64,000 nucleotides of DNA from an uncultured Bacillota bacterium (GTDB lineage: Bacteria; Sysuimicrobiota; Sysuimicrobiia; Sysuimicrobiales; Segetimicrobiaceae), in NCBI GenBank assembly GCA_963804645.1, contig CAWDRG010000009.1:288001-352000 (forward strand), written 5' to 3'. The notes beneath the pieces were generated by a model. The model was not told the origin of the DNA. It saw only the letters and a program-made list of their open reading frames with translations, and did not search any database. The position numbers were made by a program, and so were the translations under genes. This document shows, in pieces, positions 1 to 64,000 of this stretch (positions within the stretch are counted from its first letter, which is position 1; every line of letters starts with the position of its first letter).

Positions 1-1
1 C

Positions 2-1456
2 CAGACCGCCGTGGGGACCGCGATGCCGACGATCGTCGGCGCGCTCGGCGGGCTCGCCCTCTACTCGTGGGTCTTCGCCGCGTACCAGATCGCATTCGTC
101 GTGATGACCCCGATCGCGGGCAAGTTCGCGGACCTGTACGGCCGCAAGCACATGTATCTCGCCGGCATCCTCGTGTTCGTCGGCGCCTCCGTCGTATGCG
201 GCTTCGCACGGTCGATGGGCGCGCTCGTCGCCTTCCGGTTCGTGCAGGGCATCGGCGGGGGCGCGATCCTGCCGATCGCGCTGACGATCGTCGCCGACCT
301 GTACCCGCTCGAGCAGCGCCTCAAGGTCCAGGGCATCTTCAGCGCCACGTGGGGCATCGCGTCGATCGTCGGCCCGGTGCTCGGCGGGTTCCTGACGGAC
401 CACGTGTCGTGGCGCTGGATCTTCTTCATCAACCTGCCGGCCGGGCTGGTCACGATCCTGATCCTCGTCGCCTTCTTCAAGGAGCCGCCGGTGTCGCGGG
501 CCGGCGCGATCGACTACGCGGGCATCGGCCTGGTCTCCGCGAGCGTCACGGTCCTGCTGCTCCTGCTGTTCTGGGGCGGCGGGGCGTTCCCGTGGTGGTC
601 GCCCCAGGCGGCGGCGCTCGCGGCGAGCAGCGCCGCGCTCCTGCTGCTGTTCGTGCGGGTCGAACAGCGCAGCCCGCACCCGTTCCTGCCCTTCAACCTG
701 TTTCACAACCCGCTCGTGGCGGTCGGCTGCGTAGGCGGCTTCCTGCTCGGGGTCGGCCTCTTCGGCACGGTCGCCTACGTCCCGCTCCTCGTCCAGGGCG
801 TGATGGGCACGAGCGCCACCATCGCCGGCGCCACCCTCATCCCGTTCTCGGCGGTGTGGGCGGTCGGCAGCTTCATCGGGGGGCGCGCGGCCCTGCGCGT
901 CGGGTTCCGGCCCGTCATCATCACGGGCATGTCGCTCAACGCGTGCGGGTTTGCGCTGCTGACCCTCCTCAGCGCTCGGAACGGCCCCTGGAGCGTGGTC
1001 GCGATCATGGGCGTGCTCGGGCTGGGCATGGGCATGACCGGCACCATGTTCATCATCGCGATGCAGAACGCGGTCGAGCGCCCGCTGCGGGGCCTCGTCA
1101 CGTCGATCAACGTGTTCAGCCGAAACGTCGGGAGCGCGATCGGCGTGAGCGTCCAGGGCGCGGTCCTCATCGCCATCCTGGAGGCGCGCCTGCGGGCGCT
1201 CGCCGGCCAGACGCGGCTCGGGCTGCCGCCGCTGGTCGACCCGCAGGTCGTGCTCGATCCCGCGGTCCAGCGGCATCTGACGCCGGGCGCGCACGAGGCG
1301 CTGCGCCTCGCGCTCGCGCACGCGGTGCACGGCACGTTCTTCGTCGGTCTCACGCTGACGGTGCTCGGGCTGGCCACCGTCATCGCGTTCATGCCGCGCG
1401 GCAGCGTGTACGCGCACGCCCACGCCGCCGCCCTGGAAGGCCTGCCGGCGGACTAA
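2..1456 (+). CDS. DHA2 (EmrB/QacA-type) MFS efflux transporter, probably 5'-truncated by the window edge
   Basis: Frame open from base 2 (QTAVGTAMPTIVG, like the DHA2 motif D1). Motif A GKFADLYGRK, RFVQGIGGG, WRWIFFINLP and many hydrophobic segments. Confidence 0.9.
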   Translation, partial: QTAVGTAMPTIVGALGGLALYSWVFAAYQIAFVVMTPIAGKFADLYGRKHMYLAGILVFVGASVVCGFARSMGALVAFRFVQGIGGGAILPIALTIVADLYPLEQRLKVQGIFSATWGIASIVGPVLGGFLTDHVSWRWIFFINLPAGLVTILILVAFFKEPPVSRAGAIDYAGIGLVSASVTVLLLLLFWGGGAFPWWSPQAAALAASSAALLLLFVRVEQRSPHPFLPFNLFHNPLVAVGCVGGFLLGVGLFGTVAYVPLLVQGVMGTSATIAGATLIPFSAVWAVGSFIGGRAALRVGFRPVIITGMSLNACGFALLTLLSARNGPWSVVAIMGVLGLGMGMTGTMFIIAMQNAVERPLRGLVTSINVFSRNVGSAIGVSVQGAVLIAILEARLRALAGQTRLGLPPLVDPQVVLDPAVQRHLTPGAHEALRLALAHAVHGTFFVGLTLTVLGLATVIAFMPRGSVYAHAHAAALEGLPAD

Positions 1457-1548
1457 CCCGCCGGCATGGCGGCGTCGCGGTTGCCGCGCGCCGCAGGCGG
1501 GGATAATCCCGGTGCGATGGCGCGTCTCCTGCGAGCAGTCCGCTGTCT

Positions 1549-4215
1549 GTGATCGCCACATACCGGCTGCAGCTCGGCCCGGACCTGGGGTTTGACGGGG
1601 TGCGGGCGCAGCTCGACTATTTCCGCCGGCTCGGCGTCAGCCATCTGTATCTGTCGCCGATCACCGACGCGCGGCCCGGCAGCACCCACGGCTACGACGT
1701 CGTGGACCACAACCGCATCCGCGAGGAGCTCGGCGGCGCGGACGCGTTCTGGCAGCTGCTCGACGCCGCCCGGGACGCGGGGCTCGGCATGATCCTCGAC
1801 TTCGTTCCGAACCACGCGTACGCGGGCCCGCAGAACGCGCGGTGGCAGGACGTGCTGGCGTGGGGCCCGCACTCGCCGTACGCGGAGCAGTTCGACATCG
1901 AGTGGGAGCCCCTCAAGCCGGAGCTCGCGGGGAAGATCCTGCTTCCGGTGCTCGGCAGCACCTACGGCGAGGCGCTGGACCGGGGCGAGATCGCGCTGCG
2001 CTACGACGACGCGGCGATCGCGGCGGACTACTTCGGCAACCGGTTCGCGTTGGCGCTGCCGAGCTACGGGGAGGCGCTCGCGGCGACGCTGCCGGGGCGC
2101 GACGACCCCGAGGCGGGCGCCCTCGCGACGCTCGCGGAGGAGTTCCGGTCGCTCACCTCGCACAACCGCCCGCGGGCGGACGTGCTGCGCTCGCGGCTGG
2201 CGGCGATGGTGGCGCCGGATGCGCTCAACGCGGCGCTCGCCCAGGTGCGCGGGGCCGAGCTACACGCCATCCTCGAGCATCAGCACTGGCGGCTGTCGTA
2301 CTGGCAGACCGCGGCCGACGAGATCAACTACCGCCGCTTCTTCGACGTGAACGAGCTGATCGGTCTGCGGATGGAGCGGCCCGAGGTCTTTGCCGAGGAC
2401 CACCGGCTGCTCGGACACATCCTCGCGCAGCGCGGCATCGACGGCGTCCGCATCGACCACATCGACGGCCTCTTCGATCCGCACGGCTACCTGCAGGCCG
2501 TCAAAGCGCTCGGCGCCCAGAGGATCTGGGTCGAGAAAATCCTCGCCGCGGGGGAGACGGTGCCCGCGGAGTGGCCGGTCGAGGGCACGGTCGGGTACCA
2601 GTTCCTCAACGACGCCATGCAGGCGCTGACGCAGCCCACCGGTCAGATCCCGCTCGACCGCGTGTACCGCCGGTTCACCGGCATCACACGGTCCTACGCG
2701 GCCGTCGTGCACGACGCGAAGCGGCTGGTGATGGCGACGGCGCTCGGCGGTGAGCTGTTCCGGCTCGCGTACGGGCTCGACCGCATCTCGGAGGCGGATT
2801 ACCACACGCGCGACTTCACGTTCGAGGCGCTGCGGGAGGCCCTGGCCGAGATCGTCGCGGCGTTCCCGCGGTACCGCACCTACCTGCCCCACGACCGCGA
2901 GGTGGCGTCGGCGGTCATTCGCGAGGCGGTGCAGACCGCGCGCCTCCGGAACCCCGGCACCGAGCCGACGGTGTACTCGTTCATCGCGCGCGTGCTGACC
3001 GAGCTTCCCTCCGACGCGTTCGGGCCCACGCGGGCCGAGTGGATCGGCCGGTTCCAGCAGTACACCGCGCCCGTCACCGCCAAGGGCCTCGAAGACACGG
3101 CCTTCTACCGGCACCTGCCGCTCGCGGCCCTCAACGAGGTCGGCGGCGACCCGGACCGCTTCGGCATGACGCTGCAGGCGTTCCACGCCAGAGCGCGCTT
3201 CCGCGCCCTGCGCTACCCGGACACGCTGCTGGCCACCGCCACGCACGATCACAAGCGCGGCGAGGACACGCGGATGCGCATGATCGTGCTCGCCGACGTG
3301 CCAGAGGAGTGGCGCCGCGCCGTCGGACTGCTCTCGCGCATCGCGCGGCGCCACCGCGGAGCGCACGGGCCGTCGCGCGCCGACGAGTTTCTGTTCTATC
3401 AGACCCTCGTCACGCTGTGGGTCGGCGCGGACCGCGCGGCGCTCGCCGACCGCCTCGCCGCGTACATGCAGAAGGCAAGCCGCGAGGCGAAGGAATCCAC
3501 CAGCTGGCTCGATCCCCACGCCGCGTACGAAGCCGACCTCGACGCCTTCGTGCGCGGCATGGCCGCGGACCCCCGCGTCGACCGCGCGATCGAACGCCTG
3601 GCCGGGGTCGTGGCGCGGTTCGGCTTCGCCAACGGTCTGAGCCAGCTCGTGCTCAAGCTGACGACGCCGGGCGTGCCGGATTTCTACCAGGGCAACGAGA
3701 TGCTCGACGTGTCGCTCGTGGACCCCGACAACCGCCGGCCGGTGGATTTCGACGCGCGGCGCGCGCTGCTCGATGCCGTCGAGCCGCTGCTGGCGCGCCC
3801 CGCCGCCTCCGAGCTCTACGCGTGGATCGAGGCGGCCGACGACCGGGCCAAGGTCTACGTGATGGTGCGCCTCTTGCGGTTTCGGGCCGCGCATCCGGCG
3901 CTGTTCGCCGGCGGGTACCGGCCGCTCGACGCCGAAGGCCCCCAGGCCGAACACCTCATCGCGTTCGCGCGCGACGCCGGCGACGAGGCGCTGATGGTGC
4001 TGGTGCCCCGCTTTCCGGCGGCGCTCGACCGGCTCGGCGGCTGGAGCGGCACGCGCGTGCCGCTGCCGAACGGCCTGGCGTCCCGGCGGTGGACCGAGGT
4101 GCTGTCCGGGGAGTCCCGGACGTTCGAAACCGAGGTCTCACCGGGCGAGCCGTGGTGGCAGTGGACGGTGTGGCACAGCGAGCGCCGGGACGCGCCGGCA
4201 CCGGGGGAGGGGTAA
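1549..4215 (+). CDS. treY: Malto-oligosyltrehalose synthase (GH13)
   Basis: [55 protein letters not shown] and PGVPDFYQG motifs; 888 aa. Confidence 0.95.
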
Positions 4216-4219
4216 CGCC

Positions 4220-6327
4220 ATGGAGATCTGGCCGGGCCGCCCGCATCCGCTCGGCGCCACGTACGACGGCGTCGGCGTCAACTTCGCGCTCTTCTCGGAG
4301 GTCGCCGAGCGGGTGGATCTCTGCCTCTTCGACGAGCACGACCGGGAGCAGCGCGTGCCGCTGCCGGAGGTCACCGGGTTCCAGTGGCACGGCTACGTCC
4401 CCGGGGTCCGCCCCGGCCAGCGGTACGGATTCCGCGTCGCCGGCCCCTGGGCGCCCGACCAAGGACACCGCTGCAACGAGGCCAAGCTCCTGCTCGACCC
4501 CTACGCGAAGGCGATCGAGCGCGGGGTGTCGTGGAATCCGGCCGTCTTTCCCTACCGGTTCGACGATCCGGAAGGCGCGCCGAGCGACACCGACAGCGCG
4601 CCGTACGTCCCGCGCTCGGTCGTGGTGGACGGCGTGTTCGACTGGAGCAACGACCGCGCGCTGCGGGTGCCGCTGCACGACACGACGATCTACGAGCTCC
4701 ACGTCAACGGCTTCACGGCGCGCCATCCCGACCTGCCGCCCGAGATCCGCGGCACCTACGCCGGGCTGGCGCATCCGGCCGCGCTCGCGCACCTCACCGC
4801 CCTCGGCATCACCGCGGTCGAGCTCATGCCGATCCATCAGTTCGTGCACGACGCGCATCTCGTGGAGCGGGGGCTGCGCAACTACTGGGGCTACAACTCG
4901 ATCGGCTTTCTCGCGCCGCACAACGAGTACGCCGCCGGGGGCCAGCGCGGCGAGCAGGTCGGCGAGTTCAAGCAGATGGTTAAAGCCCTGCACGCGGCGG
5001 GGCTCGAAGTGATCCTCGACGTCGTCTACAACCATACCGCAGAGGGCAACCACCTCGGGCCGATGCTGGCGTTCAAAGGGATCGACAACGCGTCGTACTA
5101 CCGCCTCGTCGCCGATCAACCCCGGTACTACATGGACTACACCGGCACGGGCAACAGCCTCAACATGCGCAACGCCCACGTGCTGCAGCTGATCATGGAC
5201 AGCCTGCGCTACTGGGTGGTGGAGATGCACGTCGACGGGTTCCGGTTCGATCTGGCCGCGACGCTCGCCCGGGAGCTCCACGAAGTCGACCGGCTCTCCG
5301 CCTTCTTCGACGTCATCCAGCAGGACCCGACGCTGCGCGACGTCAAGCTGATCGCGGAGCCCTGGGACGTGGGCGAGGGAGGGTATCAGGTCGGCAACTT
5401 CCCGCCGCTGTGGTCGGAGTGGAACGGCAAGTACCGGGACACGATCCGCGACTACTGGCGCGGGACCGACCAGACGCTCCCGGAGTTCGCGTCCCGCCTG
5501 ACCGGCAGCTCGGATCTCTACGTGTCGACCGGCCGCCGGCCGTACGCCAGCGTGAACTTCGTCACCGCGCACGACGGGTTCACGCTGCGCGACCTCGTGT
5601 CGTACAACGAGAAACACAACGAGGCGAACGGCGAGGACAACCGCGACGGGGAGACCCAACAACCGGTCGTGGAACTGCGGGGCGGAAGGCCCGACGGACG
5701 ACCCGGCGGTGAACGCGCTCCGCGCCCGCCAGCAGCGCAACTTCCTCACCACCCTGTTCCTCTCGCAGGGCGTGCCGATGCTGCTCGGCGGCGATGAGAT
5801 CGGGCGCACGCAGCACGGCAACAACAACGCGTACTGCCAGGACAACGAGCTCTCGTGGTTCGATTGGGAGCGCGCGGACGGGACGCTGCTGGAGTTCACC
5901 GCGCCTCGTGATCGGGCTGCGCCGGGCGCACCCCACCTTCCGACGGCGGGGCTGGTTCCAGGGACGCCCGCTGCGGGGCACGAAGGTAGAGGACATCAGC
6001 TGGTTCACGCCGGACGGAGAAGCGATGTCGGACGAGCACTGGAACAGCGGGTTCGCGAAATCGCTCGGGGTCTTCCTGAACGGCGAGGCGATCGCCGGCC
6101 GGGGACCGCGGGGCGAACGCGTCGCGGACGCGAGCTACTACCTCATGTTCAACGCGCACCATGAGCCGCTGCCGTTCACGCTGCCCGGGCGGGCGTGGGG
6201 CCGGCGGTGGACCGCGGTCCTGGACACAAGGGACGACGTCCCGGCGAACGCTGTGGAGACCCTCGAGGCCGGCCAGCAGGTGGCGTGCGAGGGCCGCTCC
6301 GTCGTCGTCCTGCGGCGCGTCGAGTGA
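4220..6327 (+). pseudogene. glgX: Glycogen debranching enzyme GlgX/TreX split over three frames (pseudogene or sequencing error)
   Basis: [33 protein letters not shown] and VTAHDGFTL in the first frame. Homology continues +1 after ~5656 ([23 protein letters not shown]) and +1 again after ~5900 ([10 protein letters not shown]). Confidence 0.9.
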
Positions 6328-6341
6328 CGCCCGCCGGGTCA

Positions 6342-8504
6342 ATGCACCGCGTGTCACTCTCGCTCGTCATCCACAACCACCAGCCCGTCGGCAACTTCGA
6401 CGAGGTCTTCGCCAAGGCGACCGACGCCGCGTACGAGCCGATGATCGCGGCGCTGGAGCGGCATCCCAAGATCCGGCTGGCCCTGCACTACACGGGGCCG
6501 CTCCTCGACTGGCTCCGCGCACACCGGCGCGAGCTGCTGCGGCGCGTGCGGTCGCTCGTCGGCCGCGGCCAGGTGGAGATGCTGACGGGCGGGTACTACG
6601 AGCCGGTGCTCGCGATCATCCCCGACGCCGACCGGCGCGGCCAGATCGAGAAGCTCACGCGCGCTGTCAGCGACGAGTTCGGCACGGCGGCCGAGGGACT
6701 CTGGCTCGCCGAGCGCGTCTGGGAGCCGCAGCTGGCGCGGTCGATCGGCGAGACCGGCGTGCGGTACGTGATCGTCGACGACACCCACTTCCAGGCGGTC
6801 GGGCTGGAGGACCGTCAGCTGTTCGGCTACTACCTCACCGAGGACCAAGGCGTCCCCCTGGCCGTGTTCCCGAGCCTGCGCAAACTGCGCTACCTGATCC
6901 CCTGGGCCGCCCCCGAGGAGGTCATCGCGTACCTGCGCTCGCTCGCGGACGAGGACGTCCGGACGGAGGGGCGCGTCGCCCCGCTGGACCTCGCGCTGAT
7001 GGGCGACGACGGCGAGAAGTTCGGGCTGTGGCCGACGACGTACGCCCTGTGCTGGGAACGACGCTGGGTGGACCGCTTCTTCGCCGCGCTCGAAGCGGAG
7101 CCGTGGCTCGACCTGGTGACGCCCGGCGAGTACCGGCGCGCCAACACGGCGGCCGGGCGGATCTACCTGCCGACCGGGACGTACGACGAAATGGCGCAGT
7201 GGGCGCTGCCGCCCGCGCAGGCGACCCGCCTCGAGGCGTTCCGGAGGGAGCTCGACGAGGGCGGACGGTCCGAGCTGACCCCGCTGCTGCGCGGCGGCTT
7301 CTGGCGGCACTTTCTCGTGAAGTACGCCGAGGTCAACACCATGCACCATCTCAGCCTCCGCGCCAGCCGCAAGGTCCACGCGATGTCGCCCGGCGCGGAG
7401 CGGGCCCGCGCGCGCGATGCGCTGTGGGCGGGACAGTGCAACTGCCCGTACTGGCACGGCGTGTTCGGCGGCGTCTACCTCCCGCACATCCGCGGGGCCG
7501 CCTTCAGCCACCTGATCACCGCGGAGGCGATCGCCGACGGGGCCGCTCACGCGGAGCCCTACGCCGACAGCGAGACGGAGGATCTGGACGGCGACGGCCG
7601 CCCGGACGTCCGGCTCGCCACCGACGTCGCCGTCTGCACCGTGAGCCCGGCGCGCGGCGGCAGCATCGTCGAGTGGCATGACCGGCCGGCCCGCCGGCAT
7701 CTGGGCAACGTGCTCACGCGCCGCCCCGAAGCGTACCACGCGGCGCTGCGGGACGCGCGCACGGAGGACGGCGCCGCCCACGATCGGGCCGAAGGAGGCG
7801 CGCCGGAGCCGGGAGACACCGTCGTGCCGCCCCTCGCGCAGGCGGATCTCATGCGGTGGTTTGCCTACGATCGCGTCCGGCGGCCGACGCTGCGCGTCCA
7901 CCTGCTGCATCCGGGCGTGACGCCCGAGCAGCTCGCGCGCGACGAGCAGGACGAGCGGGGAGAGTTCGGGTGGGGCGACTACGCCGCGCGCGTCGAGCGC
8001 ACGCCGACCGCCATCCGGGCGCTGCTGACCCGGCGCGCGCTGCTGGCCGACGGCGAGTGCGTGATCGAGCGCACCATCGAAGCCGCCGCCGGGCACCGCG
8101 GGCTGATGCACACGACGCGCGTGCGCTGGACCGGGAAAACGCCGCTCAATGCGGTCCTCGACGAGGAGTGGAACCTCGGCGTCTTCGGCGTGCCCGAGGA
8201 CGTGACGCTCAACGCCGGCGAGGGCCCCCAGTCCCTGCACGAGGTCACGGCGTACGAGCGGTGCGAGCGGGTCGAGGTCGCGGAGCACCACTCAGGCCTC
8301 ACGATCGCGTTCGTGCCCTCCGAGCCCCCAGCGGTGTGGGCGCTGCCGCTGTTCACGATCAGCAACTCGGAGAGCGGGATCGAGAAGAACTTCCAGGGGA
8401 CGATGCTGCACCTGCGGTGGCCGCTGGCCATCCGGCCGGGCGAGGAGTGGGAGCAGACGACAGTCGCCGAGGTGACCGGGGCGGAGAGCCCGTCACCGTC
8501 CTGA
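6342..8504 (+). CDS. GH57 alpha-amylase / 4-alpha-glucanotransferase (DUF1925/DUF1926 architecture)
   Basis: HNHQPVGNFD, GGYYEP, GLWLAERVWEP, GDDGEKFGLWP and GQCNCPYWHGVFGG motifs; ATG at 6342. Confidence 0.92.
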   Translation: MHRVSLSLVIHNHQPVGNFDEVFAKATDAAYEPMIAALERHPKIRLALHYTGPLLDWLRAHRRELLRRVRSLVGRGQVEMLTGGYYEPVLAIIPDADRRGQIEKLTRAVSDEFGTAAEGLWLAERVWEPQLARSIGETGVRYVIVDDTHFQAVGLEDRQLFGYYLTEDQGVPLAVFPSLRKLRYLIPWAAPEEVIAYLRSLADEDVRTEGRVAPLDLALMGDDGEKFGLWPTTYALCWERRWVDRFFAALEAEPWLDLVTPGEYRRANTAAGRIYLPTGTYDEMAQWALPPAQATRLEAFRRELDEGGRSELTPLLRGGFWRHFLVKYAEVNTMHHLSLRASRKVHAMSPGAERARARDALWAGQCNCPYWHGVFGGVYLPHIRGAAFSHLITAEAIADGAAHAEPYADSETEDLDGDGRPDVRLATDVAVCTVSPARGGSIVEWHDRPARRHLGNVLTRRPEAYHAALRDARTEDGAAHDRAEGGAPEPGDTVVPPLAQADLMRWFAYDRVRRPTLRVHLLHPGVTPEQLARDEQDERGEFGWGDYAARVERTPTAIRALLTRRALLADGECVIERTIEAAAGHRGLMHTTRVRWTGKTPLNAVLDEEWNLGVFGVPEDVTLNAGEGPQSLHEVTAYERCERVEVAEHHSGLTIAFVPSEPPAVWALPLFTISNSESGIEKNFQGTMLHLRWPLAIRPGEEWEQTTVAEVTGAESPSPS

Positions 8505-8555
8505 GACGTCCCTGCGCCTACACCGGGGCAGCGCCCATCCGGGCGGCGCGCCAGA

Positions 8556-8723
8556 TCAGCGGATCGTTCGCGCAAGCGTCAGACCCATCGCGTCGATCGG
8601 CACGTCGCTGCCGCTGTTCGCGACCACGAAGACCACGAGGTCCTTCGCCCTGTTGAGCACGAGCACGGTTGAGAACCCGGTGGTCCCCCCGTCCTTGAGC
8701 ACCGCGCCCTCCTCCGGAAACAT
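8556..8723 (-). CDS. 55-aa ORF resembling only the C-terminal strands of a serine hydrolase / class C beta-lactamase (possible remnant)
   Basis: MFPEEGAVLKDGGTTGFSTVLVLNRAKDLVVFVVANS resembles the K/H-x-G-G-T-x-G-F...VVLAN segment; AGGAGG RBS 7 nt upstream of ATG. Confidence 0.5.
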   Translation of the reverse strand: MFPEEGAVLKDGGTTGFSTVLVLNRAKDLVVFVVANSGSDVPIDAMGLTLARTIR

Positions 8724-8829
8724 GGATGTGCCTCCTCGCTGAGCGCGGGATCGACGGCGCGCGTGTCGTCGGGGATGCGGCGCGACCCGAGCCATCGACC
8801 GGGCCCGCGCATCCCGCGGCCGGAGACGA

Positions 8830-9318
8830 TCAGGCGCGGCGGTGCGCCCGCTCCGCCCACAACGTCTCCCAGTACTGGAGCCAGGGCCGGCCGACCTCGT
8901 CCTCGGTCGCGCCGGCGTCGTAGGCGGGCGAGATGAGCGGCGCGGCCCGCTCGACCGCGATCAGCACCACGCCGTCGATGCGCCGGTAGAACTCCGGCTC
9001 GAGCCCGTACTCGGTGCGGTACGCTTCCATGATCCGCTCGTAGAGCGGCCCGGCGGTCAGCACGGTCGCGGTCCCCTTGAACCGATACCCCTTGCGCACC
9101 GCGGCGTCGACGACGTTGATCTCGATCGCCGGGTTGGCCCGCAGGTTGGCCACGGTGCCAGGCGAGCAGATGTTGGCAAACACCAGATGATCATCGTCCC
9201 ACACTCGCGTCGTCCCCTTCGGCGAGAGATTGGGCGTGCCGTCCGGGCACACGGTCGCGGCGAATCCCAGCCGCTGCTCGCCGACGACGCGCCGCATCTC
9301 CGCGGTCAGGATTCCCAT
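8830..9318 (-). CDS. Pyridoxamine 5'-phosphate oxidase-like split-barrel flavoprotein
   Basis: ATVCPDGTPNLSPKGT, TVANLRANPAI and RKGYRFKG motifs; ATG at 9318. Confidence 0.85.
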   Translation of the reverse strand: MGILTAEMRRVVGEQRLGFAATVCPDGTPNLSPKGTTRVWDDDHLVFANICSPGTVANLRANPAIEINVVDAAVRKGYRFKGTATVLTAGPLYERIMEAYRTEYGLEPEFYRRIDGVVLIAVERAAPLISPAYDAGATEDEVGRPWLQYWETLWAERAHRRA

Positions 9319-9977
9319 CGGCGCCGGCCCTCCACGCGATACCGCGCGGCGTAGCCCGGGACCGGGATCCCCGCGGGCAGCGCGGGATCCGGCACGGGCA
9401 CACCGGGGACGAGCGTGAGCGGGATGACCCCCGCCCAGATGCCGAGCCCGAGATCGTCCGCCGCGTCCTTGGGCGGCCCGCTGCGGATCTTGGCCGAGGC
9501 CTCGTCGAGCGGCATCCGCAGCACCCGCGTGGCGCGCATGTCGTTCTCGGACGGAAGCCGCGCGTCGGCCCACCGCCCCGGCACGACATGCTCGACGATC
9601 GCTTCGAGCGCGGCGAGCTTCTCCGCCGGATCCACGACCTCGGTCGCGGTCCCCAACACCACCACGGAGCGGTAGTTCATCGAGTGGCTGAAGACGGCCC
9701 GCGCCAGCACCAGGCCGTCGAGCAGCGTCACCGTCAGGCAGGCGGCGATGCCGCCGCCGAGCGTGCCGAGCATCCGCGAGGCCGCGGACCCGTGCAGGTA
9801 AACGAGATCGCCGACGCGCGCGTGGATCGTGGGGATCACAAACGGCTGGCCCCGATCGACAAACCCGACGTGGCAGTACAGCCCCGCGTCCAGGATCGCA
9901 TCGATGGCGGCGCGGTCATACTCGCCGCGTTCGGGATGGCGCCGCACCTTGGTGCGCTCGGTCGAAGGCGTGCTCAT
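9306..9977 (-). CDS. Pyridoxamine 5'-phosphate oxidase / NimA-like flavin-nucleotide-binding protein
   Basis: YDRAAIDAILD, HGSAASR, DGLVLARAVFSHSMNYRSVV, SAKIRSGPP and WAGVIP motifs. Confidence 0.88.
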   Translation of the reverse strand: MSTPSTERTKVRRHPERGEYDRAAIDAILDAGLYCHVGFVDRGQPFVIPTIHARVGDLVYLHGSAASRMLGTLGGGIAACLTVTLLDGLVLARAVFSHSMNYRSVVVLGTATEVVDPAEKLAALEAIVEHVVPGRWADARLPSENDMRATRVLRMPLDEASAKIRSGPPKDAADDLGLGIWAGVIPLTLVPGVPVPDPALPAGIPVPGYAARYRVEGRRRWES

Positions 9978-10085
9978 CTCACCGTGCCTCCCCTGGGACG
10001 CGCCGAGACGCGCGTCTCCCCACGATTGTACGCAATTTCGCGTGGAGCGTCTCGACCGGACCCGCCGCGGCGGCCTTGCCCGCGG

Positions 10086-11948
10086 TCACCGCGCGGGCGC
10101 GCGGACCAGCAGGAGAAACGACAAGCCGGGACGCGGCAGCACGACGGCGCCGTCGGACTCGACCAGCGGCGCCGCCGCGCCGCCGGGCCCACCCCACGCG
10201 GCGTCCGCGGAATCGAGGGCCGCGATCCACCGTCCCGGGTCCAGCGGCACCCGCGCCGCCGTCGCGGCGTGATCGAAGTTCACGACCGCCACGGCGGGCG
10301 CCGCCGGCTGGCCGCGACGCACGACGAGCACGCGCGTGCCCTCGAGGACCTCCACGCGCACCGCGTCCCGCGCCGGCGGCGCCAGGGCCGGAAGCGTTCG
10401 CCGCAGCCGGATCAACTCGGTGTAGAAGTCGAGCAGCGCCCGATGCGGCGGCTCGTGCCGGAGCCCGTCGTGCAGTTTGCAGCGCTCGAACGTCGCGGGA
10501 TCTTGCGGATCCGGGACCTCCGCGCCCGCGTCCCACCCGCGGAACTCCTCGCGGCGGCCCCGGCGCACGGCCTCGACGAGATCGGGGTCGCCGTGGCTCG
10601 TGAAGTACAGGAACGGCGCCGGCTCGCCGTACTCTTCCCCCATGAACAGGAGCGGCACGAACGGCGCTGTGAGCACGACCCCCGCGGCGACCTTCAGGGC
10701 CTCGAACGGCACGAGCGCCGCCAGCCGCTCTCCCCCCGCCCGGTTCCCGACCTGATCGTGGTTCTGCGCGGCCACGACGAACCGCTCGCCGCCGAGGTCG
10801 CCGGCCGGCGCCCCGTAGCGGCGGCGCCGGTGCGTCGAGTACTGGCCCGCGAAGACGAACCCCTCCCGCAGCGCCCGGGCCAGATCGGCGGCGCCGCCGT
10901 AATCCGCGTAGTAGCCCCAGCGCTCGCCCGTCAGCAGGACGTGCAGGGCATGGTGCAGGTCGTCGCTCCACTGGGCGTCCAGCCCGTGCCCGCCGTCGCG
11001 GCACGGCCGCACGAACCGGGGGTCGTTGAGGTTGCTCTCCGCGATCACGTGGATCTCGCGGCGGCCGCGCGCCGCCGCGGCGTGCACGGCCTCGGCCAGC
11101 TCTTGCAGAAACGGCCGGGCCGACTGGTCCATGATCGCGTGCACCGCGTCCAGGCGCAGCGCGTCGAAGTGAAACTCCTCGACCCACATCAGCGCGTTTT
11201 CAATGAAGAAGCGGCGGACCTCATCGCTGTCCGGGCCGTCCACGTTGACGGCGGCGCCCCACGGCGTCGTGTGGCGGTCGGTGAAGTACGGACCGAACTC
11301 GCCGAGATAGTTCCCCTCGGGGCCGAGGTGGTTGTACACGACGTCGAGCACCGCGGCCAGCCCGCGGGCGTGGCACGCGTCCACGAATCGCCTGAGGCCG
11401 TCCGGGCCGCCGTACGCGACGTGTGCGGCGAACAGATCCACGCCGTCGTACCCCCAGTTCCGCTCGCCGGGGAACTGGGCCACCGGCATCACCTCGATCG
11501 CCGTCACGCCGAGCGCCCGCAGCGCATCCAGCCGCCCGATCGCGGCGTCGCACGTGCCTTCCCGCGTGAACGTGCCGAGGTGGAGCTCGTAGAGAATGTA
11601 GTCGGCGAGCGGGAGCCCCCGCCACCCCTGATCGGTCCAGGGAAACGCGCGCCCCGCCACCTCCGACGGTCCGTGCACGCCGTCCGGCTGGAGCCGCGAG
11701 GCCGGATCGGGCCGCTCCCGGGCGCCGTCGAGGCGGTACAGGTAGCGCGCGCCCGGCGCCGCGTCGTCGACGACCGCCACGTGGTAGCCGCACCCGACCG
11801 CGGTCATCGCGACCACGCGGTCGCGCGGCGCGACCAGGTGCACGTCCACCGTCCGCGCCTTGGGCGCCCACACGAGAAAGCGCGTCAGGCCGCCGCCGAA
11901 CGCGGCGGCGCCGAGCGGCGCGGCGGGCACGCCGCCGGACGCGTTCAT
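10086..11948 (-). CDS. treZ: Malto-oligosyltrehalose trehalohydrolase
   Basis: PDPASRLQPDGVHGPS, YELHLGTF, NWGYDGV, DVVYNHLGPEGNY, QNHDQVGNR and LFMGEEYGE motifs; ATG overlaps the treS stop. Confidence 0.93.
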   Translation of the reverse strand: MNASGGVPAAPLGAAAFGGGLTRFLVWAPKARTVDVHLVAPRDRVVAMTAVGCGYHVAVVDDAAPGARYLYRLDGARERPDPASRLQPDGVHGPSEVAGRAFPWTDQGWRGLPLADYILYELHLGTFTREGTCDAAIGRLDALRALGVTAIEVMPVAQFPGERNWGYDGVDLFAAHVAYGGPDGLRRFVDACHARGLAAVLDVVYNHLGPEGNYLGEFGPYFTDRHTTPWGAAVNVDGPDSDEVRRFFIENALMWVEEFHFDALRLDAVHAIMDQSARPFLQELAEAVHAAAARGRREIHVIAESNLNDPRFVRPCRDGGHGLDAQWSDDLHHALHVLLTGERWGYYADYGGAADLARALREGFVFAGQYSTHRRRRYGAPAGDLGGERFVVAAQNHDQVGNRAGGERLAALVPFEALKVAAGVVLTAPFVPLLFMGEEYGEPAPFLYFTSHGDPDLVEAVRRGRREEFRGWDAGAEVPDPQDPATFERCKLHDGLRHEPPHRALLDFYTELIRLRRTLPALAPPARDAVRVEVLEGTRVLVVRRGQPAAPAVAVVNFDHAATAARVPLDPGRWIAALDSADAAWGGPGGAAAPLVESDGAVVLPRPGLSFLLLVRAPAR

Positions 11949-14900
11949 CCCGCCGGGGCGCGGGACAGGAGTTCGAGGATGCCGAGCAGCGGGATCCGCA
12001 CCCAGTCGGGCCGGTTGTTCAGCTCGTAGCGCAACTCGTAGACCGCCTTCTCCAAGAGATGCACGTCGAGGAGCACCCGCATGTCCGCGCGGGTCTGCGG
12101 CAGGAACGCGGCGCCGTCGGTCTCGACGAGGTACCCCCGCAGGAACGCCGCGCACACCCAACGCCGCCAGATCCCGAGCCGCGCCTCCAGCGCCGCGCGC
12201 GCGTCCGGATGCGCCGACACGACGCCCCGGGCGGCCTGATCGCGGACGGCCGCGTGCGCCGCGTAGTGAAACGACCGCAGCATCCCCGCGACATCGCGCA
12301 GCGCCGACCGCTTGAGACGGCGCTCGGTGAGCGTGCGCGCCGGCTCTCCCTCGAAGTCGATGATGACGAAGTCCTTGCCGGTGTACAGCACCTGCCCGAG
12401 GTGATAATCCCCGTGGACCCGGATCCTCATCCCCGAGAGTTTGGCCCCCACCACCGCCCGGAAACGCGCGAGCAGCGCGCCCTCCGCGCCGAGCACCTGC
12501 TCGGCCGGGCTCTGCGCGTCGTCGGGCAGCGTCCGCAGCTGCTTCCGGAGGGATAGGAGCGCCTGCTGGACGAGCGCGCGCTCCGACTGGTACAGCGAGC
12601 GCTGATCGTGCGGGGTCATCGGCTCCGGCGCGAACGCCGGGTCGCGCGGGTCCGAGGCCAGCGCGCGGTGCAGCTCGGCCGTACGCAGCCCGAGCAGCCC
12701 GGCGTGGTGCGCGTATTCGCCGATCTCCGCGTAGACGGCGTCAGGCAGCGGCCGCGCGGCCAGCGCGAGGGCATCGTCGTCGGCGTCAAGCGCCGCGTCG
12801 TACGCCCCCGCGGCGAGCGCGCGCTCGCAGTAGTGTCCGAGGGCGTCCAGCGTGTACGTCCAGGCGTCGCCCTCGTTCGGAACGAACTGCAGCAGCACCC
12901 CGAGCGCGGTCGGCTCGCCCTTCAGCGGCCGGTACTCGAGCCCCGCGCCGACCGCCGGCGTCTGGGGGAACGCCGCCCGCTCCGTCAGAAACCGCCCGAT
13001 CTCGAGATCGGGGTGCTGGCCGGGCTCCACACGGCGGAACCACTTCAAGATCGCGCGGTCGCCGTAGAGCACCGAGGTATTGCTCTGCTCGGCCTTCCCC
13101 ACGGTCGGCGGCGGCAGCGGCGGCTCGCCCGTCACGCGCCGCAGCGCGGGCGTGGCCGCGCAGACGATCTCGCCCGCGCGCCCGCGAAACCGGGCCCGCC
13201 GCGCGATCGCATCGAGCAGCGCCGAGCAGAACGCCGGGTCGACGAGCGCGTCGTACAGGACGCCCGCCTCGGCGTCTCCGCCGGGCCGCACCGATGCCAG
13301 TGCCGCGCCGGGCGTGTCTTTCAAGACTTGCGCCGCTCGGTCGCCCGACGCGAACGCGAGCGGCAGCACGTACGTCTCCGGATCACCGTCGACGTACCGC
13401 GCCTGCAGCAGCGCCACGTAGGCGGCCGCGGACGCGTACGGGATCCGGATCGTCTCCCCGAGATGGACCGTCCGCAACGCGCGCGCCTTGCCGCCGAACC
13501 AGCGCCGTCCGCGGAGATAGCCGCCCAGCACCTCCTCGAGCGCCGCACGCAGCGGCGGCTCGAACACTCCCGGCCATCCCGCCGCCCCCGTCACGACGAG
13601 CTCGCGGAGGCTCGGGTCGCCTCCGCCGGACGGGGCCGCCGCGGCCTGCGGCCGCAGCGCGAACCAGTAGAACTCGTGGGGCCCGAGGGTGAGCAGATAC
13701 GGCAGGTCCCCGATCGGCGGAAACTCCGTTTGGCCGAACAGCTCGACCGGCACCAGCCCGCGGCAGTCCGACAGCGGCAGCTCGGCGTACTGGACGAACC
13801 GCGAGAGGTTCGCGACGACGAGGACGAGCTCGTCGTCGTCGCGGCGCAGGAACGCGAGGACTTTGCGGTTGTCCGGGGCCAGCATCTCGAGCGTGCCGCG
13901 TCCGAAGCACCGGTAGCGCTTGCGCAGCGCGATCAGCCGCCGCATCCACCACAAGAGCGAGTGCGGGTTGCCCTGCTGGGCCTCCACGTTCACGGTCTCG
14001 TAGTGGTACTCGGGATCGATCACCACGGGCAGGTACAGCCGCTGGGGATTCGCCCGCGAGAATCCCGCGTTCCGGTCGGGGCTCCACTGCATCGGCGTCC
14101 GCACCCCGTTGCGGTCGCCGAGGTAGATGTTGTCGCCCATGCCGATCTCGTCCCCGTAGTACACGACGGGGGTGCCGGGGATCGAGAACAGGAGGCCGTT
14201 CATCAACTCGATCCGGCGCCGGTGGTTGCCGAGCAGCGGCGCGAGCCGCCGGCGGATCCCGAGGTTGATGCGCGCGTGCGGATCCTGCGCGTACACGCGG
14301 TACATGTAGTCCCGGTCCTCGTCGGTGACCATCTCCAGCGTGAGCTCGTCGTGGTTGCGGAGAAAGAGCGCCCACTGGCACGTCTCCGGAATCGCGGGCG
14401 TCTGCGCGACGATGTCGATGAGCGGGAAGCGATCCTCCATGCGGATCGCCATAAAGAGGCGCGGCATCAGCGGAAAGTGGTAGGCCATGTGGCACTCGTC
14501 GCCGGCGCCGAAGTACGCGCTCGCGTCCTCGGGCCACTGGTTGGCCTCCGCGAGCAGCATGCGGTCCGCGTACCGCTCGTCGATGTACCGCCGGAGTTCC
14601 CGCAGAAACGCGTGCGTCTCGGGAAGGTTCTCGCTCGTCGTGCCGTCCCGCTCGTACAGGTACGGCACCGCGTCCAGCCGCAGCCCGTCCACGCCCTGGT
14701 CGAGCCAGAACGAGACCACGCGCAGCATCGCGCGCCGGACGTCCGGCGACTCGAAGTTCAAATCCGGCTGGTGCGCGTAGAACCGGTGCCAGTAGTACGC
14801 GCCCGCGACCGGATCCAGCGTCCAGTTGGACGCCTCGAAGTCCTTGAAGATCACGCGCGCGTCCCGATACCGGTCCGGCGTGTCGCTCCAGACGTAGAAG

Positions 14901-15325
14901 TTCCGCCAGCGGCTGCCCGCCGGCGCCGTCCGCGCGCGCTGGAACCACGGGTGCCGGTCGGAGGTGTGGTTGAGCACGAGCTCCGTGATGACACGCAGCC
15001 CGCGCCGGTGCGCCTCGCGGAGAAACACGCGAAACGCGGCGAGCGTCCCGTAGTCGGGATGGATCGCGTCGTACTCCGCGATGTCGTAGCCGTCGTCGCG
15101 CAGCGGCGACGGATAAAACGGCAGCAGCCACAGCGCCGTCACGCCGAGGTCCCGGATGTAGTCCAGCTTGTCCGTCAGGCCCGCGAAGTCGCCGACGCCG
15201 TCTCCGTCGCTGTCGTAGAACGCCCGCACGTGGGCCTCGTAAATGATCGCATCCCGGTACCACAGCGGCTCGGGGGCCGACGGGCGGGCGCGCGGCCCGC
15301 GCCGGTTGGGGGACGGCGCCGTCAC
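11945..15325 (-). CDS. treS: Trehalose synthase fused to a C-terminal maltokinase (TreS-Mak/Pep2)
   Basis: N-half: WYRDAIIYE, SPLRDDGYDI, RLDAVPYL, FLRNHDELTLEM. C-half: AEQSNTS, HGDYHLGQVL, DFEGEP, RDVAGMLRSF. GTG start overlaps the glgE stop (GTGA). Confidence 0.94.
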   Translation of the reverse strand: MTAPSPNRRGPRARPSAPEPLWYRDAIIYEAHVRAFYDSDGDGVGDFAGLTDKLDYIRDLGVTALWLLPFYPSPLRDDGYDIAEYDAIHPDYGTLAAFRVFLREAHRRGLRVITELVLNHTSDRHPWFQRARTAPAGSRWRNFYVWSDTPDRYRDARVIFKDFEASNWTLDPVAGAYYWHRFYAHQPDLNFESPDVRRAMLRVVSFWLDQGVDGLRLDAVPYLYERDGTTSENLPETHAFLRELRRYIDERYADRMLLAEANQWPEDASAYFGAGDECHMAYHFPLMPRLFMAIRMEDRFPLIDIVAQTPAIPETCQWALFLRNHDELTLEMVTDEDRDYMYRVYAQDPHARINLGIRRRLAPLLGNHRRRIELMNGLLFSIPGTPVVYYGDEIGMGDNIYLGDRNGVRTPMQWSPDRNAGFSRANPQRLYLPVVIDPEYHYETVNVEAQQGNPHSLLWWMRRLIALRKRYRCFGRGTLEMLAPDNRKVLAFLRRDDDELVLVVANLSRFVQYAELPLSDCRGLVPVELFGQTEFPPIGDLPYLLTLGPHEFYWFALRPQAAAAPSGGGDPSLRELVVTGAAGWPGVFEPPLRAALEEVLGGYLRGRRWFGGKARALRTVHLGETIRIPYASAAAYVALLQARYVDGDPETYVLPLAFASGDRAAQVLKDTPGAALASVRPGGDAEAGVLYDALVDPAFCSALLDAIARRARFRGRAGEIVCAATPALRRVTGEPPLPPPTVGKAEQSNTSVLYGDRAILKWFRRVEPGQHPDLEIGRFLTERAAFPQTPAVGAGLEYRPLKGEPTALGVLLQFVPNEGDAWTYTLDALGHYCERALAAGAYDAALDADDDALALAARPLPDAVYAEIGEYAHHAGLLGLRTAELHRALASDPRDPAFAPEPMTPHDQRSLYQSERALVQQALLSLRKQLRTLPDDAQSPAEQVLGAEGALLARFRAVVGAKLSGMRIRVHGDYHLGQVLYTGKDFVIIDFEGEPARTLTERRLKRSALRDVAGMLRSFHYAAHAAVRDQAARGVVSAHPDARAALEARLGIWRRWVCAAFLRGYLVETDGAAFLPQTRADMRVLLDVHLLEKAVYELRYELNNRPDWVRIPLLGILELLSRAPAG

Positions 15326-17325
15326 GCCGGGCCCCCCGGCTCCACGTGAAAGACGTGCGCGGGCAGCCCCTCGGGGCCCAGCTCGACGTAGTTGCGCGCG
15401 CCGCGCCACTCGTACCGCGCCCCGGTCAGCAGGTCGCGCACCGCGTACGGCGCGTCCGGCGCCAACCCGAGCACGTCGAGGTCGAGCCCCGTCCATCCGG
15501 CGTGGACGCGCGCGGGGTCGAGGTTCACGATGACCAAGACGGCGTCCGCGGACGCCGTCTTGCTGTAGCAGATCAGCTGCTCGTTGTCCACGCGGTGGAA
15601 ATGCAGGCTCCAGTCGCTCCAGAACGCGGCATGGTCGTGGCGCGCGCGGTTCAGCCGGGCGATCAGGTCCATCAGGCTGTCGGACCGCCCGATCTCCCAG
15701 TGCACGAGCTGGTACTTCTCCGAGTCGAGGTACTCTTCGCTGCCCGGGGCCGCCGCGCGGCGCACGCACAGCTCGAACGCCGGCCCGTAGATGCCGTAGT
15801 TCGCGCCGAGCGTCGCGGCGAGCACGAAGCGCGAGAGGAACGCCGGACGCCCGCCCTCCTGCAGGACCGCGTGCAGAATGTCGGGGGTGTTCGGCCACAG
15901 GTTCGGCCGGAAGTACTCGCGGACGGGCGTGGCCGTGAGCTCGGTGAAGTACGCCTCGAGCTCCGGCTTGGTCGTGCGCCACGTGAAGTACGTGTACGAC
16001 TGCGTGAAGCCGAGCTTCGCCAGCCGGTACATCACCTTCGGGCGCGTGAACGCCTCCGAGAGAAAGATCACGTCGGGATAGTCGCGCGCCGTCTCCCCGA
16101 TCAGCCACTCCCAGAACGCGAACGGCTTCGTGTGCGGATTGTCCACGCGGAAGATCCGGACGTCGCGCTCGACCCAGAACCGGACGATGCTCCGCAGTTC
16201 CTCCCACAGCGGGCGCCACCCCGCGGTGTCGAAGTCAAACGGGTAGATGTCCTGATACTTCTTCGGCGGGTTCGTGGCGTACTGCACCGTCCCGTCGGGG
16301 CGGCGGCGGAACCACTCCGGATGCTCGCGCAGGTACGGATGGTCGGCGGCACACTGGTACGCGAGGTCGAGTGCGATCTCGAGCCCGTGCCGCCGGGCGC
16401 TCTCGACGAACCGCGCGAAATCGTCGAGCGTCCCGAGCTCGGGGTGGACGCTCTTGTGCCCGCCCTCGGACGCGCCGATCGCCCACGGGCTGCCGGGGTC
16501 CCCGGGGCCGGCGGTCTCGGCGTTGTTGCGGCCCTTGCGGTGCGTGCGTCCGATCGGGTGAATCGGGGGCAGGTACAGCACGTCGAAGCCCATCGCTGCG
16601 ACGTAGGGCAGCCGCGCCTCGGCGTCGGCGAAGGTCCCGTGGTGTCCCGCCTCCGGCGCGCACGACCGCGGGAACATCTCGTACCACGCCCCGAACCGGG
16701 CGCGGGGCCGGTCGACCTGCACCCCCAGCTGCCGTTCGTACGTGGCCGCGCGCTCGCGATCCGGATGGCTCGCCATCAGCGCGGCGAGTTCGTCCGAGAG
16801 CGCGGCCCGGACGCCCTCGTCGCCCCCGCGCCGCAGCAGATCCGCGTACGCGGCGAGCCTGGGCGCGTCGGCATTGTTGCCGCGCCGCCCCGCGGCGCGG
16901 ACCAGCGTCGAGCCGATCTCGAGCTCGACGTCCGCATCCTGCCTCGCCGCGACGATGCGGCGCAGGTCCCGGGACCACGACGCGAAGCGGTCGACCCACG
17001 CCTGCAGCGTATAGCGGTACCGGCCGACGTCCGACACCGTGAACGCCCCCTGCCAGCGGTCGTTGTCGACGAGCGTCATGGGAGCCTCGGTCCACCGCGA
17101 CGTCTCGTCGCGCCGGTACTGGAGGACGGCGCCGAGCAGCTCGGGCCCGTCGGCGAAGATGTCGGCCTCGACGATCACCTGCTCCCCCACCGTGCGCTTG
17201 ATCGGGAACCGCCCGCAGTCCACTTCGGGTTCCACGCGCTCGATGACGACGCGGGACGCATTGTCCACTGTTGTCACCCTACCCTTGCCGGCCTCCGACC
17301 CGCGGGGCCGCTTGGTCGTTGCCAC
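15322..17325 (-). CDS. glgE: Alpha-1,4-glucan:maltose-1-phosphate maltosyltransferase
   Basis: WYEMFPRS, YLPPIHPIG, GSPWAIG, NPPKKYQDIYP, FRVDNPHTKP, SEAFTRP and NTPDIL motifs; start could be a GTG ~48 nt downstream. Confidence 0.94.
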   Translation of the reverse strand: MATTKRPRGSEAGKGRVTTVDNASRVVIERVEPEVDCGRFPIKRTVGEQVIVEADIFADGPELLGAVLQYRRDETSRWTEAPMTLVDNDRWQGAFTVSDVGRYRYTLQAWVDRFASWSRDLRRIVAARQDADVELEIGSTLVRAAGRRGNNADAPRLAAYADLLRRGGDEGVRAALSDELAALMASHPDRERAATYERQLGVQVDRPRARFGAWYEMFPRSCAPEAGHHGTFADAEARLPYVAAMGFDVLYLPPIHPIGRTHRKGRNNAETAGPGDPGSPWAIGASEGGHKSVHPELGTLDDFARFVESARRHGLEIALDLAYQCAADHPYLREHPEWFRRRPDGTVQYATNPPKKYQDIYPFDFDTAGWRPLWEELRSIVRFWVERDVRIFRVDNPHTKPFAFWEWLIGETARDYPDVIFLSEAFTRPKVMYRLAKLGFTQSYTYFTWRTTKPELEAYFTELTATPVREYFRPNLWPNTPDILHAVLQEGGRPAFLSRFVLAATLGANYGIYGPAFELCVRRAAAPGSEEYLDSEKYQLVHWEIGRSDSLMDLIARLNRARHDHAAFWSDWSLHFHRVDNEQLICYSKTASADAVLVIVNLDPARVHAGWTGLDLDVLGLAPDAPYAVRDLLTGARYEWRGARNYVELGPEGLPAHVFHVEPGGPA

Positions 17326-17559
17326 GGGGAACGGCCGGGACGGATTCGTCGCGACGGCCCTGGCGCCGTCAGTGGGTACGCCGGGCGCAAAGCCATGACC
17401 TTCTCCCGCCGCGCCGGCGCGTCACGCCGGGTATCCGAGAGACATACGGGGCGTCATCGGGACCGGAACAGGCCGGACGCAGCCGCGGCACCAACCCCGG
17501 TGCCATTGTACCCGGGTTCACAATCGATGAGTCAACGGCGGGCCCCGCGGCTCCACGTC

Positions 17560-17740
17560 GTCGCCCCACGACTATACCGCCGCGAGAGGTGGCGCTCCAC
17601 GAGGCCGATGCTCAGATCGTCCGCTCGACCTTCGCCCCACTGCTCGAAAACCGCGGCAGGGCGGGTATCGTACGCGAGCTGGCGCATCGCGGCATTCCAT
17701 CGCCATCTCGGACGGCTGGACACGGGCGACACGACTAGCA
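17560..17740 (+). pseudogene. Possible decayed fragment of a large serine recombinase 'recombinase' domain
   Basis: Across shifting frames: APRLYRR / LHEADAQIVRSTF...IVRELAHRGIPSPS / GWTRAT, resembling PYGY...EAEIVR.IF...IARELN.RGIP...W. Judged by eye only. Confidence 0.35.
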
Positions 17741-17971
17741 GACACAGGCGGCTCGCGACGCTCGCGCTCGACTCGATCACGTGGCCGGCATGCTCACCCA
17801 CGGCGCATCGCCAAACCGGACGTCCGGGTGAAGATCGGGCGCCCGCCCGATGGCCGCCGGATGGAGACCCGATATCCTGAAACCGAGATGCTCGGGCGCC
17901 GCGGCGTCGGGCCTGAGGCTGGCGTTGAGTCTAAGCTCATGACGATCATGCTGCGCCATGAGGTCGAGACG

Positions 17972-20692
17972 ATGAGCGAACACCGCGCGGTGACCACCGG
18001 CTTGACCCGCCGCTCCCTACTCAAGACCACGGTGCTGGGCGGCGGCCTGTTCGCGCTCCAGAAGCTCAACTGGGCCTACGCGCAGGGCGCCGCTCCGCCG
18101 GCATGGGTGTCGCGGTACAGCTACACGAGCTGGGAGGACCTGTACCGCGCCGGGTGGGTGTTCGACCATGCGGGGCGCACCAGCCACACCGTCAACTGCA
18201 CCGGGAGCTGCAGCTGGAAGGTGCTGGTGAAGAACGGGATCGTGTGGCGCGACGAGCAGGCCGCGGACTACCCGGCCATCGGGCCGGACCTGCCGGACTA
18301 CAACCCGCGCGGCTGTCAAAAGGGCGCCTGCGCGTCGGACTACCAGTACGGCCGGCAGCGGGTGAAGTACCCGCTCAAGCGCGTGGGGCCCCGCGGCTCG
18401 GCCAAGTGGCAGCGCATCTCGTGGGATCAGGCGCTGTCCGAGATCGCCGACAAGCTCCTGGACATCATCCATGAACGGGGCCCGGAGTACATCTTTGCCT
18501 TCTCACCGGTCCCGGCCACGAGCGTAGTGAGCCAGGCCGCCGGCTACCGGCTGATGAACCTGCTCGGCGGGGTCGGCTGCTCGTTCTACGACTGGTACTG
18601 CGATCTCCCGCCCGGTGAGCCCATGGTGTGGGGAGTGCAGACCGACACCTGCGAGTCGGCCGACTGGTACAACAGCCGCTTCATCATCGCGTGGGGCTCC
18701 AACGTCAATGTCACCCGCATCCCCGACGCGCAAATATTACAGAAGGCCCGGTGGCGCAAGGGGACCAAGGTCGTGACGATTAGCCCCGAGTACAGCCCGA
18801 CGGCCGCCCGGTCCGATCAGTTCGTCCCCGTCCGCCCGGGCACCGACGGCGCCCTCGCCGCGGCAATGGTGAACGTGATGCTGCAGGAGAACCTGTACGA
18901 CGCGCCCTACGTGCAGGAGCAGACCGACCTGCCCTTCCTCGTGCTCAAGGACAGCGGCCTGTTCCTGCGGGACGCCGACCTGCGGCCCGGCGGGCGCGCC
19001 GACGTCTTCTACGTCTGGGACAAGACGCGCGGACCTGTCGCGGCCCCGAAGGATTCGCTCGCGCTGCGGGGCCTGGAGCCGGTCCTCGAGGGCAACTTCT
19101 CGGTCACGACTACCGAGGGACCGCGCGCGATCACCACCGTGTTCAGCCTGCTCAGGGCGGAGCTGGCGCAGAAGACACCGGAGTGGGCCGCCGGCGTCTC
19201 GGGCGTCCCGGCGGACGTGACGCGGCGTCTCGCGCGCGAGTTCGCCGGGGCCAAGCCCGCGATGATCATCCTCGGCATGGGCGTGAACCACTGGTACCAC
19301 AACGACCTGACCAACCGCCTCCTCATTCTCCTGGCCGCGCTCACGGGGAATGTCGGCAAGAGCGGAGGCGGACTCAACGCCTACGCGGGCCAGGAGAAGG
19401 TCTGGCCGGCCGCCGGGCTGCGGGCCCTGACGTATTCGCTCCCGCAGCGCTTCCAGAACACGACGATGTGGGCCTACTGGCACGGCGAGATGTGGCGCGA
19501 CGACGCCCTCTGGCCGGAGCTGAAGCCCTACTGGGACGAATCCCTGAAGAGCGGGTGGATGCCGCTGTGGCCCAAGGGGGGGACGGACGCGCCGAAGGCG
19601 ATCTTCTTCTGGCGCGCCAACTGGATCAGCCAGGCCAAGGGGAATCTCCGAATTCTCAGCACGCTGCTGCCCAAGCTCGACCTGATCGTGGCGCTGGACT
19701 TCCGCATGTCCTCGACCGGCCTCTACGCCGACTACGTGCTCCCCGCCGCGACGTGGGCGGAAAAGTACGACCTCAGCATGACCGACATGCACTCCTTCAT
19801 CCACCCGTTCACCCCGGTCGTGCAGCCGTTCGCCGAGGCGAGGAGCGACTGGCAGGCGTTCGGCGCGCTCGCCCAGCGAATCGCGGAACGCGCCGCGGCG
19901 CGCGGCCTGAGCCGGTACACCGACACGATCGCGGGGACCACGATCGAGCGTGATTTCTCGACGCTGGGCGCGCAGTTCACGCTGGGCGGGAAGATCGCCG
20001 CGGACCGCGACGCGGCCCAGTACATCCTGGACAACGCGCCGGAAACCAACGGGTACACGATGGCCGATCTGATCCGCCGTCCTCAGCGCTTCAAGGCCGC
20101 AAGCTCGCAGTGGACCAGCGAGATCGAAGACGGGGTGGCCTATGCGCCCTTCAAGCGCTTCGTCGTCGGGAAGCAGCCATGGCCGACGCTAACCAACCGC
20201 CAGCAGTTCTATCTCGACCACCCCTGGTTCCTCAAGCTCGGGCAGACGCTGCCGACCTATCTGCCGCCGCTGACCGTCGACAACTACCCGCTGTGGCTGA
20301 ACAGCATGCACGCCCGTCACGCGATACATTCGACGTGGTGGATGAACGACCGGCTGCAGCGCCTGCAGCGCGGCGAGCCGCTGGTCCTCATCAATCCCGA
20401 GGACGCCCATGAGCGCGGCATTACGGATCACGACCGGGTGAAGGTCTACAACGGCTACGGCTGGTTCGTGGCGTGGGCCAAGCTCTATCCGCCGGCGCCA
20501 AGGGGGCAGCTCACCGCGCCGCACGGCATGGAGATGGCGCAGTTTCCGATGCGGCGCAACCATCAGGCAGTCGTCATCGCCCGCGTGAACCCCATCCAGC
20601 TGGTGCAGTATGGCCACCTGCGGTTCGCGCCCAACTACTGGGGCCCGACCGGCGTCGAGCGCGACGTCCGGGTCCAAGTGGCAAAGTTCTAG
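17972..20692 (+). CDS. Type II DMSO-reductase-family molybdoenzyme alpha subunit with Tat signal (periplasmic NarG/PcrA/SerA/EbdA-like)
   Basis: TRRSLLK twin-arginine motif; FS0 motif HTVNCTGSC...YNPRGCQKG; Asp-ligand region SFYDWYCDLPPG; TRIPDA; YADYVLPAATWAEK; ~906 aa. Confidence 0.92.
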   Translation: MSEHRAVTTGLTRRSLLKTTVLGGGLFALQKLNWAYAQGAAPPAWVSRYSYTSWEDLYRAGWVFDHAGRTSHTVNCTGSCSWKVLVKNGIVWRDEQAADYPAIGPDLPDYNPRGCQKGACASDYQYGRQRVKYPLKRVGPRGSAKWQRISWDQALSEIADKLLDIIHERGPEYIFAFSPVPATSVVSQAAGYRLMNLLGGVGCSFYDWYCDLPPGEPMVWGVQTDTCESADWYNSRFIIAWGSNVNVTRIPDAQILQKARWRKGTKVVTISPEYSPTAARSDQFVPVRPGTDGALAAAMVNVMLQENLYDAPYVQEQTDLPFLVLKDSGLFLRDADLRPGGRADVFYVWDKTRGPVAAPKDSLALRGLEPVLEGNFSVTTTEGPRAITTVFSLLRAELAQKTPEWAAGVSGVPADVTRRLAREFAGAKPAMIILGMGVNHWYHNDLTNRLLILLAALTGNVGKSGGGLNAYAGQEKVWPAAGLRALTYSLPQRFQNTTMWAYWHGEMWRDDALWPELKPYWDESLKSGWMPLWPKGGTDAPKAIFFWRANWISQAKGNLRILSTLLPKLDLIVALDFRMSSTGLYADYVLPAATWAEKYDLSMTDMHSFIHPFTPVVQPFAEARSDWQAFGALAQRIAERAAARGLSRYTDTIAGTTIERDFSTLGAQFTLGGKIAADRDAAQYILDNAPETNGYTMADLIRRPQRFKAASSQWTSEIEDGVAYAPFKRFVVGKQPWPTLTNRQQFYLDHPWFLKLGQTLPTYLPPLTVDNYPLWLNSMHARHAIHSTWWMNDRLQRLQRGEPLVLINPEDAHERGITDHDRVKVYNGYGWFVAWAKLYPPAPRGQLTAPHGMEMAQFPMRRNHQAVVIARVNPIQLVQYGHLRFAPNYWGPTGVERDVRVQVAKF

Positions 20693-20704
20693 GGGAGGTG
20701 GGCC

Positions 20705-21802
20705 ATGCCGGTTCCGCAGCTCGACAAAGACCGGCTGATGCGCTCGGAGCACCAGATCGGCATGGTCATGGACCTCAACAAGTGCATCGGCTGCCAGACG
20801 TGCACCGTGGCGTGCAAGACACTGTGGACCGCCGAGCAAGGCCAGGAGCAGATGTACTGGGCACACGTGGAGACCCGGCCGGGCAGCGGCTATCCGAAGA
20901 ACGCCCTGGGATCCGGCGGGGGCTGGACGGCGGACGGGACGAAGGCCGTCGCAGGCGCGCTGCCGCCGCAGCAGGCCTACGGCACCGTCTACGACTTCGA
21001 TTACGAGGCCGTGCTGTTCGATGGCACCGCCGAGCACCTCGCGCCGACCGTGGAACCCACCTGGGGGGTGAACTGGGACGAGGACCAGGGCGCGGGCCGC
21101 CACCCGAACAACTACTACTTCTACCTGCCTCGCCTCTGCAACCACTGCACGCATCCGAGCTGCGTCGCGTCGTGTCCGAGGAACGCGCTGTACAAGCGCG
21201 ACAAAGACGGGATCGTGCTGCTCAACCAGGAGCGCTGCCACGGATACCGGTTCTGCCTCGCGGCCTGCCCCTACAAGAAGATCTACTGGAACCACGTGGC
21301 GCAGGTGTCGCAGAAGTGCATCTTCTGCTTCCCGCGCGTCGACCAGGGGATCCCGCCGGCGTGCAGCGCCCAGTGCGTCGGCCAGGTGCGGTTCGTGGGC
21401 ATGGTCGACGACACCGCGGGCCCCATCTACCAGCTGGTCCACGTCTGGAAGGTCGCGCTGCCGCTCTTGCCGCAACACGGCACCTCGCCGAACATCTACT
21501 ACGTGCCTCCCACGGCACCCGAGGCACTCGACGATGCCGGCCGGCCCACCGGGAAGAGCCGGATCCCGATCGAGTACCTGGAGAGCCTCTTCGGCCCCGG
21601 GGTGGCCCCGGCGCTCGCCACCCTCAATCAGGAGCTCGGCAAGGTCAAGCGGGGGGAGAGTTCCCAGCTCATGAACCTGCTGCACGTCCTGCGCTACGAC
21701 GACCTGTTCAAGCTCGAACAGCGGCCCAACAACCCCACGTGGTTCGGAGCCTTTGCCGCGCCGAACGGACAGCCCGTGATCGCGCCGGAGGGGGAGAAGT
21801 AG
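20705..21802 (+). CDS. Fe-S beta subunit (NarH/EbdB-like)
   Basis: DLNKCIGCQTCTVACK, PRLCNHCTHPSCVASCP, CHGYRFCLAACPY and KCIFCFPR...CSAQC clusters. Confidence 0.93.
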   Translation: MPVPQLDKDRLMRSEHQIGMVMDLNKCIGCQTCTVACKTLWTAEQGQEQMYWAHVETRPGSGYPKNALGSGGGWTADGTKAVAGALPPQQAYGTVYDFDYEAVLFDGTAEHLAPTVEPTWGVNWDEDQGAGRHPNNYYFYLPRLCNHCTHPSCVASCPRNALYKRDKDGIVLLNQERCHGYRFCLAACPYKKIYWNHVAQVSQKCIFCFPRVDQGIPPACSAQCVGQVRFVGMVDDTAGPIYQLVHVWKVALPLLPQHGTSPNIYYVPPTAPEALDDAGRPTGKSRIPIEYLESLFGPGVAPALATLNQELGKVKRGESSQLMNLLHVLRYDDLFKLEQRPNNPTWFGAFAAPNGQPVIAPEGEK

Positions 21803-22447
21803 GTGCTCGCCCGCAAGGTGACCGCGGCGAAGGCCGATCTCGCGGACCCGACCTCGGCTGTCTGGGCGAAGGGACAGGTCATGCCGGTCGCCCTCATCCC
21901 CACGCCGCTCGTGCTCCAGCCTAGCCCGTGGCTCGTGCAGGCGTTCGACGGTCGCAGCTATGGCAAGCTCGCCGCCGCCGGGCTGTCGTTCCTGCACAAC
22001 GGACAGCTCATCGCGGCACGGGTCGAGTGGGCGGTGCCGACGCCCGCGGTGTCGACCCGCGGCCCGGACGAGTTCGCCGACGCGTGCGCGGTGATCTTGC
22101 CCTTCGTGAGAGATGCGCCGCTCGTCACGATGGGCTCGCTGGACCAGTGGGTAAACATGTGGCTGTGGCGGGCCGACGGCGTCGGCCCGTTCACGGTCAC
22201 CGCCGCGGGCCTCGGCACCACCCAGCGGATTCAAGACGGCATGCTCGAGGCGAAGGGGATCTACCGCGATGGCCGCTGGCACGTCGCGTTCGTCCGGCGG
22301 CTCGCGCCCGGAAACAGCCAAGACCACGTGTCGCTCACGCCGGGGACTCCCTGGCAGGTATCGCTCGCCCTGTGGCAGGGCGCCAACCAGGAACGCGCCG
22401 GGCTCAAGTCCTTCAGCCCCGGCTGGATGCCGCTCGAGATCGCATGA
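21803..22447 (+). CDS. Heme b-binding gamma subunit (EbdC/SerC/DdhC-like)
   Basis: FADACAVILP, TMGS, VNMWLWRAD, GRWHVAFVRRL and WQGANQERAGLK, with the Met/Lys ligand pattern; operon position. Confidence 0.85.
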   Translation: MLARKVTAAKADLADPTSAVWAKGQVMPVALIPTPLVLQPSPWLVQAFDGRSYGKLAAAGLSFLHNGQLIAARVEWAVPTPAVSTRGPDEFADACAVILPFVRDAPLVTMGSLDQWVNMWLWRADGVGPFTVTAAGLGTTQRIQDGMLEAKGIYRDGRWHVAFVRRLAPGNSQDHVSLTPGTPWQVSLALWQGANQERAGLKSFSPGWMPLEIA

Positions 22448-23106
22448 ACCGCTCACCGAGCCCGCTCGGGACGCTGTACCTGACATACGCGCGGCTGCTC
22501 GACTTCCCGACCGCGGCCGTCCAACAGGCCGCGCGGGATGAACAGACCGTTGCGGACCTCACGGAGCTGCACGTCTCCGCGGGCTACCCCGCGCCCCCGC
22601 CGTTTCGGATGGCGTCGCGGGCACGTCCGCTTGAACAGACCTACATCGCCGCGTTCGAGGTGGGGGTGCCGGAACCGCCGGTGCCCCTCTACGAGACCGC
22701 GTATCTCCGGGACGACGCTGAACAGCGGAAGCACGTGCTCGAGGAGATCGTCCGCTTCTACGAGTTCTTCGATCTTCGGCTCGGCGACCGTCCCGTGGAG
22801 ATGCCCGACCACCTGGTGGTCGAACTGGAATTCATGGCGGCGCTCGCCGAGATGGAGCAACTCGCGGCCGCCGCCGGCGACCCCGGCGCAGCCTACCAGC
22901 TCGCCCAGCGCGACTTCCTCGCCCGCCACCTCCACCCGCTGGTGGTGCAGGTGGTCAAACGCCACGTCCCGAGGGGATGGTACACCGGCGTCCTGCGCGG
23001 GCTGGAAGCCCTCACGCGGGAGCACCACGCCCGACTCGCGGCCGCGCACGGAACCGGCCGCTCGGGGCCGCCCCCGCTGGCACCGGTCGTGCCCTTGATT
23101 ACCTAA
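22444..23106 (+). CDS. TorD/NarJ-family redox enzyme maturation chaperone (delta subunit)
   Basis: PLYETAY, EMPDHLVVELEFM and QRDFLARHL motifs; ATGA overlap with the gamma gene. Confidence 0.88.
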   Translation: MNRSPSPLGTLYLTYARLLDFPTAAVQQAARDEQTVADLTELHVSAGYPAPPPFRMASRARPLEQTYIAAFEVGVPEPPVPLYETAYLRDDAEQRKHVLEEIVRFYEFFDLRLGDRPVEMPDHLVVELEFMAALAEMEQLAAAAGDPGAAYQLAQRDFLARHLHPLVVQVVKRHVPRGWYTGVLRGLEALTREHHARLAAAHGTGRSGPPPLAPVVPLIT

Positions 23107-23184
23107 AACGGGTGCGGCCCCTGTGAGAGACGGACGACCGTGCCAGTGTGCCCGCGTTCGGAGTCGACGAGTCGGCGGGGAGGT

Positions 23185-24123
23185 CTACGGCCGCGCGGAC
23201 GCCTCGTCGACCCAGGACCGTGTCACGTGTAGCCAAAACGCGAGCCCCGCGTAGGCCCCGTACCGGCGGAACTCCCGGTGGATCGTCCGGTCCGCGATCC
23301 GGCGCCGGCCGCGCAGCCGCGCGTAGGTGGGCCGCGTCCATGAATCGAGCGTGGGCCGCGAGTAGCGTCCGATCAGCAGCATGATGTGCGCGACCGCGTA
23401 CGGCCCGATCCCAGGCAGCGCGCTCAGCCGCTCCGCGACGTCGTCATCCGACGGGGACGACGCCCCGGGACGTCCGAGCGATTCGAGGTCGACGGTCCCG
23501 TCGGCGGCCGCGCGGGCCACGGCGCGCAGATACGGCACGCGGTAGCCGGCGTGGACGACGTCACGGTAGAATCGCGTGCTCGCCTCCGCCATGATCTCGG
23601 GAGACGGGAACGTGCGCCCGCGCCAACCCATACGGGGTGCGCCGGCCGCGGGCGTCCCGAGGCGCGCCACGAGCGCGCCCACCATGTGCCGCGTCAGCGC
23701 CCAGGAGCAGTTGGTAGTGCAGAGCGTCTTGATCACATCCTCGAACACCGTGGGGCTGCGGATCATGCGGCCCGCGCCGCGGCAGGCCCAGGCCAGCTCG
23801 GGATCGCCGCGGGCGATCGCGTAGAAGGGCCGCAGGTCTTCATCGAGACGCAGAATGTGCCGCGCCACGGCGGCCACGCCCGCGCGCACGCGCGGCCCCG
23901 GAAGAGCGCCGGCGACGCGCACGAGCGCGCAGCCGGGTCCCCCGGAGCTCACGTGCACCGTGCGCGGACGCGCCCCGGCGACGGGCACCGTGACTTCGAG
24001 CGCGCCGGCTTCTCGGTGCAGCGCGAGCGGCGGAAGATCCGCGAAGCCGTTGGAGAACAGCGTCCGGCGCAGGTCCGCGGGTTCACCGCCCGGACCGACG
24101 AGAGGAAGTCGGATCGTGGTCAT
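23185..24123 (-). CDS. HhH-GPD DNA glycosylase (AlkA/OGG-like)
   Basis: RSPTVFEDVIKTLCTTNCSW, FPSPE, GYR, HhH motif LSALPGIGPYAVA and DSW. Confidence 0.85.
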   Translation of the reverse strand: MTTIRLPLVGPGGEPADLRRTLFSNGFADLPPLALHREAGALEVTVPVAGARPRTVHVSSGGPGCALVRVAGALPGPRVRAGVAAVARHILRLDEDLRPFYAIARGDPELAWACRGAGRMIRSPTVFEDVIKTLCTTNCSWALTRHMVGALVARLGTPAAGAPRMGWRGRTFPSPEIMAEASTRFYRDVVHAGYRVPYLRAVARAAADGTVDLESLGRPGASSPSDDDVAERLSALPGIGPYAVAHIMLLIGRYSRPTLDSWTRPTYARLRGRRRIADRTIHREFRRYGAYAGLAFWLHVTRSWVDEASARP

Positions 24124-24231
24124 CTCGCTACGCGCTAGTGTAGCACGCGCAGCCGCGTGCCCGCCCGCGCGGAGGGCCCGCGCACACGAGCTCCGCGCGG
24201 CGCGGCCCGGATCGTCGACGGACGCGGGTCC

Positions 24232-24507
24232 TCAGGCGGCCGGCCGGCGCCCGCGGCGCTCCGTCTCGACCCGATCCCGACCCGCGGACGCCCCGCGAGC
24301 GGACGCCGCCGCCCGCCGTCGCGCCCGAGCGGATCGCCCCGCCAGCGCGCGCCCGATCCACCGGGCGATCCCGAACCTTCGCGGCCGTCGCGCCGCCCGG
24401 CGCTCAGCCGTGACTTCCTGGATGCGCGCCGCGCGGCGCGCATCTTCGTGCAGATCCCGCATACGCTCTTCTGCCAGCATCAGAAATGGATCAGAACTCC
24501 AGTACAT
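24232..24507 (-). CDS. Small basic hypothetical protein
   Basis: GAGGAGG RBS before ATG 24507; N-terminal helix LAEERMRDLHEDARRAARIQ. Confidence 0.6.
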   Translation of the reverse strand: MYWSSDPFLMLAEERMRDLHEDARRAARIQEVTAERRAARRPRRFGIARWIGRALAGRSARARRRAAASARGASAGRDRVETERRGRRPAA

Positions 24508-24546
24508 GACTCGATGCCTCCTCAAATTGATTGCGTGAACGGCGCG

Positions 24547-24984
24547 CTACGCGCACGGCTGCGCGGCCTCTCCGGAGACGGCCGCGAGCAGGCGCGTCCA
24601 CGACAGGAGCCCGACGAGGCGCTCCCCGTCCATCACGGGCAGCACCCGCGCGCCCGCCCGGCGCATCGCGATCGCCGCCGCGGCGAGCGGCGCATCCGGT
24701 GCCACCGCTTCCGCCGACGCCGTCGCGCGCGCCACCGTCAGCCGGTCCAGCACGTCGCGCATCTCGTACACGTCGAGCGTCGTCGCCTCCGACGGCGTGA
24801 AGCGAAGCAGCGAGGCCTCGTCCACGAGCCCGACGAATCGCCGCCCGTCGAGCACCGCGAGCGCCTGCGCGCGGTGCTCGCGCAGCAGACGCAGGGCCGT
24901 CCCGATGCCTGTCCGCGGCGTGATCACCGGCAGCGGCACCGCCATCCAATCACGCACGCGCTCGTCGACGAAGTTCACAGCCAT
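24547..24984 (-). CDS. CBS-pair protein (AcuB-like, no ACT domain)
   Basis: VRDWM, VLDGRRFVGLV, PSEATTLDVYEM and LPVMDGERLVGLLS motifs; GAGGTG RBS. Confidence 0.85.
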   Translation of the reverse strand: MAVNFVDERVRDWMAVPLPVITPRTGIGTALRLLREHRAQALAVLDGRRFVGLVDEASLLRFTPSEATTLDVYEMRDVLDRLTVARATASAEAVAPDAPLAAAAIAMRRAGARVLPVMDGERLVGLLSWTRLLAAVSGEAAQPCA

Positions 24985-25103
24985 CTCACTCACCTCACAC
25001 CGTCTTGTGGCGTCCGCCACAGCGTACCCCGCGAGCCGTCCTTCATCTATCCGCTTCCCGCAGGCAAACCGCCCCGGCACTTGCCTCTTGCCATCCCTGC
25101 ATC

Positions 25104-25178
25104 TAACCTGCTATAGTGTTCTTACTGGTGATACGGTACCACATGAATTATAACCTGTCAATAGCTTGATGGGGGTTA
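25104..25178. promoter_or_regulatory. Two 28-bp TAACC-N18-GGT(T/G)A inverted repeats in a divergent promoter region; candidate CGNR/ABATE operator
   Basis: TAACCTGCTATAGTGTTCTTACTGGTGA (25104-25131) and TAACCTGTCAATAGCTTGATGGGGGTTA (25151-25178) in an AT-rich patch. Confidence 0.6.
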
Positions 25179-25210
25179 AGAGTAAGATAACCCTGAGTGA
25201 GGCGGGTGCC

Positions 25211-25858
25211 GTGACCGAGACGTCTGAACGATCAGAGTACACGTTCGACTTGTCCGGCGGCCTCTTGTGTCTGGATTTCGTGAACACGGTCAGCGGGTCG
25301 CGCGCCCGCCCCACCGAGCGGCTTCACTCGCACCGGGACTTGCTGTCCTGGGCCCGTCAGGCGCGCGTCGTTGCGGAGGACGAGATCGGGCGGCTCGCGC
25401 GAGAGGCGCAGCGGCGGCCGGGCGACGCGGCCCGGGCGCTCGACGACGCGCTCGGCCTTCGCGAGGCCCTGTTCCGGATCCTCACCGCCCGGATCGAGCT
25501 CCGCGCCCCCGATCGGGCGGATCTGAACCTCTTGAACGCCTGGCTGTCCCGCGCACTCGCGCATCAGCGGATCGCCGAAACACCGGATGGGTTCGCGTGG
25601 ACGTGGGACGACCACGGCGGCGCACTCGAGCGGATCGTGTGGCCCGTCATCCGATCGGCCGCGGACCTGCTGACGTCGCCGGACCTGCGCCGCGTGCGCC
25701 GGTGCGCCGGACCGACCTGCGACTGGCTGTTCATGGACACGAGCCGGAACCATACGCGCCGGTGGTGCGACATGGACAGCTGCGGCAACCGCGCCAAGGC
25801 CCGGCGGTACTACGAGCGCCACCGGGCGCACGCGAACACACCCGAGTCGGCGGACTGA
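25211..25858 (+). CDS. ABATE / CGNR zinc-finger domain protein (putative transcription regulator)
   Basis: LCLDFVNTV and C-terminal CAGPTCDWLFMDTSRNHTRRWCDMDSCGNRAKARRY. Confidence 0.93.
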   Translation: MTETSERSEYTFDLSGGLLCLDFVNTVSGSRARPTERLHSHRDLLSWARQARVVAEDEIGRLAREAQRRPGDAARALDDALGLREALFRILTARIELRAPDRADLNLLNAWLSRALAHQRIAETPDGFAWTWDDHGGALERIVWPVIRSAADLLTSPDLRRVRRCAGPTCDWLFMDTSRNHTRRWCDMDSCGNRAKARRYYERHRAHANTPESAD

Positions 25859-25876
25859 CCGCGCGCGCCGGCCGGA

Positions 25877-27298
25877 CGTGTCAAGTCATTAAAGAACCTT
25901 ACCGGAGAGGGTATCGTCAGGTCATTTAAGTTCTTACCGCGGAACCGGCGGTGGCGCGACGATCCTGTCGCTTGGCAAACAACCAGTCGTTGTTCCAGTG
26001 GTGCGCGCGCGGCTGGAACCGCGCGTCGACCGGGCTGGCCTCTGGGGTGCTGGCGCGGGGACTGTGACGCCGGTTGGCCAGCTGATAGATGCGCTCGAGC
26101 TTGCGATCGATGGCGGCCCCCAAGGCGAAGGGATCGATCTTGGCCCGCAGGCGCGCTAAGGTCCGGAGTTGTCGCGGATCGCCCTGTTTGGAGGCGAGGA
26201 GCCGATCCACGGGCGTTTGCGCGCGATCGTAGGTCCGGTGGACCTTGGCGCCGACCCGCGTCTTGCCGACCAGCTTGACCGACGGCTGAAAGAGGTTCAT
26301 CATCAGGCGCAGTTCGTGGCGGTAGAGGTCGTTGATCGCCGTGAGCGCCTCGGCGGAGTCGTAGCGGTCCCAGCCCAACAGCTTGCGCACGTGGGTCCAG
26401 TTTTTCTGCTCCACGTGGGCGTTGTCGTTTTTCTTGTAGGGCCGGCTGCGGGTGAACTCGATCTTCGACCCTCGGCAATACTCCCACACCACGGTGTTGA
26501 TGAACTCCGAGCCATTGTCGGAATCGAGGCCGCGGAGCGCAAAGGGCAGCGCCGCCCGCAGCTCCGCGAGCGCCCGCTGCACGCCGCGCTGCGTCTTGCT
26601 CAGGAGGGCCCGAGACTCCACCCACCCCGTCTGGATGTCCGTCAGGTTGAGCGATTGGAGGAAGTCCCCCACGGCCGAGTTGCCGGAATGGGAGACCAAG
26701 TCGACTTCCACGAAGCCGGGGGCCGTGACGTCCCAGTGCTCGGTGCGGACGGGGATATGGCTCTTGAGCAACGTGCCAGGCTTGGTGCGGCCGTAGAGCC
26801 GACGGCGGATCTGGCGCTTCCGACTGCGCAGGCGCCGGTCGATCGTACTGGGACTCATCTTGGGGAGCGCACGCAGCACCGCCCGCGGGATGGTGAAATG
26901 ACGGCGGGCCCAGGGCAACCAGAGCGGCAGCAGCGCCTGGAGCCGTGCGGACCAGGGGTATCCCGCGGCCTCCCAAATCGCCGCGAGCACGGTGACCGTC
27001 TGCTCGGCATAGACGGGCTGCCGACGGCGTGGGGGGGCCGGTGTGGGCAACGGGCCGTTTAGCACCGTGATCGCGTATTTGCGATGGTACCCGGTCGTGG
27101 CACAGAATTCGTCCAGGATCGCGCGCCGGTGTTTGCGCGGCGCAAGCGTGTAGCGTGGGCGAACGGCGCGGACGTATTCGCGACGAGCGGCAGGGGTCAC
27201 CGGGGCCTCCGGGGCGATAGACTGGGACGGCGCGCCCGGTAAGATCCTTCGTGATTTGACGATGCGGCTCATAGTAAGATTTTAGGTGAGTTGATTCG
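25877..27298 (-). mobile_element. Apparently intact 1,422-bp insertion sequence (ISNCY-like, integrase-core DDE)
   Basis: CCGGA direct repeat at 25872-25876 and 27299-27303. Imperfect inverted ends (CGTGTCAAGTCA vs reverse complement CGAATCAACTCA). Two ~25-bp GTAAG...TGA..TGA boxes at each end (25879-25904, 25915-25939, 27237-27261, 27272-27296). Confidence 0.88.
25926..27200 (-). CDS. DDE transposase (integrase core)
   Basis: ILDEFCATTGYHRKYAI, STIDRRL, TKPGTLLKSHIP; catalytic triad in EVDLVSH, DSDNGSEF and NAHVEQKN. GTG 27200 preferred because ATG 27272 lies inside the terminal boxes. Confidence 0.92.
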   Translation of the reverse strand: MTPAARREYVRAVRPRYTLAPRKHRRAILDEFCATTGYHRKYAITVLNGPLPTPAPPRRRQPVYAEQTVTVLAAIWEAAGYPWSARLQALLPLWLPWARRHFTIPRAVLRALPKMSPSTIDRRLRSRKRQIRRRLYGRTKPGTLLKSHIPVRTEHWDVTAPGFVEVDLVSHSGNSAVGDFLQSLNLTDIQTGWVESRALLSKTQRGVQRALAELRAALPFALRGLDSDNGSEFINTVVWEYCRGSKIEFTRSRPYKKNDNAHVEQKNWTHVRKLLGWDRYDSAEALTAINDLYRHELRLMMNLFQPSVKLVGKTRVGAKVHRTYDRAQTPVDRLLASKQGDPRQLRTLARLRAKIDPFALGAAIDRKLERIYQLANRRHSPRASTPEASPVDARFQPRAHHWNNDWLFAKRQDRRATAGSAVRT

Positions 27299-27324
27299 CC
27301 GGATTCCCCGGCGCGCGTGGCCTC

Positions 27325-27333
27325 TGGTATAGT
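27325..27333 (+). promoter_or_regulatory. Extended -10 promoter (TGgTATAGT); probably a leaderless rsmI transcript
   Basis: TATAGT at 27328-27333 preceded by TG, only 6 nt before GTG 27340. Confidence 0.55.
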
Positions 27334-27339
27334 GGGAGC

Positions 27340-28215
27340 GTGACGCCCGCCGGCACGCTGTATCTCGTCGCCACTCCCATCGGCAACCTCGAGGACATCA
27401 CGCTCCGCGCCCTCCGGGTCCTGCGGGAGGCGGCGGTGATCGCCGCGGAAGATACGCGGCACACGCGCAAGCTCCTGACGCACCACAACATCCCCGCGCG
27501 GCTCATCAGCCTGCACGAGCACAACGAGACCGAACGCATCCCCGAGCTGCTGGCCCGCCTGCAGGCGGGCGAATCGATCGCGCTGGTCTCCGACGCCGGC
27601 ACGCCGGGCCTCAGCGACCCGGGCACGTCGCTCATCGCCGCGGCCGCCGCGGCCCGCGTGCCGGTGGTCCCGATCCCCGGCCCCAGCGCGCTCGTGGCCG
27701 CGCTTGTCTCCTCGGGACTGCCGACGGCCCCCGTCACCTTTCTCGGCTTTCTGCCGAGTTCGCCCTCGGAGCGCCGGCGCGTGCTGCAGGAGGCCGGCGC
27801 CCTGCCGCACACGCTGGTGCTGTACGAGGCGCCCCACCGGCTCCGGCGCGCGCTCGCCGCGATGTGCGAGGTGTGGGGAGACCGACAGGTGGCCGTCGCG
27901 CGCGAACTGACGAAGCTGCACGAAGAGGTGTTCAGGGGCCGCCTGCGCGAAGCGTTGGAGCATTTTTCGCAGACGCCGCCCCGCGGGGAGTTCACGCTCG
28001 TCGTCGAGGGCGCGTCCGACGGCGACCACGCGGCGCCGGGGCCGGAACCCGCCCCCGCGCAAGCCGAGGACGCCGCCCGTGCCGCGCTGAGGACCGCGCT
28101 GGCCGAAGGCCAGGCGCCGTTCGAGGCCGTGCGCCGCGCCGCGCGCGCGAGCGGGCTCAGGCGGAACCAAGTCTACCGGCTGTGGCTCGCGATCAAGCAG
28201 GAGGCTGCCCGATGA
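27340..28215 (+). CDS. rsmI: 16S rRNA (cytidine1402-2'-O)-methyltransferase
   Basis: LYLVATPIGNLEDITLRAL, AAEDTRHT, VSDAGTPGLSDPG, YEAPHR and ARELTKLHEE motifs. Confidence 0.96.
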   Translation: MTPAGTLYLVATPIGNLEDITLRALRVLREAAVIAAEDTRHTRKLLTHHNIPARLISLHEHNETERIPELLARLQAGESIALVSDAGTPGLSDPGTSLIAAAAAARVPVVPIPGPSALVAALVSSGLPTAPVTFLGFLPSSPSERRRVLQEAGALPHTLVLYEAPHRLRRALAAMCEVWGDRQVAVARELTKLHEEVFRGRLREALEHFSQTPPRGEFTLVVEGASDGDHAAPGPEPAPAQAEDAARAALRTALAEGQAPFEAVRRAARASGLRRNQVYRLWLAIKQEAAR

Positions 28216-29354
28216 AGACCGTCCACACCGCGGGGGACGAGACCGAGGCCCTGATGCTCCAGGGGTTGCTCGAGGGCGCCGGCATCCCCGTCGTGCTGCG
28301 GTCGCGGCAGATCTCGGGCTACGGCGACGTGATCGAGCGCGCGATCGGCGTGTGGGGCGACCTCCTGGTCCCCGACGAGCGGGAGCCCGAGGCGCGCGCC
28401 CTCGTGACCGGGTTCCTCGCCTCGTCGCAGCGCGGCGAAGGCGCCGCCCCGGCGCGCGTGAGCGGCATCGTCGTGCCGATCGTCACGCTGTTCGACGAGC
28501 GCGGGCAGGTAGACGAGCCGGCCAACGTCCGCCACATCGAGTGGCTGCTGCAGCACGGCGTGCACGGCCTGTTCGCGCTCGGCACCACCGGCGAGTTCAC
28601 GTCGCTCTCGCCGGACGAGCGGCGCGCGTTCGCGGAGCTGGCCGTGCGGACCGCGCGCGGCCGCGTCCCCGTCCTGATCGGCGTCGGCAGCCCCGCGACC
28701 GACGAAGCGATCGCGTACGCGGAGCACGCCGAGGAGATCGGCGCGGACGGGGTCGTCGCGGTTCTCCCCTACTATTGGATCCCGCCGGACCGCTCGATCT
28801 ACGAGCACTTCCGGCTGCTCTCGATCGGCACCGCCCTCCCGGTCTACATCTACAACTTCCCGGCGCTGACCGGGCGCAGCATTCCGCCGAAGCTCGTGGC
28901 GCGGCTCGCGGCCGACCGCCCGAACATCGTCGGCCTCAAGGACACGGTCGACAGCATCGCCCACATCCAGGAGACACTGACCCTCGTCCGCGCGGTCCGC
29001 CCCGAGTTCTCGGTGCTGTGCGGCATGGAAACCCATCTGCTGAACACGCTGCTCGTCGGCGGCGACGGCGGCGTGCCGGGGTGCGGCAACTTCATGCCGG
29101 ACCCGTTCGTGCGAATCTACAACACCGCGACCGCGGGGCGCATCCTCGACGCGGTGGAGCACGCCCGCGCGATCACGTCGATCTCCCTGCTGTTTGACGG
29201 CTCCGCTCCCGCGTTCGTCGTGGTCAAGGAAGCGATGGTGATGGCCGGCCTCATCCCGCACGCGATGGCCCGGACGCCCGCGCTGCCCTTGACCGAGGAT
29301 GAGCGGCGCCGGCTGCGCGAGGACCTCTCGGCGCTCGGAGTCGGCGTCCGATGA
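28212..29354 (+). CDS. N-terminal DUF2007-like domain fused to a DHDPS/NAL-family aldolase (YagE-like)
   Basis: N-terminus EALMLQGLLEGAGIP...LLVPDEREPEARAL; aldolase part GTTGEF, PYYW, YNFPALTG, GLKDTVDSIAH, HLLNTLLVGGDG. Confidence 0.85.
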   Translation: MKTVHTAGDETEALMLQGLLEGAGIPVVLRSRQISGYGDVIERAIGVWGDLLVPDEREPEARALVTGFLASSQRGEGAAPARVSGIVVPIVTLFDERGQVDEPANVRHIEWLLQHGVHGLFALGTTGEFTSLSPDERRAFAELAVRTARGRVPVLIGVGSPATDEAIAYAEHAEEIGADGVVAVLPYYWIPPDRSIYEHFRLLSIGTALPVYIYNFPALTGRSIPPKLVARLAADRPNIVGLKDTVDSIAHIQETLTLVRAVRPEFSVLCGMETHLLNTLLVGGDGGVPGCGNFMPDPFVRIYNTATAGRILDAVEHARAITSISLLFDGSAPAFVVVKEAMVMAGLIPHAMARTPALPLTEDERRRLREDLSALGVGVR

Positions 29355-30655
29355 ACGGGGGCGGCGCCCCCGACGTGCTCCGCATCGGCCTGCTCGGGTG
29401 CGGGACCGTGGGGGGCAGCGTGATCCGCCTCCTCCGCACGAACGGCGCCGAAATCCGGCGCCGCACGGGCGCGACGCTGCGCGTCGTCCGGGTCGCGGTC
29501 GCGCACCCGGAGAAGAGCCGGGGGCTCGTGTTCGAACCGGGCGTCCTCACCGGCGACGCGGCCGAGGTCGTCGCCGATCCCAACGTGGACGCCGTGGCCG
29601 AGGTGATGGGCGGCGTGGATCCCGCCCGCGCGCTGCTCCTCGACGCGTTCAAGCGGGGCAAGAGCGTCGTCACCGCCAACAAGCAGTTGATCGCGCGGCA
29701 CGGCCCCGAGCTGTTCGCGGCGGCCGCGCGCGCCGGCGCCGATCTCCGGCTCGAGGCAAGCGTGGGCGGCGGCCTCCCGGTGATCCAACCGCTGAAGGAG
29801 TCGCTGGCCGCCAACCGCATCACCGAGCTGTGGGGGATCCTCAACGGCACCACCAACTACATCTTGACGAAGATGGGCGAGGAGGGCTGGGAGTACGCGC
29901 GCGCGCTCGAAGACGCCCAGCGCCTCGGGTTCGCCGAGGCCGACCCGACCGAGGACGTGGACGGGCACGACGCGGCGGCGAAGCTCGCGATCCTGTCGAC
30001 GATCGCGTTCCACACGCCGGTCGCGGTCGATGCGGTGTACCGCGAAGGCATCCGCGGGGTGACCCCGCAGGACATCGCGTTCGCGCGGGAGCTCGGGTTC
30101 GCGGTGAAGCTGCTCGGCATCGCCCGCGACCGCGAGGGGCGCGTCGAGGCGCACGTGCACCCCGCGTTTCTCCCGCTCGACCATCCGCTGGCGGCGATCC
30201 GGAACGAACTGAACGCGCTGTTCATCCGCGGGGACTTCGCGGGCGAGGTGATGACCGTCGGGCGCGGCGCCGGCGGCGACCCGACGGCCAGCGCGGTCGT
30301 CGCGGACCTGATCGACACCGCCCGCAACCGGCTGACCGGCGCGCACGGCCGCGTCGGGTGGAGCGCGCTCGACCCGCGGCCGATGCGGCCGATCGACGAG
30401 ACCGCCTCGCCGTTCTACCTCCTGATGCAGGTGACCGATCGCCCCGGCGTGTTCGCGCGCCTCGCCGCGATCTTCGGCGAAGAGGGCGTGAGCATCGCGT
30501 CGATCGGCCAGAAGAGCCGGGGCCTCACCGCCGAGATCATCCTGATCACGCACACCACGCTCGAATCGCAGATGCAGCGCGTGCTGCACCGGATCAAAGA
30601 GCTGGACGTCCTGCACGCGGTGCGCAGCGCGATCCGCGTCGTGGGCGAGGTCTGA
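29351..30655 (+). CDS. hom: Homoserine dehydrogenase with C-terminal ACT domain
   Basis: GLLGCGTVG, VVTANK, EASVGGGLP, GILNGTTNYIL, GFAEADPTEDVDG and DRPGV motifs. Confidence 0.96.
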   Translation: MNGGGAPDVLRIGLLGCGTVGGSVIRLLRTNGAEIRRRTGATLRVVRVAVAHPEKSRGLVFEPGVLTGDAAEVVADPNVDAVAEVMGGVDPARALLLDAFKRGKSVVTANKQLIARHGPELFAAAARAGADLRLEASVGGGLPVIQPLKESLAANRITELWGILNGTTNYILTKMGEEGWEYARALEDAQRLGFAEADPTEDVDGHDAAAKLAILSTIAFHTPVAVDAVYREGIRGVTPQDIAFARELGFAVKLLGIARDREGRVEAHVHPAFLPLDHPLAAIRNELNALFIRGDFAGEVMTVGRGAGGDPTASAVVADLIDTARNRLTGAHGRVGWSALDPRPMRPIDETASPFYLLMQVTDRPGVFARLAAIFGEEGVSIASIGQKSRGLTAEIILITHTTLESQMQRVLHRIKELDVLHAVRSAIRVVGEV

Positions 30656-30657
30656 GG

Positions 30658-31761
30658 GTGACCGCCGCACCGCCCGCACCCGGCGAACCCGCGCGACCCT
30701 GGCGCGGGGTGATCGAGGAGTATCGGGCGTACCTGCCGGTCACGGAGGCGAGCCCGGTCATCACCCTGCTCGAGGGCGCGACGCCGCTCGTGCACGCCTC
30801 GCGCCTCGAGCGGCGCCTCCGCGGCGTCACGGTCTATCTCAAGAACGAAGGCACCAACCCCACGGGCTCGTTCAAGGACCGCGGCATGACGCTGGCGATC
30901 TCCAAGGCGGTCGAGGAGGGCAGCCACGCGGTCGTGTGCGCGAGCACCGGCAACACCTCCGCGTCCGCGTCGGCGTACGCCGCCCGCGCCGGCCTGCCGT
31001 GCTTCGTCGTCCTCCCCGCGGGCGGCGTGGCGCTCGGGAAATTGGTCCAGGCGCTCGCCCACGGCGCGCGGGTCGTGCCGATCGAGGGCTCGTTCGACGA
31101 CGCGCTGCGCATCGTCCGCGAGGGCGGGCCGCGCTTCAGGCTGACGATCGTCAACTCCGTAAATCCGTACCGCATCGAGGGGCAGAAGACCGGCGCGTTC
31201 GAGGTCGCGGACACGCTCGGCCGCGCCCCCGACGTGCTCGCGATCCCGGTCGGGAACGCCGGCAACATCACCGCGTACTGGCGGGGCTTCGTCGAGTACC
31301 ACCGCGCCGGCCGCACCACCTCGCGCCCGCAGATGTGGGGGTACCAGGCCGCGGGCGCCGCGCCGTTCGTGCTCGGCCGGCCGGTCGAGCATCCGCAGAC
31401 GATCGCGTCGGCGATCCAGATCGGCCGACCGGCGTCCTGGGACGGCGCGCAGGCGGCGGTGCGCGAGTCCGGCGGCAGCTTCGAGGCGGTGACCGACGAG
31501 GAGCTGCTCAGCGCGCGCGCGCTGCTCGCGCACGAAGAGGGCGTCTTCGTCGAGCCCTCCTCGGCGGCGCCCGTCGCGGGGCTGCTCAGGCGCGCGCGCG
31601 AGGGCCGCCTGCCCGAGGGCCTCGTGATCGTGTGCGTGCTCACCGGCCACGGCCTCAAGGATCCCGAGGCGGTGCTCCGCACCGAGCGGCGCCCCGACCC
31701 GGTGCCCGCGACCCTGGACGCGCTCGAGCGCCTCGTGGGCGAGGTCCTGGTCGCACGATGA
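30658..31761 (+). CDS. thrC: Threonine synthase
   Basis: NPTGSFKDRGM, CASTGNTSAS, VNPYRIEGQKT, PVGNAGNI and LTGHGLKDP motifs. Confidence 0.96.
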   Translation: MTAAPPAPGEPARPWRGVIEEYRAYLPVTEASPVITLLEGATPLVHASRLERRLRGVTVYLKNEGTNPTGSFKDRGMTLAISKAVEEGSHAVVCASTGNTSASASAYAARAGLPCFVVLPAGGVALGKLVQALAHGARVVPIEGSFDDALRIVREGGPRFRLTIVNSVNPYRIEGQKTGAFEVADTLGRAPDVLAIPVGNAGNITAYWRGFVEYHRAGRTTSRPQMWGYQAAGAAPFVLGRPVEHPQTIASAIQIGRPASWDGAQAAVRESGGSFEAVTDEELLSARALLAHEEGVFVEPSSAAPVAGLLRRAREGRLPEGLVIVCVLTGHGLKDPEAVLRTERRPDPVPATLDALERLVGEVLVAR

Positions 31762-32648
31762 TCCGCGTGCGCGTGCCCGCCACCTCCGCCAACCTCGGTC
31801 CGGGGTTCGACGCACTCGGCCTCGCCCTGCGCCTGCACAACATCCTCGAGCTCGAGCCCGCGGACGCGCCGGCGATCGAAGTGCACGGCGAGGGCGCGGG
31901 CACGCTGCCCCGCGATCCGTCGCATCTCGCGTACCGCGCGGCGCTGGCGGTCCACGCGCGTGCCGGGCGCGCGGCCCGCGCCTTCCGGATCCGGCAGCAC
32001 AACCGGATCCCGCTGGGCCGCGGGCTCGGCAGCAGCGCCGCGGCGATCGTCGCCGGCGCGGTCGCGGCGAACGCGCTGCTCGGCGATCCCCTCGACCGCC
32101 AGGCGGTGCTCGATCTCGCCGCGAACCTGGAGGGCCATCCCGACAACGTGGCCGCCGCGCTCGTCGGCGGCTTCGTCGTCTGCGCCGGGACCCCGTCGGG
32201 CGTCCGCTGGGTCCGCCTCGTGCCGCCGCCGCTCGGCGTGGTCGTCGCGGTGCCGGAGTTCGCGGTGTCCACCGCGGAGGCGCGGCGCCTGCTGCCGGCC
32301 CAGGTTCCGTTCGGCGACGCGGTGTTCAACGTCACGCGCACCGCGCTGCTCGTCGCGGCGCTCGGCGCCGGCCGGACCGAGTTGCTGGGAGACGCGACCG
32401 AGGACCGGCTGCACCAGCCGTACCGCGCCCGGTTGATCCCCGGTCTCGACGGGGCGTTCGCGGCGGCCCGCCGCGCCGGAGCGCACGGCGTGGCGCTCAG
32501 CGGGTCGGGGCCGACCGTGCTCGCGTTCGGGGACGCGCCGGGGATCGGGGAGGCGATCGCGGACGCGTTCCGGCACGCCGGCGCCGCGTGCCGCACGTTC
32601 GCCGTTGAGATCGACCTCGACGGCGCGGTGCAGGAGGCGGTGGCGTGA
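31758..32648 (+). CDS. thrB: Homoserine kinase
   Basis: [41 protein letters not shown] and LSGSGPT motifs. Confidence 0.96.
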
Positions 32649-33859
32649 GTTTGATCGTCCAGAAATTTGGCGGCAGCTCGGTCGCCGGTCCGGACCGGAT
32701 CCGACACGTCGCCAAGCGCGTGGTCGCGACCCACGCCGAAGGCCACCAGGTCGTGGTCGTCGTGTCGGCGCCCGGGGACATGACCGACGACCTGATCGAG
32801 ATGGCGCGCAAGATCACGCCGGAACCGCCGGCGCGCGAGATGGACATGCTGCTGGCGACGGGCGAGCAGGTGTCGATCGCGCTCCTGGCGATGGCGATCC
32901 ATGCCGAGGGCCGGCACGCGATCTCGCTCACGGGGGCCCAGGCGCGCATCCGAACCGAGCGCGTGCACAGCCGCGCCCGGATCCTCGACGTCGACCGCCG
33001 GCGCATCGACCAGGAGCTCGGCGGCGGGCGGATCGTCATCGTCGCCGGCTTCCAGGGGATCACCGACGAGGATGAGATCACGACGCTCGGGCGCGGCGGC
33101 TCGGATACGACGGCGGTGGCACTCGCGTCCGCGCTCGATGCGGCGCTGTGCCAGATCTATACCGACGTGGAGGGCGTGTTCACCGCGGACCCGCGGGTCG
33201 TGCCGCAGGCCCGCAAGATCCCGGAGATCTCCTACGACGAAATGCTGGAGATGGCCAGCTCGGGGGCGCTCGTCCTGCAGACGCGCGCCGCGGAACTGGC
33301 GAAGCAGTATCGGGTGCCGCTCGAAGTGCGCAGCAGCTTCGTGGACCGGGAGGGAACCATGATCACCGATCATTCGATGGAACGCCGCCGCGTGGTCACG
33401 GGCGTCACCCACGACCGGCACGTCGCCAAGATCACGGCGACCGGGGTGGGCGACCGGCCGGGAGCCGCGCACGCGATCTTCGAGGCCGTCGCCGCGCGCC
33501 ACGTCAATGTCAACATGATCATCCAAAGCGTCCCCCGGCGCGAGCGCGCGGACATCTCGTTCACGGTGGCGGCGTCCGACATGACGGCCGCGGTCGAAGC
33601 GGTCCGCAGCGTCGCCCGCGACGTGGCCGCCGAGGAGGTCCTCGCGGACGCCGAGGTCGCGATGGTGAGCGCCGTCGGCGCCGGGATGGTCAGCAACCCC
33701 GGGGTGGCGGCGCGCATGTTCGGCGCGCTCGCCCGCGAGGGCATCAACATCGAACTGATTGCGACGTCCGAGATCAAGGTGTCGTGCGTGATCCGGGCCG
33801 TCGACGTCGAGCGCGCGGTCCGGGCCCTGCACGCCGAGTTCGCGCTCGACCGCGAGTAG
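32645..33859 (+). CDS. lysC: Aspartate kinase (two ACT domains)
   Basis: [41 protein letters not shown] and TSEIKVSC motifs. Confidence 0.95.
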
Positions 33860-33862
33860 GCG

Positions 33863-34621
33863 ATGCGGGGCGGTCGTGGGGTGAGGCGCGCGTCCGCTCG
33901 GCTGCTGCTGGCCGGCGTCGTCTGCGCGGCGCTCGCGGCCCCGTGGCCGACCGCGGCCCGCGCGTCGGCGTACATCACCGTAACCGGCCGCGCGGACTCC
34001 GGCACGTTCACCGTCTCCCTGCGGGGCGCCGCGTCGCTCGCCGGCGCCGCGCGCCGAAGCGGCAGCGTGGTGATCGTGCCGGTGGCGGGAGACCTCGCCC
34101 AACCGCCGGGCCGGGTGGTGTTCACGCGTCCCGTGCCGGGGATCAACGACATCGTGGTCGCGCAGCATGACCCCGCGGTCGTGTGGCTGGTGGCGCACCT
34201 CGCCGGGGGTCCGGTGCCGTTCACCGTGTCCGGCACGAGCGGCGAGGTACGGGTGATCTTCGGACGTGCCGAGGCGGGAACGGCACCGCCGCCGATCGCC
34301 CACCCTCAGCCGCCGGCCCCGCCGCCGCCCGCGGCTCCGCCGCGCCCGCCGGTCGCGCACCCGCCGGCGCCGGCGAAGCCGGCTGCCGGCCCGACGATGA
34401 CCGTCTCCGTCAACTGGGCGCACACGCCCCTCAACCGGGCGCTGGCCGACCTCGAAAATGCGACCGACACCGTGATTATCGCCGACATCGGCGTCGACGG
34501 CTTCCTCACGCTGCGGATGGACAACGCGCCCCTTGACGACGTGCTCCAGGCGATCGCCAACCAGCTGCACGTCCACTTCGTCAAGAAGGACGATACGTAC
34601 TGGCTCACTCGGGGGTCCTAG
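33863..34621 (+). CDS. Exported protein: AMIN-like domain, Pro-rich linker, STN-like (secretin/TonB N-terminal) domain
   Basis: Signal peptide; VAQHDPAVVWLV resembles AMIN; PPAPPPP linker; TPLNRALADL...LTLRMDNAPLDDVLQAI resembles STN. Confidence 0.6.
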   Translation: MRGGRGVRRASARLLLAGVVCAALAAPWPTAARASAYITVTGRADSGTFTVSLRGAASLAGAARRSGSVVIVPVAGDLAQPPGRVVFTRPVPGINDIVVAQHDPAVVWLVAHLAGGPVPFTVSGTSGEVRVIFGRAEAGTAPPPIAHPQPPAPPPPAAPPRPPVAHPPAPAKPAAGPTMTVSVNWAHTPLNRALADLENATDTVIIADIGVDGFLTLRMDNAPLDDVLQAIANQLHVHFVKKDDTYWLTRGS

Positions 34622-34725
34622 CGGCCGGACCACCCGGCTTTTGGGCATAGGGATACCGGGGCACGCGGTCCGCGGGGTCGTCGTCGGGAGGTCGCCGCTC
34701 CCGCCGGACGTCGGGAGGGACGCTC

Positions 34726-35580
34726 GTGGGAACGTTCAGCCGAACGTGGTCCTACATTCAAGTGAGCTGGCGCGTGCTCATGAAGGACACGAGCATTCTC
34801 GTCTTCCCCGTCGTGAGCATGGCCGCCGTCTTGGTGATTCTCGTGCCGTTCGCGATCGGCAACCGGGCGGCGTTTGAGGCGGCGAAGGGATCGTCCGCGA
34901 TGCTGCCCGCGTCGCTCTACGCGCAGACGTTCGTGCTGTATTTGGTGTGCTCGTTCGTCATCGTGTTCGCAAACAGCGCCATGGTCGCATGCGCGTCCCT
35001 CTGCCTGTCGGGCGGGACGGCCACGGTCGCCGACGGATGTAGCGCGGCGCTGCGCAACCTGCCCCGGATCGCGCTCTGGTCGATGATCGCGGGCACGGTC
35101 GGGTTTCTTCTGTCGATGGCCAGGCGCCGCGAAGACGGCATCGTCAATCAACTCGTCACCGCGGTCATCGGCGTGGCCTGGGCGGCCGGCACGTATTTCA
35201 TCATTCCGGTGATCATCCTCGAGGGTTGCGACATTTTTACGGCGTTCAAGCGCTCCGCCGAACTGTTCAGGCGGCAGTGGGGAGCGGCGGTGGCCGGCAA
35301 CGTCGGCTTCGGCGCAGTGTTCATGCTGTTCTGGATCGTGCCGATCGCGCTCGTGGCCGCGGCCGGAGGCCTCGGCATGCTGTCCAAGACGGCCCTCCTC
35401 ACGGCCGTCGTGATGTGCGGGATCTACTTCGTCATCCTGGGGGCGGTCCAGTCGGCGCTCGAAGAGATCTTTGTGGTCGTCGCCTATCAGCAGGCCAGCG
35501 GCACCGGGAATCCTCAGGAGATCGACCCACAGTTTGCGATGGCGGGATTTTCGCAGGGCGAGCTCAGAATCAACGACTGA
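34726..35580 (+). CDS. Multi-pass membrane protein (DUF6159-like)
   Basis: SWRVLMKD..LVFP, IALWSMIAGTVG and TYFIIPVIILE...FKRSAELFRRQWG. Confidence 0.7.
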   Translation: MGTFSRTWSYIQVSWRVLMKDTSILVFPVVSMAAVLVILVPFAIGNRAAFEAAKGSSAMLPASLYAQTFVLYLVCSFVIVFANSAMVACASLCLSGGTATVADGCSAALRNLPRIALWSMIAGTVGFLLSMARRREDGIVNQLVTAVIGVAWAAGTYFIIPVIILEGCDIFTAFKRSAELFRRQWGAAVAGNVGFGAVFMLFWIVPIALVAAAGGLGMLSKTALLTAVVMCGIYFVILGAVQSALEEIFVVVAYQQASGTGNPQEIDPQFAMAGFSQGELRIND

Positions 35581-35769
35581 CGACCGCGCCCGTCCCGGTC
35601 AGGCCGGGCGAAGCACACCGGAATCCCGCGGCCCCGCGGGATCGATCACCGCCCCGCTCGGGTTCACGCGCACGAAGACGGCCGCCAGCAGGCGGGATCA
35701 CGGTTGCCAAGGAAGCCCGATCTGACCACGCCGCGTGTGCGCGCACAGATGCGGTGACGACCGGCGAGG

Positions 35770-36095
35770 GATGGCCGGTCGGGAGACCCCGCCACCTGCT
35801 CCAAAGGCGCCCGCAGCGTCGTCGAGACATACGTCCGCGGGCGTCCCATCCGTGCGCGCGCCCGTTTCGGCCGGCGCCGCAGCAGGCGAATGGCCACCTT
35901 GCGATCGCGCTTGGTGATGCGGCAAAACTCGTCCAAGAGGCGCCCGTTCTCACGGCGGCTGGCCAGCCGATAGTGCGGACGCACCGATGCGGCGTACTCG
36001 CGAACGCGGTGGGGACCGATGTCGCCTCCAAGCCCTGGGTAAGGGGGGTTTTGAGGCAACACCTTCCCGTTCGGTAAGGATAATTTTGAGGCACT
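35770..36095 (-). pseudogene. Decayed 5' end of a second ISNCY-like element (terminal boxes plus transposase N-terminus)
   Basis: REYAASVRPHYRLA...LLDEFCRITKRDRKVAIRLL...GRPRTY aligns by eye with the 27200 transposase N-terminus. Tandem boxes GGTAAG...TTTTGAGGCA at 36038-36060 and 36073-36094. Left boundary approximate. Confidence 0.8.
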
Positions 36096-36103
36096 TCACC
36101 GCC

Positions 36104-36132
36104 TTGACAACCTGCCCGGGGCTCCGTAGCAT
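36104..36132 (+). promoter_or_regulatory. Sigma70-type promoter for the T-box/metG transcript
   Basis: TTGACA (36104-36109), 17-nt spacer, TAGCAT (36127-36132). Confidence 0.75.
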
Positions 36133-36137
36133 AGGTC

Positions 36138-36453
36138 CAAAGCGATGACGGAGCGGGAGTACGCCCGCCGCCGGCCCGAAGCCGCGGAAGCGGCCCGAGA
36201 GAGCCGGGTCAGGTGCGAGCCGGTGGGAGCGGCGGGCGGAACATGGCTCCGGAGCTGCGCGCGGAAACGCGGACGGTGCGTCCGCGGAGTAGGCGGCGCC
36301 GCGGTGCCCCCGTGACGGGCGGCGTTCGGACGTGTGTCAGGCGCGGTGCGCCGGGCGCGCGCCCGGGCGATGAGGCCCGATGCCGGGCGAAGATGGGTGG
36401 TACCGCGGAGGAGTATGCCTCTCGTCCCTGAGACGAGGGGCATCATGTTTTTC
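36138..36453 (+). ncRNA. T-box riboswitch, Met specifier, transcription-termination type
   Basis: Stem I start AAAGCGATGA..GAGTA, AG box GAGAGAGCCGG, GGTGCGAG, specifier GAACATGG (AUG 36243-36245), T-box AGATGGGTGGTACCGCG (36391-36407), terminator ATGCCTCTCGTC..GACGAGGGGCAT followed by a T run; directly upstream of metG. Confidence 0.9.
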
Positions 36454-36490
36454 ACACGCGCGCGGGACGCGCGGAGACGAGGGACACACG

Positions 36491-38485
36491 ATGAAGACCT
36501 ACTACATTACGACGCCGATCTACTACGTGAACGGCGAGCCGCACATCGGCCACGCGTACACGACGATCGCGGCGGACGTGGCGGCGCGGTTCAAGCGGCT
36601 CGCGGGCTACGACGTGTTCTTTCTGACGGGCACCGACGAGCACGGCATCAACATTGCCCGCGTCGCCGAGCGAAACGGCGTCCCGCCGCAGGTGTGGGCG
36701 GACCGGATCGCGGGCCAGTTCCGCCAGTTGTGGCAGATTCTCCACATCTCCAACGACGACTTCGTCCGCACGACCGAGCCGCGCCACCGCGCGGTCGCGC
36801 AGCACATATTCGAGCGGCTGTACCGTTCGGGCGATATCTACCTCGGCACCTACGAAGGGTGGTACTGCCCTTCGTGTGAGAGCTTCTACCAGGAGAACGA
36901 TCTCGGGCCCGACCACACGTGCCCCGTGCACACCGGGCGCGCGCTCGAGTGGACCGCCGAGGAAGCCTACATGTTCCGGCTCTCCGCCTACACGGACTGG
37001 CTCCTGCGGCACATCGAAGAGCACCCGGAAGCCGTCGGGCCCGACGGCCCCCGCAACGAGGTGCTCTCCCTGCTGCGCTCCGGCCTCAAGGACATCGCGG
37101 TCAGCCGCACCACGTTCACGTGGGGCGTGCCGGTCCCGTTCGACCCGAAGCACGTCATCTACGTCTGGATCGACGCGCTGACCAACTACATTACCGCCGC
37201 GGGGATCCTGGACGACCGGGAGAAGTTCGCGCGCTATTGGCCCGCGGACGTCCACCTGGTGGGGAAAGACATCGTCCGGTTCCACGCGGTGATCTGGCCG
37301 ATCGTGCTCCACGCCGCGGGGATTCCCGTGCCGAAGCGGACGTTCGCGCACGGATGGCTCACGTTCGGCGGCCAGAAATTCAGCAAGTCGCTCGGCATCA
37401 TCCTGGACCCCGCCGCGCTGTCCCGCGAGGTCGCCGCCGAGGCGGGCGCCGACGTGGACATCGCGGTGGACGCGGTGCGGTACTTCCTCCTGCGCGAGAT
37501 CCCGTTTGGGGCGAACGGAGACTTCAGCAAGGCGGCGCTGATTCACCGTTTCAACGCCGACCTCGCGAACGACTACGGCAACCTGCTGAACCGCGCGCTG
37601 CCGATCGTCGAACGCCAGCTGGGCGGCCGCATCCCCGCGCGCGGCCCGGAGGAGGGCGGCGACGCCGCGCTGCGCGAGCTCGCCGCGGCGGTCGCGGCCG
37701 CGATCGAACCGGCGATCGACCGCTTGGATTTCCGCGGCGCGCTCGAGGAGATCTGGAAGATCCTGTCCGCCGGCAACAAGTACTTCGATGAAGAGGCGCC
37801 GTGGCGGGTGTTTCAGGCGGGGCACGTGCAGCGGGGCGGCACCATCTTGTACAATACGCTCGAAGCCGTCCGCGTCGCGACCGTCCTGCTGTCGCCGTGG
37901 CTGCCGACCGCAGCCGCCCGCGTATGGGAGCAGCTGGGGATCGACGCGCCCCTCGCCGCACAGCGCCTGCCCGACGCCGCGCGATGGGGCGGGTTGCCCG
38001 AGGGGACGCGCGTGCGTCCCGGCGCGCCGATCTTTCCAAGAATCGAGACCCGGCCCGCAGCGCGGGAGCAGCCGACCGGCACGCGCGGCGCCGCGCGCGC
38101 ACCGCGCGCGCCAGAGGAAGCGGCGGCCGCCGGCACGGCGTCCAGAGGAGGCACGGGGATGGGCACGATCTCGATCGACGACTTCCGGAAGGTCGAGCTG
38201 CGGGTCGCGGAGATCCTGGAGGCGAAGCGGGTCCCCGGCGCGGACAAGATCCTGGAACTGCGCATCAAGATCGGCGACGAGACGCGCTCGCTGGCCGCCG
38301 GCATCGCCCAGCACTACGCGCCCGAGGCGCTGGTCGGGCGCAAGATCGTGGTCGTCGCGAATCTCGAACCGCGCCGCGTGCGCGGCGTGGAGTCGCAGGG
38401 CATGCTGCTCGCGGCCAGCCACGACGGCCGCGTGGTCCTGCTTGGTGTCGATGGGGACGTTCCGAGCGGCGCTCCGGTGTCGTAG
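36491..38485 (+). CDS. metG: Methionine--tRNA ligase with C-terminal tRNA-binding domain
   Basis: YYITTPIYYVN, HIGH, TGTDEHG, YVWIDAL, KFSKS and GVESQGMLLAA motifs. Confidence 0.97.
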   Translation: MKTYYITTPIYYVNGEPHIGHAYTTIAADVAARFKRLAGYDVFFLTGTDEHGINIARVAERNGVPPQVWADRIAGQFRQLWQILHISNDDFVRTTEPRHRAVAQHIFERLYRSGDIYLGTYEGWYCPSCESFYQENDLGPDHTCPVHTGRALEWTAEEAYMFRLSAYTDWLLRHIEEHPEAVGPDGPRNEVLSLLRSGLKDIAVSRTTFTWGVPVPFDPKHVIYVWIDALTNYITAAGILDDREKFARYWPADVHLVGKDIVRFHAVIWPIVLHAAGIPVPKRTFAHGWLTFGGQKFSKSLGIILDPAALSREVAAEAGADVDIAVDAVRYFLLREIPFGANGDFSKAALIHRFNADLANDYGNLLNRALPIVERQLGGRIPARGPEEGGDAALRELAAAVAAAIEPAIDRLDFRGALEEIWKILSAGNKYFDEEAPWRVFQAGHVQRGGTILYNTLEAVRVATVLLSPWLPTAAARVWEQLGIDAPLAAQRLPDAARWGGLPEGTRVRPGAPIFPRIETRPAAREQPTGTRGAARAPRAPEEAAAAGTASRGGTGMGTISIDDFRKVELRVAEILEAKRVPGADKILELRIKIGDETRSLAAGIAQHYAPEALVGRKIVVVANLEPRRVRGVESQGMLLAASHDGRVVLLGVDGDVPSGAPVS

Positions 38486-38542
38486 AATGAAGACGTCGCG
38501 CCCGACCACCGGCGCGCGCATCCGCTCCAGGGGAGGCGACAG

Positions 38543-38959
38543 ATGCTCATGACTCGGAAGCACGTGGTACGGATGGCCGCGCTGCTCGCGGCCGCGGTGA
38601 TGCTCGGCCCGGCCCGCCCCGCGTTCGCGGACGCTCGAGACATCTCCGTCGGGGGCGTCTACATCTGCACGATCACGCATGACGCGTCCGGCTACACGTC
38701 GTACCAGCGCGCCGCGCAGTTCAACAAGCGGATCACGGATGTGCTGAGCACGCCGGCGTTCCAGCGGGGCGGCACCGTGGTTGTCAGCCAGATGGGCGGG
38801 TCGGCGACGGTCTCGGTCGGCAACATCCTCGTGTTCACGGTCACGCCGGCGGACGTCGAGCCCACGAACGAAACCACGGTCGACCTGGCCAAGACGTGGG
38901 CGCAGCGCCTCGCGCAGGGCTTGGGGGTCGCGATGCCGGGCTCGACGTTCCACTTCTAG
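38543..38959 (+). CDS. Exported hypothetical protein
   Basis: GGAGG RBS; signal peptide ending PAFA; 138 aa with normal composition. Confidence 0.7.
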   Translation: MLMTRKHVVRMAALLAAAVMLGPARPAFADARDISVGGVYICTITHDASGYTSYQRAAQFNKRITDVLSTPAFQRGGTVVVSQMGGSATVSVGNILVFTVTPADVEPTNETTVDLAKTWAQRLAQGLGVAMPGSTFHF

Positions 38960-38999
38960 CGCGGCGCGCACGCCCGCAGCGCGCCGAGCCCGGCCGCGG

Positions 39000-39311
39000 T
39001 TAGGGCACCGCCTGCCTGAAGCTCTTGCCGATCGCGAACAGGATCGGGCTGGCGGACCGCCGCGCGACGACCGGGGCCTGGTGAGAGATCAGCACGACGC
39101 CGGGGTTGCCGTCCTCGCCCGGTCCGATCGTGAATTGGACGACGCCGCCCACCAGTTCCCCCCGGTGGTTGGTCCACTCCGCGGACGCGGCCGCGAGTTG
39201 CCCGTCGGGCGACGGGGCGATCCCCACCGTCTTGAAATAGAAATCGGGAGACGTCTGTTGGAATTGCTGCGTCAGGTTCAGGATGAGCTCCTCCGCGGTC
39301 ACCTGTTCCAT
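39000..39311 (-). CDS. Hypothetical protein (103 aa)
   Basis: Globular-like composition unlike shadow ORFs; fills the gap between neighbouring genes. Confidence 0.6.
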   Translation of the reverse strand: MEQVTAEELILNLTQQFQQTSPDFYFKTVGIAPSPDGQLAAASAEWTNHRGELVGGVVQFTIGPGEDGNPGVVLISHQAPVVARRSASPILFAIGKSFRQAVP

Positions 39312-39495
39312 TCAGCGTGACCAGCGGGAGCACCGCGTCGCAGGTCCCTCCATCGGGGCGTCTTGATAAAGACGGCAACCCCGTTGTCTCTCACACGCCA
39401 CGTCGACGGGTGCTTCCGAGTGCTGGGCTCGGATGTATACTGAGGGTGGAACGTCACCCGTCAACGGAGCCCCGACTTAAGGAGGCCGCGCAGGA

Positions 39496-40590
39496 ATGAG
39501 CGCGACGCCGCAGCTCGACCCATTGACCCGCGTCATGCGTCTGCTCGGCCTCGTCCTGCTCATGGTATTCCTGCTGTGGCTGGCGTACAAGGTGCGCCTT
39601 GTCCTATTGTTGCTGGTCGCCAGCATCTTGGTGGCGTATGCGCTGGAGCCGCTCGTCCGCATTTTCAGCGGGGGCCAGCCCCAGCGGCGCGGCCTTGGCA
39701 CCGCCCTCGCATTTGCGACGGTGTTCGTCGGCCTCGCGCTCGTCGGCATGGTCACCCTCGGCCCGGCGGTGGGCCAGGGCGCGGCCCTCGGGTCCGCGTT
39801 GGCCGGCTACGCGCAGCACTTCCACCCGGAGGGCGTCACCTCTCTTTCCAACCGGGTCAAGGCCGGGCTGGACCCGAACCTGCGCGCGGTCTTTGACAAC
39901 GTCGAGGCGCAGCTCGTGAAATGGCTGAGCCAGGCGGGCGGGGGCGTCGCGCAGATGGGCGTCGCGTGGGCGAGTGCGTTGCCGACCCTCCTTGCGTACG
40001 CCGCGCTGATCCTCTCGATGACCGGTCTGATCCTCGGGAGCAAGGCGTACTTCAAGCGGCAGGTGTTCGATGTCATTCCGACCGCGTGGCAGGCCGACGC
40101 CGAGACCCTGTTCGGGCAGATCGATCAGGCCCTCGCCGCGTACGTACGCGGCACCCTGGTCATCGCCGCGGGCGTGGGCCTCCTCCTCACGCTCGGCATG
40201 CTGCTCCTGGGCGTGCACTACGCGCTGCCGATCGGGCTGTTCGCCGCGGTGATGCAGTTGGTGCCAGTCGTCGGCGGCGCGCTCGGGCTCATCGGGGCCG
40301 TGACCGTCGCCGCGTTCCAGAGCGTGCCGGTGGCGATCGAAGTCCTCGTGCTCTTCTCCGTCATGTTCTTCGTCTCCGGCAACATCCTCGGCCCCAAGGT
40401 CATGGGGAGGGCGGTGGCGATTAACCCGCTCGTCATCCTGGTCGTGACGTTCGCCGGGACGCTGCTCGGAGGGTTCGTGGGTCTGCTGCTGGCCGTGCCG
40501 GTCACCGCGATCCTGCGGGTCATCATCGCGTTCTTCTATCAGCGGTACGCGGCCGCGTGGCGCCTGGGCCCGGCCGAGCCGCCAGCCTAA
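39496..40590 (+). CDS. AI-2E family transporter
   Basis: AYALEPLV, YVRG, PVVG, GNILGPKVMG, INP and GLLLAVP motifs; AAGGAGG RBS. Confidence 0.9.
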   Translation: MSATPQLDPLTRVMRLLGLVLLMVFLLWLAYKVRLVLLLLVASILVAYALEPLVRIFSGGQPQRRGLGTALAFATVFVGLALVGMVTLGPAVGQGAALGSALAGYAQHFHPEGVTSLSNRVKAGLDPNLRAVFDNVEAQLVKWLSQAGGGVAQMGVAWASALPTLLAYAALILSMTGLILGSKAYFKRQVFDVIPTAWQADAETLFGQIDQALAAYVRGTLVIAAGVGLLLTLGMLLLGVHYALPIGLFAAVMQLVPVVGGALGLIGAVTVAAFQSVPVAIEVLVLFSVMFFVSGNILGPKVMGRAVAINPLVILVVTFAGTLLGGFVGLLLAVPVTAILRVIIAFFYQRYAAAWRLGPAEPPA

Positions 40591-40984
40591 CACCAAACCG
40601 GCGGGCCCTCCCCAGCGTCACACGGCGGCGGCGGACATCGTTCCCCTCCGTCAGACACGCGACGAGGTCGAGATAATCGCCGGGCACGACCGCCGCGGCC
40701 GAGTACGCCGGCAACTCGCAGGCGGCCGCAGCACCGGGCGCCCAGGCGGCCCGCCAGGGACGCAGGGCCCGCGCGACCGCGATGACCCTCCCGTCCCGCC
40801 CGCAGAACACCACGTCGATCGGCGCCCGCATCCCGGCCGTGTGCACCGCGGCGCAGGGGGTGAGCCACAGCGCGTCGCCATCGGCAGGCGGGCGGCCGAT
40901 CCACCCCCGGCACCGGCGTCCCCACGTCGCCGCCACGTCACAGCGGACCGCCAGCACGAGGCCGGACTCGCGATGCCGCAGCAT
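40523..40984 (-). CDS. DUF192 domain protein, last gene of the tad operon
   Basis: RCRGWIGR, LTPCAAVHTAGMRAPIDVVF, LRPWR and ELPA motifs; its tail overlaps the AI-2E 3' end. Confidence 0.8.
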   Translation of the reverse strand: MLRHRESGLVLAVRCDVAATWGRRCRGWIGRPPADGDALWLTPCAAVHTAGMRAPIDVVFCGRDGRVIAVARALRPWRAAWAPGAAAACELPAYSAAAVVPGDYLDLVACLTEGNDVRRRRVTLGRARRFGVRLAARPGPGATRPRTADRRTR

Positions 40985-41883
40985 CACCGGAGGAGCCCGC
41001 CGGGTCCGAGCAGCTTCAGCGCCACCGGCCCCAACCCGATGATGAACACCTGCGGGAACACGCACACGACGAGCGGCAGCACGAGTTTCACCGCGAGCGC
41101 CCGCGCCGCTTCCTCCGCGCGCCGCAGCGCCATCCGCCTGAGGTGCGAGGCCTGCGCCTGGAGCGCGTCGGCGAGCGGCGCCCCGAGCCGGGCACTCTGG
41201 CCGAGCGTCGACGCCACGACCGAGAGCGCCTCGACGGGATAGCGCCGCAGGAGCTCGGCCATCCCCTCCTCGATCGTTCGCCCGAAGGCGAGGTCCGCGA
41301 GATAGCCGCGGAACGCCTGCCCGGCGACGCCGGGCGCCGTTCCGGCGTACTCGGCCACCGCGGCCGGGAGGCTGAGGCCGGCCCGGAGACCGACGACGAT
41401 CCCATCGAGCGCATCGGGAAGATCCCGCTCGAACTGCCGCCGCCGCGACGCGCCCCTGCGCTCCATCCATCCGCGGGGCTGGAGCCACCCGATCGCCAGC
41501 GCGCATGCGCTCCACCCGAGCGGCGGGCCCGGCAGCCCGAGCAGCCTGACCAACGTCCACGCCGCCAGCGCGGCGGCCACACCGGTCGCCAGCGCGAGCG
41601 CCTCGAACGTCTCGGGCTCCCACTCAAGCGCGGCGCGCGCCAAGCGGTCGGCCGTGCGCCGCCGCCGGCCCTCGGAACTCGCCCGGCGCAGCCACGCGGC
41701 GGTCCTGCCGCCGGTGAGCCTGGCGAACCGGCCGATCGGCGTCGGGCGCCGGCGCTCGTGCGATGCGTCCGCGGCCGCGAAGCGCCGGAGGCGGCGCAGC
41801 GCCGCGTCCGGCACGCGCGGCGGCCGAGCCGCCGCCAGCGCGAGGGCGCCGAGCACGGCGAGGAGCCACACGTCCCACCACAT
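40984..41883 (-). CDS. tadC: Tad pilus inner-membrane platform protein (T2SS F domain)
   Basis: LPDALD..VVGLRAGLS, RLGAPLADAL and AEEAA..LAVKLVLPLVVCVFP motifs. Confidence 0.88.
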   Translation of the reverse strand: MWWDVWLLAVLGALALAAARPPRVPDAALRRLRRFAAADASHERRRPTPIGRFARLTGGRTAAWLRRASSEGRRRRTADRLARAALEWEPETFEALALATGVAAALAAWTLVRLLGLPGPPLGWSACALAIGWLQPRGWMERRGASRRRQFERDLPDALDGIVVGLRAGLSLPAAVAEYAGTAPGVAGQAFRGYLADLAFGRTIEEGMAELLRRYPVEALSVVASTLGQSARLGAPLADALQAQASHLRRMALRRAEEAARALAVKLVLPLVVCVFPQVFIIGLGPVALKLLGPGGLLR

Positions 41884-42806
41884 CACGGAGTCACGCTCCT
41901 GATCATCGTGCGGATCATGTACCAGCCGAGCAGCTGCAGTCCCGCGGCGGTCCCGAGCAGCAGCCGCCCGGCGTCGGACTCGACCAGCGCGCGCATCGCG
42001 GCCGGATCGAGCCCGAGCATCGCGAGGCCCACCCCCACGGGCAGGAGGGTGAGAAATGCCGCGGTCGCCCGGGCGTGCGCGGTCACGGCACGGACCTCCT
42101 GCAGAAACGCGATCTGCTCCCGCACGGCCTGGGACTGCCGCGCCAGGCACTCCGCGAGATCCCCGCCGGTCCGCTCGGCGACCAGCACCGCGGTGACCGC
42201 CGCGGCGAGCGGACGGCTCGGCACCCGCCGCCGCAGGCCCTCGAGCGCCTGGCGGAGGGGCACGCCGAGCGCCATCTCCTCCACCGTCCGCGCGCACTCC
42301 GCGCGCAGCGGATCGGCAAGCCGCCGCGCGACCTCGGCGATGGCTTCGGACGCCGAACGATGCCCACGCAGCTCGCCCACCAGCAGATCGAGCGCCTCGG
42401 GCAGCTGCCCGTCGATGCGGCGGCCGCGCCGATCGCGCGAGATCCCGAGCCCGATCCACGCGAGGCCCGGCACCACCGCGCCCGCGGCCGCGCCGGCGAG
42501 CGGACCGCCCAAGACGGCCGCGACGACGGCGGCTAGGACGATGCCGCCGCACGCGGCGACCAGCGCCTCCGCAATCGAGAGCGCCACCCCGGCATGCCGG
42601 AGGGACTGCTCGACCGACGCCATCGCCCGCATCCGCACGAGGTGTCGGTCCAGGCGCCGCAGCCCCGAACGCCGCCGGCGCGGCGGGACCGCGCGGCAGG
42701 CGACGTGGCGCGCGAGCCGGCGCGACAGCGGATCGAAGGATCGCGCGGGCGCGCGGAGATCCAAGAGCAACAGGGCGACCGCCGCAACGGCCGCGAGCGC
42801 CGTCAC
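41883..42806 (-). CDS. tadB: Tad pilus inner-membrane platform protein (T2SS F domain)
   Basis: QLPEALDLL, ERTGGDLAE and EVRAVTAHAR motifs; GTGA overlap with tadA. Confidence 0.88.
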   Translation of the reverse strand: MTALAAVAAVALLLLDLRAPARSFDPLSRRLARHVACRAVPPRRRRSGLRRLDRHLVRMRAMASVEQSLRHAGVALSIAEALVAACGGIVLAAVVAAVLGGPLAGAAAGAVVPGLAWIGLGISRDRRGRRIDGQLPEALDLLVGELRGHRSASEAIAEVARRLADPLRAECARTVEEMALGVPLRQALEGLRRRVPSRPLAAAVTAVLVAERTGGDLAECLARQSQAVREQIAFLQEVRAVTAHARATAAFLTLLPVGVGLAMLGLDPAAMRALVESDAGRLLLGTAAGLQLLGWYMIRTMIRSVTP

Positions 42807-44068
42807 CGGACGCGCACCTCGGCGGGAGCGGGCAGCACCGGGGAGGGGACGCCGGCGCGCCGCAGCTTCTCCCACAGGCGCGGCGGGATGCCGGTCCACG
42901 CGAACGCGTTGTCCCGGCGTCCGAACCGGAAAATCGTCTGCGTCTGCACGGCGTCTCCGCCGAGACCCGTGACCTCGGTGATCTCCGAGGCCACGCGCCG
43001 GCCGTCGGGGAGCCGCTCGAGGTGCACGATCACCTCGATCGCCGCGGCGATGAGCCGCCGCACGACATCGCCCGGCAGCCCGGAGCCCCACCGCGCGAGC
43101 ACCTCCAGCCGGTCCAGGGCCTGTGCCGGACCGCTCGCGTGCAGCGTGCTCATGCTGCCGCTGTGCCCGGTGCTCATCGCCTGCAGCATGTCGAGCGCCT
43201 CCCCGCCGCGCACCTCGCCCACGATGATCCGATCGGGGTTCTGGCGGAGCGCGTTGCGCAGGAGGTGCGTCTGCGTGATCTCGCCCTTCCCCTCGACGTT
43301 CGGGGGCCGGGTCTCCCACCGCACGCAGTTCGTGACGGGGAGGCGCAGCTCGGCCGCCTCTTCGATCGTCAGGACGCGCTCGCCCGGGGGAATGGCGCCG
43401 GCGCACGCGTTCAGCAGGCTGGTCTTCCCGGCGCCGGTGCCGCCCGTGAAAATCACGTTGGCCCGGTGGCGGACCGCGGCCACAAGATAGGCGGCGATCG
43501 ATGCGCTCAGCGTCCCGCCAGCGATGAGCATCTCCACGGTGATCGGCGAGGCCGGGAACAGCCGGATCGCGAGACACGGGCCGCCGACCGCGACCGGGGG
43601 CAGCGCGGCGTGCGCGCGAAACCCCTGCGGCATCCGCGCGTCGACCATCGGGTTGGCGGCGTCGATGCGGCGTCCGGCGAGCTCCGCGATGCGCCCGATG
43701 ATGTACCGTAGGTGCGCTTCATCTCGAAACCGCACCGGGCTCTCGGTCTTGATACCGTGGCGCTGCACGTATACGAGGTCGTAGCGGTTCACCATGATGT
43801 CCGTGACGCCGGGATCGCGGAGCAGCGCCTCCAGCGGGCCGAATCCGACGATGTCGTCGCACAGCTCCCGCACGATGCGCTGGGTCTCCGCCTGCCCGAG
43901 GAACGGATAGTCGCGGAGGTACCCGGCGAGCGTGTCCTCCAGGTAGCTCCGCACGAGGCCGCGCTCCTGCCCGGCCAGCGCGTGCTTCTCGACCTCCGCC
44001 AGCAGCCGCTCGTGCAGGGCGGCGCGGATCTCCTCGGCGCGGCCGCGCCGCTCGACCGGGCTAGCCAT
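42803..44068 (-). CDS. cpaF: CpaF/TadA pilus assembly ATPase
   Basis: GFGPLE.LLRDP..TDIMVN, GGTGAGKT, TIEEAAEL, PDRIIVGEVRG and TGHSGSMSTLHA motifs. Confidence 0.95.
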   Translation of the reverse strand: MASPVERRGRAEEIRAALHERLLAEVEKHALAGQERGLVRSYLEDTLAGYLRDYPFLGQAETQRIVRELCDDIVGFGPLEALLRDPGVTDIMVNRYDLVYVQRHGIKTESPVRFRDEAHLRYIIGRIAELAGRRIDAANPMVDARMPQGFRAHAALPPVAVGGPCLAIRLFPASPITVEMLIAGGTLSASIAAYLVAAVRHRANVIFTGGTGAGKTSLLNACAGAIPPGERVLTIEEAAELRLPVTNCVRWETRPPNVEGKGEITQTHLLRNALRQNPDRIIVGEVRGGEALDMLQAMSTGHSGSMSTLHASGPAQALDRLEVLARWGSGLPGDVVRRLIAAAIEVIVHLERLPDGRRVASEITEVTGLGGDAVQTQTIFRFGRRDNAFAWTGIPPRLWEKLRRAGVPSPVLPAPAEVRVR

Positions 44069-45212
44069 CGTCCCGCGCGCCGGCATCGCCGAGCGCGCTA
44101 CGGACCGCGTCGCGCCGACGCGCCACAATCGTCTGTGCCAGGCGGCGCACCGACGCGGACCACGGGTCCTCGGGATCCGCCGCGACGGCGAGCTCCCCGC
44201 GATCCGCGCGGCCGCGAAGCGCCGCCGCGTGCGGCAGCACCGCGGCAAACGGCCGGCCGATCGCCGCGGCCGCCTGCTCGACGGTGTACGAGGCCTCCCG
44301 ATCGGTCCGGTTCAGCACCAGCGTCGGCGGCGGCCCTCCGGCGCCGTCCGCGAGCGTGTCGATGAGCGCGCGGAGGCTTCGAAGCGCCGCGAGTTCCAGC
44401 GTCGTGACGCCGAGGACAAGCGAGGCCCGACGCACCAGCAGGCGCTGGGCGGCCAGCACCGGCCGCCCCACATCGACGACCACGAACGCCGCGATCGCGG
44501 TGCACGCGTCAACGACCGCCGCGATCATGCCCTCGACCTCGGACGGATCGTCGGGAAGCGCCCACAACGAGAGGACCGTGAACCCCGCGGGATGCGGGGC
44601 GGCGGACTGGCGCAGCACGCGGGGATCGATCGGCAGCCGCTGACGCAGGACGTCCGCGACCGTCCCTCCGATCTCGAGGTCTCCGGCGACGGCGAGCGTG
44701 CCGAACGGCGGGGCGTCGGCATCGACGACCAAGGCTCCGCCCTGCGAGGCGAGGGCCGCGCCGAGGTTGAGGGCCAGCGCCGTGCATCCGGCGCCGCCCT
44801 TTCCCGAGGTGACCGCCACCGACATCCCGCGCAGTCGATCGGGGACCGCCGCGGCCTCGGCGAGCGCCTCGCGTACCGACGCCGCGCACGCGGGCGCGTC
44901 GATCGGCACCCGCAGGACGTCGCACACGCCCGCCCGGACGAGCTCGCGCACCGCGTCGAACGGCAGGTCGCCGGCGAGCACGAACAGCTTCGTGTGCGGA
45001 TAGGCCGCGGCCGCCTGCGCTAGCGCGGCGCGGGCGCGCCGATCCTCCGGCAGATCCACGAGCACGCACGCGGCCGCGCTCAGCGCGAGCAGCTCCACCG
45101 CGTGAGGGAACGACTCCGCGTGCTCGACGCGGCCGAACTCGCCGAGTGCGCGCGCGAGCGCGTCCCGCCCGGCGGGATCGCGATGATACAGGACGATCGA
45201 CGGCCCCGTCAC
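44061..45212 (-). CDS. cpaE: CpaE/TadZ protein (atypical receiver plus MinD-like domain)
   Basis: Receiver-like N-terminus; deviant Walker A SGKGGAGCT; VVVDVG; LVLNR; operon context. Confidence 0.85.
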   Translation of the reverse strand: MTGPSIVLYHRDPAGRDALARALGEFGRVEHAESFPHAVELLALSAAACVLVDLPEDRRARAALAQAAAAYPHTKLFVLAGDLPFDAVRELVRAGVCDVLRVPIDAPACAASVREALAEAAAVPDRLRGMSVAVTSGKGGAGCTALALNLGAALASQGGALVVDADAPPFGTLAVAGDLEIGGTVADVLRQRLPIDPRVLRQSAAPHPAGFTVLSLWALPDDPSEVEGMIAAVVDACTAIAAFVVVDVGRPVLAAQRLLVRRASLVLGVTTLELAALRSLRALIDTLADGAGGPPPTLVLNRTDREASYTVEQAAAAIGRPFAAVLPHAAALRGRADRGELAVAADPEDPWSASVRRLAQTIVARRRDAVRSALGDAGARDDG

Positions 45213-45224
45213 GCCGCCCTCCGG

Positions 45225-46151
45225 TCAGAAGCCATCGCCGCCGTCACCGCCGCCCGACCCGTCCCCACCGCCGTCCGAGCCGTTCCCGGAGCCGTCGCCG
45301 GCGGAGTCACCCGACGACGAATCCCCGGACGCGTCACCCGCCGACATGTCCGAGGATCCACCGGTCGCATCGGAAGACACGTCGGCCGATCCGCCGGACG
45401 CGGCCGTCGTGTCCGCTTCCGGCGAGGACTGCATCGCGCCGAAGCCCATCGCGGCCGTCAGATCCCCGGCAAACGGACCGGGGTTGGTGGGCGTCGCGCC
45501 CATGCTTTCGAGCGCCGCCGCCGCCGAGGCAGGATCGCCTGCCGCGATCGAATCGCAGTTGCAGGGCCCGACGGACTCGACCGTCTCCCCGCTGGCGGGG
45601 TCGGGCGCGTCGCCCGTCGAGTCCGGCGACGCGCCGAGATCGGCGGGCCCGTTGTCGCCGCCCGCGGTCCCGCCGGACGTGTGCGACGCGATCACCGGCG
45701 CGGTCCACCAGGGCGCATCGGCCTGTGCGACAACGGTCCAAAGCGGAATTCCGAAGACACCCAAGAAAAACGTCGGGACGCGCGCTTCGGCGGAGAGCGC
45801 CAGCCCCGCCCCGGACGGCGTCGCGGTGACGGTGGACGCGGCAAGACCGACCGACGCCAGTTCATCGTGCGCGACGACCAGCGCCTCGGAGACGGCGGCC
45901 TGCAGCACCGCGGGCGCGGAGGCGCCGGACCCGTCGGCGACCGCCGTGCTCCAGCGCTCGGCCGACAGCGCCCCGTCGTCGACCGCGTGCTGCAGCATCG
46001 AGCGAACGGTGTACGCGTTGCCCACGTCCACCGCGGCGCCGGCGAACCCGAGCACCACGGGCAGCAGCAGCGCCGTGAGGAGGACGACTCCCCCGCGCTC
46101 TCCCGCGGGCCGCCGGTGCATCCAAACCCGATCACGCCGCCATGCGCTCAT
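45225..46151 (-). CDS. TadG-like pseudopilin with an Asp/Ser/Gly-rich C-terminal tail
   Basis: ERGGVVLL..., AVDVGNAY...LQHAVDDGALS, VPTFFLGVFG; start may be ATG 46121. Confidence 0.75.
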   Translation of the reverse strand: MSAWRRDRVWMHRRPAGERGGVVLLTALLLPVVLGFAGAAVDVGNAYTVRSMLQHAVDDGALSAERWSTAVADGSGASAPAVLQAAVSEALVVAHDELASVGLAASTVTATPSGAGLALSAEARVPTFFLGVFGIPLWTVVAQADAPWWTAPVIASHTSGGTAGGDNGPADLGASPDSTGDAPDPASGETVESVGPCNCDSIAAGDPASAAAALESMGATPTNPGPFAGDLTAAMGFGAMQSSPEADTTAASGGSADVSSDATGGSSDMSAGDASGDSSSGDSAGDGSGNGSDGGGDGSGGGDGGDGF

Positions 46152-47170
46152 CGCGTGCCTCCCAAAGGCGCGTCGACCCGGCGCGGGGCGGCCGCCCCGT
46201 TCGGCCCGGGCACGATCGCGCCGAATCGATGGTCGCCTTCAATCACATCGACGGTCCACGCGGCGGGCGGCGCTGCCGGCGCGCGTACGCCCGAGATCTG
46301 CAGCGCACGCGGCGGCGGTGACACCGCGGCCGCGCGGACCGCGCCCGGCCGGGGACCCGAAGACGCGCGAGGCACCGCCGGCGGCGCCTCGGGCATCAGA
46401 CGCAGGTAGGAACCCAGCGCCACCGGCCCGCCGTCCTGCGCCGATGGCGGTTCCGCGCCGAGCGGGTGCGCGGTGATGAAGATGCGCCCAAACGCCTCGG
46501 CCAGCACGATCTCCCGTTCGCGATCGCTTGGGATCGCGATCTCGATCTGCGCGGGCGCGCCACCACCCGAGCCCGTCGGGGCCGAAAGGACGACCCGCGA
46601 CGGGGCGGACGCGGCGGTGACCCGCAGCACCACGCCCGTGGCCAGCAGCGTCGCGACGCCCTGTCCGCGGGCCGGCTCGAACGCTCCGATCAGATCGACG
46701 CGGCTGCGGGGCGCGAGCTCGCCGGCAAACGTCGCCGCGGAGGGGACCACGAGGCTGACCGCGCGCATCCCGGACGGCACGCGGGCGGCGATCCCGTAGT
46801 ATCGAACCGCGGGGACGAGATCCTCCGGGGCGACCGGCTCGCCGGGTTCGAACGAGCGCAGCGCCACCTGTCCCACCGCGCCGGCGAGCCGCGCCGGCGG
46901 AACGGCGCGCTCGCCGGCGCCCGACCTCCACACCACCTGCAGGTCGGCCGGCGCCAGCACGCGTCCGGAGCGCACGGGCCGCCGCGCGATCAGGACGGGG
47001 GTGGCCGCGGAGCGCGCGGCGTGGCCGCGGCGGGCGTGGGAAATCGCCGACCAGCACGCGAGCGCGAGGAGCGCGATCGCGGCCCACCGCAGCCAGCGCC
47101 GGCGGCGCGCGAGAATGCGGACCGCCAGCGGCCCAAGACGAATCACCCGGTCGTCACTGTTGGGAGCCAT
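46148..47170 (-). CDS. cpaB: CpaB/RcpC Flp pilus assembly protein (SAF domain)
   Basis: N-terminal TM segment, VLIARRPVRSG.VL...DL, VPSGMRAVSL and LAPRSRVDLI. Confidence 0.85.
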   Translation of the reverse strand: MAPNSDDRVIRLGPLAVRILARRRRWLRWAAIALLALACWSAISHARRGHAARSAATPVLIARRPVRSGRVLAPADLQVVWRSGAGERAVPPARLAGAVGQVALRSFEPGEPVAPEDLVPAVRYYGIAARVPSGMRAVSLVVPSAATFAGELAPRSRVDLIGAFEPARGQGVATLLATGVVLRVTAASAPSRVVLSAPTGSGGGAPAQIEIAIPSDREREIVLAEAFGRIFITAHPLGAEPPSAQDGGPVALGSYLRLMPEAPPAVPRASSGPRPGAVRAAAVSPPPRALQISGVRAPAAPPAAWTVDVIEGDHRFGAIVPGPNGAAAPRRVDAPLGGTR

Positions 47171-47687
47171 CGGCGCCTCCCTGCGTGGTTGACGTTGACG
47201 GCGACCCGGCCGACGGCTGCCACCACGGCGGCGGCACCTCCTCGACGGCGTCGGCCGTCTGTGCGTGCAGCGTGCGCCCGTCGAGCAGCGACGCAAACCA
47301 CGGCGTGAGCGAAGTGATCGAATACCCGAGCGACACCACGACGGTGCGCATGCGCCCCACGCACGCCGGTTCGAGATAGCCGAGCGTGACCGTGAGCGCC
47401 GCCGCATTCAGGGACGGGGCGGCCGCCTCCGCCGCGGCCTGCGCAACGGTCGCGTCGGACCCGGGAGGCGCGCCCGCGCAGAGGCCGGCGCCGGTCTCCT
47501 GGATCGACACCGCGCGTGCGGCCGACTGGGCCGCGGACGCGAGCGAGGCGGCCTCGTAGAGCGCCCACCCACCGTCGATGATCGCGCTCACGATTCCGAG
47601 CAGGATCGGCAGCGCGACGGCGAGCTCGATCAACCCCTGACCGGACTCGCCCCGGCGTGGACCGCGTGAACGGCCGCGAGTGCTCAC
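47154..47687 (-). CDS. tadE: TadE-like pseudopilin
   Basis: GQGLIELAVALPILL cleavage motif followed by AAQSAAR. Confidence 0.85.
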   Translation of the reverse strand: MSTRGRSRGPRRGESGQGLIELAVALPILLGIVSAIIDGGWALYEAASLASAAQSAARAVSIQETGAGLCAGAPPGSDATVAQAAAEAAAPSLNAAALTVTLGYLEPACVGRMRTVVVSLGYSITSLTPWFASLLDGRTLHAQTADAVEEVPPPWWQPSAGSPSTSTTQGGADGSQQ

Positions 47688-47696
47688 GGGCGTGCG

Positions 47697-47900
47697 TCAG
47701 TACTGCGCCAGTGTGTTGGAGATGGTCGTGAACAGATCGCCGAGATTCTTGGAGAGCACCGTGAGGACGGCGACCGCGCCGAGGATGACGATGCCGCCGA
47801 TGAGCGCGTATTCGATCATCCCCTGCCCGGCCTCATCGTTCCAGAGCGACGTGCGCTCCCGCCCGCCTTGCCCGGCCCGACCCTGCGTGTGCGCGCCCAT
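47697..47900 (-). CDS. flp: Flp family type IVb pilin
   Basis: DEAGQGMIEYALI Flp motif plus hydrophobic helix; AAGGAGGAG RBS; 67 aa. Confidence 0.93.
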   Translation of the reverse strand: MGAHTQGRAGQGGRERTSLWNDEAGQGMIEYALIGGIVILGAVAVLTVLSKNLGDLFTTISNTLAQY

Positions 47901-47944
47901 TCGACTCCTCCTTCGATCTCGTAGTGTGCCGCGAGCCAATATGC

Positions 47945-49747
47945 TCAAGGGTGCGCGGCCGGCGCGTCGGTCGCGGCGACGGTCACCGGCGTGACGAAGA
48001 TCACCAACTCGGTCTCCTGATGCTGGAACTGGGTGGACCGGAAAAGCGGCCCGATGACGGGGAGATCCCCCAAGACCGGAATCTTCTGGATCAGCTCGGC
48101 GTCTTGGTGCTGAAGCAGCCCCCCGAGCACCAGCGTGTCGGACGGACGCATCGACACGACGGTCTCCACGCGCCGGACGCGCAGGGCCGGAATCGTGAAC
48201 CCGTTGACCTTGATCGCGTTGTCGTAGTCGAGCGTGCTGACCTCGGGCGCGATCCGCATGAACAGCCGGCCGTCTTCCTGCGCGTCCGGGCGCGCGTTCA
48301 GAATGACCCCGAAGTCCTTGTACTCGACGGTCACGGCGCCGTTGTCGCCGGCGACGGGAATCGGGACCTGCCCGCCGAGCAGCAGCGACGCCGAGGTCCC
48401 CGCCATCACAACGAGGTTCGGCTCGGCGAGCAGTTTCGCGCGCCCTTGCTGGGCCAGCGCCTGCAGCTGCGCGATCAGCAGGTCCAGCCCCGCCGTGCCC
48501 AGCCCGGGGGTCGTGATGATCTGGAGATTGTACACGCCGCCGTTCAGCGACGGCGGGAAGCCCGGCGTCTGCTCGCCGCCGCCCCACGTCACCCCCAGGT
48601 TGCGGAGGGCGTTGCGATCGATCTCCACGACCTCCACCTGCAGTTGGAACTGCACCGGTCTGCGCACGGTCAGCAAATTGACGACCGTCGGCGCGAACGC
48701 GCGGGCGATTGCCTCGATCTTCTCACGATCGGCCTGCGTCTCGACCGATCCGCTCAAGACGATCCCGCCGGAGCCCTCCGGTCCGCGCGCCGGGACCGCT
48801 CCGGGCCCGGGCGCCTCCGCCGGAGATCGCGCGGCATCCCGCGATGGCGCCGCGATGGGCGAGGAGAGCGCCGGCGCGTTTGAGTCGAGCGCCGGGGGCG
48901 CGGGCGCGGCGGACGGCGCGGTGAGGGTCGCCCCCTCCGGGCCTCCGCCCGGCACCGCCGTCACCGTCACGGCCGCGGTCGGAACCGTCGTCGAGATGAG
49001 GCGCCGGAGCGCGTCCACGAGTCCCGAGGCCGGCGCGACCTCGACCGCGTACGTCCAGATCCGGCCGGTGCGGTCCCACACGTACATCGTGGTGCGGCCC
49101 TGCGACCGCGCGGTCACCAACAGCTGCTCGGCGCTCACGGGCACGACCCCGAGCACCTGCGGGTCGGCGACGGCCACCCGCACCAGGCCGGCGACGTCGA
49201 GGAGCCGTCCGGCGCCCTCCTCGAGCGTGAGCGCCAGCGCGACGTCCGGCGGCGCCGCGTTCCCGCCGGCCGGCGGCCCGGGCACAGACGCGGCGGGCGC
49301 GACCCGAACGGGCGGCGCGGGGACGTGCGCCGCCGCACGGGGTGCCAGGCGAACCACCAGGTTCGGCCCGTCGAAGGATGCCGCGGTCACCGTCATCGCG
49401 GCCCGCGTCGTGACGTCGATCAGGACGTGGCCGCCGAGCGCGCGCACGCCGACGCCGGTCACCAGCCCGACGTTTATCCGGTGCGACGCGGGTGTCGCGG
49501 CGACCCCATCAAGCGTGATGACGACCCGGTTCCCGCTCGCCGACGTCGCGTAGCGCACCGGAGCGGGCAGCACGACGTGCACGCGGATGCCGTCTCCGTC
49601 CGGCTCCACAATCACGCCGCCGAGCGCCGGGACCGACGCCGCGCGGGCCCGATCCGCCACCGGGGCGGCGCCGGCCACGACCGCCGCGGCCGCCACCGAC
49701 GCGAGGACCGCCCGGAGCACCGAGTTCCGTGAGGGGTGAATAGACAT
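47945..49747 (-). CDS. cpaC: CpaC/RcpA secretin with an extended N-terminus
   Basis: RVAVADPQV...GRTTMYVW, QFQLQVEVVEI, LLAEPNLV, VEYKDFGV, KIPVLGDLPVIGPLF and ETELVIFVTP motifs; start uncertain. Confidence 0.9.
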   Translation of the reverse strand: MSIHPSRNSVLRAVLASVAAAAVVAGAAPVADRARAASVPALGGVIVEPDGDGIRVHVVLPAPVRYATSASGNRVVITLDGVAATPASHRINVGLVTGVGVRALGGHVLIDVTTRAAMTVTAASFDGPNLVVRLAPRAAAHVPAPPVRVAPAASVPGPPAGGNAAPPDVALALTLEEGAGRLLDVAGLVRVAVADPQVLGVVPVSAEQLLVTARSQGRTTMYVWDRTGRIWTYAVEVAPASGLVDALRRLISTTVPTAAVTVTAVPGGGPEGATLTAPSAAPAPPALDSNAPALSSPIAAPSRDAARSPAEAPGPGAVPARGPEGSGGIVLSGSVETQADREKIEAIARAFAPTVVNLLTVRRPVQFQLQVEVVEIDRNALRNLGVTWGGGEQTPGFPPSLNGGVYNLQIITTPGLGTAGLDLLIAQLQALAQQGRAKLLAEPNLVVMAGTSASLLLGGQVPIPVAGDNGAVTVEYKDFGVILNARPDAQEDGRLFMRIAPEVSTLDYDNAIKVNGFTIPALRVRRVETVVSMRPSDTLVLGGLLQHQDAELIQKIPVLGDLPVIGPLFRSTQFQHQETELVIFVTPVTVAATDAPAAHP

Positions 49748-49789
49748 CTGACTATGTATACTTATAGACATCACTCTTCGTTCCGTCAA
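49741..49789 (-). promoter_or_regulatory. Putative tad operon promoter overlapped by repeated TAGACAT half-sites
   Basis: Minus strand TTGACG, 17 nt, TATAAG. TAGACATC occurs at 49741 and 49765 with ATGTATA between them. Confidence 0.45.
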
Positions 49790-49886
49790 TCCCGAACGTG
49801 CGTCTGCGCCGTGCGCGGCGCGCTCGAAGGGAATGGGTCCGCGCATCACGAAAGGCATCGCCCGACGTCCTCGGAGGGAGGATCTG

Positions 49887-50345
49887 GTGCCGAGCACCTT
49901 CGAGGCCCAGCCCCAAACGATCGTCCTCGCGCTCGCGGTCGCCTGCGTGGTGTTGCTCGCGGCGGTCGTCGCGCTTGTGCTCCGCGACCGCCGCCGCAGA
50001 TCGCCCGTGGTGTCGGCGGACGAAGCACTCCGCGCCGCGTTCGCGGAGATCAACCGCCGGCTTGAGGCGCTCGAGGGGGGCGTGGCCAAGATCACGGCGC
50101 ATCTCCCAAAAACCGTTCAGGGCGTCGGCGTCGTCCGCTACAATCCGTTTCCCGACATGGGCGGCGCGATGAGCTTCAGCCTCGCGCTGCTGGACGGCCG
50201 CGCCAACGGCATCGTGGTGAGCGTGCTGAACAACCGCGACAGCGCGAGGGTCTACGGCAAACCGGTGGAAGCCGGCGAGTCGAGCTACACGCTCTCGGAT
50301 GAAGAGCGGCAGGCACTGGCGCTGGCGCGCGGCCAGCGGCGGTAG
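49887..50345 (+). CDS. DUF4446 family protein
   Basis: N-terminal TM, then VGVVRYNPFPDMGGAMSFSLALLD...VYGKPV...YTLSDEE; GGAGG RBS. Confidence 0.85.
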   Translation: MPSTFEAQPQTIVLALAVACVVLLAAVVALVLRDRRRRSPVVSADEALRAAFAEINRRLEALEGGVAKITAHLPKTVQGVGVVRYNPFPDMGGAMSFSLALLDGRANGIVVSVLNNRDSARVYGKPVEAGESSYTLSDEERQALALARGQRR

Positions 50346-50372
50346 CCGGCGGGCGTCCGGCCGGGGGGATCG

Positions 50373-51026
50373 ATGCGGTTTCGAGATCGACGGGAAGCCG
50401 GCGCACGTCTCGCCGCAGAGCTCGCAGACCTCGGATTGAGCGATCCTCTCGTGGTGGCGATCCCGCGCGGCGGGGTGATCGTCGCCGAGGAGATCGCCCG
50501 GGCGCTCGGGTGGCCTCTCGATATCGTCCTGCCGCGGAAGCTGCGGGCGCCGGGACAGCCCGAGCTCGCGTTTGGCGCGGTCGCCGGCGACGGCTTCGTG
50601 TATCTGGACGCGCGCCTCGCACGTACGCTGCGCGTCAGCGACGCCTATCTCAAGGCCGAAATCGGCGCGCAGCTCGAAGAGATCCGGCGGCGGCGCGCGG
50701 CCTATCGCGGCGACCGCCCGCCCTTGCGCGTGCGGGGACGCACGGTCGTGCTCGTGGACGACGGTCTCGCGACGGGCGCGACGGCGATCGCCGCCGTGCG
50801 CATGCTGCGCCACGAGCTGCCGCGCGAGATCGTGGTCGCCGCGCCCGTCGGCTCCGCGGACGCGGTGCACCGGATCGCGCAGGAGGCCGACCGCGTCGTC
50901 TGCACGCGGCGTCCCGAAGGATTCGCGGCGGTGGGCGCGTTCTACGAAGACTTCAGACAGGTGACGGACGACGAGGTGGTGGCCTGCCTCGAGCGCGCCT
51001 GGGCGCAGAAAGTGAGTGAACGATGA
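50373..51026 (+). CDS. Phosphoribosyltransferase family protein
   Basis: FRDRREAG, AIPRGGV, VLVDDGLATGAT and FYEDFRQVTDDEV motifs. Confidence 0.9.
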   Translation: MRFRDRREAGARLAAELADLGLSDPLVVAIPRGGVIVAEEIARALGWPLDIVLPRKLRAPGQPELAFGAVAGDGFVYLDARLARTLRVSDAYLKAEIGAQLEEIRRRRAAYRGDRPPLRVRGRTVVLVDDGLATGATAIAAVRMLRHELPREIVVAAPVGSADAVHRIAQEADRVVCTRRPEGFAAVGAFYEDFRQVTDDEVVACLERAWAQKVSER

Positions 51027-52123
51027 CCGACACGCTGAAGCGCACGCCGCTGTTCGAAGTGCACGTCGCCGCCGGGGCCAGAATGGTGCCGTTCAGCGGA
51101 TGGGAGATGCCCGTCCAGTACGTCGGCATCATCGAGGAGCACCGCGCGGTGCGGACGCGCGCCGGGTTGTTCGACGTCTCGCACATGGGCGAGGTCGACG
51201 TCCAGGGGCCGGGCGCGATTCCGTTCGTGCAGAGCCTCGTGACGAACGACGTCTCGAAGCTCGCGATCGGCCAGGCCCTGTATACGCCGATGTGCACGCC
51301 GGACGCCGGGGTCATCGATGACCTGCTGGTCTACCGGATGAGCGACACCGACCTGATGCTCGTCGTCAACGCCGGGAACACGCCGGAGGATCTCGCCTGG
51401 ATCCGCGGGCACGCCGCGCCAGGCGTCCGGATCACCGACCGGTCTGCGGAGATCGCGCTGCTCGCGTTCCAGGGGCCGCGCGCGCCGGCGATTCTCCAGA
51501 CGCTGACCGCGGTGCCCCTCGCCGAGATCACGTACTATTGGTTCCGGCCGAACAGCACGGTCGCCGGCCGATCCGTGATCTTGTCCCGCACCGGGTACAC
51601 GGGCGAGGACGGATTCGAGCTCTACGCCCGCGCCGAAGACGCCGTGCATCTGTGGGCGGCGATCCTCGACGCCGGCTCCTCCGACGGCGTCATGCCGGCG
51701 GGACTCGGCGCGCGCGACACGCTGCGGCTCGAAGCCGGCTATCTCCTGCACGGCAACGACATGGACAAGACGACGAGCCCGCTTGAGGTCGGACTCAGCT
51801 GGACGGTCAAGCTGCAGAAGGGCGAGTTCATCGGCGCGGACGTGCTGCGGCGGCAGAAGGCCGAGGGGGTCCGGCGGCGGCTCGTCGGCTTCACGCTGGA
51901 GGGACGTGCGATCGCGCGGCACGGCTTCCCCATCCACGCGGGCGGGACGGCGGACGGGCGCGTGACGAGCGGGAGCTTCGGCCCCACCGTGGAGAAGAGT
52001 ATTGGGCTGGGCCTGGTACCGGTTGAAGGTGCGGAGGCCGGACGGCCGCTCGCCGTGGAGATCCGGGGGCGTGCCGTGCCGGGTGCCGTGACGAAGCTGC
52101 CGTTCTACAGCCGGAGCAAGTAG
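51023..52123 (+). CDS. gcvT: Glycine cleavage system aminomethyltransferase T
   Basis: FSGWEMPVQY, LFDVSHMGE, SRTGYTGEDGFE and GLGARDTLRLEAG motifs. Confidence 0.97.
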   Translation: MTDTLKRTPLFEVHVAAGARMVPFSGWEMPVQYVGIIEEHRAVRTRAGLFDVSHMGEVDVQGPGAIPFVQSLVTNDVSKLAIGQALYTPMCTPDAGVIDDLLVYRMSDTDLMLVVNAGNTPEDLAWIRGHAAPGVRITDRSAEIALLAFQGPRAPAILQTLTAVPLAEITYYWFRPNSTVAGRSVILSRTGYTGEDGFELYARAEDAVHLWAAILDAGSSDGVMPAGLGARDTLRLEAGYLLHGNDMDKTTSPLEVGLSWTVKLQKGEFIGADVLRRQKAEGVRRRLVGFTLEGRAIARHGFPIHAGGTADGRVTSGSFGPTVEKSIGLGLVPVEGAEAGRPLAVEIRGRAVPGAVTKLPFYSRSK

Positions 52124-52186
52124 GCCGCGGGATGAACCGGCGGCCCGCCGGCGCGTAGGCGAGCGGCACACAGGGAGGGAGACCGC

Positions 52187-52573
52187 GTGTATCCCAAAGA
52201 GCTGCGGTATTCGACGGAGCACGAGTGGGCCAAGACGGAGGGCAAGCGCGTGCGGATCGGCATCACCAAATTCGCCGCCGACCATCTGTCGGATGTCGTA
52301 TACATCGAGCTGCCCGCCGTGGGCACCGAGATCAAGTTCATGGAGACGTTCGGCGTCGTGGAGTCGGTCAAGGCCGTGAGTGACCTGTACGCGCCGGTCT
52401 CCGGCAAGGTCGTCGAGATCAACAAGGCCCTCGTCGAGAAGCCGGAGGTGCTCAACACGGATCCGTACGGCGAAGGCTGGATGATCCTCGTGGAACCCAC
52501 GTCGCCGGGCGAGATGGACAAGCTGCTGGACGCGGCCGCCTACGCCGCGCACCTCGGGGAGGCACAGTCATGA
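52187..52573 (+). CDS. gcvH: Glycine cleavage system H protein
   Basis: [19 protein letters not shown] (lipoyl Lys) and DPYGEGW motifs. Confidence 0.97.
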
Positions 52574-53913
52574 AGTACATCCCCGCGACCCCGGCGGAGC
52601 GCGAGCGGATGCTCGCGGCGGTCGGGGTGGGGACGGTCGAGGACCTGTTCCAGGACATTCCCGCAGAGGTGCGGCTCAAGCGCCCGCTCGACCTTCCGGC
52701 GCCGGCACCCGATCCCGACCTGCTCGCGCATATGCGGCAGCTCGCCGCGCGCAACGTGGACTGCGACCGTCTGGCGTGCTTTCTCGGCGCGGGGGCGTAC
52801 GATCATTTCGTGCCGAGTACGGTCCCGCACCTGGCGCTCCGCCCGGAGTTCCTGACCGCGTACACGCCGTACCAGGCGGAGATCATGCAGGGCGAGCTCC
52901 AAGCGATCTACGAGTACCAGAGCATGATGTGCGAGCTGACCGGCATGGACGTCGCGAACGCGTCGATGTACGACGGGGCGAGCGCCACCGGCGAGGCGGC
53001 GAGCATGGCCGCCGACCTCACGAAGCGCGCCGAGATCCTCATCAGCGCCGCGGTGCATCCCGAGTACCGGCAGGTGCTGCGGACCTACACCAGCCACCTT
53101 CCGATCACCGTGCGCGAGCTGCCCGCGGTGGACGGCGTCACCCCGGTCGAGGCCGCGCGCGCGGCGATCACCGACGCGACTGCGGCGCTGATCATCCAGT
53201 CGCCGAACTTCTTCGGATCGATCGAGGACGGGGACGCGCTCGCCGAGGCGGCGCACGCGCACGGCGCCCTGCTGGTCGTCGCGGTCGCCGAGCCGATCAG
53301 CCTCGGACTGCTGCGCCCCCCCGGCGACTACGGCGCGGATATCGTCACCGGCGAGGGCCAGCCGCTCGGGAACGCGCTGAACTTTGGGGGACCCTACCTC
53401 GGCATGATCGCGACCCGCGAGCAGTTCGTGCGCCGGATCCCCGGCCGCCTCGTGGGCCGGACCGTCGACACCGAGGGCCGCCCCGGGTACGTGCTGACAC
53501 TGCAGACGCGCGAGCAGCATATCCGGAGGGCCAAGGCCACCAGCAACATCTGCACGAACGAGTCCCTGAACGCCCTCATCGCCGCGGTGTATCTCTCGAC
53601 ACTCGGGCGCCAGGGGATCCAGGACGTCGCCGAGCTGTGCGCGCGCAAGGCGCACTACGCGCGCGAGCGGATCGCGGCGCTCCCCGGCTACGCCCTCGCG
53701 TTCGACGCGCCGACGTTCAACGAATTCGTGGTGCGGTGCCCCGTGCCGCCGGCCGAGATCAACCGCAAGCTGCTCGCGCACGGGATCCTCGGCGGGCTCC
53801 CGCTCGGACGGTTCTACCCCGAGTACGAAAACGGGTGGCTCGTCTGCGTCACCGAGCAGCGCACGCGCGAGGAGATCGACCGGCTGGTCGACCACCTGGA
53901 GACGGTGCGATGA
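52570..53913 (+). CDS. gcvPA: Glycine dehydrogenase subunit 1
   Basis: [19 protein letters not shown] and [20 protein letters not shown] motifs. Confidence 0.96.
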
Positions 53914-55409
53914 GCGCCCCCGAGACTCCCACGCGCAAGCCCTCCCTGTTCAAGCGGCCGGTGCCGGTGATCTTCGAGCGCGGCACCCCGGGGCGGATCG
54001 GCTACAGCCTGCCGGCAAGCGACGTCCCGGAGGCGCCGTTCGACGCGGTCGTCCCGGCCGCCCACCGCCGGGCGCATCCCGCGGCGCTCCCGGAGGTCAG
54101 CGAGCTGGACGTCGTGCGGCACTACACCGCCCTCAGTCAGCGCAACTTCTCGATCGACGAAGGGTTTTACCCGCTCGGCTCGTGCACGATGAAATACAAT
54201 CCCAAGATCAACGAAGACGCGGCGCGGCAGGCAGGGTTCGCGCGCATCCACCCCTACGCCCCGGAGGAACTGGTGCAGGGCGCGCTCGAGCTGCTGTGGG
54301 AGCTCGAGCACGCGATGGCCGAGATCACCGGGATGGACCGGGTGACGTTCCAGCCGGCCGCGGGCGCCCACGGGGAGCTGACCGCCCTCCTGATGATCGG
54401 CAAGTACTTCGAGGAGAAGGGCGAGCGGCGGGCCACCGTCATCGTGCCCGACTCGGCGCACGGGACCAATCCGGCGTCCGCGACGTTCGCCGGGTACAAG
54501 GTGGTCGAGGTTAAGAGCGATCGCCGCGGCAACATCGACCTGGATGCGCTGAAGGCCGCGCTCACCCGGGACGTCGCCGCGCTGATGTTCACGAACCCCA
54601 ACACGCTCGGCTTGTTCGAAGAGCAGATTCTCGAGGTCGCGCGCGCGGTCCACAACGTCGGCGCGCAGCTCTACCTCGACGGCGCCAACTTCAACGCGAT
54701 CCTCGGCATCACGCGGCCCGGGGATCAGGGGTTCGACGTGATGCACCTGAATCTGCACAAGACGTTCACGACCCCGCACGGCGGCGGCGGACCGGGGGCC
54801 GGGGCCGTCGGCGTGCGCTCGCACCTCGCCCCGTTTCTGCCCATCCCCACGGTGGAGCGCGACGGCGAGCGGTTCGCGCTCGATTACGATCGGCCGAAGA
54901 CCATCGGCAAGATGCGCGCGTTCTACGGCAACTTCGGCAACCTGGTGCGCGCCTACACCTACATCCGGACGATGGGGGCGTCGGGGCTGCGCGAAGCGTC
55001 GGAGATGGCGGTGCTCAACGCCAACTACCTGCTGAGCCGCCTGCGGCGCGACTTCGACCTCCCGTACGACCGCGTGTGCAAGCACGAGTTCGTGCTGTCG
55101 GGCCGCAGGCAGCGGGACGAATACCACGTCACGACCCGCGACATGGCGAAGCGCCTGCTCGATTACGGCTTCCACTCGCCGACGATCTACTTCCCCCTGA
55201 TCGTCGAGGAAGCGATCATGATCGAGCCGACGGAGACCGAGAGCCTGCAGACTCTCGACGGGTTCGTCGACGCGATGCTCGCGATCGCACGGGAGGCGGA
55301 GACGGATCCCGACCTCGTCCGCACCGCCCCGCACGAAGCGCGCGTCACGCGCCTGGACGAGGTGACAGCCGCCCGGAAGCCCAACCTGCGGTGGCGGCCT
55401 GAGGCGTAG
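53910..55409 (+). CDS. gcvPB: Glycine dehydrogenase subunit 2
   Basis: [39 protein letters not shown] and MIEPTETES motifs; ATGA overlap. Confidence 0.96.
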
Positions 55410-55478
55410 CGTCGCCGTGCCGGTACCCCGCCGGCCGGCGCGACGCCGGGGCGTCCTCCCACCCGCCGCTCCCCGCCG

Positions 55479-56321
55479 ATGAGCCAGTCCGAGTGGGCGG
55501 TCGCCGCCTTCGGGCTGGCGGCCGCCGTCTCTTGGGGCGGCGGCGACTTCAGCGGCGGTATTGCCTCCCGCCGCGTCGACGCGTTCGCCGTGGCCGGGGT
55601 GTCCCGTGCGATCGGCGTCTCGACGCAGATCATCCTGGCCCTCGCGTTGGGCGAGCCGGCACCGGGCCTGCGGGCCCTGACCTGGGCGGTCGCGGCCGGG
55701 GTCTGCGGCGGGATGGGGCTCGCCGCCCTGTACCGGGCGCTCGCTGTCGGCAGCATGGGCGTGAACGCGCCGATCACGGCCGTCGTCGCCGCGGCGTTCC
55801 CGGTGCTGTTCGAGACGCTCGCGCAGGGACCGCCGACCGTCCTGCACGCGGTGGGGTTCGCGCTCGCGTTGTGGGGGGTGTGGCGGCTCGCGCGCCCCGA
55901 CGGCGTTGAGGGCCGGCCGCGGGGGGTTGGGTTGGCGTTGCTCGCGGGACTCGCATTCGGCGGCTTCTACATACTGATCACCCGAGCCGGGGGCCCGTCG
56001 GTATTCTGGCCGCTCGCCGCGGCGACCGGCACGTCATCCGTCATGCTGTTCGCGCTCGCCGCGGCGAGCAACCCGCGCCTGATCCTCATGGCCGCGGCGC
56101 TGCCGATCACGTATGCCTGTGGGGTCCTCGACGCCGGCGGCAACATCTTCTTCGTCCTCGCGGCGCACGCCGGCCGCCTGGACGTCGCGGCGGTGCTGTC
56201 CTCACTGTATCCGCTGGTCACGGTGCTCGCGGCCTGGCTGATCTTGAAGGAACGGGTGTCGCGGGGGCAGGCCGCCGGCATTGCCGCGGCGCTCGCCGCC
56301 ATTCCGCTGATCGCGGCGTAG
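55479..56321 (+). CDS. DMT/EamA family transporter
   Basis: WGGGDFSGG, LYRALAVGSMG and LSSLYP...LILKER motifs; about ten hydrophobic segments. Confidence 0.88.
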   Translation: MSQSEWAVAAFGLAAAVSWGGGDFSGGIASRRVDAFAVAGVSRAIGVSTQIILALALGEPAPGLRALTWAVAAGVCGGMGLAALYRALAVGSMGVNAPITAVVAAAFPVLFETLAQGPPTVLHAVGFALALWGVWRLARPDGVEGRPRGVGLALLAGLAFGGFYILITRAGGPSVFWPLAAATGTSSVMLFALAAASNPRLILMAAALPITYACGVLDAGGNIFFVLAAHAGRLDVAAVLSSLYPLVTVLAAWLILKERVSRGQAAGIAAALAAIPLIAA

Positions 56322-56353
56322 TCGCCGGCCGCCGGCGCCGAACGGGCGCGGCG

Positions 56354-57175
56354 CTACCCGTCGGGCGGCGCCGCCTTGGGATACGACCCGAGCACGCGCA
56401 GGAACGTCGTCTGCGCGCGAAACTCCTCGAGCGCGGTGCGCAGCGGGTCCATGTCGGCGTGTCCCTCGACGTCGACGTAGAACGTATAGTCCCACGGCCG
56501 CTCGCGTGCCGGCCGCGACTCGATCTTGACCAGGTTGATCCGCCGGCGCGCGAGGGCGCCGAGCACCGCGTAGAGCGTGCCCACCTCATTCGTCACCACG
56601 AAGACGATCGAGGTCTTGCTCGCCGCGCCCGCAGGCACCGCGGTCTGGCTCAACTGCAGAAAGCGCGTGTAGTTGTTGGGCATCGCCTCGATCCCCTCCG
56701 CGAGCACGTCGAGCTCGTACAGGGTCGCCGCCCGCCGGCTCGCGATCGCGGCGCAGCCGGCGAGCGCCTGCTCGCGGATCGCCTTGGCGCTCCCCGCGGT
56801 GTTGTAGTAGGGGACCAACTCCGCGCCCAGCCGCTTCAGGTAGGCGTCGCACTGCGCGAGCGCCTGCGGGTGCGAGTACACGCGGCGGATGTCCTGCAGG
56901 GACTGTCCGGGCAGCGCCATGAGGCAGTGCCGCACCCGAAGGTCGAGTTCGCCGATGATCACCAGGTCGTGTGCGAGCAGGAGGTCGTACGTCTCGTTGA
57001 TGCTGCCGGCGAGGGAGTTTTCCACGGGGACCACACCCCGGTCCGCCCGGCCGCCCTGCACCGCCTCGAACACCCCCGCGAACGACGAGCACTGCACCGT
57101 GTCGACGGCCCCGAACGACCGCAGCGCCGCCTCCTCGCCATACGCCCCGGGCTCCCCTTGATACGCGACGCGCAT
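56354..57175 (-). CDS. pheA: Prephenate dehydratase
   Basis: VAYQGEPGAY, PVENS, SHPQALAQC, NYTRF and INLVKIESRP motifs. Confidence 0.95.
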   Translation of the reverse strand: MRVAYQGEPGAYGEEAALRSFGAVDTVQCSSFAGVFEAVQGGRADRGVVPVENSLAGSINETYDLLLAHDLVIIGELDLRVRHCLMALPGQSLQDIRRVYSHPQALAQCDAYLKRLGAELVPYYNTAGSAKAIREQALAGCAAIASRRAATLYELDVLAEGIEAMPNNYTRFLQLSQTAVPAGAASKTSIVFVVTNEVGTLYAVLGALARRRINLVKIESRPARERPWDYTFYVDVEGHADMDPLRTALEEFRAQTTFLRVLGSYPKAAPPDG

Positions 57176-57180
57176 GTCCC

Positions 57181-58242
57181 TCACCCCGCCGTGTGAAAGA
57201 CTTCGGCCATGCGAGCCCACTGCGCCCGCTCGGCCACGGTGAAGGGCCAGTAGGAGAAGACGCGGTCCGCCAGGCCGGTATAGCGGTCGCGGAGCTCGCG
57301 GCCGACCTCCTCGTACGAGCCTCGGATGACGATCGCGTCGAGGACCGCATCGGGAACTTGGGACGCGATCTCGTTCATCCGCCGTTCCGCGACCATCCGC
57401 CGCAGCCGGTCCGCCAGCTCACCGTGTCCGAGCAGCTCGAGCACCACCCGGTAGGTCGGCGTGGACCCATAAAATGCGATGCGGGCCCGCGCCCGGTCGA
57501 CGGCCGCGCGGAGCTCGTCGGGGGTATCGCCCGCCGCGAGCATGACCGGGACCACAATCGCGACCTCGCCGCGCTGCCGCCCGGCGCGCGCCAGTCCTTC
57601 GGCGATATGCGGCAACACGAACTCTTTCAAATACGGGATTGAATGCATCGGGTGCACGATGAATCCGTCGGCCGCCTCACCGGCCAGGCGGCACAACCCC
57701 TCGTTCACGCCTGCGATCAGAACGGGAATGCGCGGGTGCGCGTTCGGACCCGGGTTGAAGAACGGACCCATCAGGTTGATGTTGTAGTGGACGCCCGAGA
57801 CCCGAAGCGGCGCGCCGTCCTGCCAGGTGCGCCAGATCGCCCGGAGCGCCTGGATGTACTCGCGGAGCTTCGGGACCGGCGGGTCCCACGGCATGCCGAA
57901 GCGGCGCTCGATATGGGCGCGGACCTGGGTGCCGAGCCCGAGCAGGAACCGCCCCCCCGAGAGCCGGCTCAGGTCCCACGCCGTCTGCGCCGTGATCATC
58001 GGACTCCGCGCGAACGCGACGGCGATGCCCGTGCCGAGCTCGAGGCGGGTCGTCGCCTGCGCGGCGATCGCGAGCGCCACGAACGGGTTGTGCTGGGTGT
58101 CATTGGCCCACAGCCCGCGGAACCCCGTCTCCTCGGCGATGCGCGCGGTCGCGGGCGCCTCCTCCAGCGCCTCCATCGCGAGCGCGCAGTCCAGAACCGG
58201 CGGCCGCGCGCCGGCGGGCGGCACGCGACTCGCTACGTCCAT
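57181..58242 (-). CDS. LLM-class oxidoreductase, probably F420-dependent (TIGR03617-like)
   Basis: IAVAFARSP, GRFLLGLGTQVRAHIERRFG and FYGSTPTY motifs. Confidence 0.85.
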   Translation of the reverse strand: MDVASRVPPAGARPPVLDCALAMEALEEAPATARIAEETGFRGLWANDTQHNPFVALAIAAQATTRLELGTGIAVAFARSPMITAQTAWDLSRLSGGRFLLGLGTQVRAHIERRFGMPWDPPVPKLREYIQALRAIWRTWQDGAPLRVSGVHYNINLMGPFFNPGPNAHPRIPVLIAGVNEGLCRLAGEAADGFIVHPMHSIPYLKEFVLPHIAEGLARAGRQRGEVAIVVPVMLAAGDTPDELRAAVDRARARIAFYGSTPTYRVVLELLGHGELADRLRRMVAERRMNEIASQVPDAVLDAIVIRGSYEEVGRELRDRYTGLADRVFSYWPFTVAERAQWARMAEVFHTAG

Positions 58243-58356
58243 GTCATGACCCAAACCGCGGGCCTCGACGGCGCCGCGCGCGTGCGCCCCGCTCCCCGGG
58301 AGACACGTCGCGCGTCCGAGATACGTGATCCTTCATCCCCGCTCCCCTCCCTCGAT

Positions 58357-59136
58357 CTACGCACGCCGGCCCGCAGTCATCCCGCCGTCAATGACAAACG
58401 GCGCCCCGGTCACAAACGCGGCATCGTCCGACGCAAGGTACAGCGCCGCCGCCGCGATCTCCTCGGGGCGGCCCAGGCGGCCGGCGAGTTGCCGCTCCTT
58501 GATCCGCTCGAGCGCCGCGTCCGGATCCGCGTACGATGTCTTGAGGTACCGCTCGACAAACGGCGTGTACACCGTGCCCGGGCACAGCGCGTTCACGCGG
58601 ATCTGCTGCGGCACATAGTCCACCGCCATCGCGCGCGTCAGCGCGAGCACGGCGCCCTTCGTGGCGGAGTACGCCGCGCGCCGTTCCAGGCCGAACAGCG
58701 CGGCGCCCGAGGACATGTTGATGATGCATCCACCGCCCCGCGCGAGCATGTGCGGCAGCACGTACTTCGCCATGAGGAACACTCCGCGCAGGTTCACGGC
58801 GACGACGCGGTCCCACTCGTCCTCCGGGACCTCGTGGAGCATCCCGACGTGGCTCACGCCGGCGTTGTTGAAGAGGATATCGATGCGCCCGTGCCACGCG
58901 GCGACGGCATCGGCGGCGCGCCGCGCGTCGCGGGACACGGACACGTCGGCGTGGACCCAGAGGGCGTCCCCGCCCCCTTGCACGATCTCGCGAACGGTCT
59001 CTCGCGCCCCGGCCTCGTCCACGTCAACCACACCGACCGAGGCGCCCTCACGGGCGAACAGCGCGGCCGTCGCCCGTCCGATGCCGGAGCCCGCCCCGGT
59101 AATCAACGCCACCCGTCCAGCCAGCCGCGTCATCAC
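58357..59136 (-). CDS. SDR family oxidoreductase
   Basis: TGAGSGIG, NNAG, YSATK, IRVNALCPG and IDGG motifs. Confidence 0.92.
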   Translation of the reverse strand: MMTRLAGRVALITGAGSGIGRATAALFAREGASVGVVDVDEAGARETVREIVQGGGDALWVHADVSVSRDARRAADAVAAWHGRIDILFNNAGVSHVGMLHEVPEDEWDRVVAVNLRGVFLMAKYVLPHMLARGGGCIINMSSGAALFGLERRAAYSATKGAVLALTRAMAVDYVPQQIRVNALCPGTVYTPFVERYLKTSYADPDAALERIKERQLAGRLGRPEEIAAAALYLASDDAAFVTGAPFVIDGGMTAGRRA

Positions 59137-59362
59137 GCCTCCTTAGATTCTCTGGCCGCCCGACCCCTCGGCGCGCAAATGGTGCCGTGGGGTGGGGATC
59201 GTCGGAAGTTCTGCCACGGATAGCCGCTGGCCTGCGTCTCCACGCTCCACCCCCCCGCTTCCGGAGAATTGCTCCGCAATTGGCATCGAAAATTCACGTC
59301 CGGAAGAGAAAAACGTCGCCCGAATGACTACAAATGCAAAATTGGATGATTTGGGTGCTATC

Positions 59363-59411
59363 AGTACATACGTTCGTATTTATCGGTTTTGATATACCGT
59401 ACATAAGTTCG
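59363..59411. promoter_or_regulatory. Two putative LexA (SOS) boxes, GTAC-N4-GTTC
   Basis: aGTACatacGTTCg (core 59364-59375) and cGTACataaGTTCg (core 59399-59410), 35 bp apart, upstream of lexA; variant of the Cheo box GAAC-N4-GTTC. Confidence 0.8.
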
Positions 59412-59465
59412 ATATCATAGGGTTGGGAAACAAAACAGCAAGAGATGCGATTCGGGAGGTCAGGG

Positions 59466-60101
59466 ATGGCAAAGGCTCGCGCCCTCACTCGCAGACAGCG
59501 GCAGATCCTGGACTACCTGTGCAAGGAAGTTCAGGGCAAGGGCTTCGCGCCGTCTGTCCGAGAGATCGGAGAAGCGCTCGGGATGAGGTCTCCATCGACG
59601 GTGCATCAGCATCTCGTCGCGCTCGAGCAGAAGGGCTGCGTGAGACGGCACGGAGAGCGGATGCGCGCCCTGGAGGTCGTGGACAAGGCGCTGATCCAAT
59701 CGGGCGACAGCGTCTCCCTCCCCCTGGTCGGCCGTGTGTCCGCCGGCACGCCGATCCTGGCCGAGGAACACATCGAGGAACACATCGAGGTGCCGCGCCG
59801 TTTCTTAGGGGACGTCCGCGGGTGCTTTCTGCTTCGAGTGCGCGGCGACAGCATGGTCGGAGCCGGCATCATGCCGAACGACGTAGTGGTCGTCAGGCGA
59901 CAGGCCGTCGCCTCTCCCGGGGAGATCATCGTGGCGCTCCTGGAAGACGAGGCGACCGTCAAGACGCTCGCGCTCAACGAAGGCACTCCGGTGCTCATGC
60001 CGGCCAACCCAGCGTACCAGCCGATTCGAAAGGAGTTCCAGATCGTCGGTCGGGTCGTCGGGCTCATCCGGGCCTATCAGGGAGGACTGACATGGTCGTA
60101 A
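59466..60101 (+). CDS. lexA: SOS repressor LexA
   Basis: LTRRQRQIL, PSVREIG, SPSTVHQHL, VSAG cleavage site, RGDSM (Ser) and EATVK (Lys). Confidence 0.96.
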   Translation: MAKARALTRRQRQILDYLCKEVQGKGFAPSVREIGEALGMRSPSTVHQHLVALEQKGCVRRHGERMRALEVVDKALIQSGDSVSLPLVGRVSAGTPILAEEHIEEHIEVPRRFLGDVRGCFLLRVRGDSMVGAGIMPNDVVVVRRQAVASPGEIIVALLEDEATVKTLALNEGTPVLMPANPAYQPIRKEFQIVGRVVGLIRAYQGGLTWS

Positions 60102-60367
60102 GCACAGCACACTGGACACGTTCGACAGCGGTCCGGCAGGTGGGTACGCCACGCCGTCGGAGACCGGTTCGGCGCCACCTCGCGGTCGTGCGACCCGTCC
60201 ACGCCGCCTCCAGCAGTGCCGCGTGGGTGCCGGCGCAGCCCTCCGGCGAGATGACGGTCGCGCGGTTCCTGCGGCTGTTCGCGGACGACCAAAAGCTCAC
60301 GCGATTCAAGCTCTTGATGCTGGCCGCGCTGGTCATCGCGGCCGCGGTGCTCGATCGGGCGGTGTAG
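60092..60367 (+). CDS. Small (91 aa) basic protein with C-terminal hydrophobic helix, overlapping the lexA stop
   Basis: GGAGG at 60081-60085, ATG 60092; ends FKLLMLAALVIAAAVLDRAV. Confidence 0.65.
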   Translation: MVVSTAHWTRSTAVRQVGTPRRRRPVRRHLAVVRPVHAASSSAAWVPAQPSGEMTVARFLRLFADDQKLTRFKLLMLAALVIAAAVLDRAV

Positions 60368-60369
60368 CC

Positions 60370-60861
60370 ATGGCGAACGGGACGTCGAGATCCTCCAAGA
60401 CTCTGCACGCGTACGTCGCGGCCGCGCCGCTGTCCAGCGGGCGGGCCGGGATGGGAGTCGTGTTCGTGGACGCCCAGGGGCGCGTCCTGCGGCGGATCGG
60501 CCGCACGCTTGCGGGGGTCGAGAACCAGGATCTTGCGGCGTTTCGAGGGATTCTCTACGCGCTGTGGAACTCGCGCCGCCTCGGCCCGCGGTCGGTCGTC
60601 GTGCACAGCGACGCCCCGGACGTCGTGGAGCAGATCAACGGGACCCGGGAGGTCGACACGGCGCTGATCGGGCCGTATCTCGAAGTGCGGGCGCTGCTCC
60701 ACGCATACCGTGGGGCGCGCGTCAAAGCCGACCGGGCCGCGTGGGGGCACGAGGCCGCCGCGGTGGCCGAGGCGGCCCGCGATCACGACACCGACGATAC
60801 GATCGAAGATCTGCCGCTGTGGGCCGGACGCACGACCACGCTGGAGCGCTCGAGCGCGTGA
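60370..60861 (+). CDS. RNase HI-fold (RVT_3-like) protein lacking most catalytic acidic residues
   Basis: AGMGVVFVD, VVVHSDAPDVVEQING and PYLEVRALL match the RNase HI pattern. The YxDG, NNxAE and RAD positions read YVAA, QDLAA and EAA. Confidence 0.75.
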   Translation: MANGTSRSSKTLHAYVAAAPLSSGRAGMGVVFVDAQGRVLRRIGRTLAGVENQDLAAFRGILYALWNSRRLGPRSVVVHSDAPDVVEQINGTREVDTALIGPYLEVRALLHAYRGARVKADRAAWGHEAAAVAEAARDHDTDDTIEDLPLWAGRTTTLERSSA

Positions 60862-60972
60862 CCGCCGCAGGTCCGGGAATCCGAAGGAACCACCCCTCCC
60901 CGCTGCGAACCACCTAGCCATCACGCGGCGCCGGGCCGCGTTCAGGCCCGCGCGCCCTTGTCATCGGAGAAG

Positions 60973-61518
60973 ATGAGCAAGCCACCGAGCGCGTCTCCAT
61001 TGCTTGACGAGGGTGAGGAACGGCTGGCGGCGGAAGACTGGGACGGGGCGGTCGCCGCGTTCCAGAAGGCGTGTACGGCCGCGCCGTCGTCCGCATTGGC
61101 CCACAGCAAGCTCGGCGTCGCCTACGTGCACGGCCAACGGTGGGACGACGCCCACGCGGCCTTTACCAAGGCCGTCCAGCTGGATCCCCGGTACGCCCCG
61201 GCGCACAGCAACCTCGGCAACGTCTACCGTGAGCGCGGGCGCTTCGACGAGGCGATCGCGTGCTACCAGAAGGCGATCGCGATGGACCCCGACTACTGGA
61301 TCGCGCACCAAAACCTGGGGGTCGTGTACAAGCAGCAGGGGCGGATCGGCGAAGCCGTGCGGGAGTTCAAGACCGCCACGCGTCTCTCGCTCCGCGCGGG
61401 GGCCCGGAGCCCGTCGACCGCCGCGACAGGGGGCCGCGCGGGCCGTATGGGCTGCATGGGCGCCGGGGGCATGTCGGTCCTCCTGCTGGTCGCGCTGGCT
61501 ACGCTCGTCCTGCATTGA
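60973..61518 (+). CDS. TPR protein with C-terminal membrane anchor
   Basis: Repeats AHSKLGVAY, AHSNLGNVY and AHQNLGVVY; hydrophobic C-terminus. Confidence 0.88.
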   Translation: MSKPPSASPLLDEGEERLAAEDWDGAVAAFQKACTAAPSSALAHSKLGVAYVHGQRWDDAHAAFTKAVQLDPRYAPAHSNLGNVYRERGRFDEAIACYQKAIAMDPDYWIAHQNLGVVYKQQGRIGEAVREFKTATRLSLRAGARSPSTAATGGRAGRMGCMGAGGMSVLLLVALATLVLH

Positions 61519-61602
61519 GCTCAGACGCACGGGAATAAACCGGGAGCGGGATAGGTTGAGACGAACGGGTGCATTTATCGGGAAGAGGAAGGGAGCCAGG
61601 CG

Positions 61603-61932
61603 ATGGGAGCCAAGCCGGAGAGCGTGACGGAGAAGACGTTCGACGCCGACGTGCTGAAGTCGGGCACGCCGGTCCTGGTTGACTTCTGGGCGACGTGGTG
61701 CGGGCCGTGCAAGATGATCGCACCAATCGTCGAGGAGCTGGCAGGTGAGTACGAGGGGAAGCTGCGCGTGATGAAGCTCGACGTGGACGAGAACGGCGGG
61801 GTGGCCGCCAAGTACAGCATCATGAGCATTCCGACCCTCGGCGTCTTCCGCGGGGGCGAGCTCGTGGAGCGGATCGTCGGCTTCATGCCGAAGGAAGCGC
61901 TGAAGAAGCGCATCGACGCGGCGCTGACGTAA
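61603..61932 (+). CDS. trxA: Thioredoxin
   Basis: VDFWATWCGPCK and SIPTL motifs. Confidence 0.97.
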   Translation: MGAKPESVTEKTFDADVLKSGTPVLVDFWATWCGPCKMIAPIVEELAGEYEGKLRVMKLDVDENGGVAAKYSIMSIPTLGVFRGGELVERIVGFMPKEALKKRIDAALT

Positions 61933-62225
61933 CAGAGTCTCGGGCGGCCGGGCGCGCCCTCGGCGGGAAGCCGGGAGGACGCGCCGGGACACCGGCCGAC
62001 TGTTCGACTGCGGCGCCGGCGTTCGGTCGGCGCCGCGGGCGTTTACCCACGAGGGGGCTGGGTAAGAGCATCCTGGGCCTTTGTGTGCCCAAAACGCCAT
62101 GCCCCGGCCGCGACGACGCGCCGGAAGCGAGCTCATCCAATCCTCCCTGACACGACAGCTCACGGCCGTCCGACCCGCAGACGCCTTCGCCCACGGGATC
62201 GCCCCCCGACACGGCCTCCAGCATA

Positions 62226-62246
62226 CTTGACATAGATATTGTCATG
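62226..62246. promoter_or_regulatory. HAIR-like inverted repeat CTTGACA-N7-TGTCATG; candidate HspR operator
   Basis: 6 of 7 bases complementary with a 7-nt spacer, the same geometry as actinobacterial HAIR (CTTGAGT-N7-ACTCAAG); a third CTTGACA at 62250-62256. Confidence 0.65.
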
Positions 62247-62250
62247 TCTC

Positions 62251-62279
62251 TTGACATGATCTGCCATAAATGTTATAGT
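62251..62279 (+). promoter_or_regulatory. Sigma70-type promoter of the heat-shock operon
   Basis: TTGACA (62251-62256), 17 nt, TATAGT (62274-62279) with extended TG. Confidence 0.85.
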
Positions 62280-62322
62280 GATGTTGCTACAGCGAGGCTA
62301 GGCTGGGCGAAGGGGTAGGTCA

Positions 62323-62703
62323 GTGAAGGAACGCACACCGGACACGCCGGTCTACGTGATCAGCATTGCCGCGGATCTTACCGGATGCCACCCGCGAACG
62401 CTCCGGATCTACGAGGAGCGCGGCCTGGTGGCCCCCACCCGCCGTCACCGAATCCGTCTGTACTCGGAACTGGATATTCAGCGCGTGAGACTGATCCGGT
62501 TCCTCACGGAGGAGCGAGGATTGAACCTCGCCGGCGTTCGCCTGCTGCTCGAGATCCAGGAACACTACCATGAGGAGTTGACCTGGGTCTACGACGGCGG
62601 GCAGCCCGACAGGGAGACGCGGAGACCGGCACACGAGCCACAGGCAACGAGCACGTCAGCACGCGAGAAGAACCATAGACCACAAGGAGGACGAGGACGA
62701 TGA
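62323..62703 (+). CDS. hspR: MerR-family heat-shock repressor
   Basis: PVYVISIAADLTGCHPRTLRIYEERGLVAP, RLYS and GLNLAGV motifs; first gene of the dnaK operon. Confidence 0.88.
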   Translation: MKERTPDTPVYVISIAADLTGCHPRTLRIYEERGLVAPTRRHRIRLYSELDIQRVRLIRFLTEERGLNLAGVRLLLEIQEHYHEELTWVYDGGQPDRETRRPAHEPQATSTSAREKNHRPQGGRGR

Positions 62704-63158
62704 GTAGCATCATGGTTTGGGATCCGTTCAATGAGGTCATGACCCTGCGGCGCTCGATGGAGCGCCTGATCGAAGATGTCGTCACGCCGGGGCCCGCAGC
62801 CACGGCGCGCGACGGCAACGGACTCGCCGTGTGGGCACCCGCGGTCGAGATGTACGAGACCGACAGCGAGGTGATCGTGCGGGCAGAGCTGCCCAACATC
62901 GACCCCGCGCAGGTCGACATCACCGTCGCGCACGACGCGGTCACCCTGAAGGGTGAGACCAAGCGCGAGACCGAGCAGAAGGGCCGGAACTACTACCGGC
63001 GCGAGCTTCGGTACGGCACGTTCACGCGGACGCTGCCGCTGGCCACCGAGGTGAACAACGCGGACGCGCAGGCGACCTATAAGGACGGGGTGCTGGAGAT
63101 CAAGATTCCGAAGTCGGAGCGGATGAAGCCGACGTCGGTGAAGGTGCAAGCCAGCTAA
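62700..63158 (+). CDS. Hsp20/alpha-crystallin small heat-shock protein
   Basis: WDPF, WAPAVEMYET, YGTFTRTLPL and ATYKDGVLEIKIPK motifs. Confidence 0.94.
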   Translation: MSSIMVWDPFNEVMTLRRSMERLIEDVVTPGPAATARDGNGLAVWAPAVEMYETDSEVIVRAELPNIDPAQVDITVAHDAVTLKGETKRETEQKGRNYYRRELRYGTFTRTLPLATEVNNADAQATYKDGVLEIKIPKSERMKPTSVKVQAS

Positions 63159-63242
63159 CGAAGGTGTGCCGGCGCCCGGCCGCGGGTCGGGCGCCGGCCG
63201 ATACCCACACGCGGCGCGAGGCGCCGCCGGGAGGAGTTCGGT

Positions 63243-64000
63243 ATGGCAAAAGTAGTGGGCATAGATCTCGGTACGACGAACTCGGTGATTGCGGTGATGA
63301 TCGGCGGCGAGCCGACCGTCATCCCCAACGCCGAAGGAAGCCGGCTCACGCCGTCCGTCGTCGGCTTCACGAAGACGGGAGAGCGGCTGGTCGGCCAGAT
63401 GGCCCGGCGGCAGGGAATCCTCAACCCCGAGAACACCGTGTACTCGATCAAGCGCTTCATGGGCCGACGCTTCAGCGAGGTGGCGGCGGAGCGCGCGATC
63501 GTGCCGTATAAGGTGGAAGAGGGCAAGAACGGCGCCGCGGTCGTCAGCATCCCAGCGGCGGGCAAGACCTTCACGCCGGAAGAGATCTCGGCGATGATCC
63601 TCCAGAAGCTCAAGACCGACGCCGAAGCCTACCTGGGCGAGAAGGTCGACCAGGCGGTGATCACGGTCCCCGCGTACTTCAACGATGCGCAGCGCACGGC
63701 GACGCGCACCGCGGGCGAGATCGCGGGCCTGAAAGTCCTGCGGATCATCAACGAGCCGACGGCGTCCGCCCTCGCGTACGGCCGGCAGCTCGAGCAGAAG
63801 CATGCCAAGACGATCCTGGTCTTCGACCTCGGCGGCGGCACGTTCGACGTCTCGATCCTGGAGATCGGCGAGGGCGTCTACGAGGTGAAGTCGACGAACG
63901 GGGACACGCACCTCGGCGGCGATGACTTCGACGAGCGGATCGTCAACTGGCTGGCCGACGAGTTCAAGAAGCAGCAGGGCATCGACCTGCGGGCGGACCG
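63243..64000 (+). CDS. dnaK: Chaperone DnaK, 3'-truncated by the window edge
   Basis: [54 protein letters not shown] and [11 protein letters not shown] read directly from the sequence. Confidence 0.97.

What the first reader, a model, noticed from the sequence alone, without database searches (positions are those of the whole stretch)
59363..60861. Candidate novel SOS cassette: lexA, small membrane protein, degenerate RNase HI-fold protein
Seen: two SOS-like boxes, then lexA, a 91-aa ORF whose RBS and ATG lie inside the lexA 3' end, and a 163-aa ORF starting 2 nt after that stop. This tight coupling implies one transcript. Established: LexA autoregulates, and genes co-transcribed with it are usually damage-inducible (imuA-imuB-dnaE2, sulA in some lineages). 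Inference: this is a damage-inducible operon with a partner set I do not recognise from known lexA cassettes.
Basis: partly seen in the sequence, partly recalled or inferred. Interest (0 to 1): 0.78.

Follow-up and report, generated by a model that had tools for sequence, protein, structure and literature searches.

The report
LexA operon with dead RNase H
A second copy of the DNA-damage repressor gene lexA is joined in one self-repressed operon to a tiny tail-anchored membrane protein and an RNase H-shaped protein that has lost its catalytic residues but carries a conserved docking motif, a gene set kept across an uncultured soil phylum and of unknown function.

Summary
Two 14-bp LexA-type boxes (59363-59376, 59398-59411; the second sits inside the only promoter-like site) precede lexA (59466-60101). 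A 91-aa ORF (60092-60367) starts inside the lexA 3' end. A 163-aa RVT_3/RNase H-fold ORF (60370-60861) follows.

lexA lies upstream in 28 of 30 related loci. The small ORF is open in 27 of 27 loci analysed and shows a coding substitution pattern. It is a tail-anchored membrane protein with invariant D65, D66 and K73.

The RNase H fold is confident (TM 0.89 to Halobacterium RNase H1), but the DEDD residues are lost or variable.

New here:
- This lexA is a second paralog. Its boxes (CGTAC-N4-GTTCG) differ from those at recA and lexA1 (CGAAC-N4-GTTTG). The best other genome hit precedes imuA-imuB-dnaE2.
- An acidic tail carries a DL[P/A/T]LW motif, present in 120 of 120 database homologs. It resembles the ImuB clamp-binding motif QLPLWG and the organism's own FtsZ tail (DIPAF).
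- A paralogous pair without lexA sits beside a two-component system.
- A stand-alone copy in another family has its own LexA box.

Best reading: an SOS-controlled, non-enzymatic checkpoint or adaptor pair. Induction, binding partners and function are untested.

The parts
59363..59376 (+). LexA box 1 (AGTACATACGTTCG), distal operator
   Evidence: Sequence. Two G.AC-N4-GTTCG boxes at matching positions in 26 related loci, 52 boxes in all: 47 GTAC, 3 GCAC, 2 GGAC, 0 GAAC. Scores 21.2 bits, rank 3 in the genome scan.
59389..59418 (+). Promoter-like site: TTGATA, 18-nt spacer, TATCAT. LexA box 2 (CGTACATAAGTTCG, 59398-59411) lies in the spacer.
   Evidence: The only promoter-like site in 59100-61100. 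Box 2 scores 26.6 bits, rank 2 genome-wide. The same box-in-promoter layout is seen in orthologous loci.
59466..60101 (+). lexA2: second LexA paralog, 211 aa. Has a winged helix-turn-helix domain, an S24 peptidase domain, the A93-G94 cleavage site, S129 and K166.
   Evidence: TIGR00498 2e-60; PF01726 1e-22; PF00717 8e-30. Motif positions. A second LexA (259 bits) is at G000:C13:56385-56984.
60080..60094 (+). Shine-Dalgarno GGGAGGA and the ATG of the small ORF, embedded in the last lexA2 codons
   Evidence: Sequence. The start overlaps the lexA stop by 4 or 10 nt in most of the related loci examined (7 nt in one).
60092..60367 (+). Small tail-anchored membrane protein, 91 aa. It has an Arg-rich variable N-terminal part, a conserved W.R[LF].DDR.L[VI]..K motif, then a hydrophobic helix, E88 and 3 more residues.
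   Evidence: Frame open in 27 of 27 loci; the other frames have stops in 27/27 and 11/27. Entropy by codon position is 1.00/0.60/1.30. Synonymous codon differences are 2788 of 7938, against 901 of 8064 and 392 of 7692 in the shifted frames. The maximum 19-residue hydropathy window is 1.94-2.67 and lies at the C-terminus. D65, D66 and K73 are invariant. No Pfam or NCBIfam match.
60263..60364 (+). Conserved core of the small protein (residues 58-91): juxtamembrane motif plus predicted transmembrane helix
   Evidence: Alignment A2; hydropathy
60370..60861 (+). Catalytically degenerate type-1 RNase H-fold protein (RVT_3), 163 aa. The folded domain covers residues 11-138; an acidic disordered tail follows.
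   Evidence: PF13456 1.6e-9. AlphaFold2 model pLDDT 85.8. Best Foldseek hit is 4e19 RNase H1, E 1e-10, TM 0.89. Catalytic positions: no acidic residue in 11-33; E is replaced by A57; D81 and E134 vary among orthologs.
60808..60822 (+). DLPLW short linear motif (residues 147-151) in the disordered tail
   Evidence: P149, L150 and W151 are invariant in 20 of 20 aligned orthologs. DL[P/A/T]LW occurs in 120 of 120 best database homologs, 9-20 residues from the C-terminus. The linker before it has net charge -4 to -8 in 18 of 20.
60973..61518 (+). TPR protein with a hydrophobic C-terminal end. It is a conserved downstream neighbour, probably a separate unit and not part of the tight cassette.
   Evidence: TPR families. 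Present downstream of the RNase H-like gene in 28 of 30 loci, with variable gaps. The start at 60973 was chosen by eye.

Best explanation
This is a self-repressed, DNA-damage-responsive (SOS-type) tricistronic operon headed by a second LexA paralog, LexA2.

How it is controlled. In undamaged cells a LexA dimer sits on two operators, one of them inside the promoter. After RecA-stimulated self-cleavage of LexA2, one transcript is made. The two downstream genes are translated by coupling to lexA2. The cleavage site and the Ser/Lys dyad are intact.

What it encodes. The products are a non-enzymatic effector pair.
- The first is a tail-anchored membrane protein. Its basic N-terminal part and its conserved DDR..K juxtamembrane motif face the cytoplasm.
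- The second is an RNase H-fold protein that can no longer hydrolyse RNA/DNA hybrids. It has a conserved Arg-rich domain and an acidic flexible tail ending in DLPLW.

What I think it does. The tail motif most likely docks on a hub protein. The most likely hub is the beta sliding clamp: the motif shares LPLW with the ImuB clamp-binding motif QLPLWG, and paralogs carry QLS[VIA]L instead. The pair would then act as a damage checkpoint or adaptor at the replisome or membrane, and not as a nuclease.

Shown: the anatomy, its conservation, the operators, the fold and the loss of the catalytic residues.

Inferred: induction by damage, membrane insertion, the docking target and the checkpoint role.
For: Operon and regulation
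- One promoter-like site with an embedded box, and no terminator.
- Conserved 4- or 10-nt overlap between lexA and the small ORF, and overlap or abutment between the small ORF and the RNase H-like gene.
- lexA upstream in 28 of 30 loci. The same order is seen in further families f4 and f5.
- RNA-library contigs bridge both junctions: 59783-60158 and 60307-60457.

The boxes are real SOS operators
- The best genome hit outside lexA2 is a perfect CGTACATATGTTCG, 63 nt upstream of imuA-like/imuB/dnaE2.
- recA and lexA1 carry a related box inside their promoter regions.
- LexA2 keeps A93-G94, S129 and K166.

The RNase H-like gene is an SOS gene in its own right
- In G028, which has LexA1 only and no small ORF, a stand-alone copy with a DDLPLW tail sits behind TTGACA-[CAAACAAATGTTCG]-TATAAT.

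Dead enzyme
-.

The two effectors belong together
- A paralogous small-ORF plus RNase H-like pair with an ATGA overlap exists without lexA, divergent from a response regulator/histidine kinase pair, in 7 of 7 loci. Two g2 second copies also have the small ORF.

Docking motif
- Invariant PLW in an otherwise variable acidic tail.
- ImuB carries 352-QLPLWG-357 (PMC10421592, passage).
- The clamp-binding consensus is QL(S/D)LF and tolerates variation (PMC9690074, passage).
- The only conserved tail element in the g1 paralogs is QLS[VIA]L, in 4 of 4.
Against: - No expression data with and without damage. The RNA evidence is contigs from one study, with no silent-region control.
- The motif has D, not the usual Q, at position 1 (114 of 114). 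The organism's own DinB and ImuB appear to use Q-initial motifs: QTLLF and QLRFL, both picked by eye.
- DLPLW fits the organism's own FtsZ C-terminal peptide, EDLDIPAFL, about as well.
- Three g5 paralogs show no clear tail motif.
- Membrane insertion rests on hydropathy alone. The hydrophobic run between K73 and E88 is only about 14-15 residues.
- A link to LexA2 specifically is uncertain. G036 and G039 have only LexA1, yet their imuA carries the GTAC-type box.
- 3 of 18 imuA loci and 7 of 30 recA loci showed no box with my pattern.
Confidence: 0.55

Rival explanations
1. The module inhibits cell division. In one version, the small tail-anchored protein is the SOS division inhibitor, analogous to SidA/DidA, YneA, DivS or ChiZ. 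In another, the DLPLW tail of the RNase H-like protein mimics the FtsZ C-terminal peptide. It would then compete with FtsZ for its membrane tethers, so that division stops while DNA is repaired.
For: - Small membrane proteins under LexA control are the common non-SulA checkpoint. They share no homology, only small size and a membrane anchor (PMC6051672, passages).
- The small ORF is adjacent to lexA, is predicted to be tail-anchored, and is conserved.
- The genome's own FtsZ ends with EDLDIPAFLRKR, and the RNase H-like tail reads IEDLPLWAGR. Both fit D-[IL]-P-x-[FW] after acidic residues.
- The invariant D at motif position 1 fits FtsZ better than the clamp consensus.
Against: - The g1 paralog tails (QLS[VIA]L) do not fit the FtsZ peptide.
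- The stand-alone SOS-boxed copy in G028 lacks the small ORF, so the small protein is not needed for every role of the partner.
- A second pair sits next to a two-component system and PstS without any LexA box, so the module is not tied to DNA damage alone.
- No sequence similarity to any named inhibitor: no Pfam or NCBIfam match, and no LysM.
Confidence: 0.2
2. The pair is a toxin-antitoxin-like module next to lexA2. The RNase H-fold protein would be a clamp-targeting growth inhibitor, like SocB or RipA. The small upstream protein would be its neutraliser.
For: - Two small genes that are translationally coupled, with ATGA overlaps.
- The pair is duplicated within genomes.
- Clamp-targeting toxins exist: SocB binds the clamp through a clamp-binding motif (PMC9690074, passage), and RipA acts on the sliding clamp (PMC12795458, abstract).
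Against: - The pair is vertically conserved in a fixed chromosomal neighbourhood (lexA2, small ORF, RNase H-like gene, TPR, thioredoxin) across the phylum. It is not patchy or on mobile DNA.
- The upstream protein is a membrane protein without a DNA-binding or adaptor domain.
- G028 keeps the putative toxin alone.
- No PADLOC or toxin-antitoxin family search was run.
Confidence: 0.1
3. The RNase H-fold protein still acts on nucleic acid. It would bind, or cleave with an altered active site, RNA/DNA hybrids or R-loops that arise at damaged forks. The tail would only serve to recruit it.
For: - High-confidence RNase H1 fold.
- The domain is net basic (+1 to +9) with many conserved arginines: R25, R45, R59, R69, R70, R74, R107 and R114.
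- P0003 itself keeps D81 and E134.
Against: - The first Asp and the Glu of DEDD are replaced by Ala. The other two positions vary (P/A/S/Q/E and A/Q/S/Y/N/R/M) among orthologs.
- From established RNase HI biochemistry (recalled), D10, E48 and D70 are each essential.
- Hybrid binding without cleavage remains possible and is compatible with the best explanation.
Confidence: 0.1
4. The three genes are only neighbours. The downstream genes are expressed constitutively or from their own signals, and are not part of the SOS response.
For: - Induction was not measured.
- High-GC genomes hide weak promoters from consensus scans (one search uses a simple pattern).
- Neighbouring gene order (TPR, thioredoxin, MerR, Hsp20, DnaK) is conserved too, so synteny alone is weak evidence.
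Against: - The start codon and Shine-Dalgarno of the small ORF lie inside lexA2 in all loci examined, and the next gene starts at or within a few nt of its stop in most.
- No promoter-like site or box lies inside the cassette.
- The stand-alone ortholog has its own LexA box.
- RNA-library contigs cross both junctions.
Confidence: 0.05

Closest known systems
Pseudomonas putida lexA2-imuA-imuB-dnaE2 cassette (two LexA regulons)
   Same: - A second LexA paralog heads and represses its own multigene SOS operon (PMC3901139, passages).
- Here too there are two LexA proteins with different recognition helices: SSSTVHSHL and SPSTVHQHL.
- There are also two operator types.
   Different: - The genes behind lexA2 are a small membrane protein and a dead RNase H, not imuA-imuB-dnaE2.
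- The mutasome cassette lies on another contig behind the same box type.
- Which LexA binds which box is not shown. Two genomes with LexA1 only still have the GTAC-type box at imuA.
SOS-induced small membrane checkpoint proteins (YneA, SidA/DidA, DivS, ChiZ/Rv2719c)
   Same: A small single-pass membrane protein encoded beside lexA and behind LexA operators. That class is defined only by small size and membrane anchoring (PMC6051672, passages).
   Different: - No sequence relation, and no LysM or other domain.
- Tail-anchored, with a conserved cytoplasmic DDR..K motif.
- Co-directional and translationally coupled to lexA2, not divergent.
- Paired with an RNase H-fold protein in every lexA2-linked locus examined.
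- A paralogous pair exists outside the SOS context.
- Division inhibition is untested.
Type-1 RNase H of the RVT_3 / archaeal type (Halobacterium RNase H1 4e19, Rv2228c N-domain 3hst, LC11-RNase H1 4h8k)
   Same: Same fold, with TM-score up to 0.89 and rmsd 1.7 A, and the same Pfam family PF13456.
   Different: - DEDD is lost or variable.
- There is a family-specific GPYLEVRALLHAYR helix and conserved arginines.
- There is an acidic tail with DLPLW.
ImuB, the catalytically dead Y-family polymerase hub of the SOS mutasome
   Same: An SOS-controlled, catalytically dead copy of a nucleic-acid enzyme fold. It carries xLPLW in a flexible region: ImuB has 352-QLPLWG-357, which is needed for clamp binding (PMC10421592, passages).
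   Different: - A different fold.
- Position 1 of the motif is D, not Q.
- Clamp binding was not tested here.
Clamp-targeting toxin-antitoxin pairs (SocAB, RipAB)
   Same: A two-gene module whose larger product may dock on the sliding clamp (abstract; passage).
   Different: Chromosomal, vertically conserved, LexA-linked, with a membrane partner. No toxicity is known.

Membership tests
LexA (TIGR00498) | N-terminal LexA winged-helix DNA-binding domain plus C-terminal S24 peptidase domain | tested here: met
   PF01726 1e-22, PF00717 8e-30, TIGR00498 203.9 bits against a cut-off of 110.95
LexA (TIGR00498) | Ala-Gly self-cleavage site and Ser/Lys catalytic dyad | tested here: met
   A93-G94 in VSAGTP, S129 in GDSM, K166 in TVK, found by motif position. 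Assigning these motifs as the LexA sites is recalled knowledge.
LexA (TIGR00498) | Autoregulation through palindromic operators at its own promoter | tested here: met
   Two boxes, one inside the promoter, conserved in 26 loci. Binding itself was not tested.
LexA (TIGR00498) | RecA-stimulated cleavage after DNA damage | not testable with these tools
   Needs biochemistry
Type-1 RNase H (RNase HI / RVT_3) | RNase H fold | tested here: met
   Model pLDDT 85.8. Foldseek 4e19 E 1e-10, TM 0.89; 394 PDB matches at E <= 0.001, and the 35 listed are RNase H or retroviral RT-RNase H entries.
Type-1 RNase H (RNase HI / RVT_3) | Four conserved carboxylates (DEDD) that bind the metal ions | tested here: not met
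   - No D or E in residues 11-33.
- NNVAEY of Rv2228c aligns to NQDLAAF, so the Glu becomes A57.
- The third and fourth positions vary among 20 orthologs and 120 homologs.
Type-1 RNase H (RNase HI / RVT_3) | Cleavage of the RNA strand of RNA/DNA hybrids | not testable with these tools
   Needs an enzyme assay
SOS-induced small membrane division inhibitors | Small protein with one membrane-spanning helix | tested here: met
   46-118 aa. The maximum 19-residue hydropathy window is 1.94-2.67 at the C-terminus in 27 of 27 loci, and the N-terminal part is net basic. This is a prediction only.
SOS-induced small membrane division inhibitors | Transcription under LexA control | tested here: inconclusive
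   Operators and coupling to lexA2 support it. No induction data.
SOS-induced small membrane division inhibitors | Blocks cell division when produced | not testable with these tools
   Needs expression and microscopy
Beta-clamp-binding proteins (clamp-binding motif) | QL(S/D)LF-like peptide in a flexible terminus or linker | tested here: inconclusive
   - DLPLW lies in a disordered acidic tail. LPLW is identical to that of the ImuB motif QLPLWG, but position 1 is D.
- The paralogs have QLS[VIA]L.
- The motif also fits the FtsZ tail DIPAF.
Beta-clamp-binding proteins (clamp-binding motif) | Physical binding to the hydrophobic cleft of DnaN | not tested
Type II toxin-antitoxin module | Patchy, mobile distribution and a DNA-binding or adaptor antitoxin | tested here: not met
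   Fixed synteny across the phylum. The upstream protein has no recognised domain.
lexA2-imuA-imuB-dnaE2 mutagenesis cassette | imuA, imuB and dnaE2 directly downstream of lexA2 | tested here: not met
   They lie at G000:C18, about 40950-46607, on another contig

The most novel reading that the evidence does not exclude
The pair is a new kind of bacterial DNA-damage checkpoint. A pseudo-RNase H is held at the membrane by its tail-anchored partner. Its DLPLW tail plugs a central hub, either the beta sliding clamp or the partners of the FtsZ tail. Replication or division is thereby paused by sequestration and not by catalysis. The module is wired to two different stress regulators: LexA2, and a phosphate-type two-component system. 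It sits within a dual-LexA system that tells two operator half-sites apart (CGTAC versus CAAAC).
Probability: 0.2. Interest if true: 0.85.

Novelty: new variant of a known kind. Interest (0 to 1): 0.64.

Why it matters
- SOS effectors outside a few model phyla are mostly unknown. The checkpoint proteins that stop growth during repair cannot be found by homology.
- Here comparative evidence marks two uncharacterised families as core members of the SOS response of an uncultured but widespread soil phylum. By the record titles of related contigs and two papers, this is probably CSP1-3/Sysuimicrobiota.
- A catalytically dead RNase H with a hub-docking motif would be a new example of an enzyme fold reused as an adaptor, as ImuB is for polymerases.
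- The two LexA paralogs, with fixed differences in the recognition helix and two conserved operator variants, offer a clean natural system for asking how one repressor family splits a regulon.
- All of this can be tested with peptides, purified proteins and heterologous expression, without culturing the organism.

Tried and rejected
- Complex prediction of the RNase H-like protein with residues 50-91 of the small protein, using alignments A1 and A2: no verdict (score 0.00, controls not run). This is not evidence either way. It used the only job, so the clamp (DnaN) and FtsZ-partner hypotheses could not be tested by prediction.
- ESM Atlas: for the RNase H-like protein only generic RVT_3 clusters came up; for the small protein there was no usable hit.
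- Search for longer, fused forms of the RNase H-like family: none at E <= 1e-10. The tool itself rates this as weak evidence.
- Pfam scan of ORFs next to lower-scoring box hits: mostly no family. My ORF picks there were probably wrong frames, so the regulon beyond lexA2, imuA and recA was not defined.
- Strict 'LexA2 binds GTAC boxes, LexA1 binds GTTTG boxes' model: weakened, because G036 and G039 have only LexA1 but carry GTAC-type boxes at imuA.
- SSB-tail mimicry: considered and set aside. The motif is 9-20 residues from the C-terminus, whereas the organism's SSB ends in DEDVPF at the very end.
- The opposite-strand 286-aa ORF 60064-60924 and the longer 212-aa and 314-aa in-frame alternatives: no family match, or the same match only; treated as high-GC artefacts.
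- RNA runs: parts of the stretch without contig cover (59200-59595 and 60699-61000) say nothing.
- First attempt to extract LexA1 proteins by longest ORF picked antisense frames. It was redone by motif. 14 of 21 parsed and 7 were left out.
Full report
**Observation.**
- Box 1 is AGTACATACGTTCG at 59363-59376. Box 2 is CGTACATAAGTTCG at 59398-59411.
- Box 2 fills the spacer of TTGATA-18-TATCAT at 59389-59418. This is the only promoter-like site that the consensus scan finds in 59100-61100, against 0.3 expected. No terminator-like site is found.
- lexA most likely starts at ATG 59466, 6 nt after GGGAGG. It ends at 60101.
- The 91-aa ORF starts at ATG 60092, with GGGAGGA at 60080-86 inside lexA. 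It overlaps lexA by 10 nt and stops at 60367.
- The 163-aa ORF starts 2 nt later at 60370 and stops at 60861.
- LexA is confirmed by TIGR00498 at 2e-60, with both Pfam domains. The 163-aa protein matches PF13456 RVT_3 at 1.6e-9. The 91-aa protein matches nothing.

**Conservation.**
- The 163-aa protein has a match in 39 of 41 related genomes.
- Of the 30 best loci, which include the window's own, 28 have lexA upstream on the same strand.
- The two exceptions are L023 and L025. L023 is a paralog hit in a 65%-complete genome. L025 is genome G028.
- In one of the 28, L024, lexA is cut by the contig end.
- The same order is seen in four further genomes of families f4 and f5.
- In the phylum-level search the profile of the family matches 83 of 94 genomes at E <= 1e-8. 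All 94 are labelled as one order. That tally includes one unpublished genome, G062.
- Record titles of related public contigs name 'Bacillati bacterium ANGP1' isolates NP_3/6/7, MAGs labelled Armatimonadota or Bacillota, and Candidatus Fervidifonticultor.
- Fervidifonticultor is listed among Sysuimicrobiota (CSP1-3) MAGs in PMC11604079 (passage). PMC11962464 names an NP-7 family of CSP1-3 and says LexA and RecA were gained there (passage).
- The phylum assignment is my inference from these names.

**The small ORF is a real gene.** I analysed 27 loci: the 30, minus the two without lexA and the truncated L024.
- Its frame is open from a start codon that overlaps the lexA stop to a conserved C-terminus in 27 of 27. 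The overlap is 4 or 10 nt in most loci.
- The +1 frame has stops in 27 of 27 and the +2 frame in 11 of 27.
- GC by codon position is 0.73/0.57/0.81. This parallels lexA (0.74/0.43/0.82) and the RNase H-like gene (0.76/0.49/0.85).
- Over the 30 conserved codons, entropy by codon position is 1.00/0.60/1.30.
- Synonymous differences make up 2788 of 7938 differing codons. In the two shifted frames they are 901 of 8064 and 392 of 7692.
- In an alignment of 20 sequences (19 of the lexA-linked loci plus one paralog), D65, D66 and K73 are invariant and E88 nearly so. The motif is W.R[LF].DDR.L[VI]..K, then a hydrophobic stretch, then E and 3-7 residues.
- The best 19-residue hydropathy window scores 1.94-2.67 in all 27 and lies at the C-terminus. 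The N-terminal part is Arg-rich, for example 12 basic against 3 acidic residues here.
- This predicts a tail-anchored protein with its N-terminus in the cytoplasm.
- Public gene callers do call it: 51 clusters, all 'hypothetical', with no Pfam family.

**The 163-aa protein is an RNase H fold without the active site.**
- The AlphaFold2 model, built from 20 of the 28 orthologs, has pLDDT 85.8. Residues 11-140 are confident and the tail is disordered.
- Foldseek puts Halobacterium RNase H1 (4e19; E 1e-10, TM 0.89, rmsd 1.7 A), the Rv2228c N-domain and LC11-RNase H1 on top.
- There is no acidic residue in positions 11-33, where the first Asp should be.
- The catalytic Glu in NNVAEY of Rv2228c aligns to A57 in NQDLAAF.
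- The third position is D81 here but P/A/S/Q/E in orthologs. The fourth is E134 here but A/Q/S/Y/N/R/M elsewhere.
- The same holds in the 120 best of 225 database homologs. These are named only 'reverse transcriptase-like', 'ribonuclease HI' or hypothetical.
- What is conserved instead is a set of glycines and many arginines (R25, R45, R59, R69, R70, R74, R107, R114), plus the helix GPYLEVRALLHAYR and P149-L150-W151.
- The domain is net basic (+1 to +9). The linker before PLW is acidic (-4 to -8) in 18 of 20.

**The tail motif.**
- DL[P/A/T]LW is present in 120 of 120 homologs: 113 LPLW, 1 MPLW, 5 LALW and 1 LTLW. It lies 9-20 residues from the end. D precedes the motif in all 114 with PLW.
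- A motif kept this strictly in an otherwise free tail is a docking peptide.
- The bacterial consensus is QL(S/D)LF, with tolerated variation (PMC9690074, passage).
- It fits equally well, in class terms, the organism's own FtsZ end EDLDIPAFLRKR.
- One observation favours the clamp. In the paralogs of genus g1 the tails have diverged completely except for QLS[VIA]L, in 4 of 4. That fits the clamp consensus and not the FtsZ peptide.
- Two g2 second copies keep [ED]LPLW. Three g5 paralogs show nothing clear.

**The pair is a module.**
- G000 has a second small-ORF plus RNase H-like pair at C9:254669-255302, 33 kb upstream of the window. It has an ATGA overlap and no LexA box.
- It is divergent from an OmpR-type response regulator and a PAS histidine kinase, and lies near PstS.
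- The regulator/kinase neighbourhood recurs in 7 of 7 paralog loci examined.
- The small-ORF motif was found by my pattern upstream of 3 of those 7, and upstream of both g2 second copies.
- So the two proteins travel together under two different stress regulators.

**The RNase H-like gene is an SOS gene in its own right.** G028 (family f7) has LexA1 only and neither lexA2 nor the small ORF. Its ortholog, with a DDLPLW tail, stands alone behind TTGACA-TA[CAAACAAATGTTCG]C-TATAAT.

**Regulatory context.**
- G000 has two LexA genes: this one (203 bits) and a more canonical one at C13:56385-56984 (259 bits).
- Among 41 relatives, a LexA1-type match is seen in 38 and a LexA2-type match in 37. These tallies include the unpublished G034.
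- The boxes upstream of lexA2 are G.AC-N4-GTTCG: 52 boxes in 26 loci, of which 47 are GTAC, 3 GCAC, 2 GGAC and none GAAC.
- Upstream of lexA1, 21 of 21 boxes are CGAAC-N4-GTTTG. Upstream of recA, 23 of 30 are the same, and 7 loci have no match to my pattern. In G000 the recA box sits between TTGACA and the -10.
- The best hit of the lexA2-type matrix elsewhere in the genome is a perfect CGTACATATGTTCG. It lies 63 nt upstream of an imuA-like (weak RecA match), imuB (IMS) and dnaE2 (Pol III alpha with an intein) cassette.
- In 18 relatives' imuA loci, 8 have the GTAC type, 7 have the perfect palindrome, none has the GTTTG type and 3 have no match.
- The recognition helix is SSSTVHSHL in LexA1 (14 of 14 parsed, 7 not parsed) and SPSTVHQHL in LexA2 (26 of 27). 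The wing also differs: DPSKPRA against HGDRMRA.
- This looks like a split regulon of the kind described for Pseudomonas putida LexA1/LexA2 (PMC3901139, passages).
- However, G036 and G039 have LexA1 only and still carry GTAC-type boxes at imuA. A strict one-protein, one-box rule is therefore not shown.

**Expression.** Four metatranscriptomic runs of one study hold short contigs, 98-100% identical, that cover:
- internal lexA (59596-59844);
- the lexA/small-ORF junction (59783-60158);
- the small ORF (60171-60321);
- the small-ORF/RNase H-like junction (60307-60457);
- internal RNase H-like gene (60525-60698).

Contigs cannot show strand, ends or level. DNA carry-over was not controlled. This is a weak hint of transcription across both junctions.

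**How it most likely works.** I commit to an SOS-controlled, non-enzymatic effector pair.
- LexA2 represses its own promoter through two operators.
- After damage, one transcript yields LexA2, the tail-anchored protein and the pseudo-RNase H in coupled amounts.
- The pseudo-RNase H uses its tail to dock on a hub. I rate the clamp at roughly 0.4 and the partners of the FtsZ tail at roughly 0.2.
- The membrane partner localises or restrains it.
- The outcome is a pause or re-routing of replication or division.
- Shown: the anatomy, conservation, operators, fold and loss of catalytic residues. Inferred: everything about induction, binding and physiology.

**Novelty.**
- Full-text searches found no description of such a cassette. 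They covered LexA with RNase H and small membrane proteins, lexA2/imuA, SOS comparative genomics with RNase H-like and clamp-binding toxins.
- The two CSP1-3 papers mention only the gain of LexA and RecA. Their supplements were not read.
Another (e1-7315097) describes a LexA-boxed, catalytically stripped RNase H-fold gene next to a glycosylase. These are unchecked AI notes and not independent support.
- I rate the finding a new variant of a known kind: a LexA-headed SOS operon with an undescribed effector pair.

Noticed in passing
G000:C13:56385-56984 (outside the window): A second, more canonical LexA (259 bits to TIGR00498) with a CGAACATCTGTTTG box about 86 nt upstream. A transposase-like reading frame lies just upstream of it; that label is by eye, with no family scan.
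   Followed up: partly
lexA1, recA, lexA2 and imuA upstream regions of up to 30 related genomes (loci L001-L030, L067, L081-L147): There are two conserved operator variants. CGAAC-N4-GTTTG sits at lexA1 and recA. CGTAC-N4-GTTCG sits at lexA2 and at many imuA genes. They are matched by fixed differences in the LexA1 and LexA2 recognition helix and wing. Two genomes with LexA1 only still have the GTAC type at imuA.
   Followed up: partly
G000:C18, about 40950-46607, minus strand (L078): An imuA-like, imuB, dnaE2 cassette behind a perfect CGTACATATGTTCG box. The DnaE2 carries an intein-splicing domain match (PF14890, residues 780-886).
   Followed up: partly
G000:C9:254669-255302 (L066:3169-3800), 33 kb upstream of the window: A paralogous small-ORF plus RNase H-like pair with an ATGA overlap and no LexA box. 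It is divergent from an OmpR-type response regulator and a PAS histidine kinase, and lies next to PstS. Its tail carries QLSVL instead of DLPLW.
   Followed up: partly
window 60973-61518, 61603-61932, 62323-62703, 62700-63158, 63243-end: The downstream block is TPR protein, thioredoxin, MerR-family regulator, Hsp20, DnaK. The TPR protein follows the RNase H-like gene in 28 of 30 loci and thioredoxin in 23. The TPR protein ends in a hydrophobic stretch (SVLLLVALATLVLH), so it may be tail-anchored too.
   Followed up: partly
G000:C1, about 24300-26300, minus strand (L174, L176): The DinB-like (IMS family) gene reads in two different frames, with 2 TGA codons inside one match. This could be a frameshift, an assembly error or a broken gene. 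Its C-terminal part contains QTLLF, a likely clamp-binding motif.
   Followed up: no
L177 (G026:C9:27800-33000): In this f5 genome about 2.7 kb of other sequence lies between the RNase H-like gene and the TPR gene. In the phylum search several f5 matches carried one in-frame stop.
   Followed up: no
window 59137-59465: The lexA2 promoter region is shared with a divergent short-chain dehydrogenase gene (58357-59136, minus strand). Box 1 could also affect that gene. The dehydrogenase is found next to lexA2 in only 3 of 30 loci.
   Followed up: no
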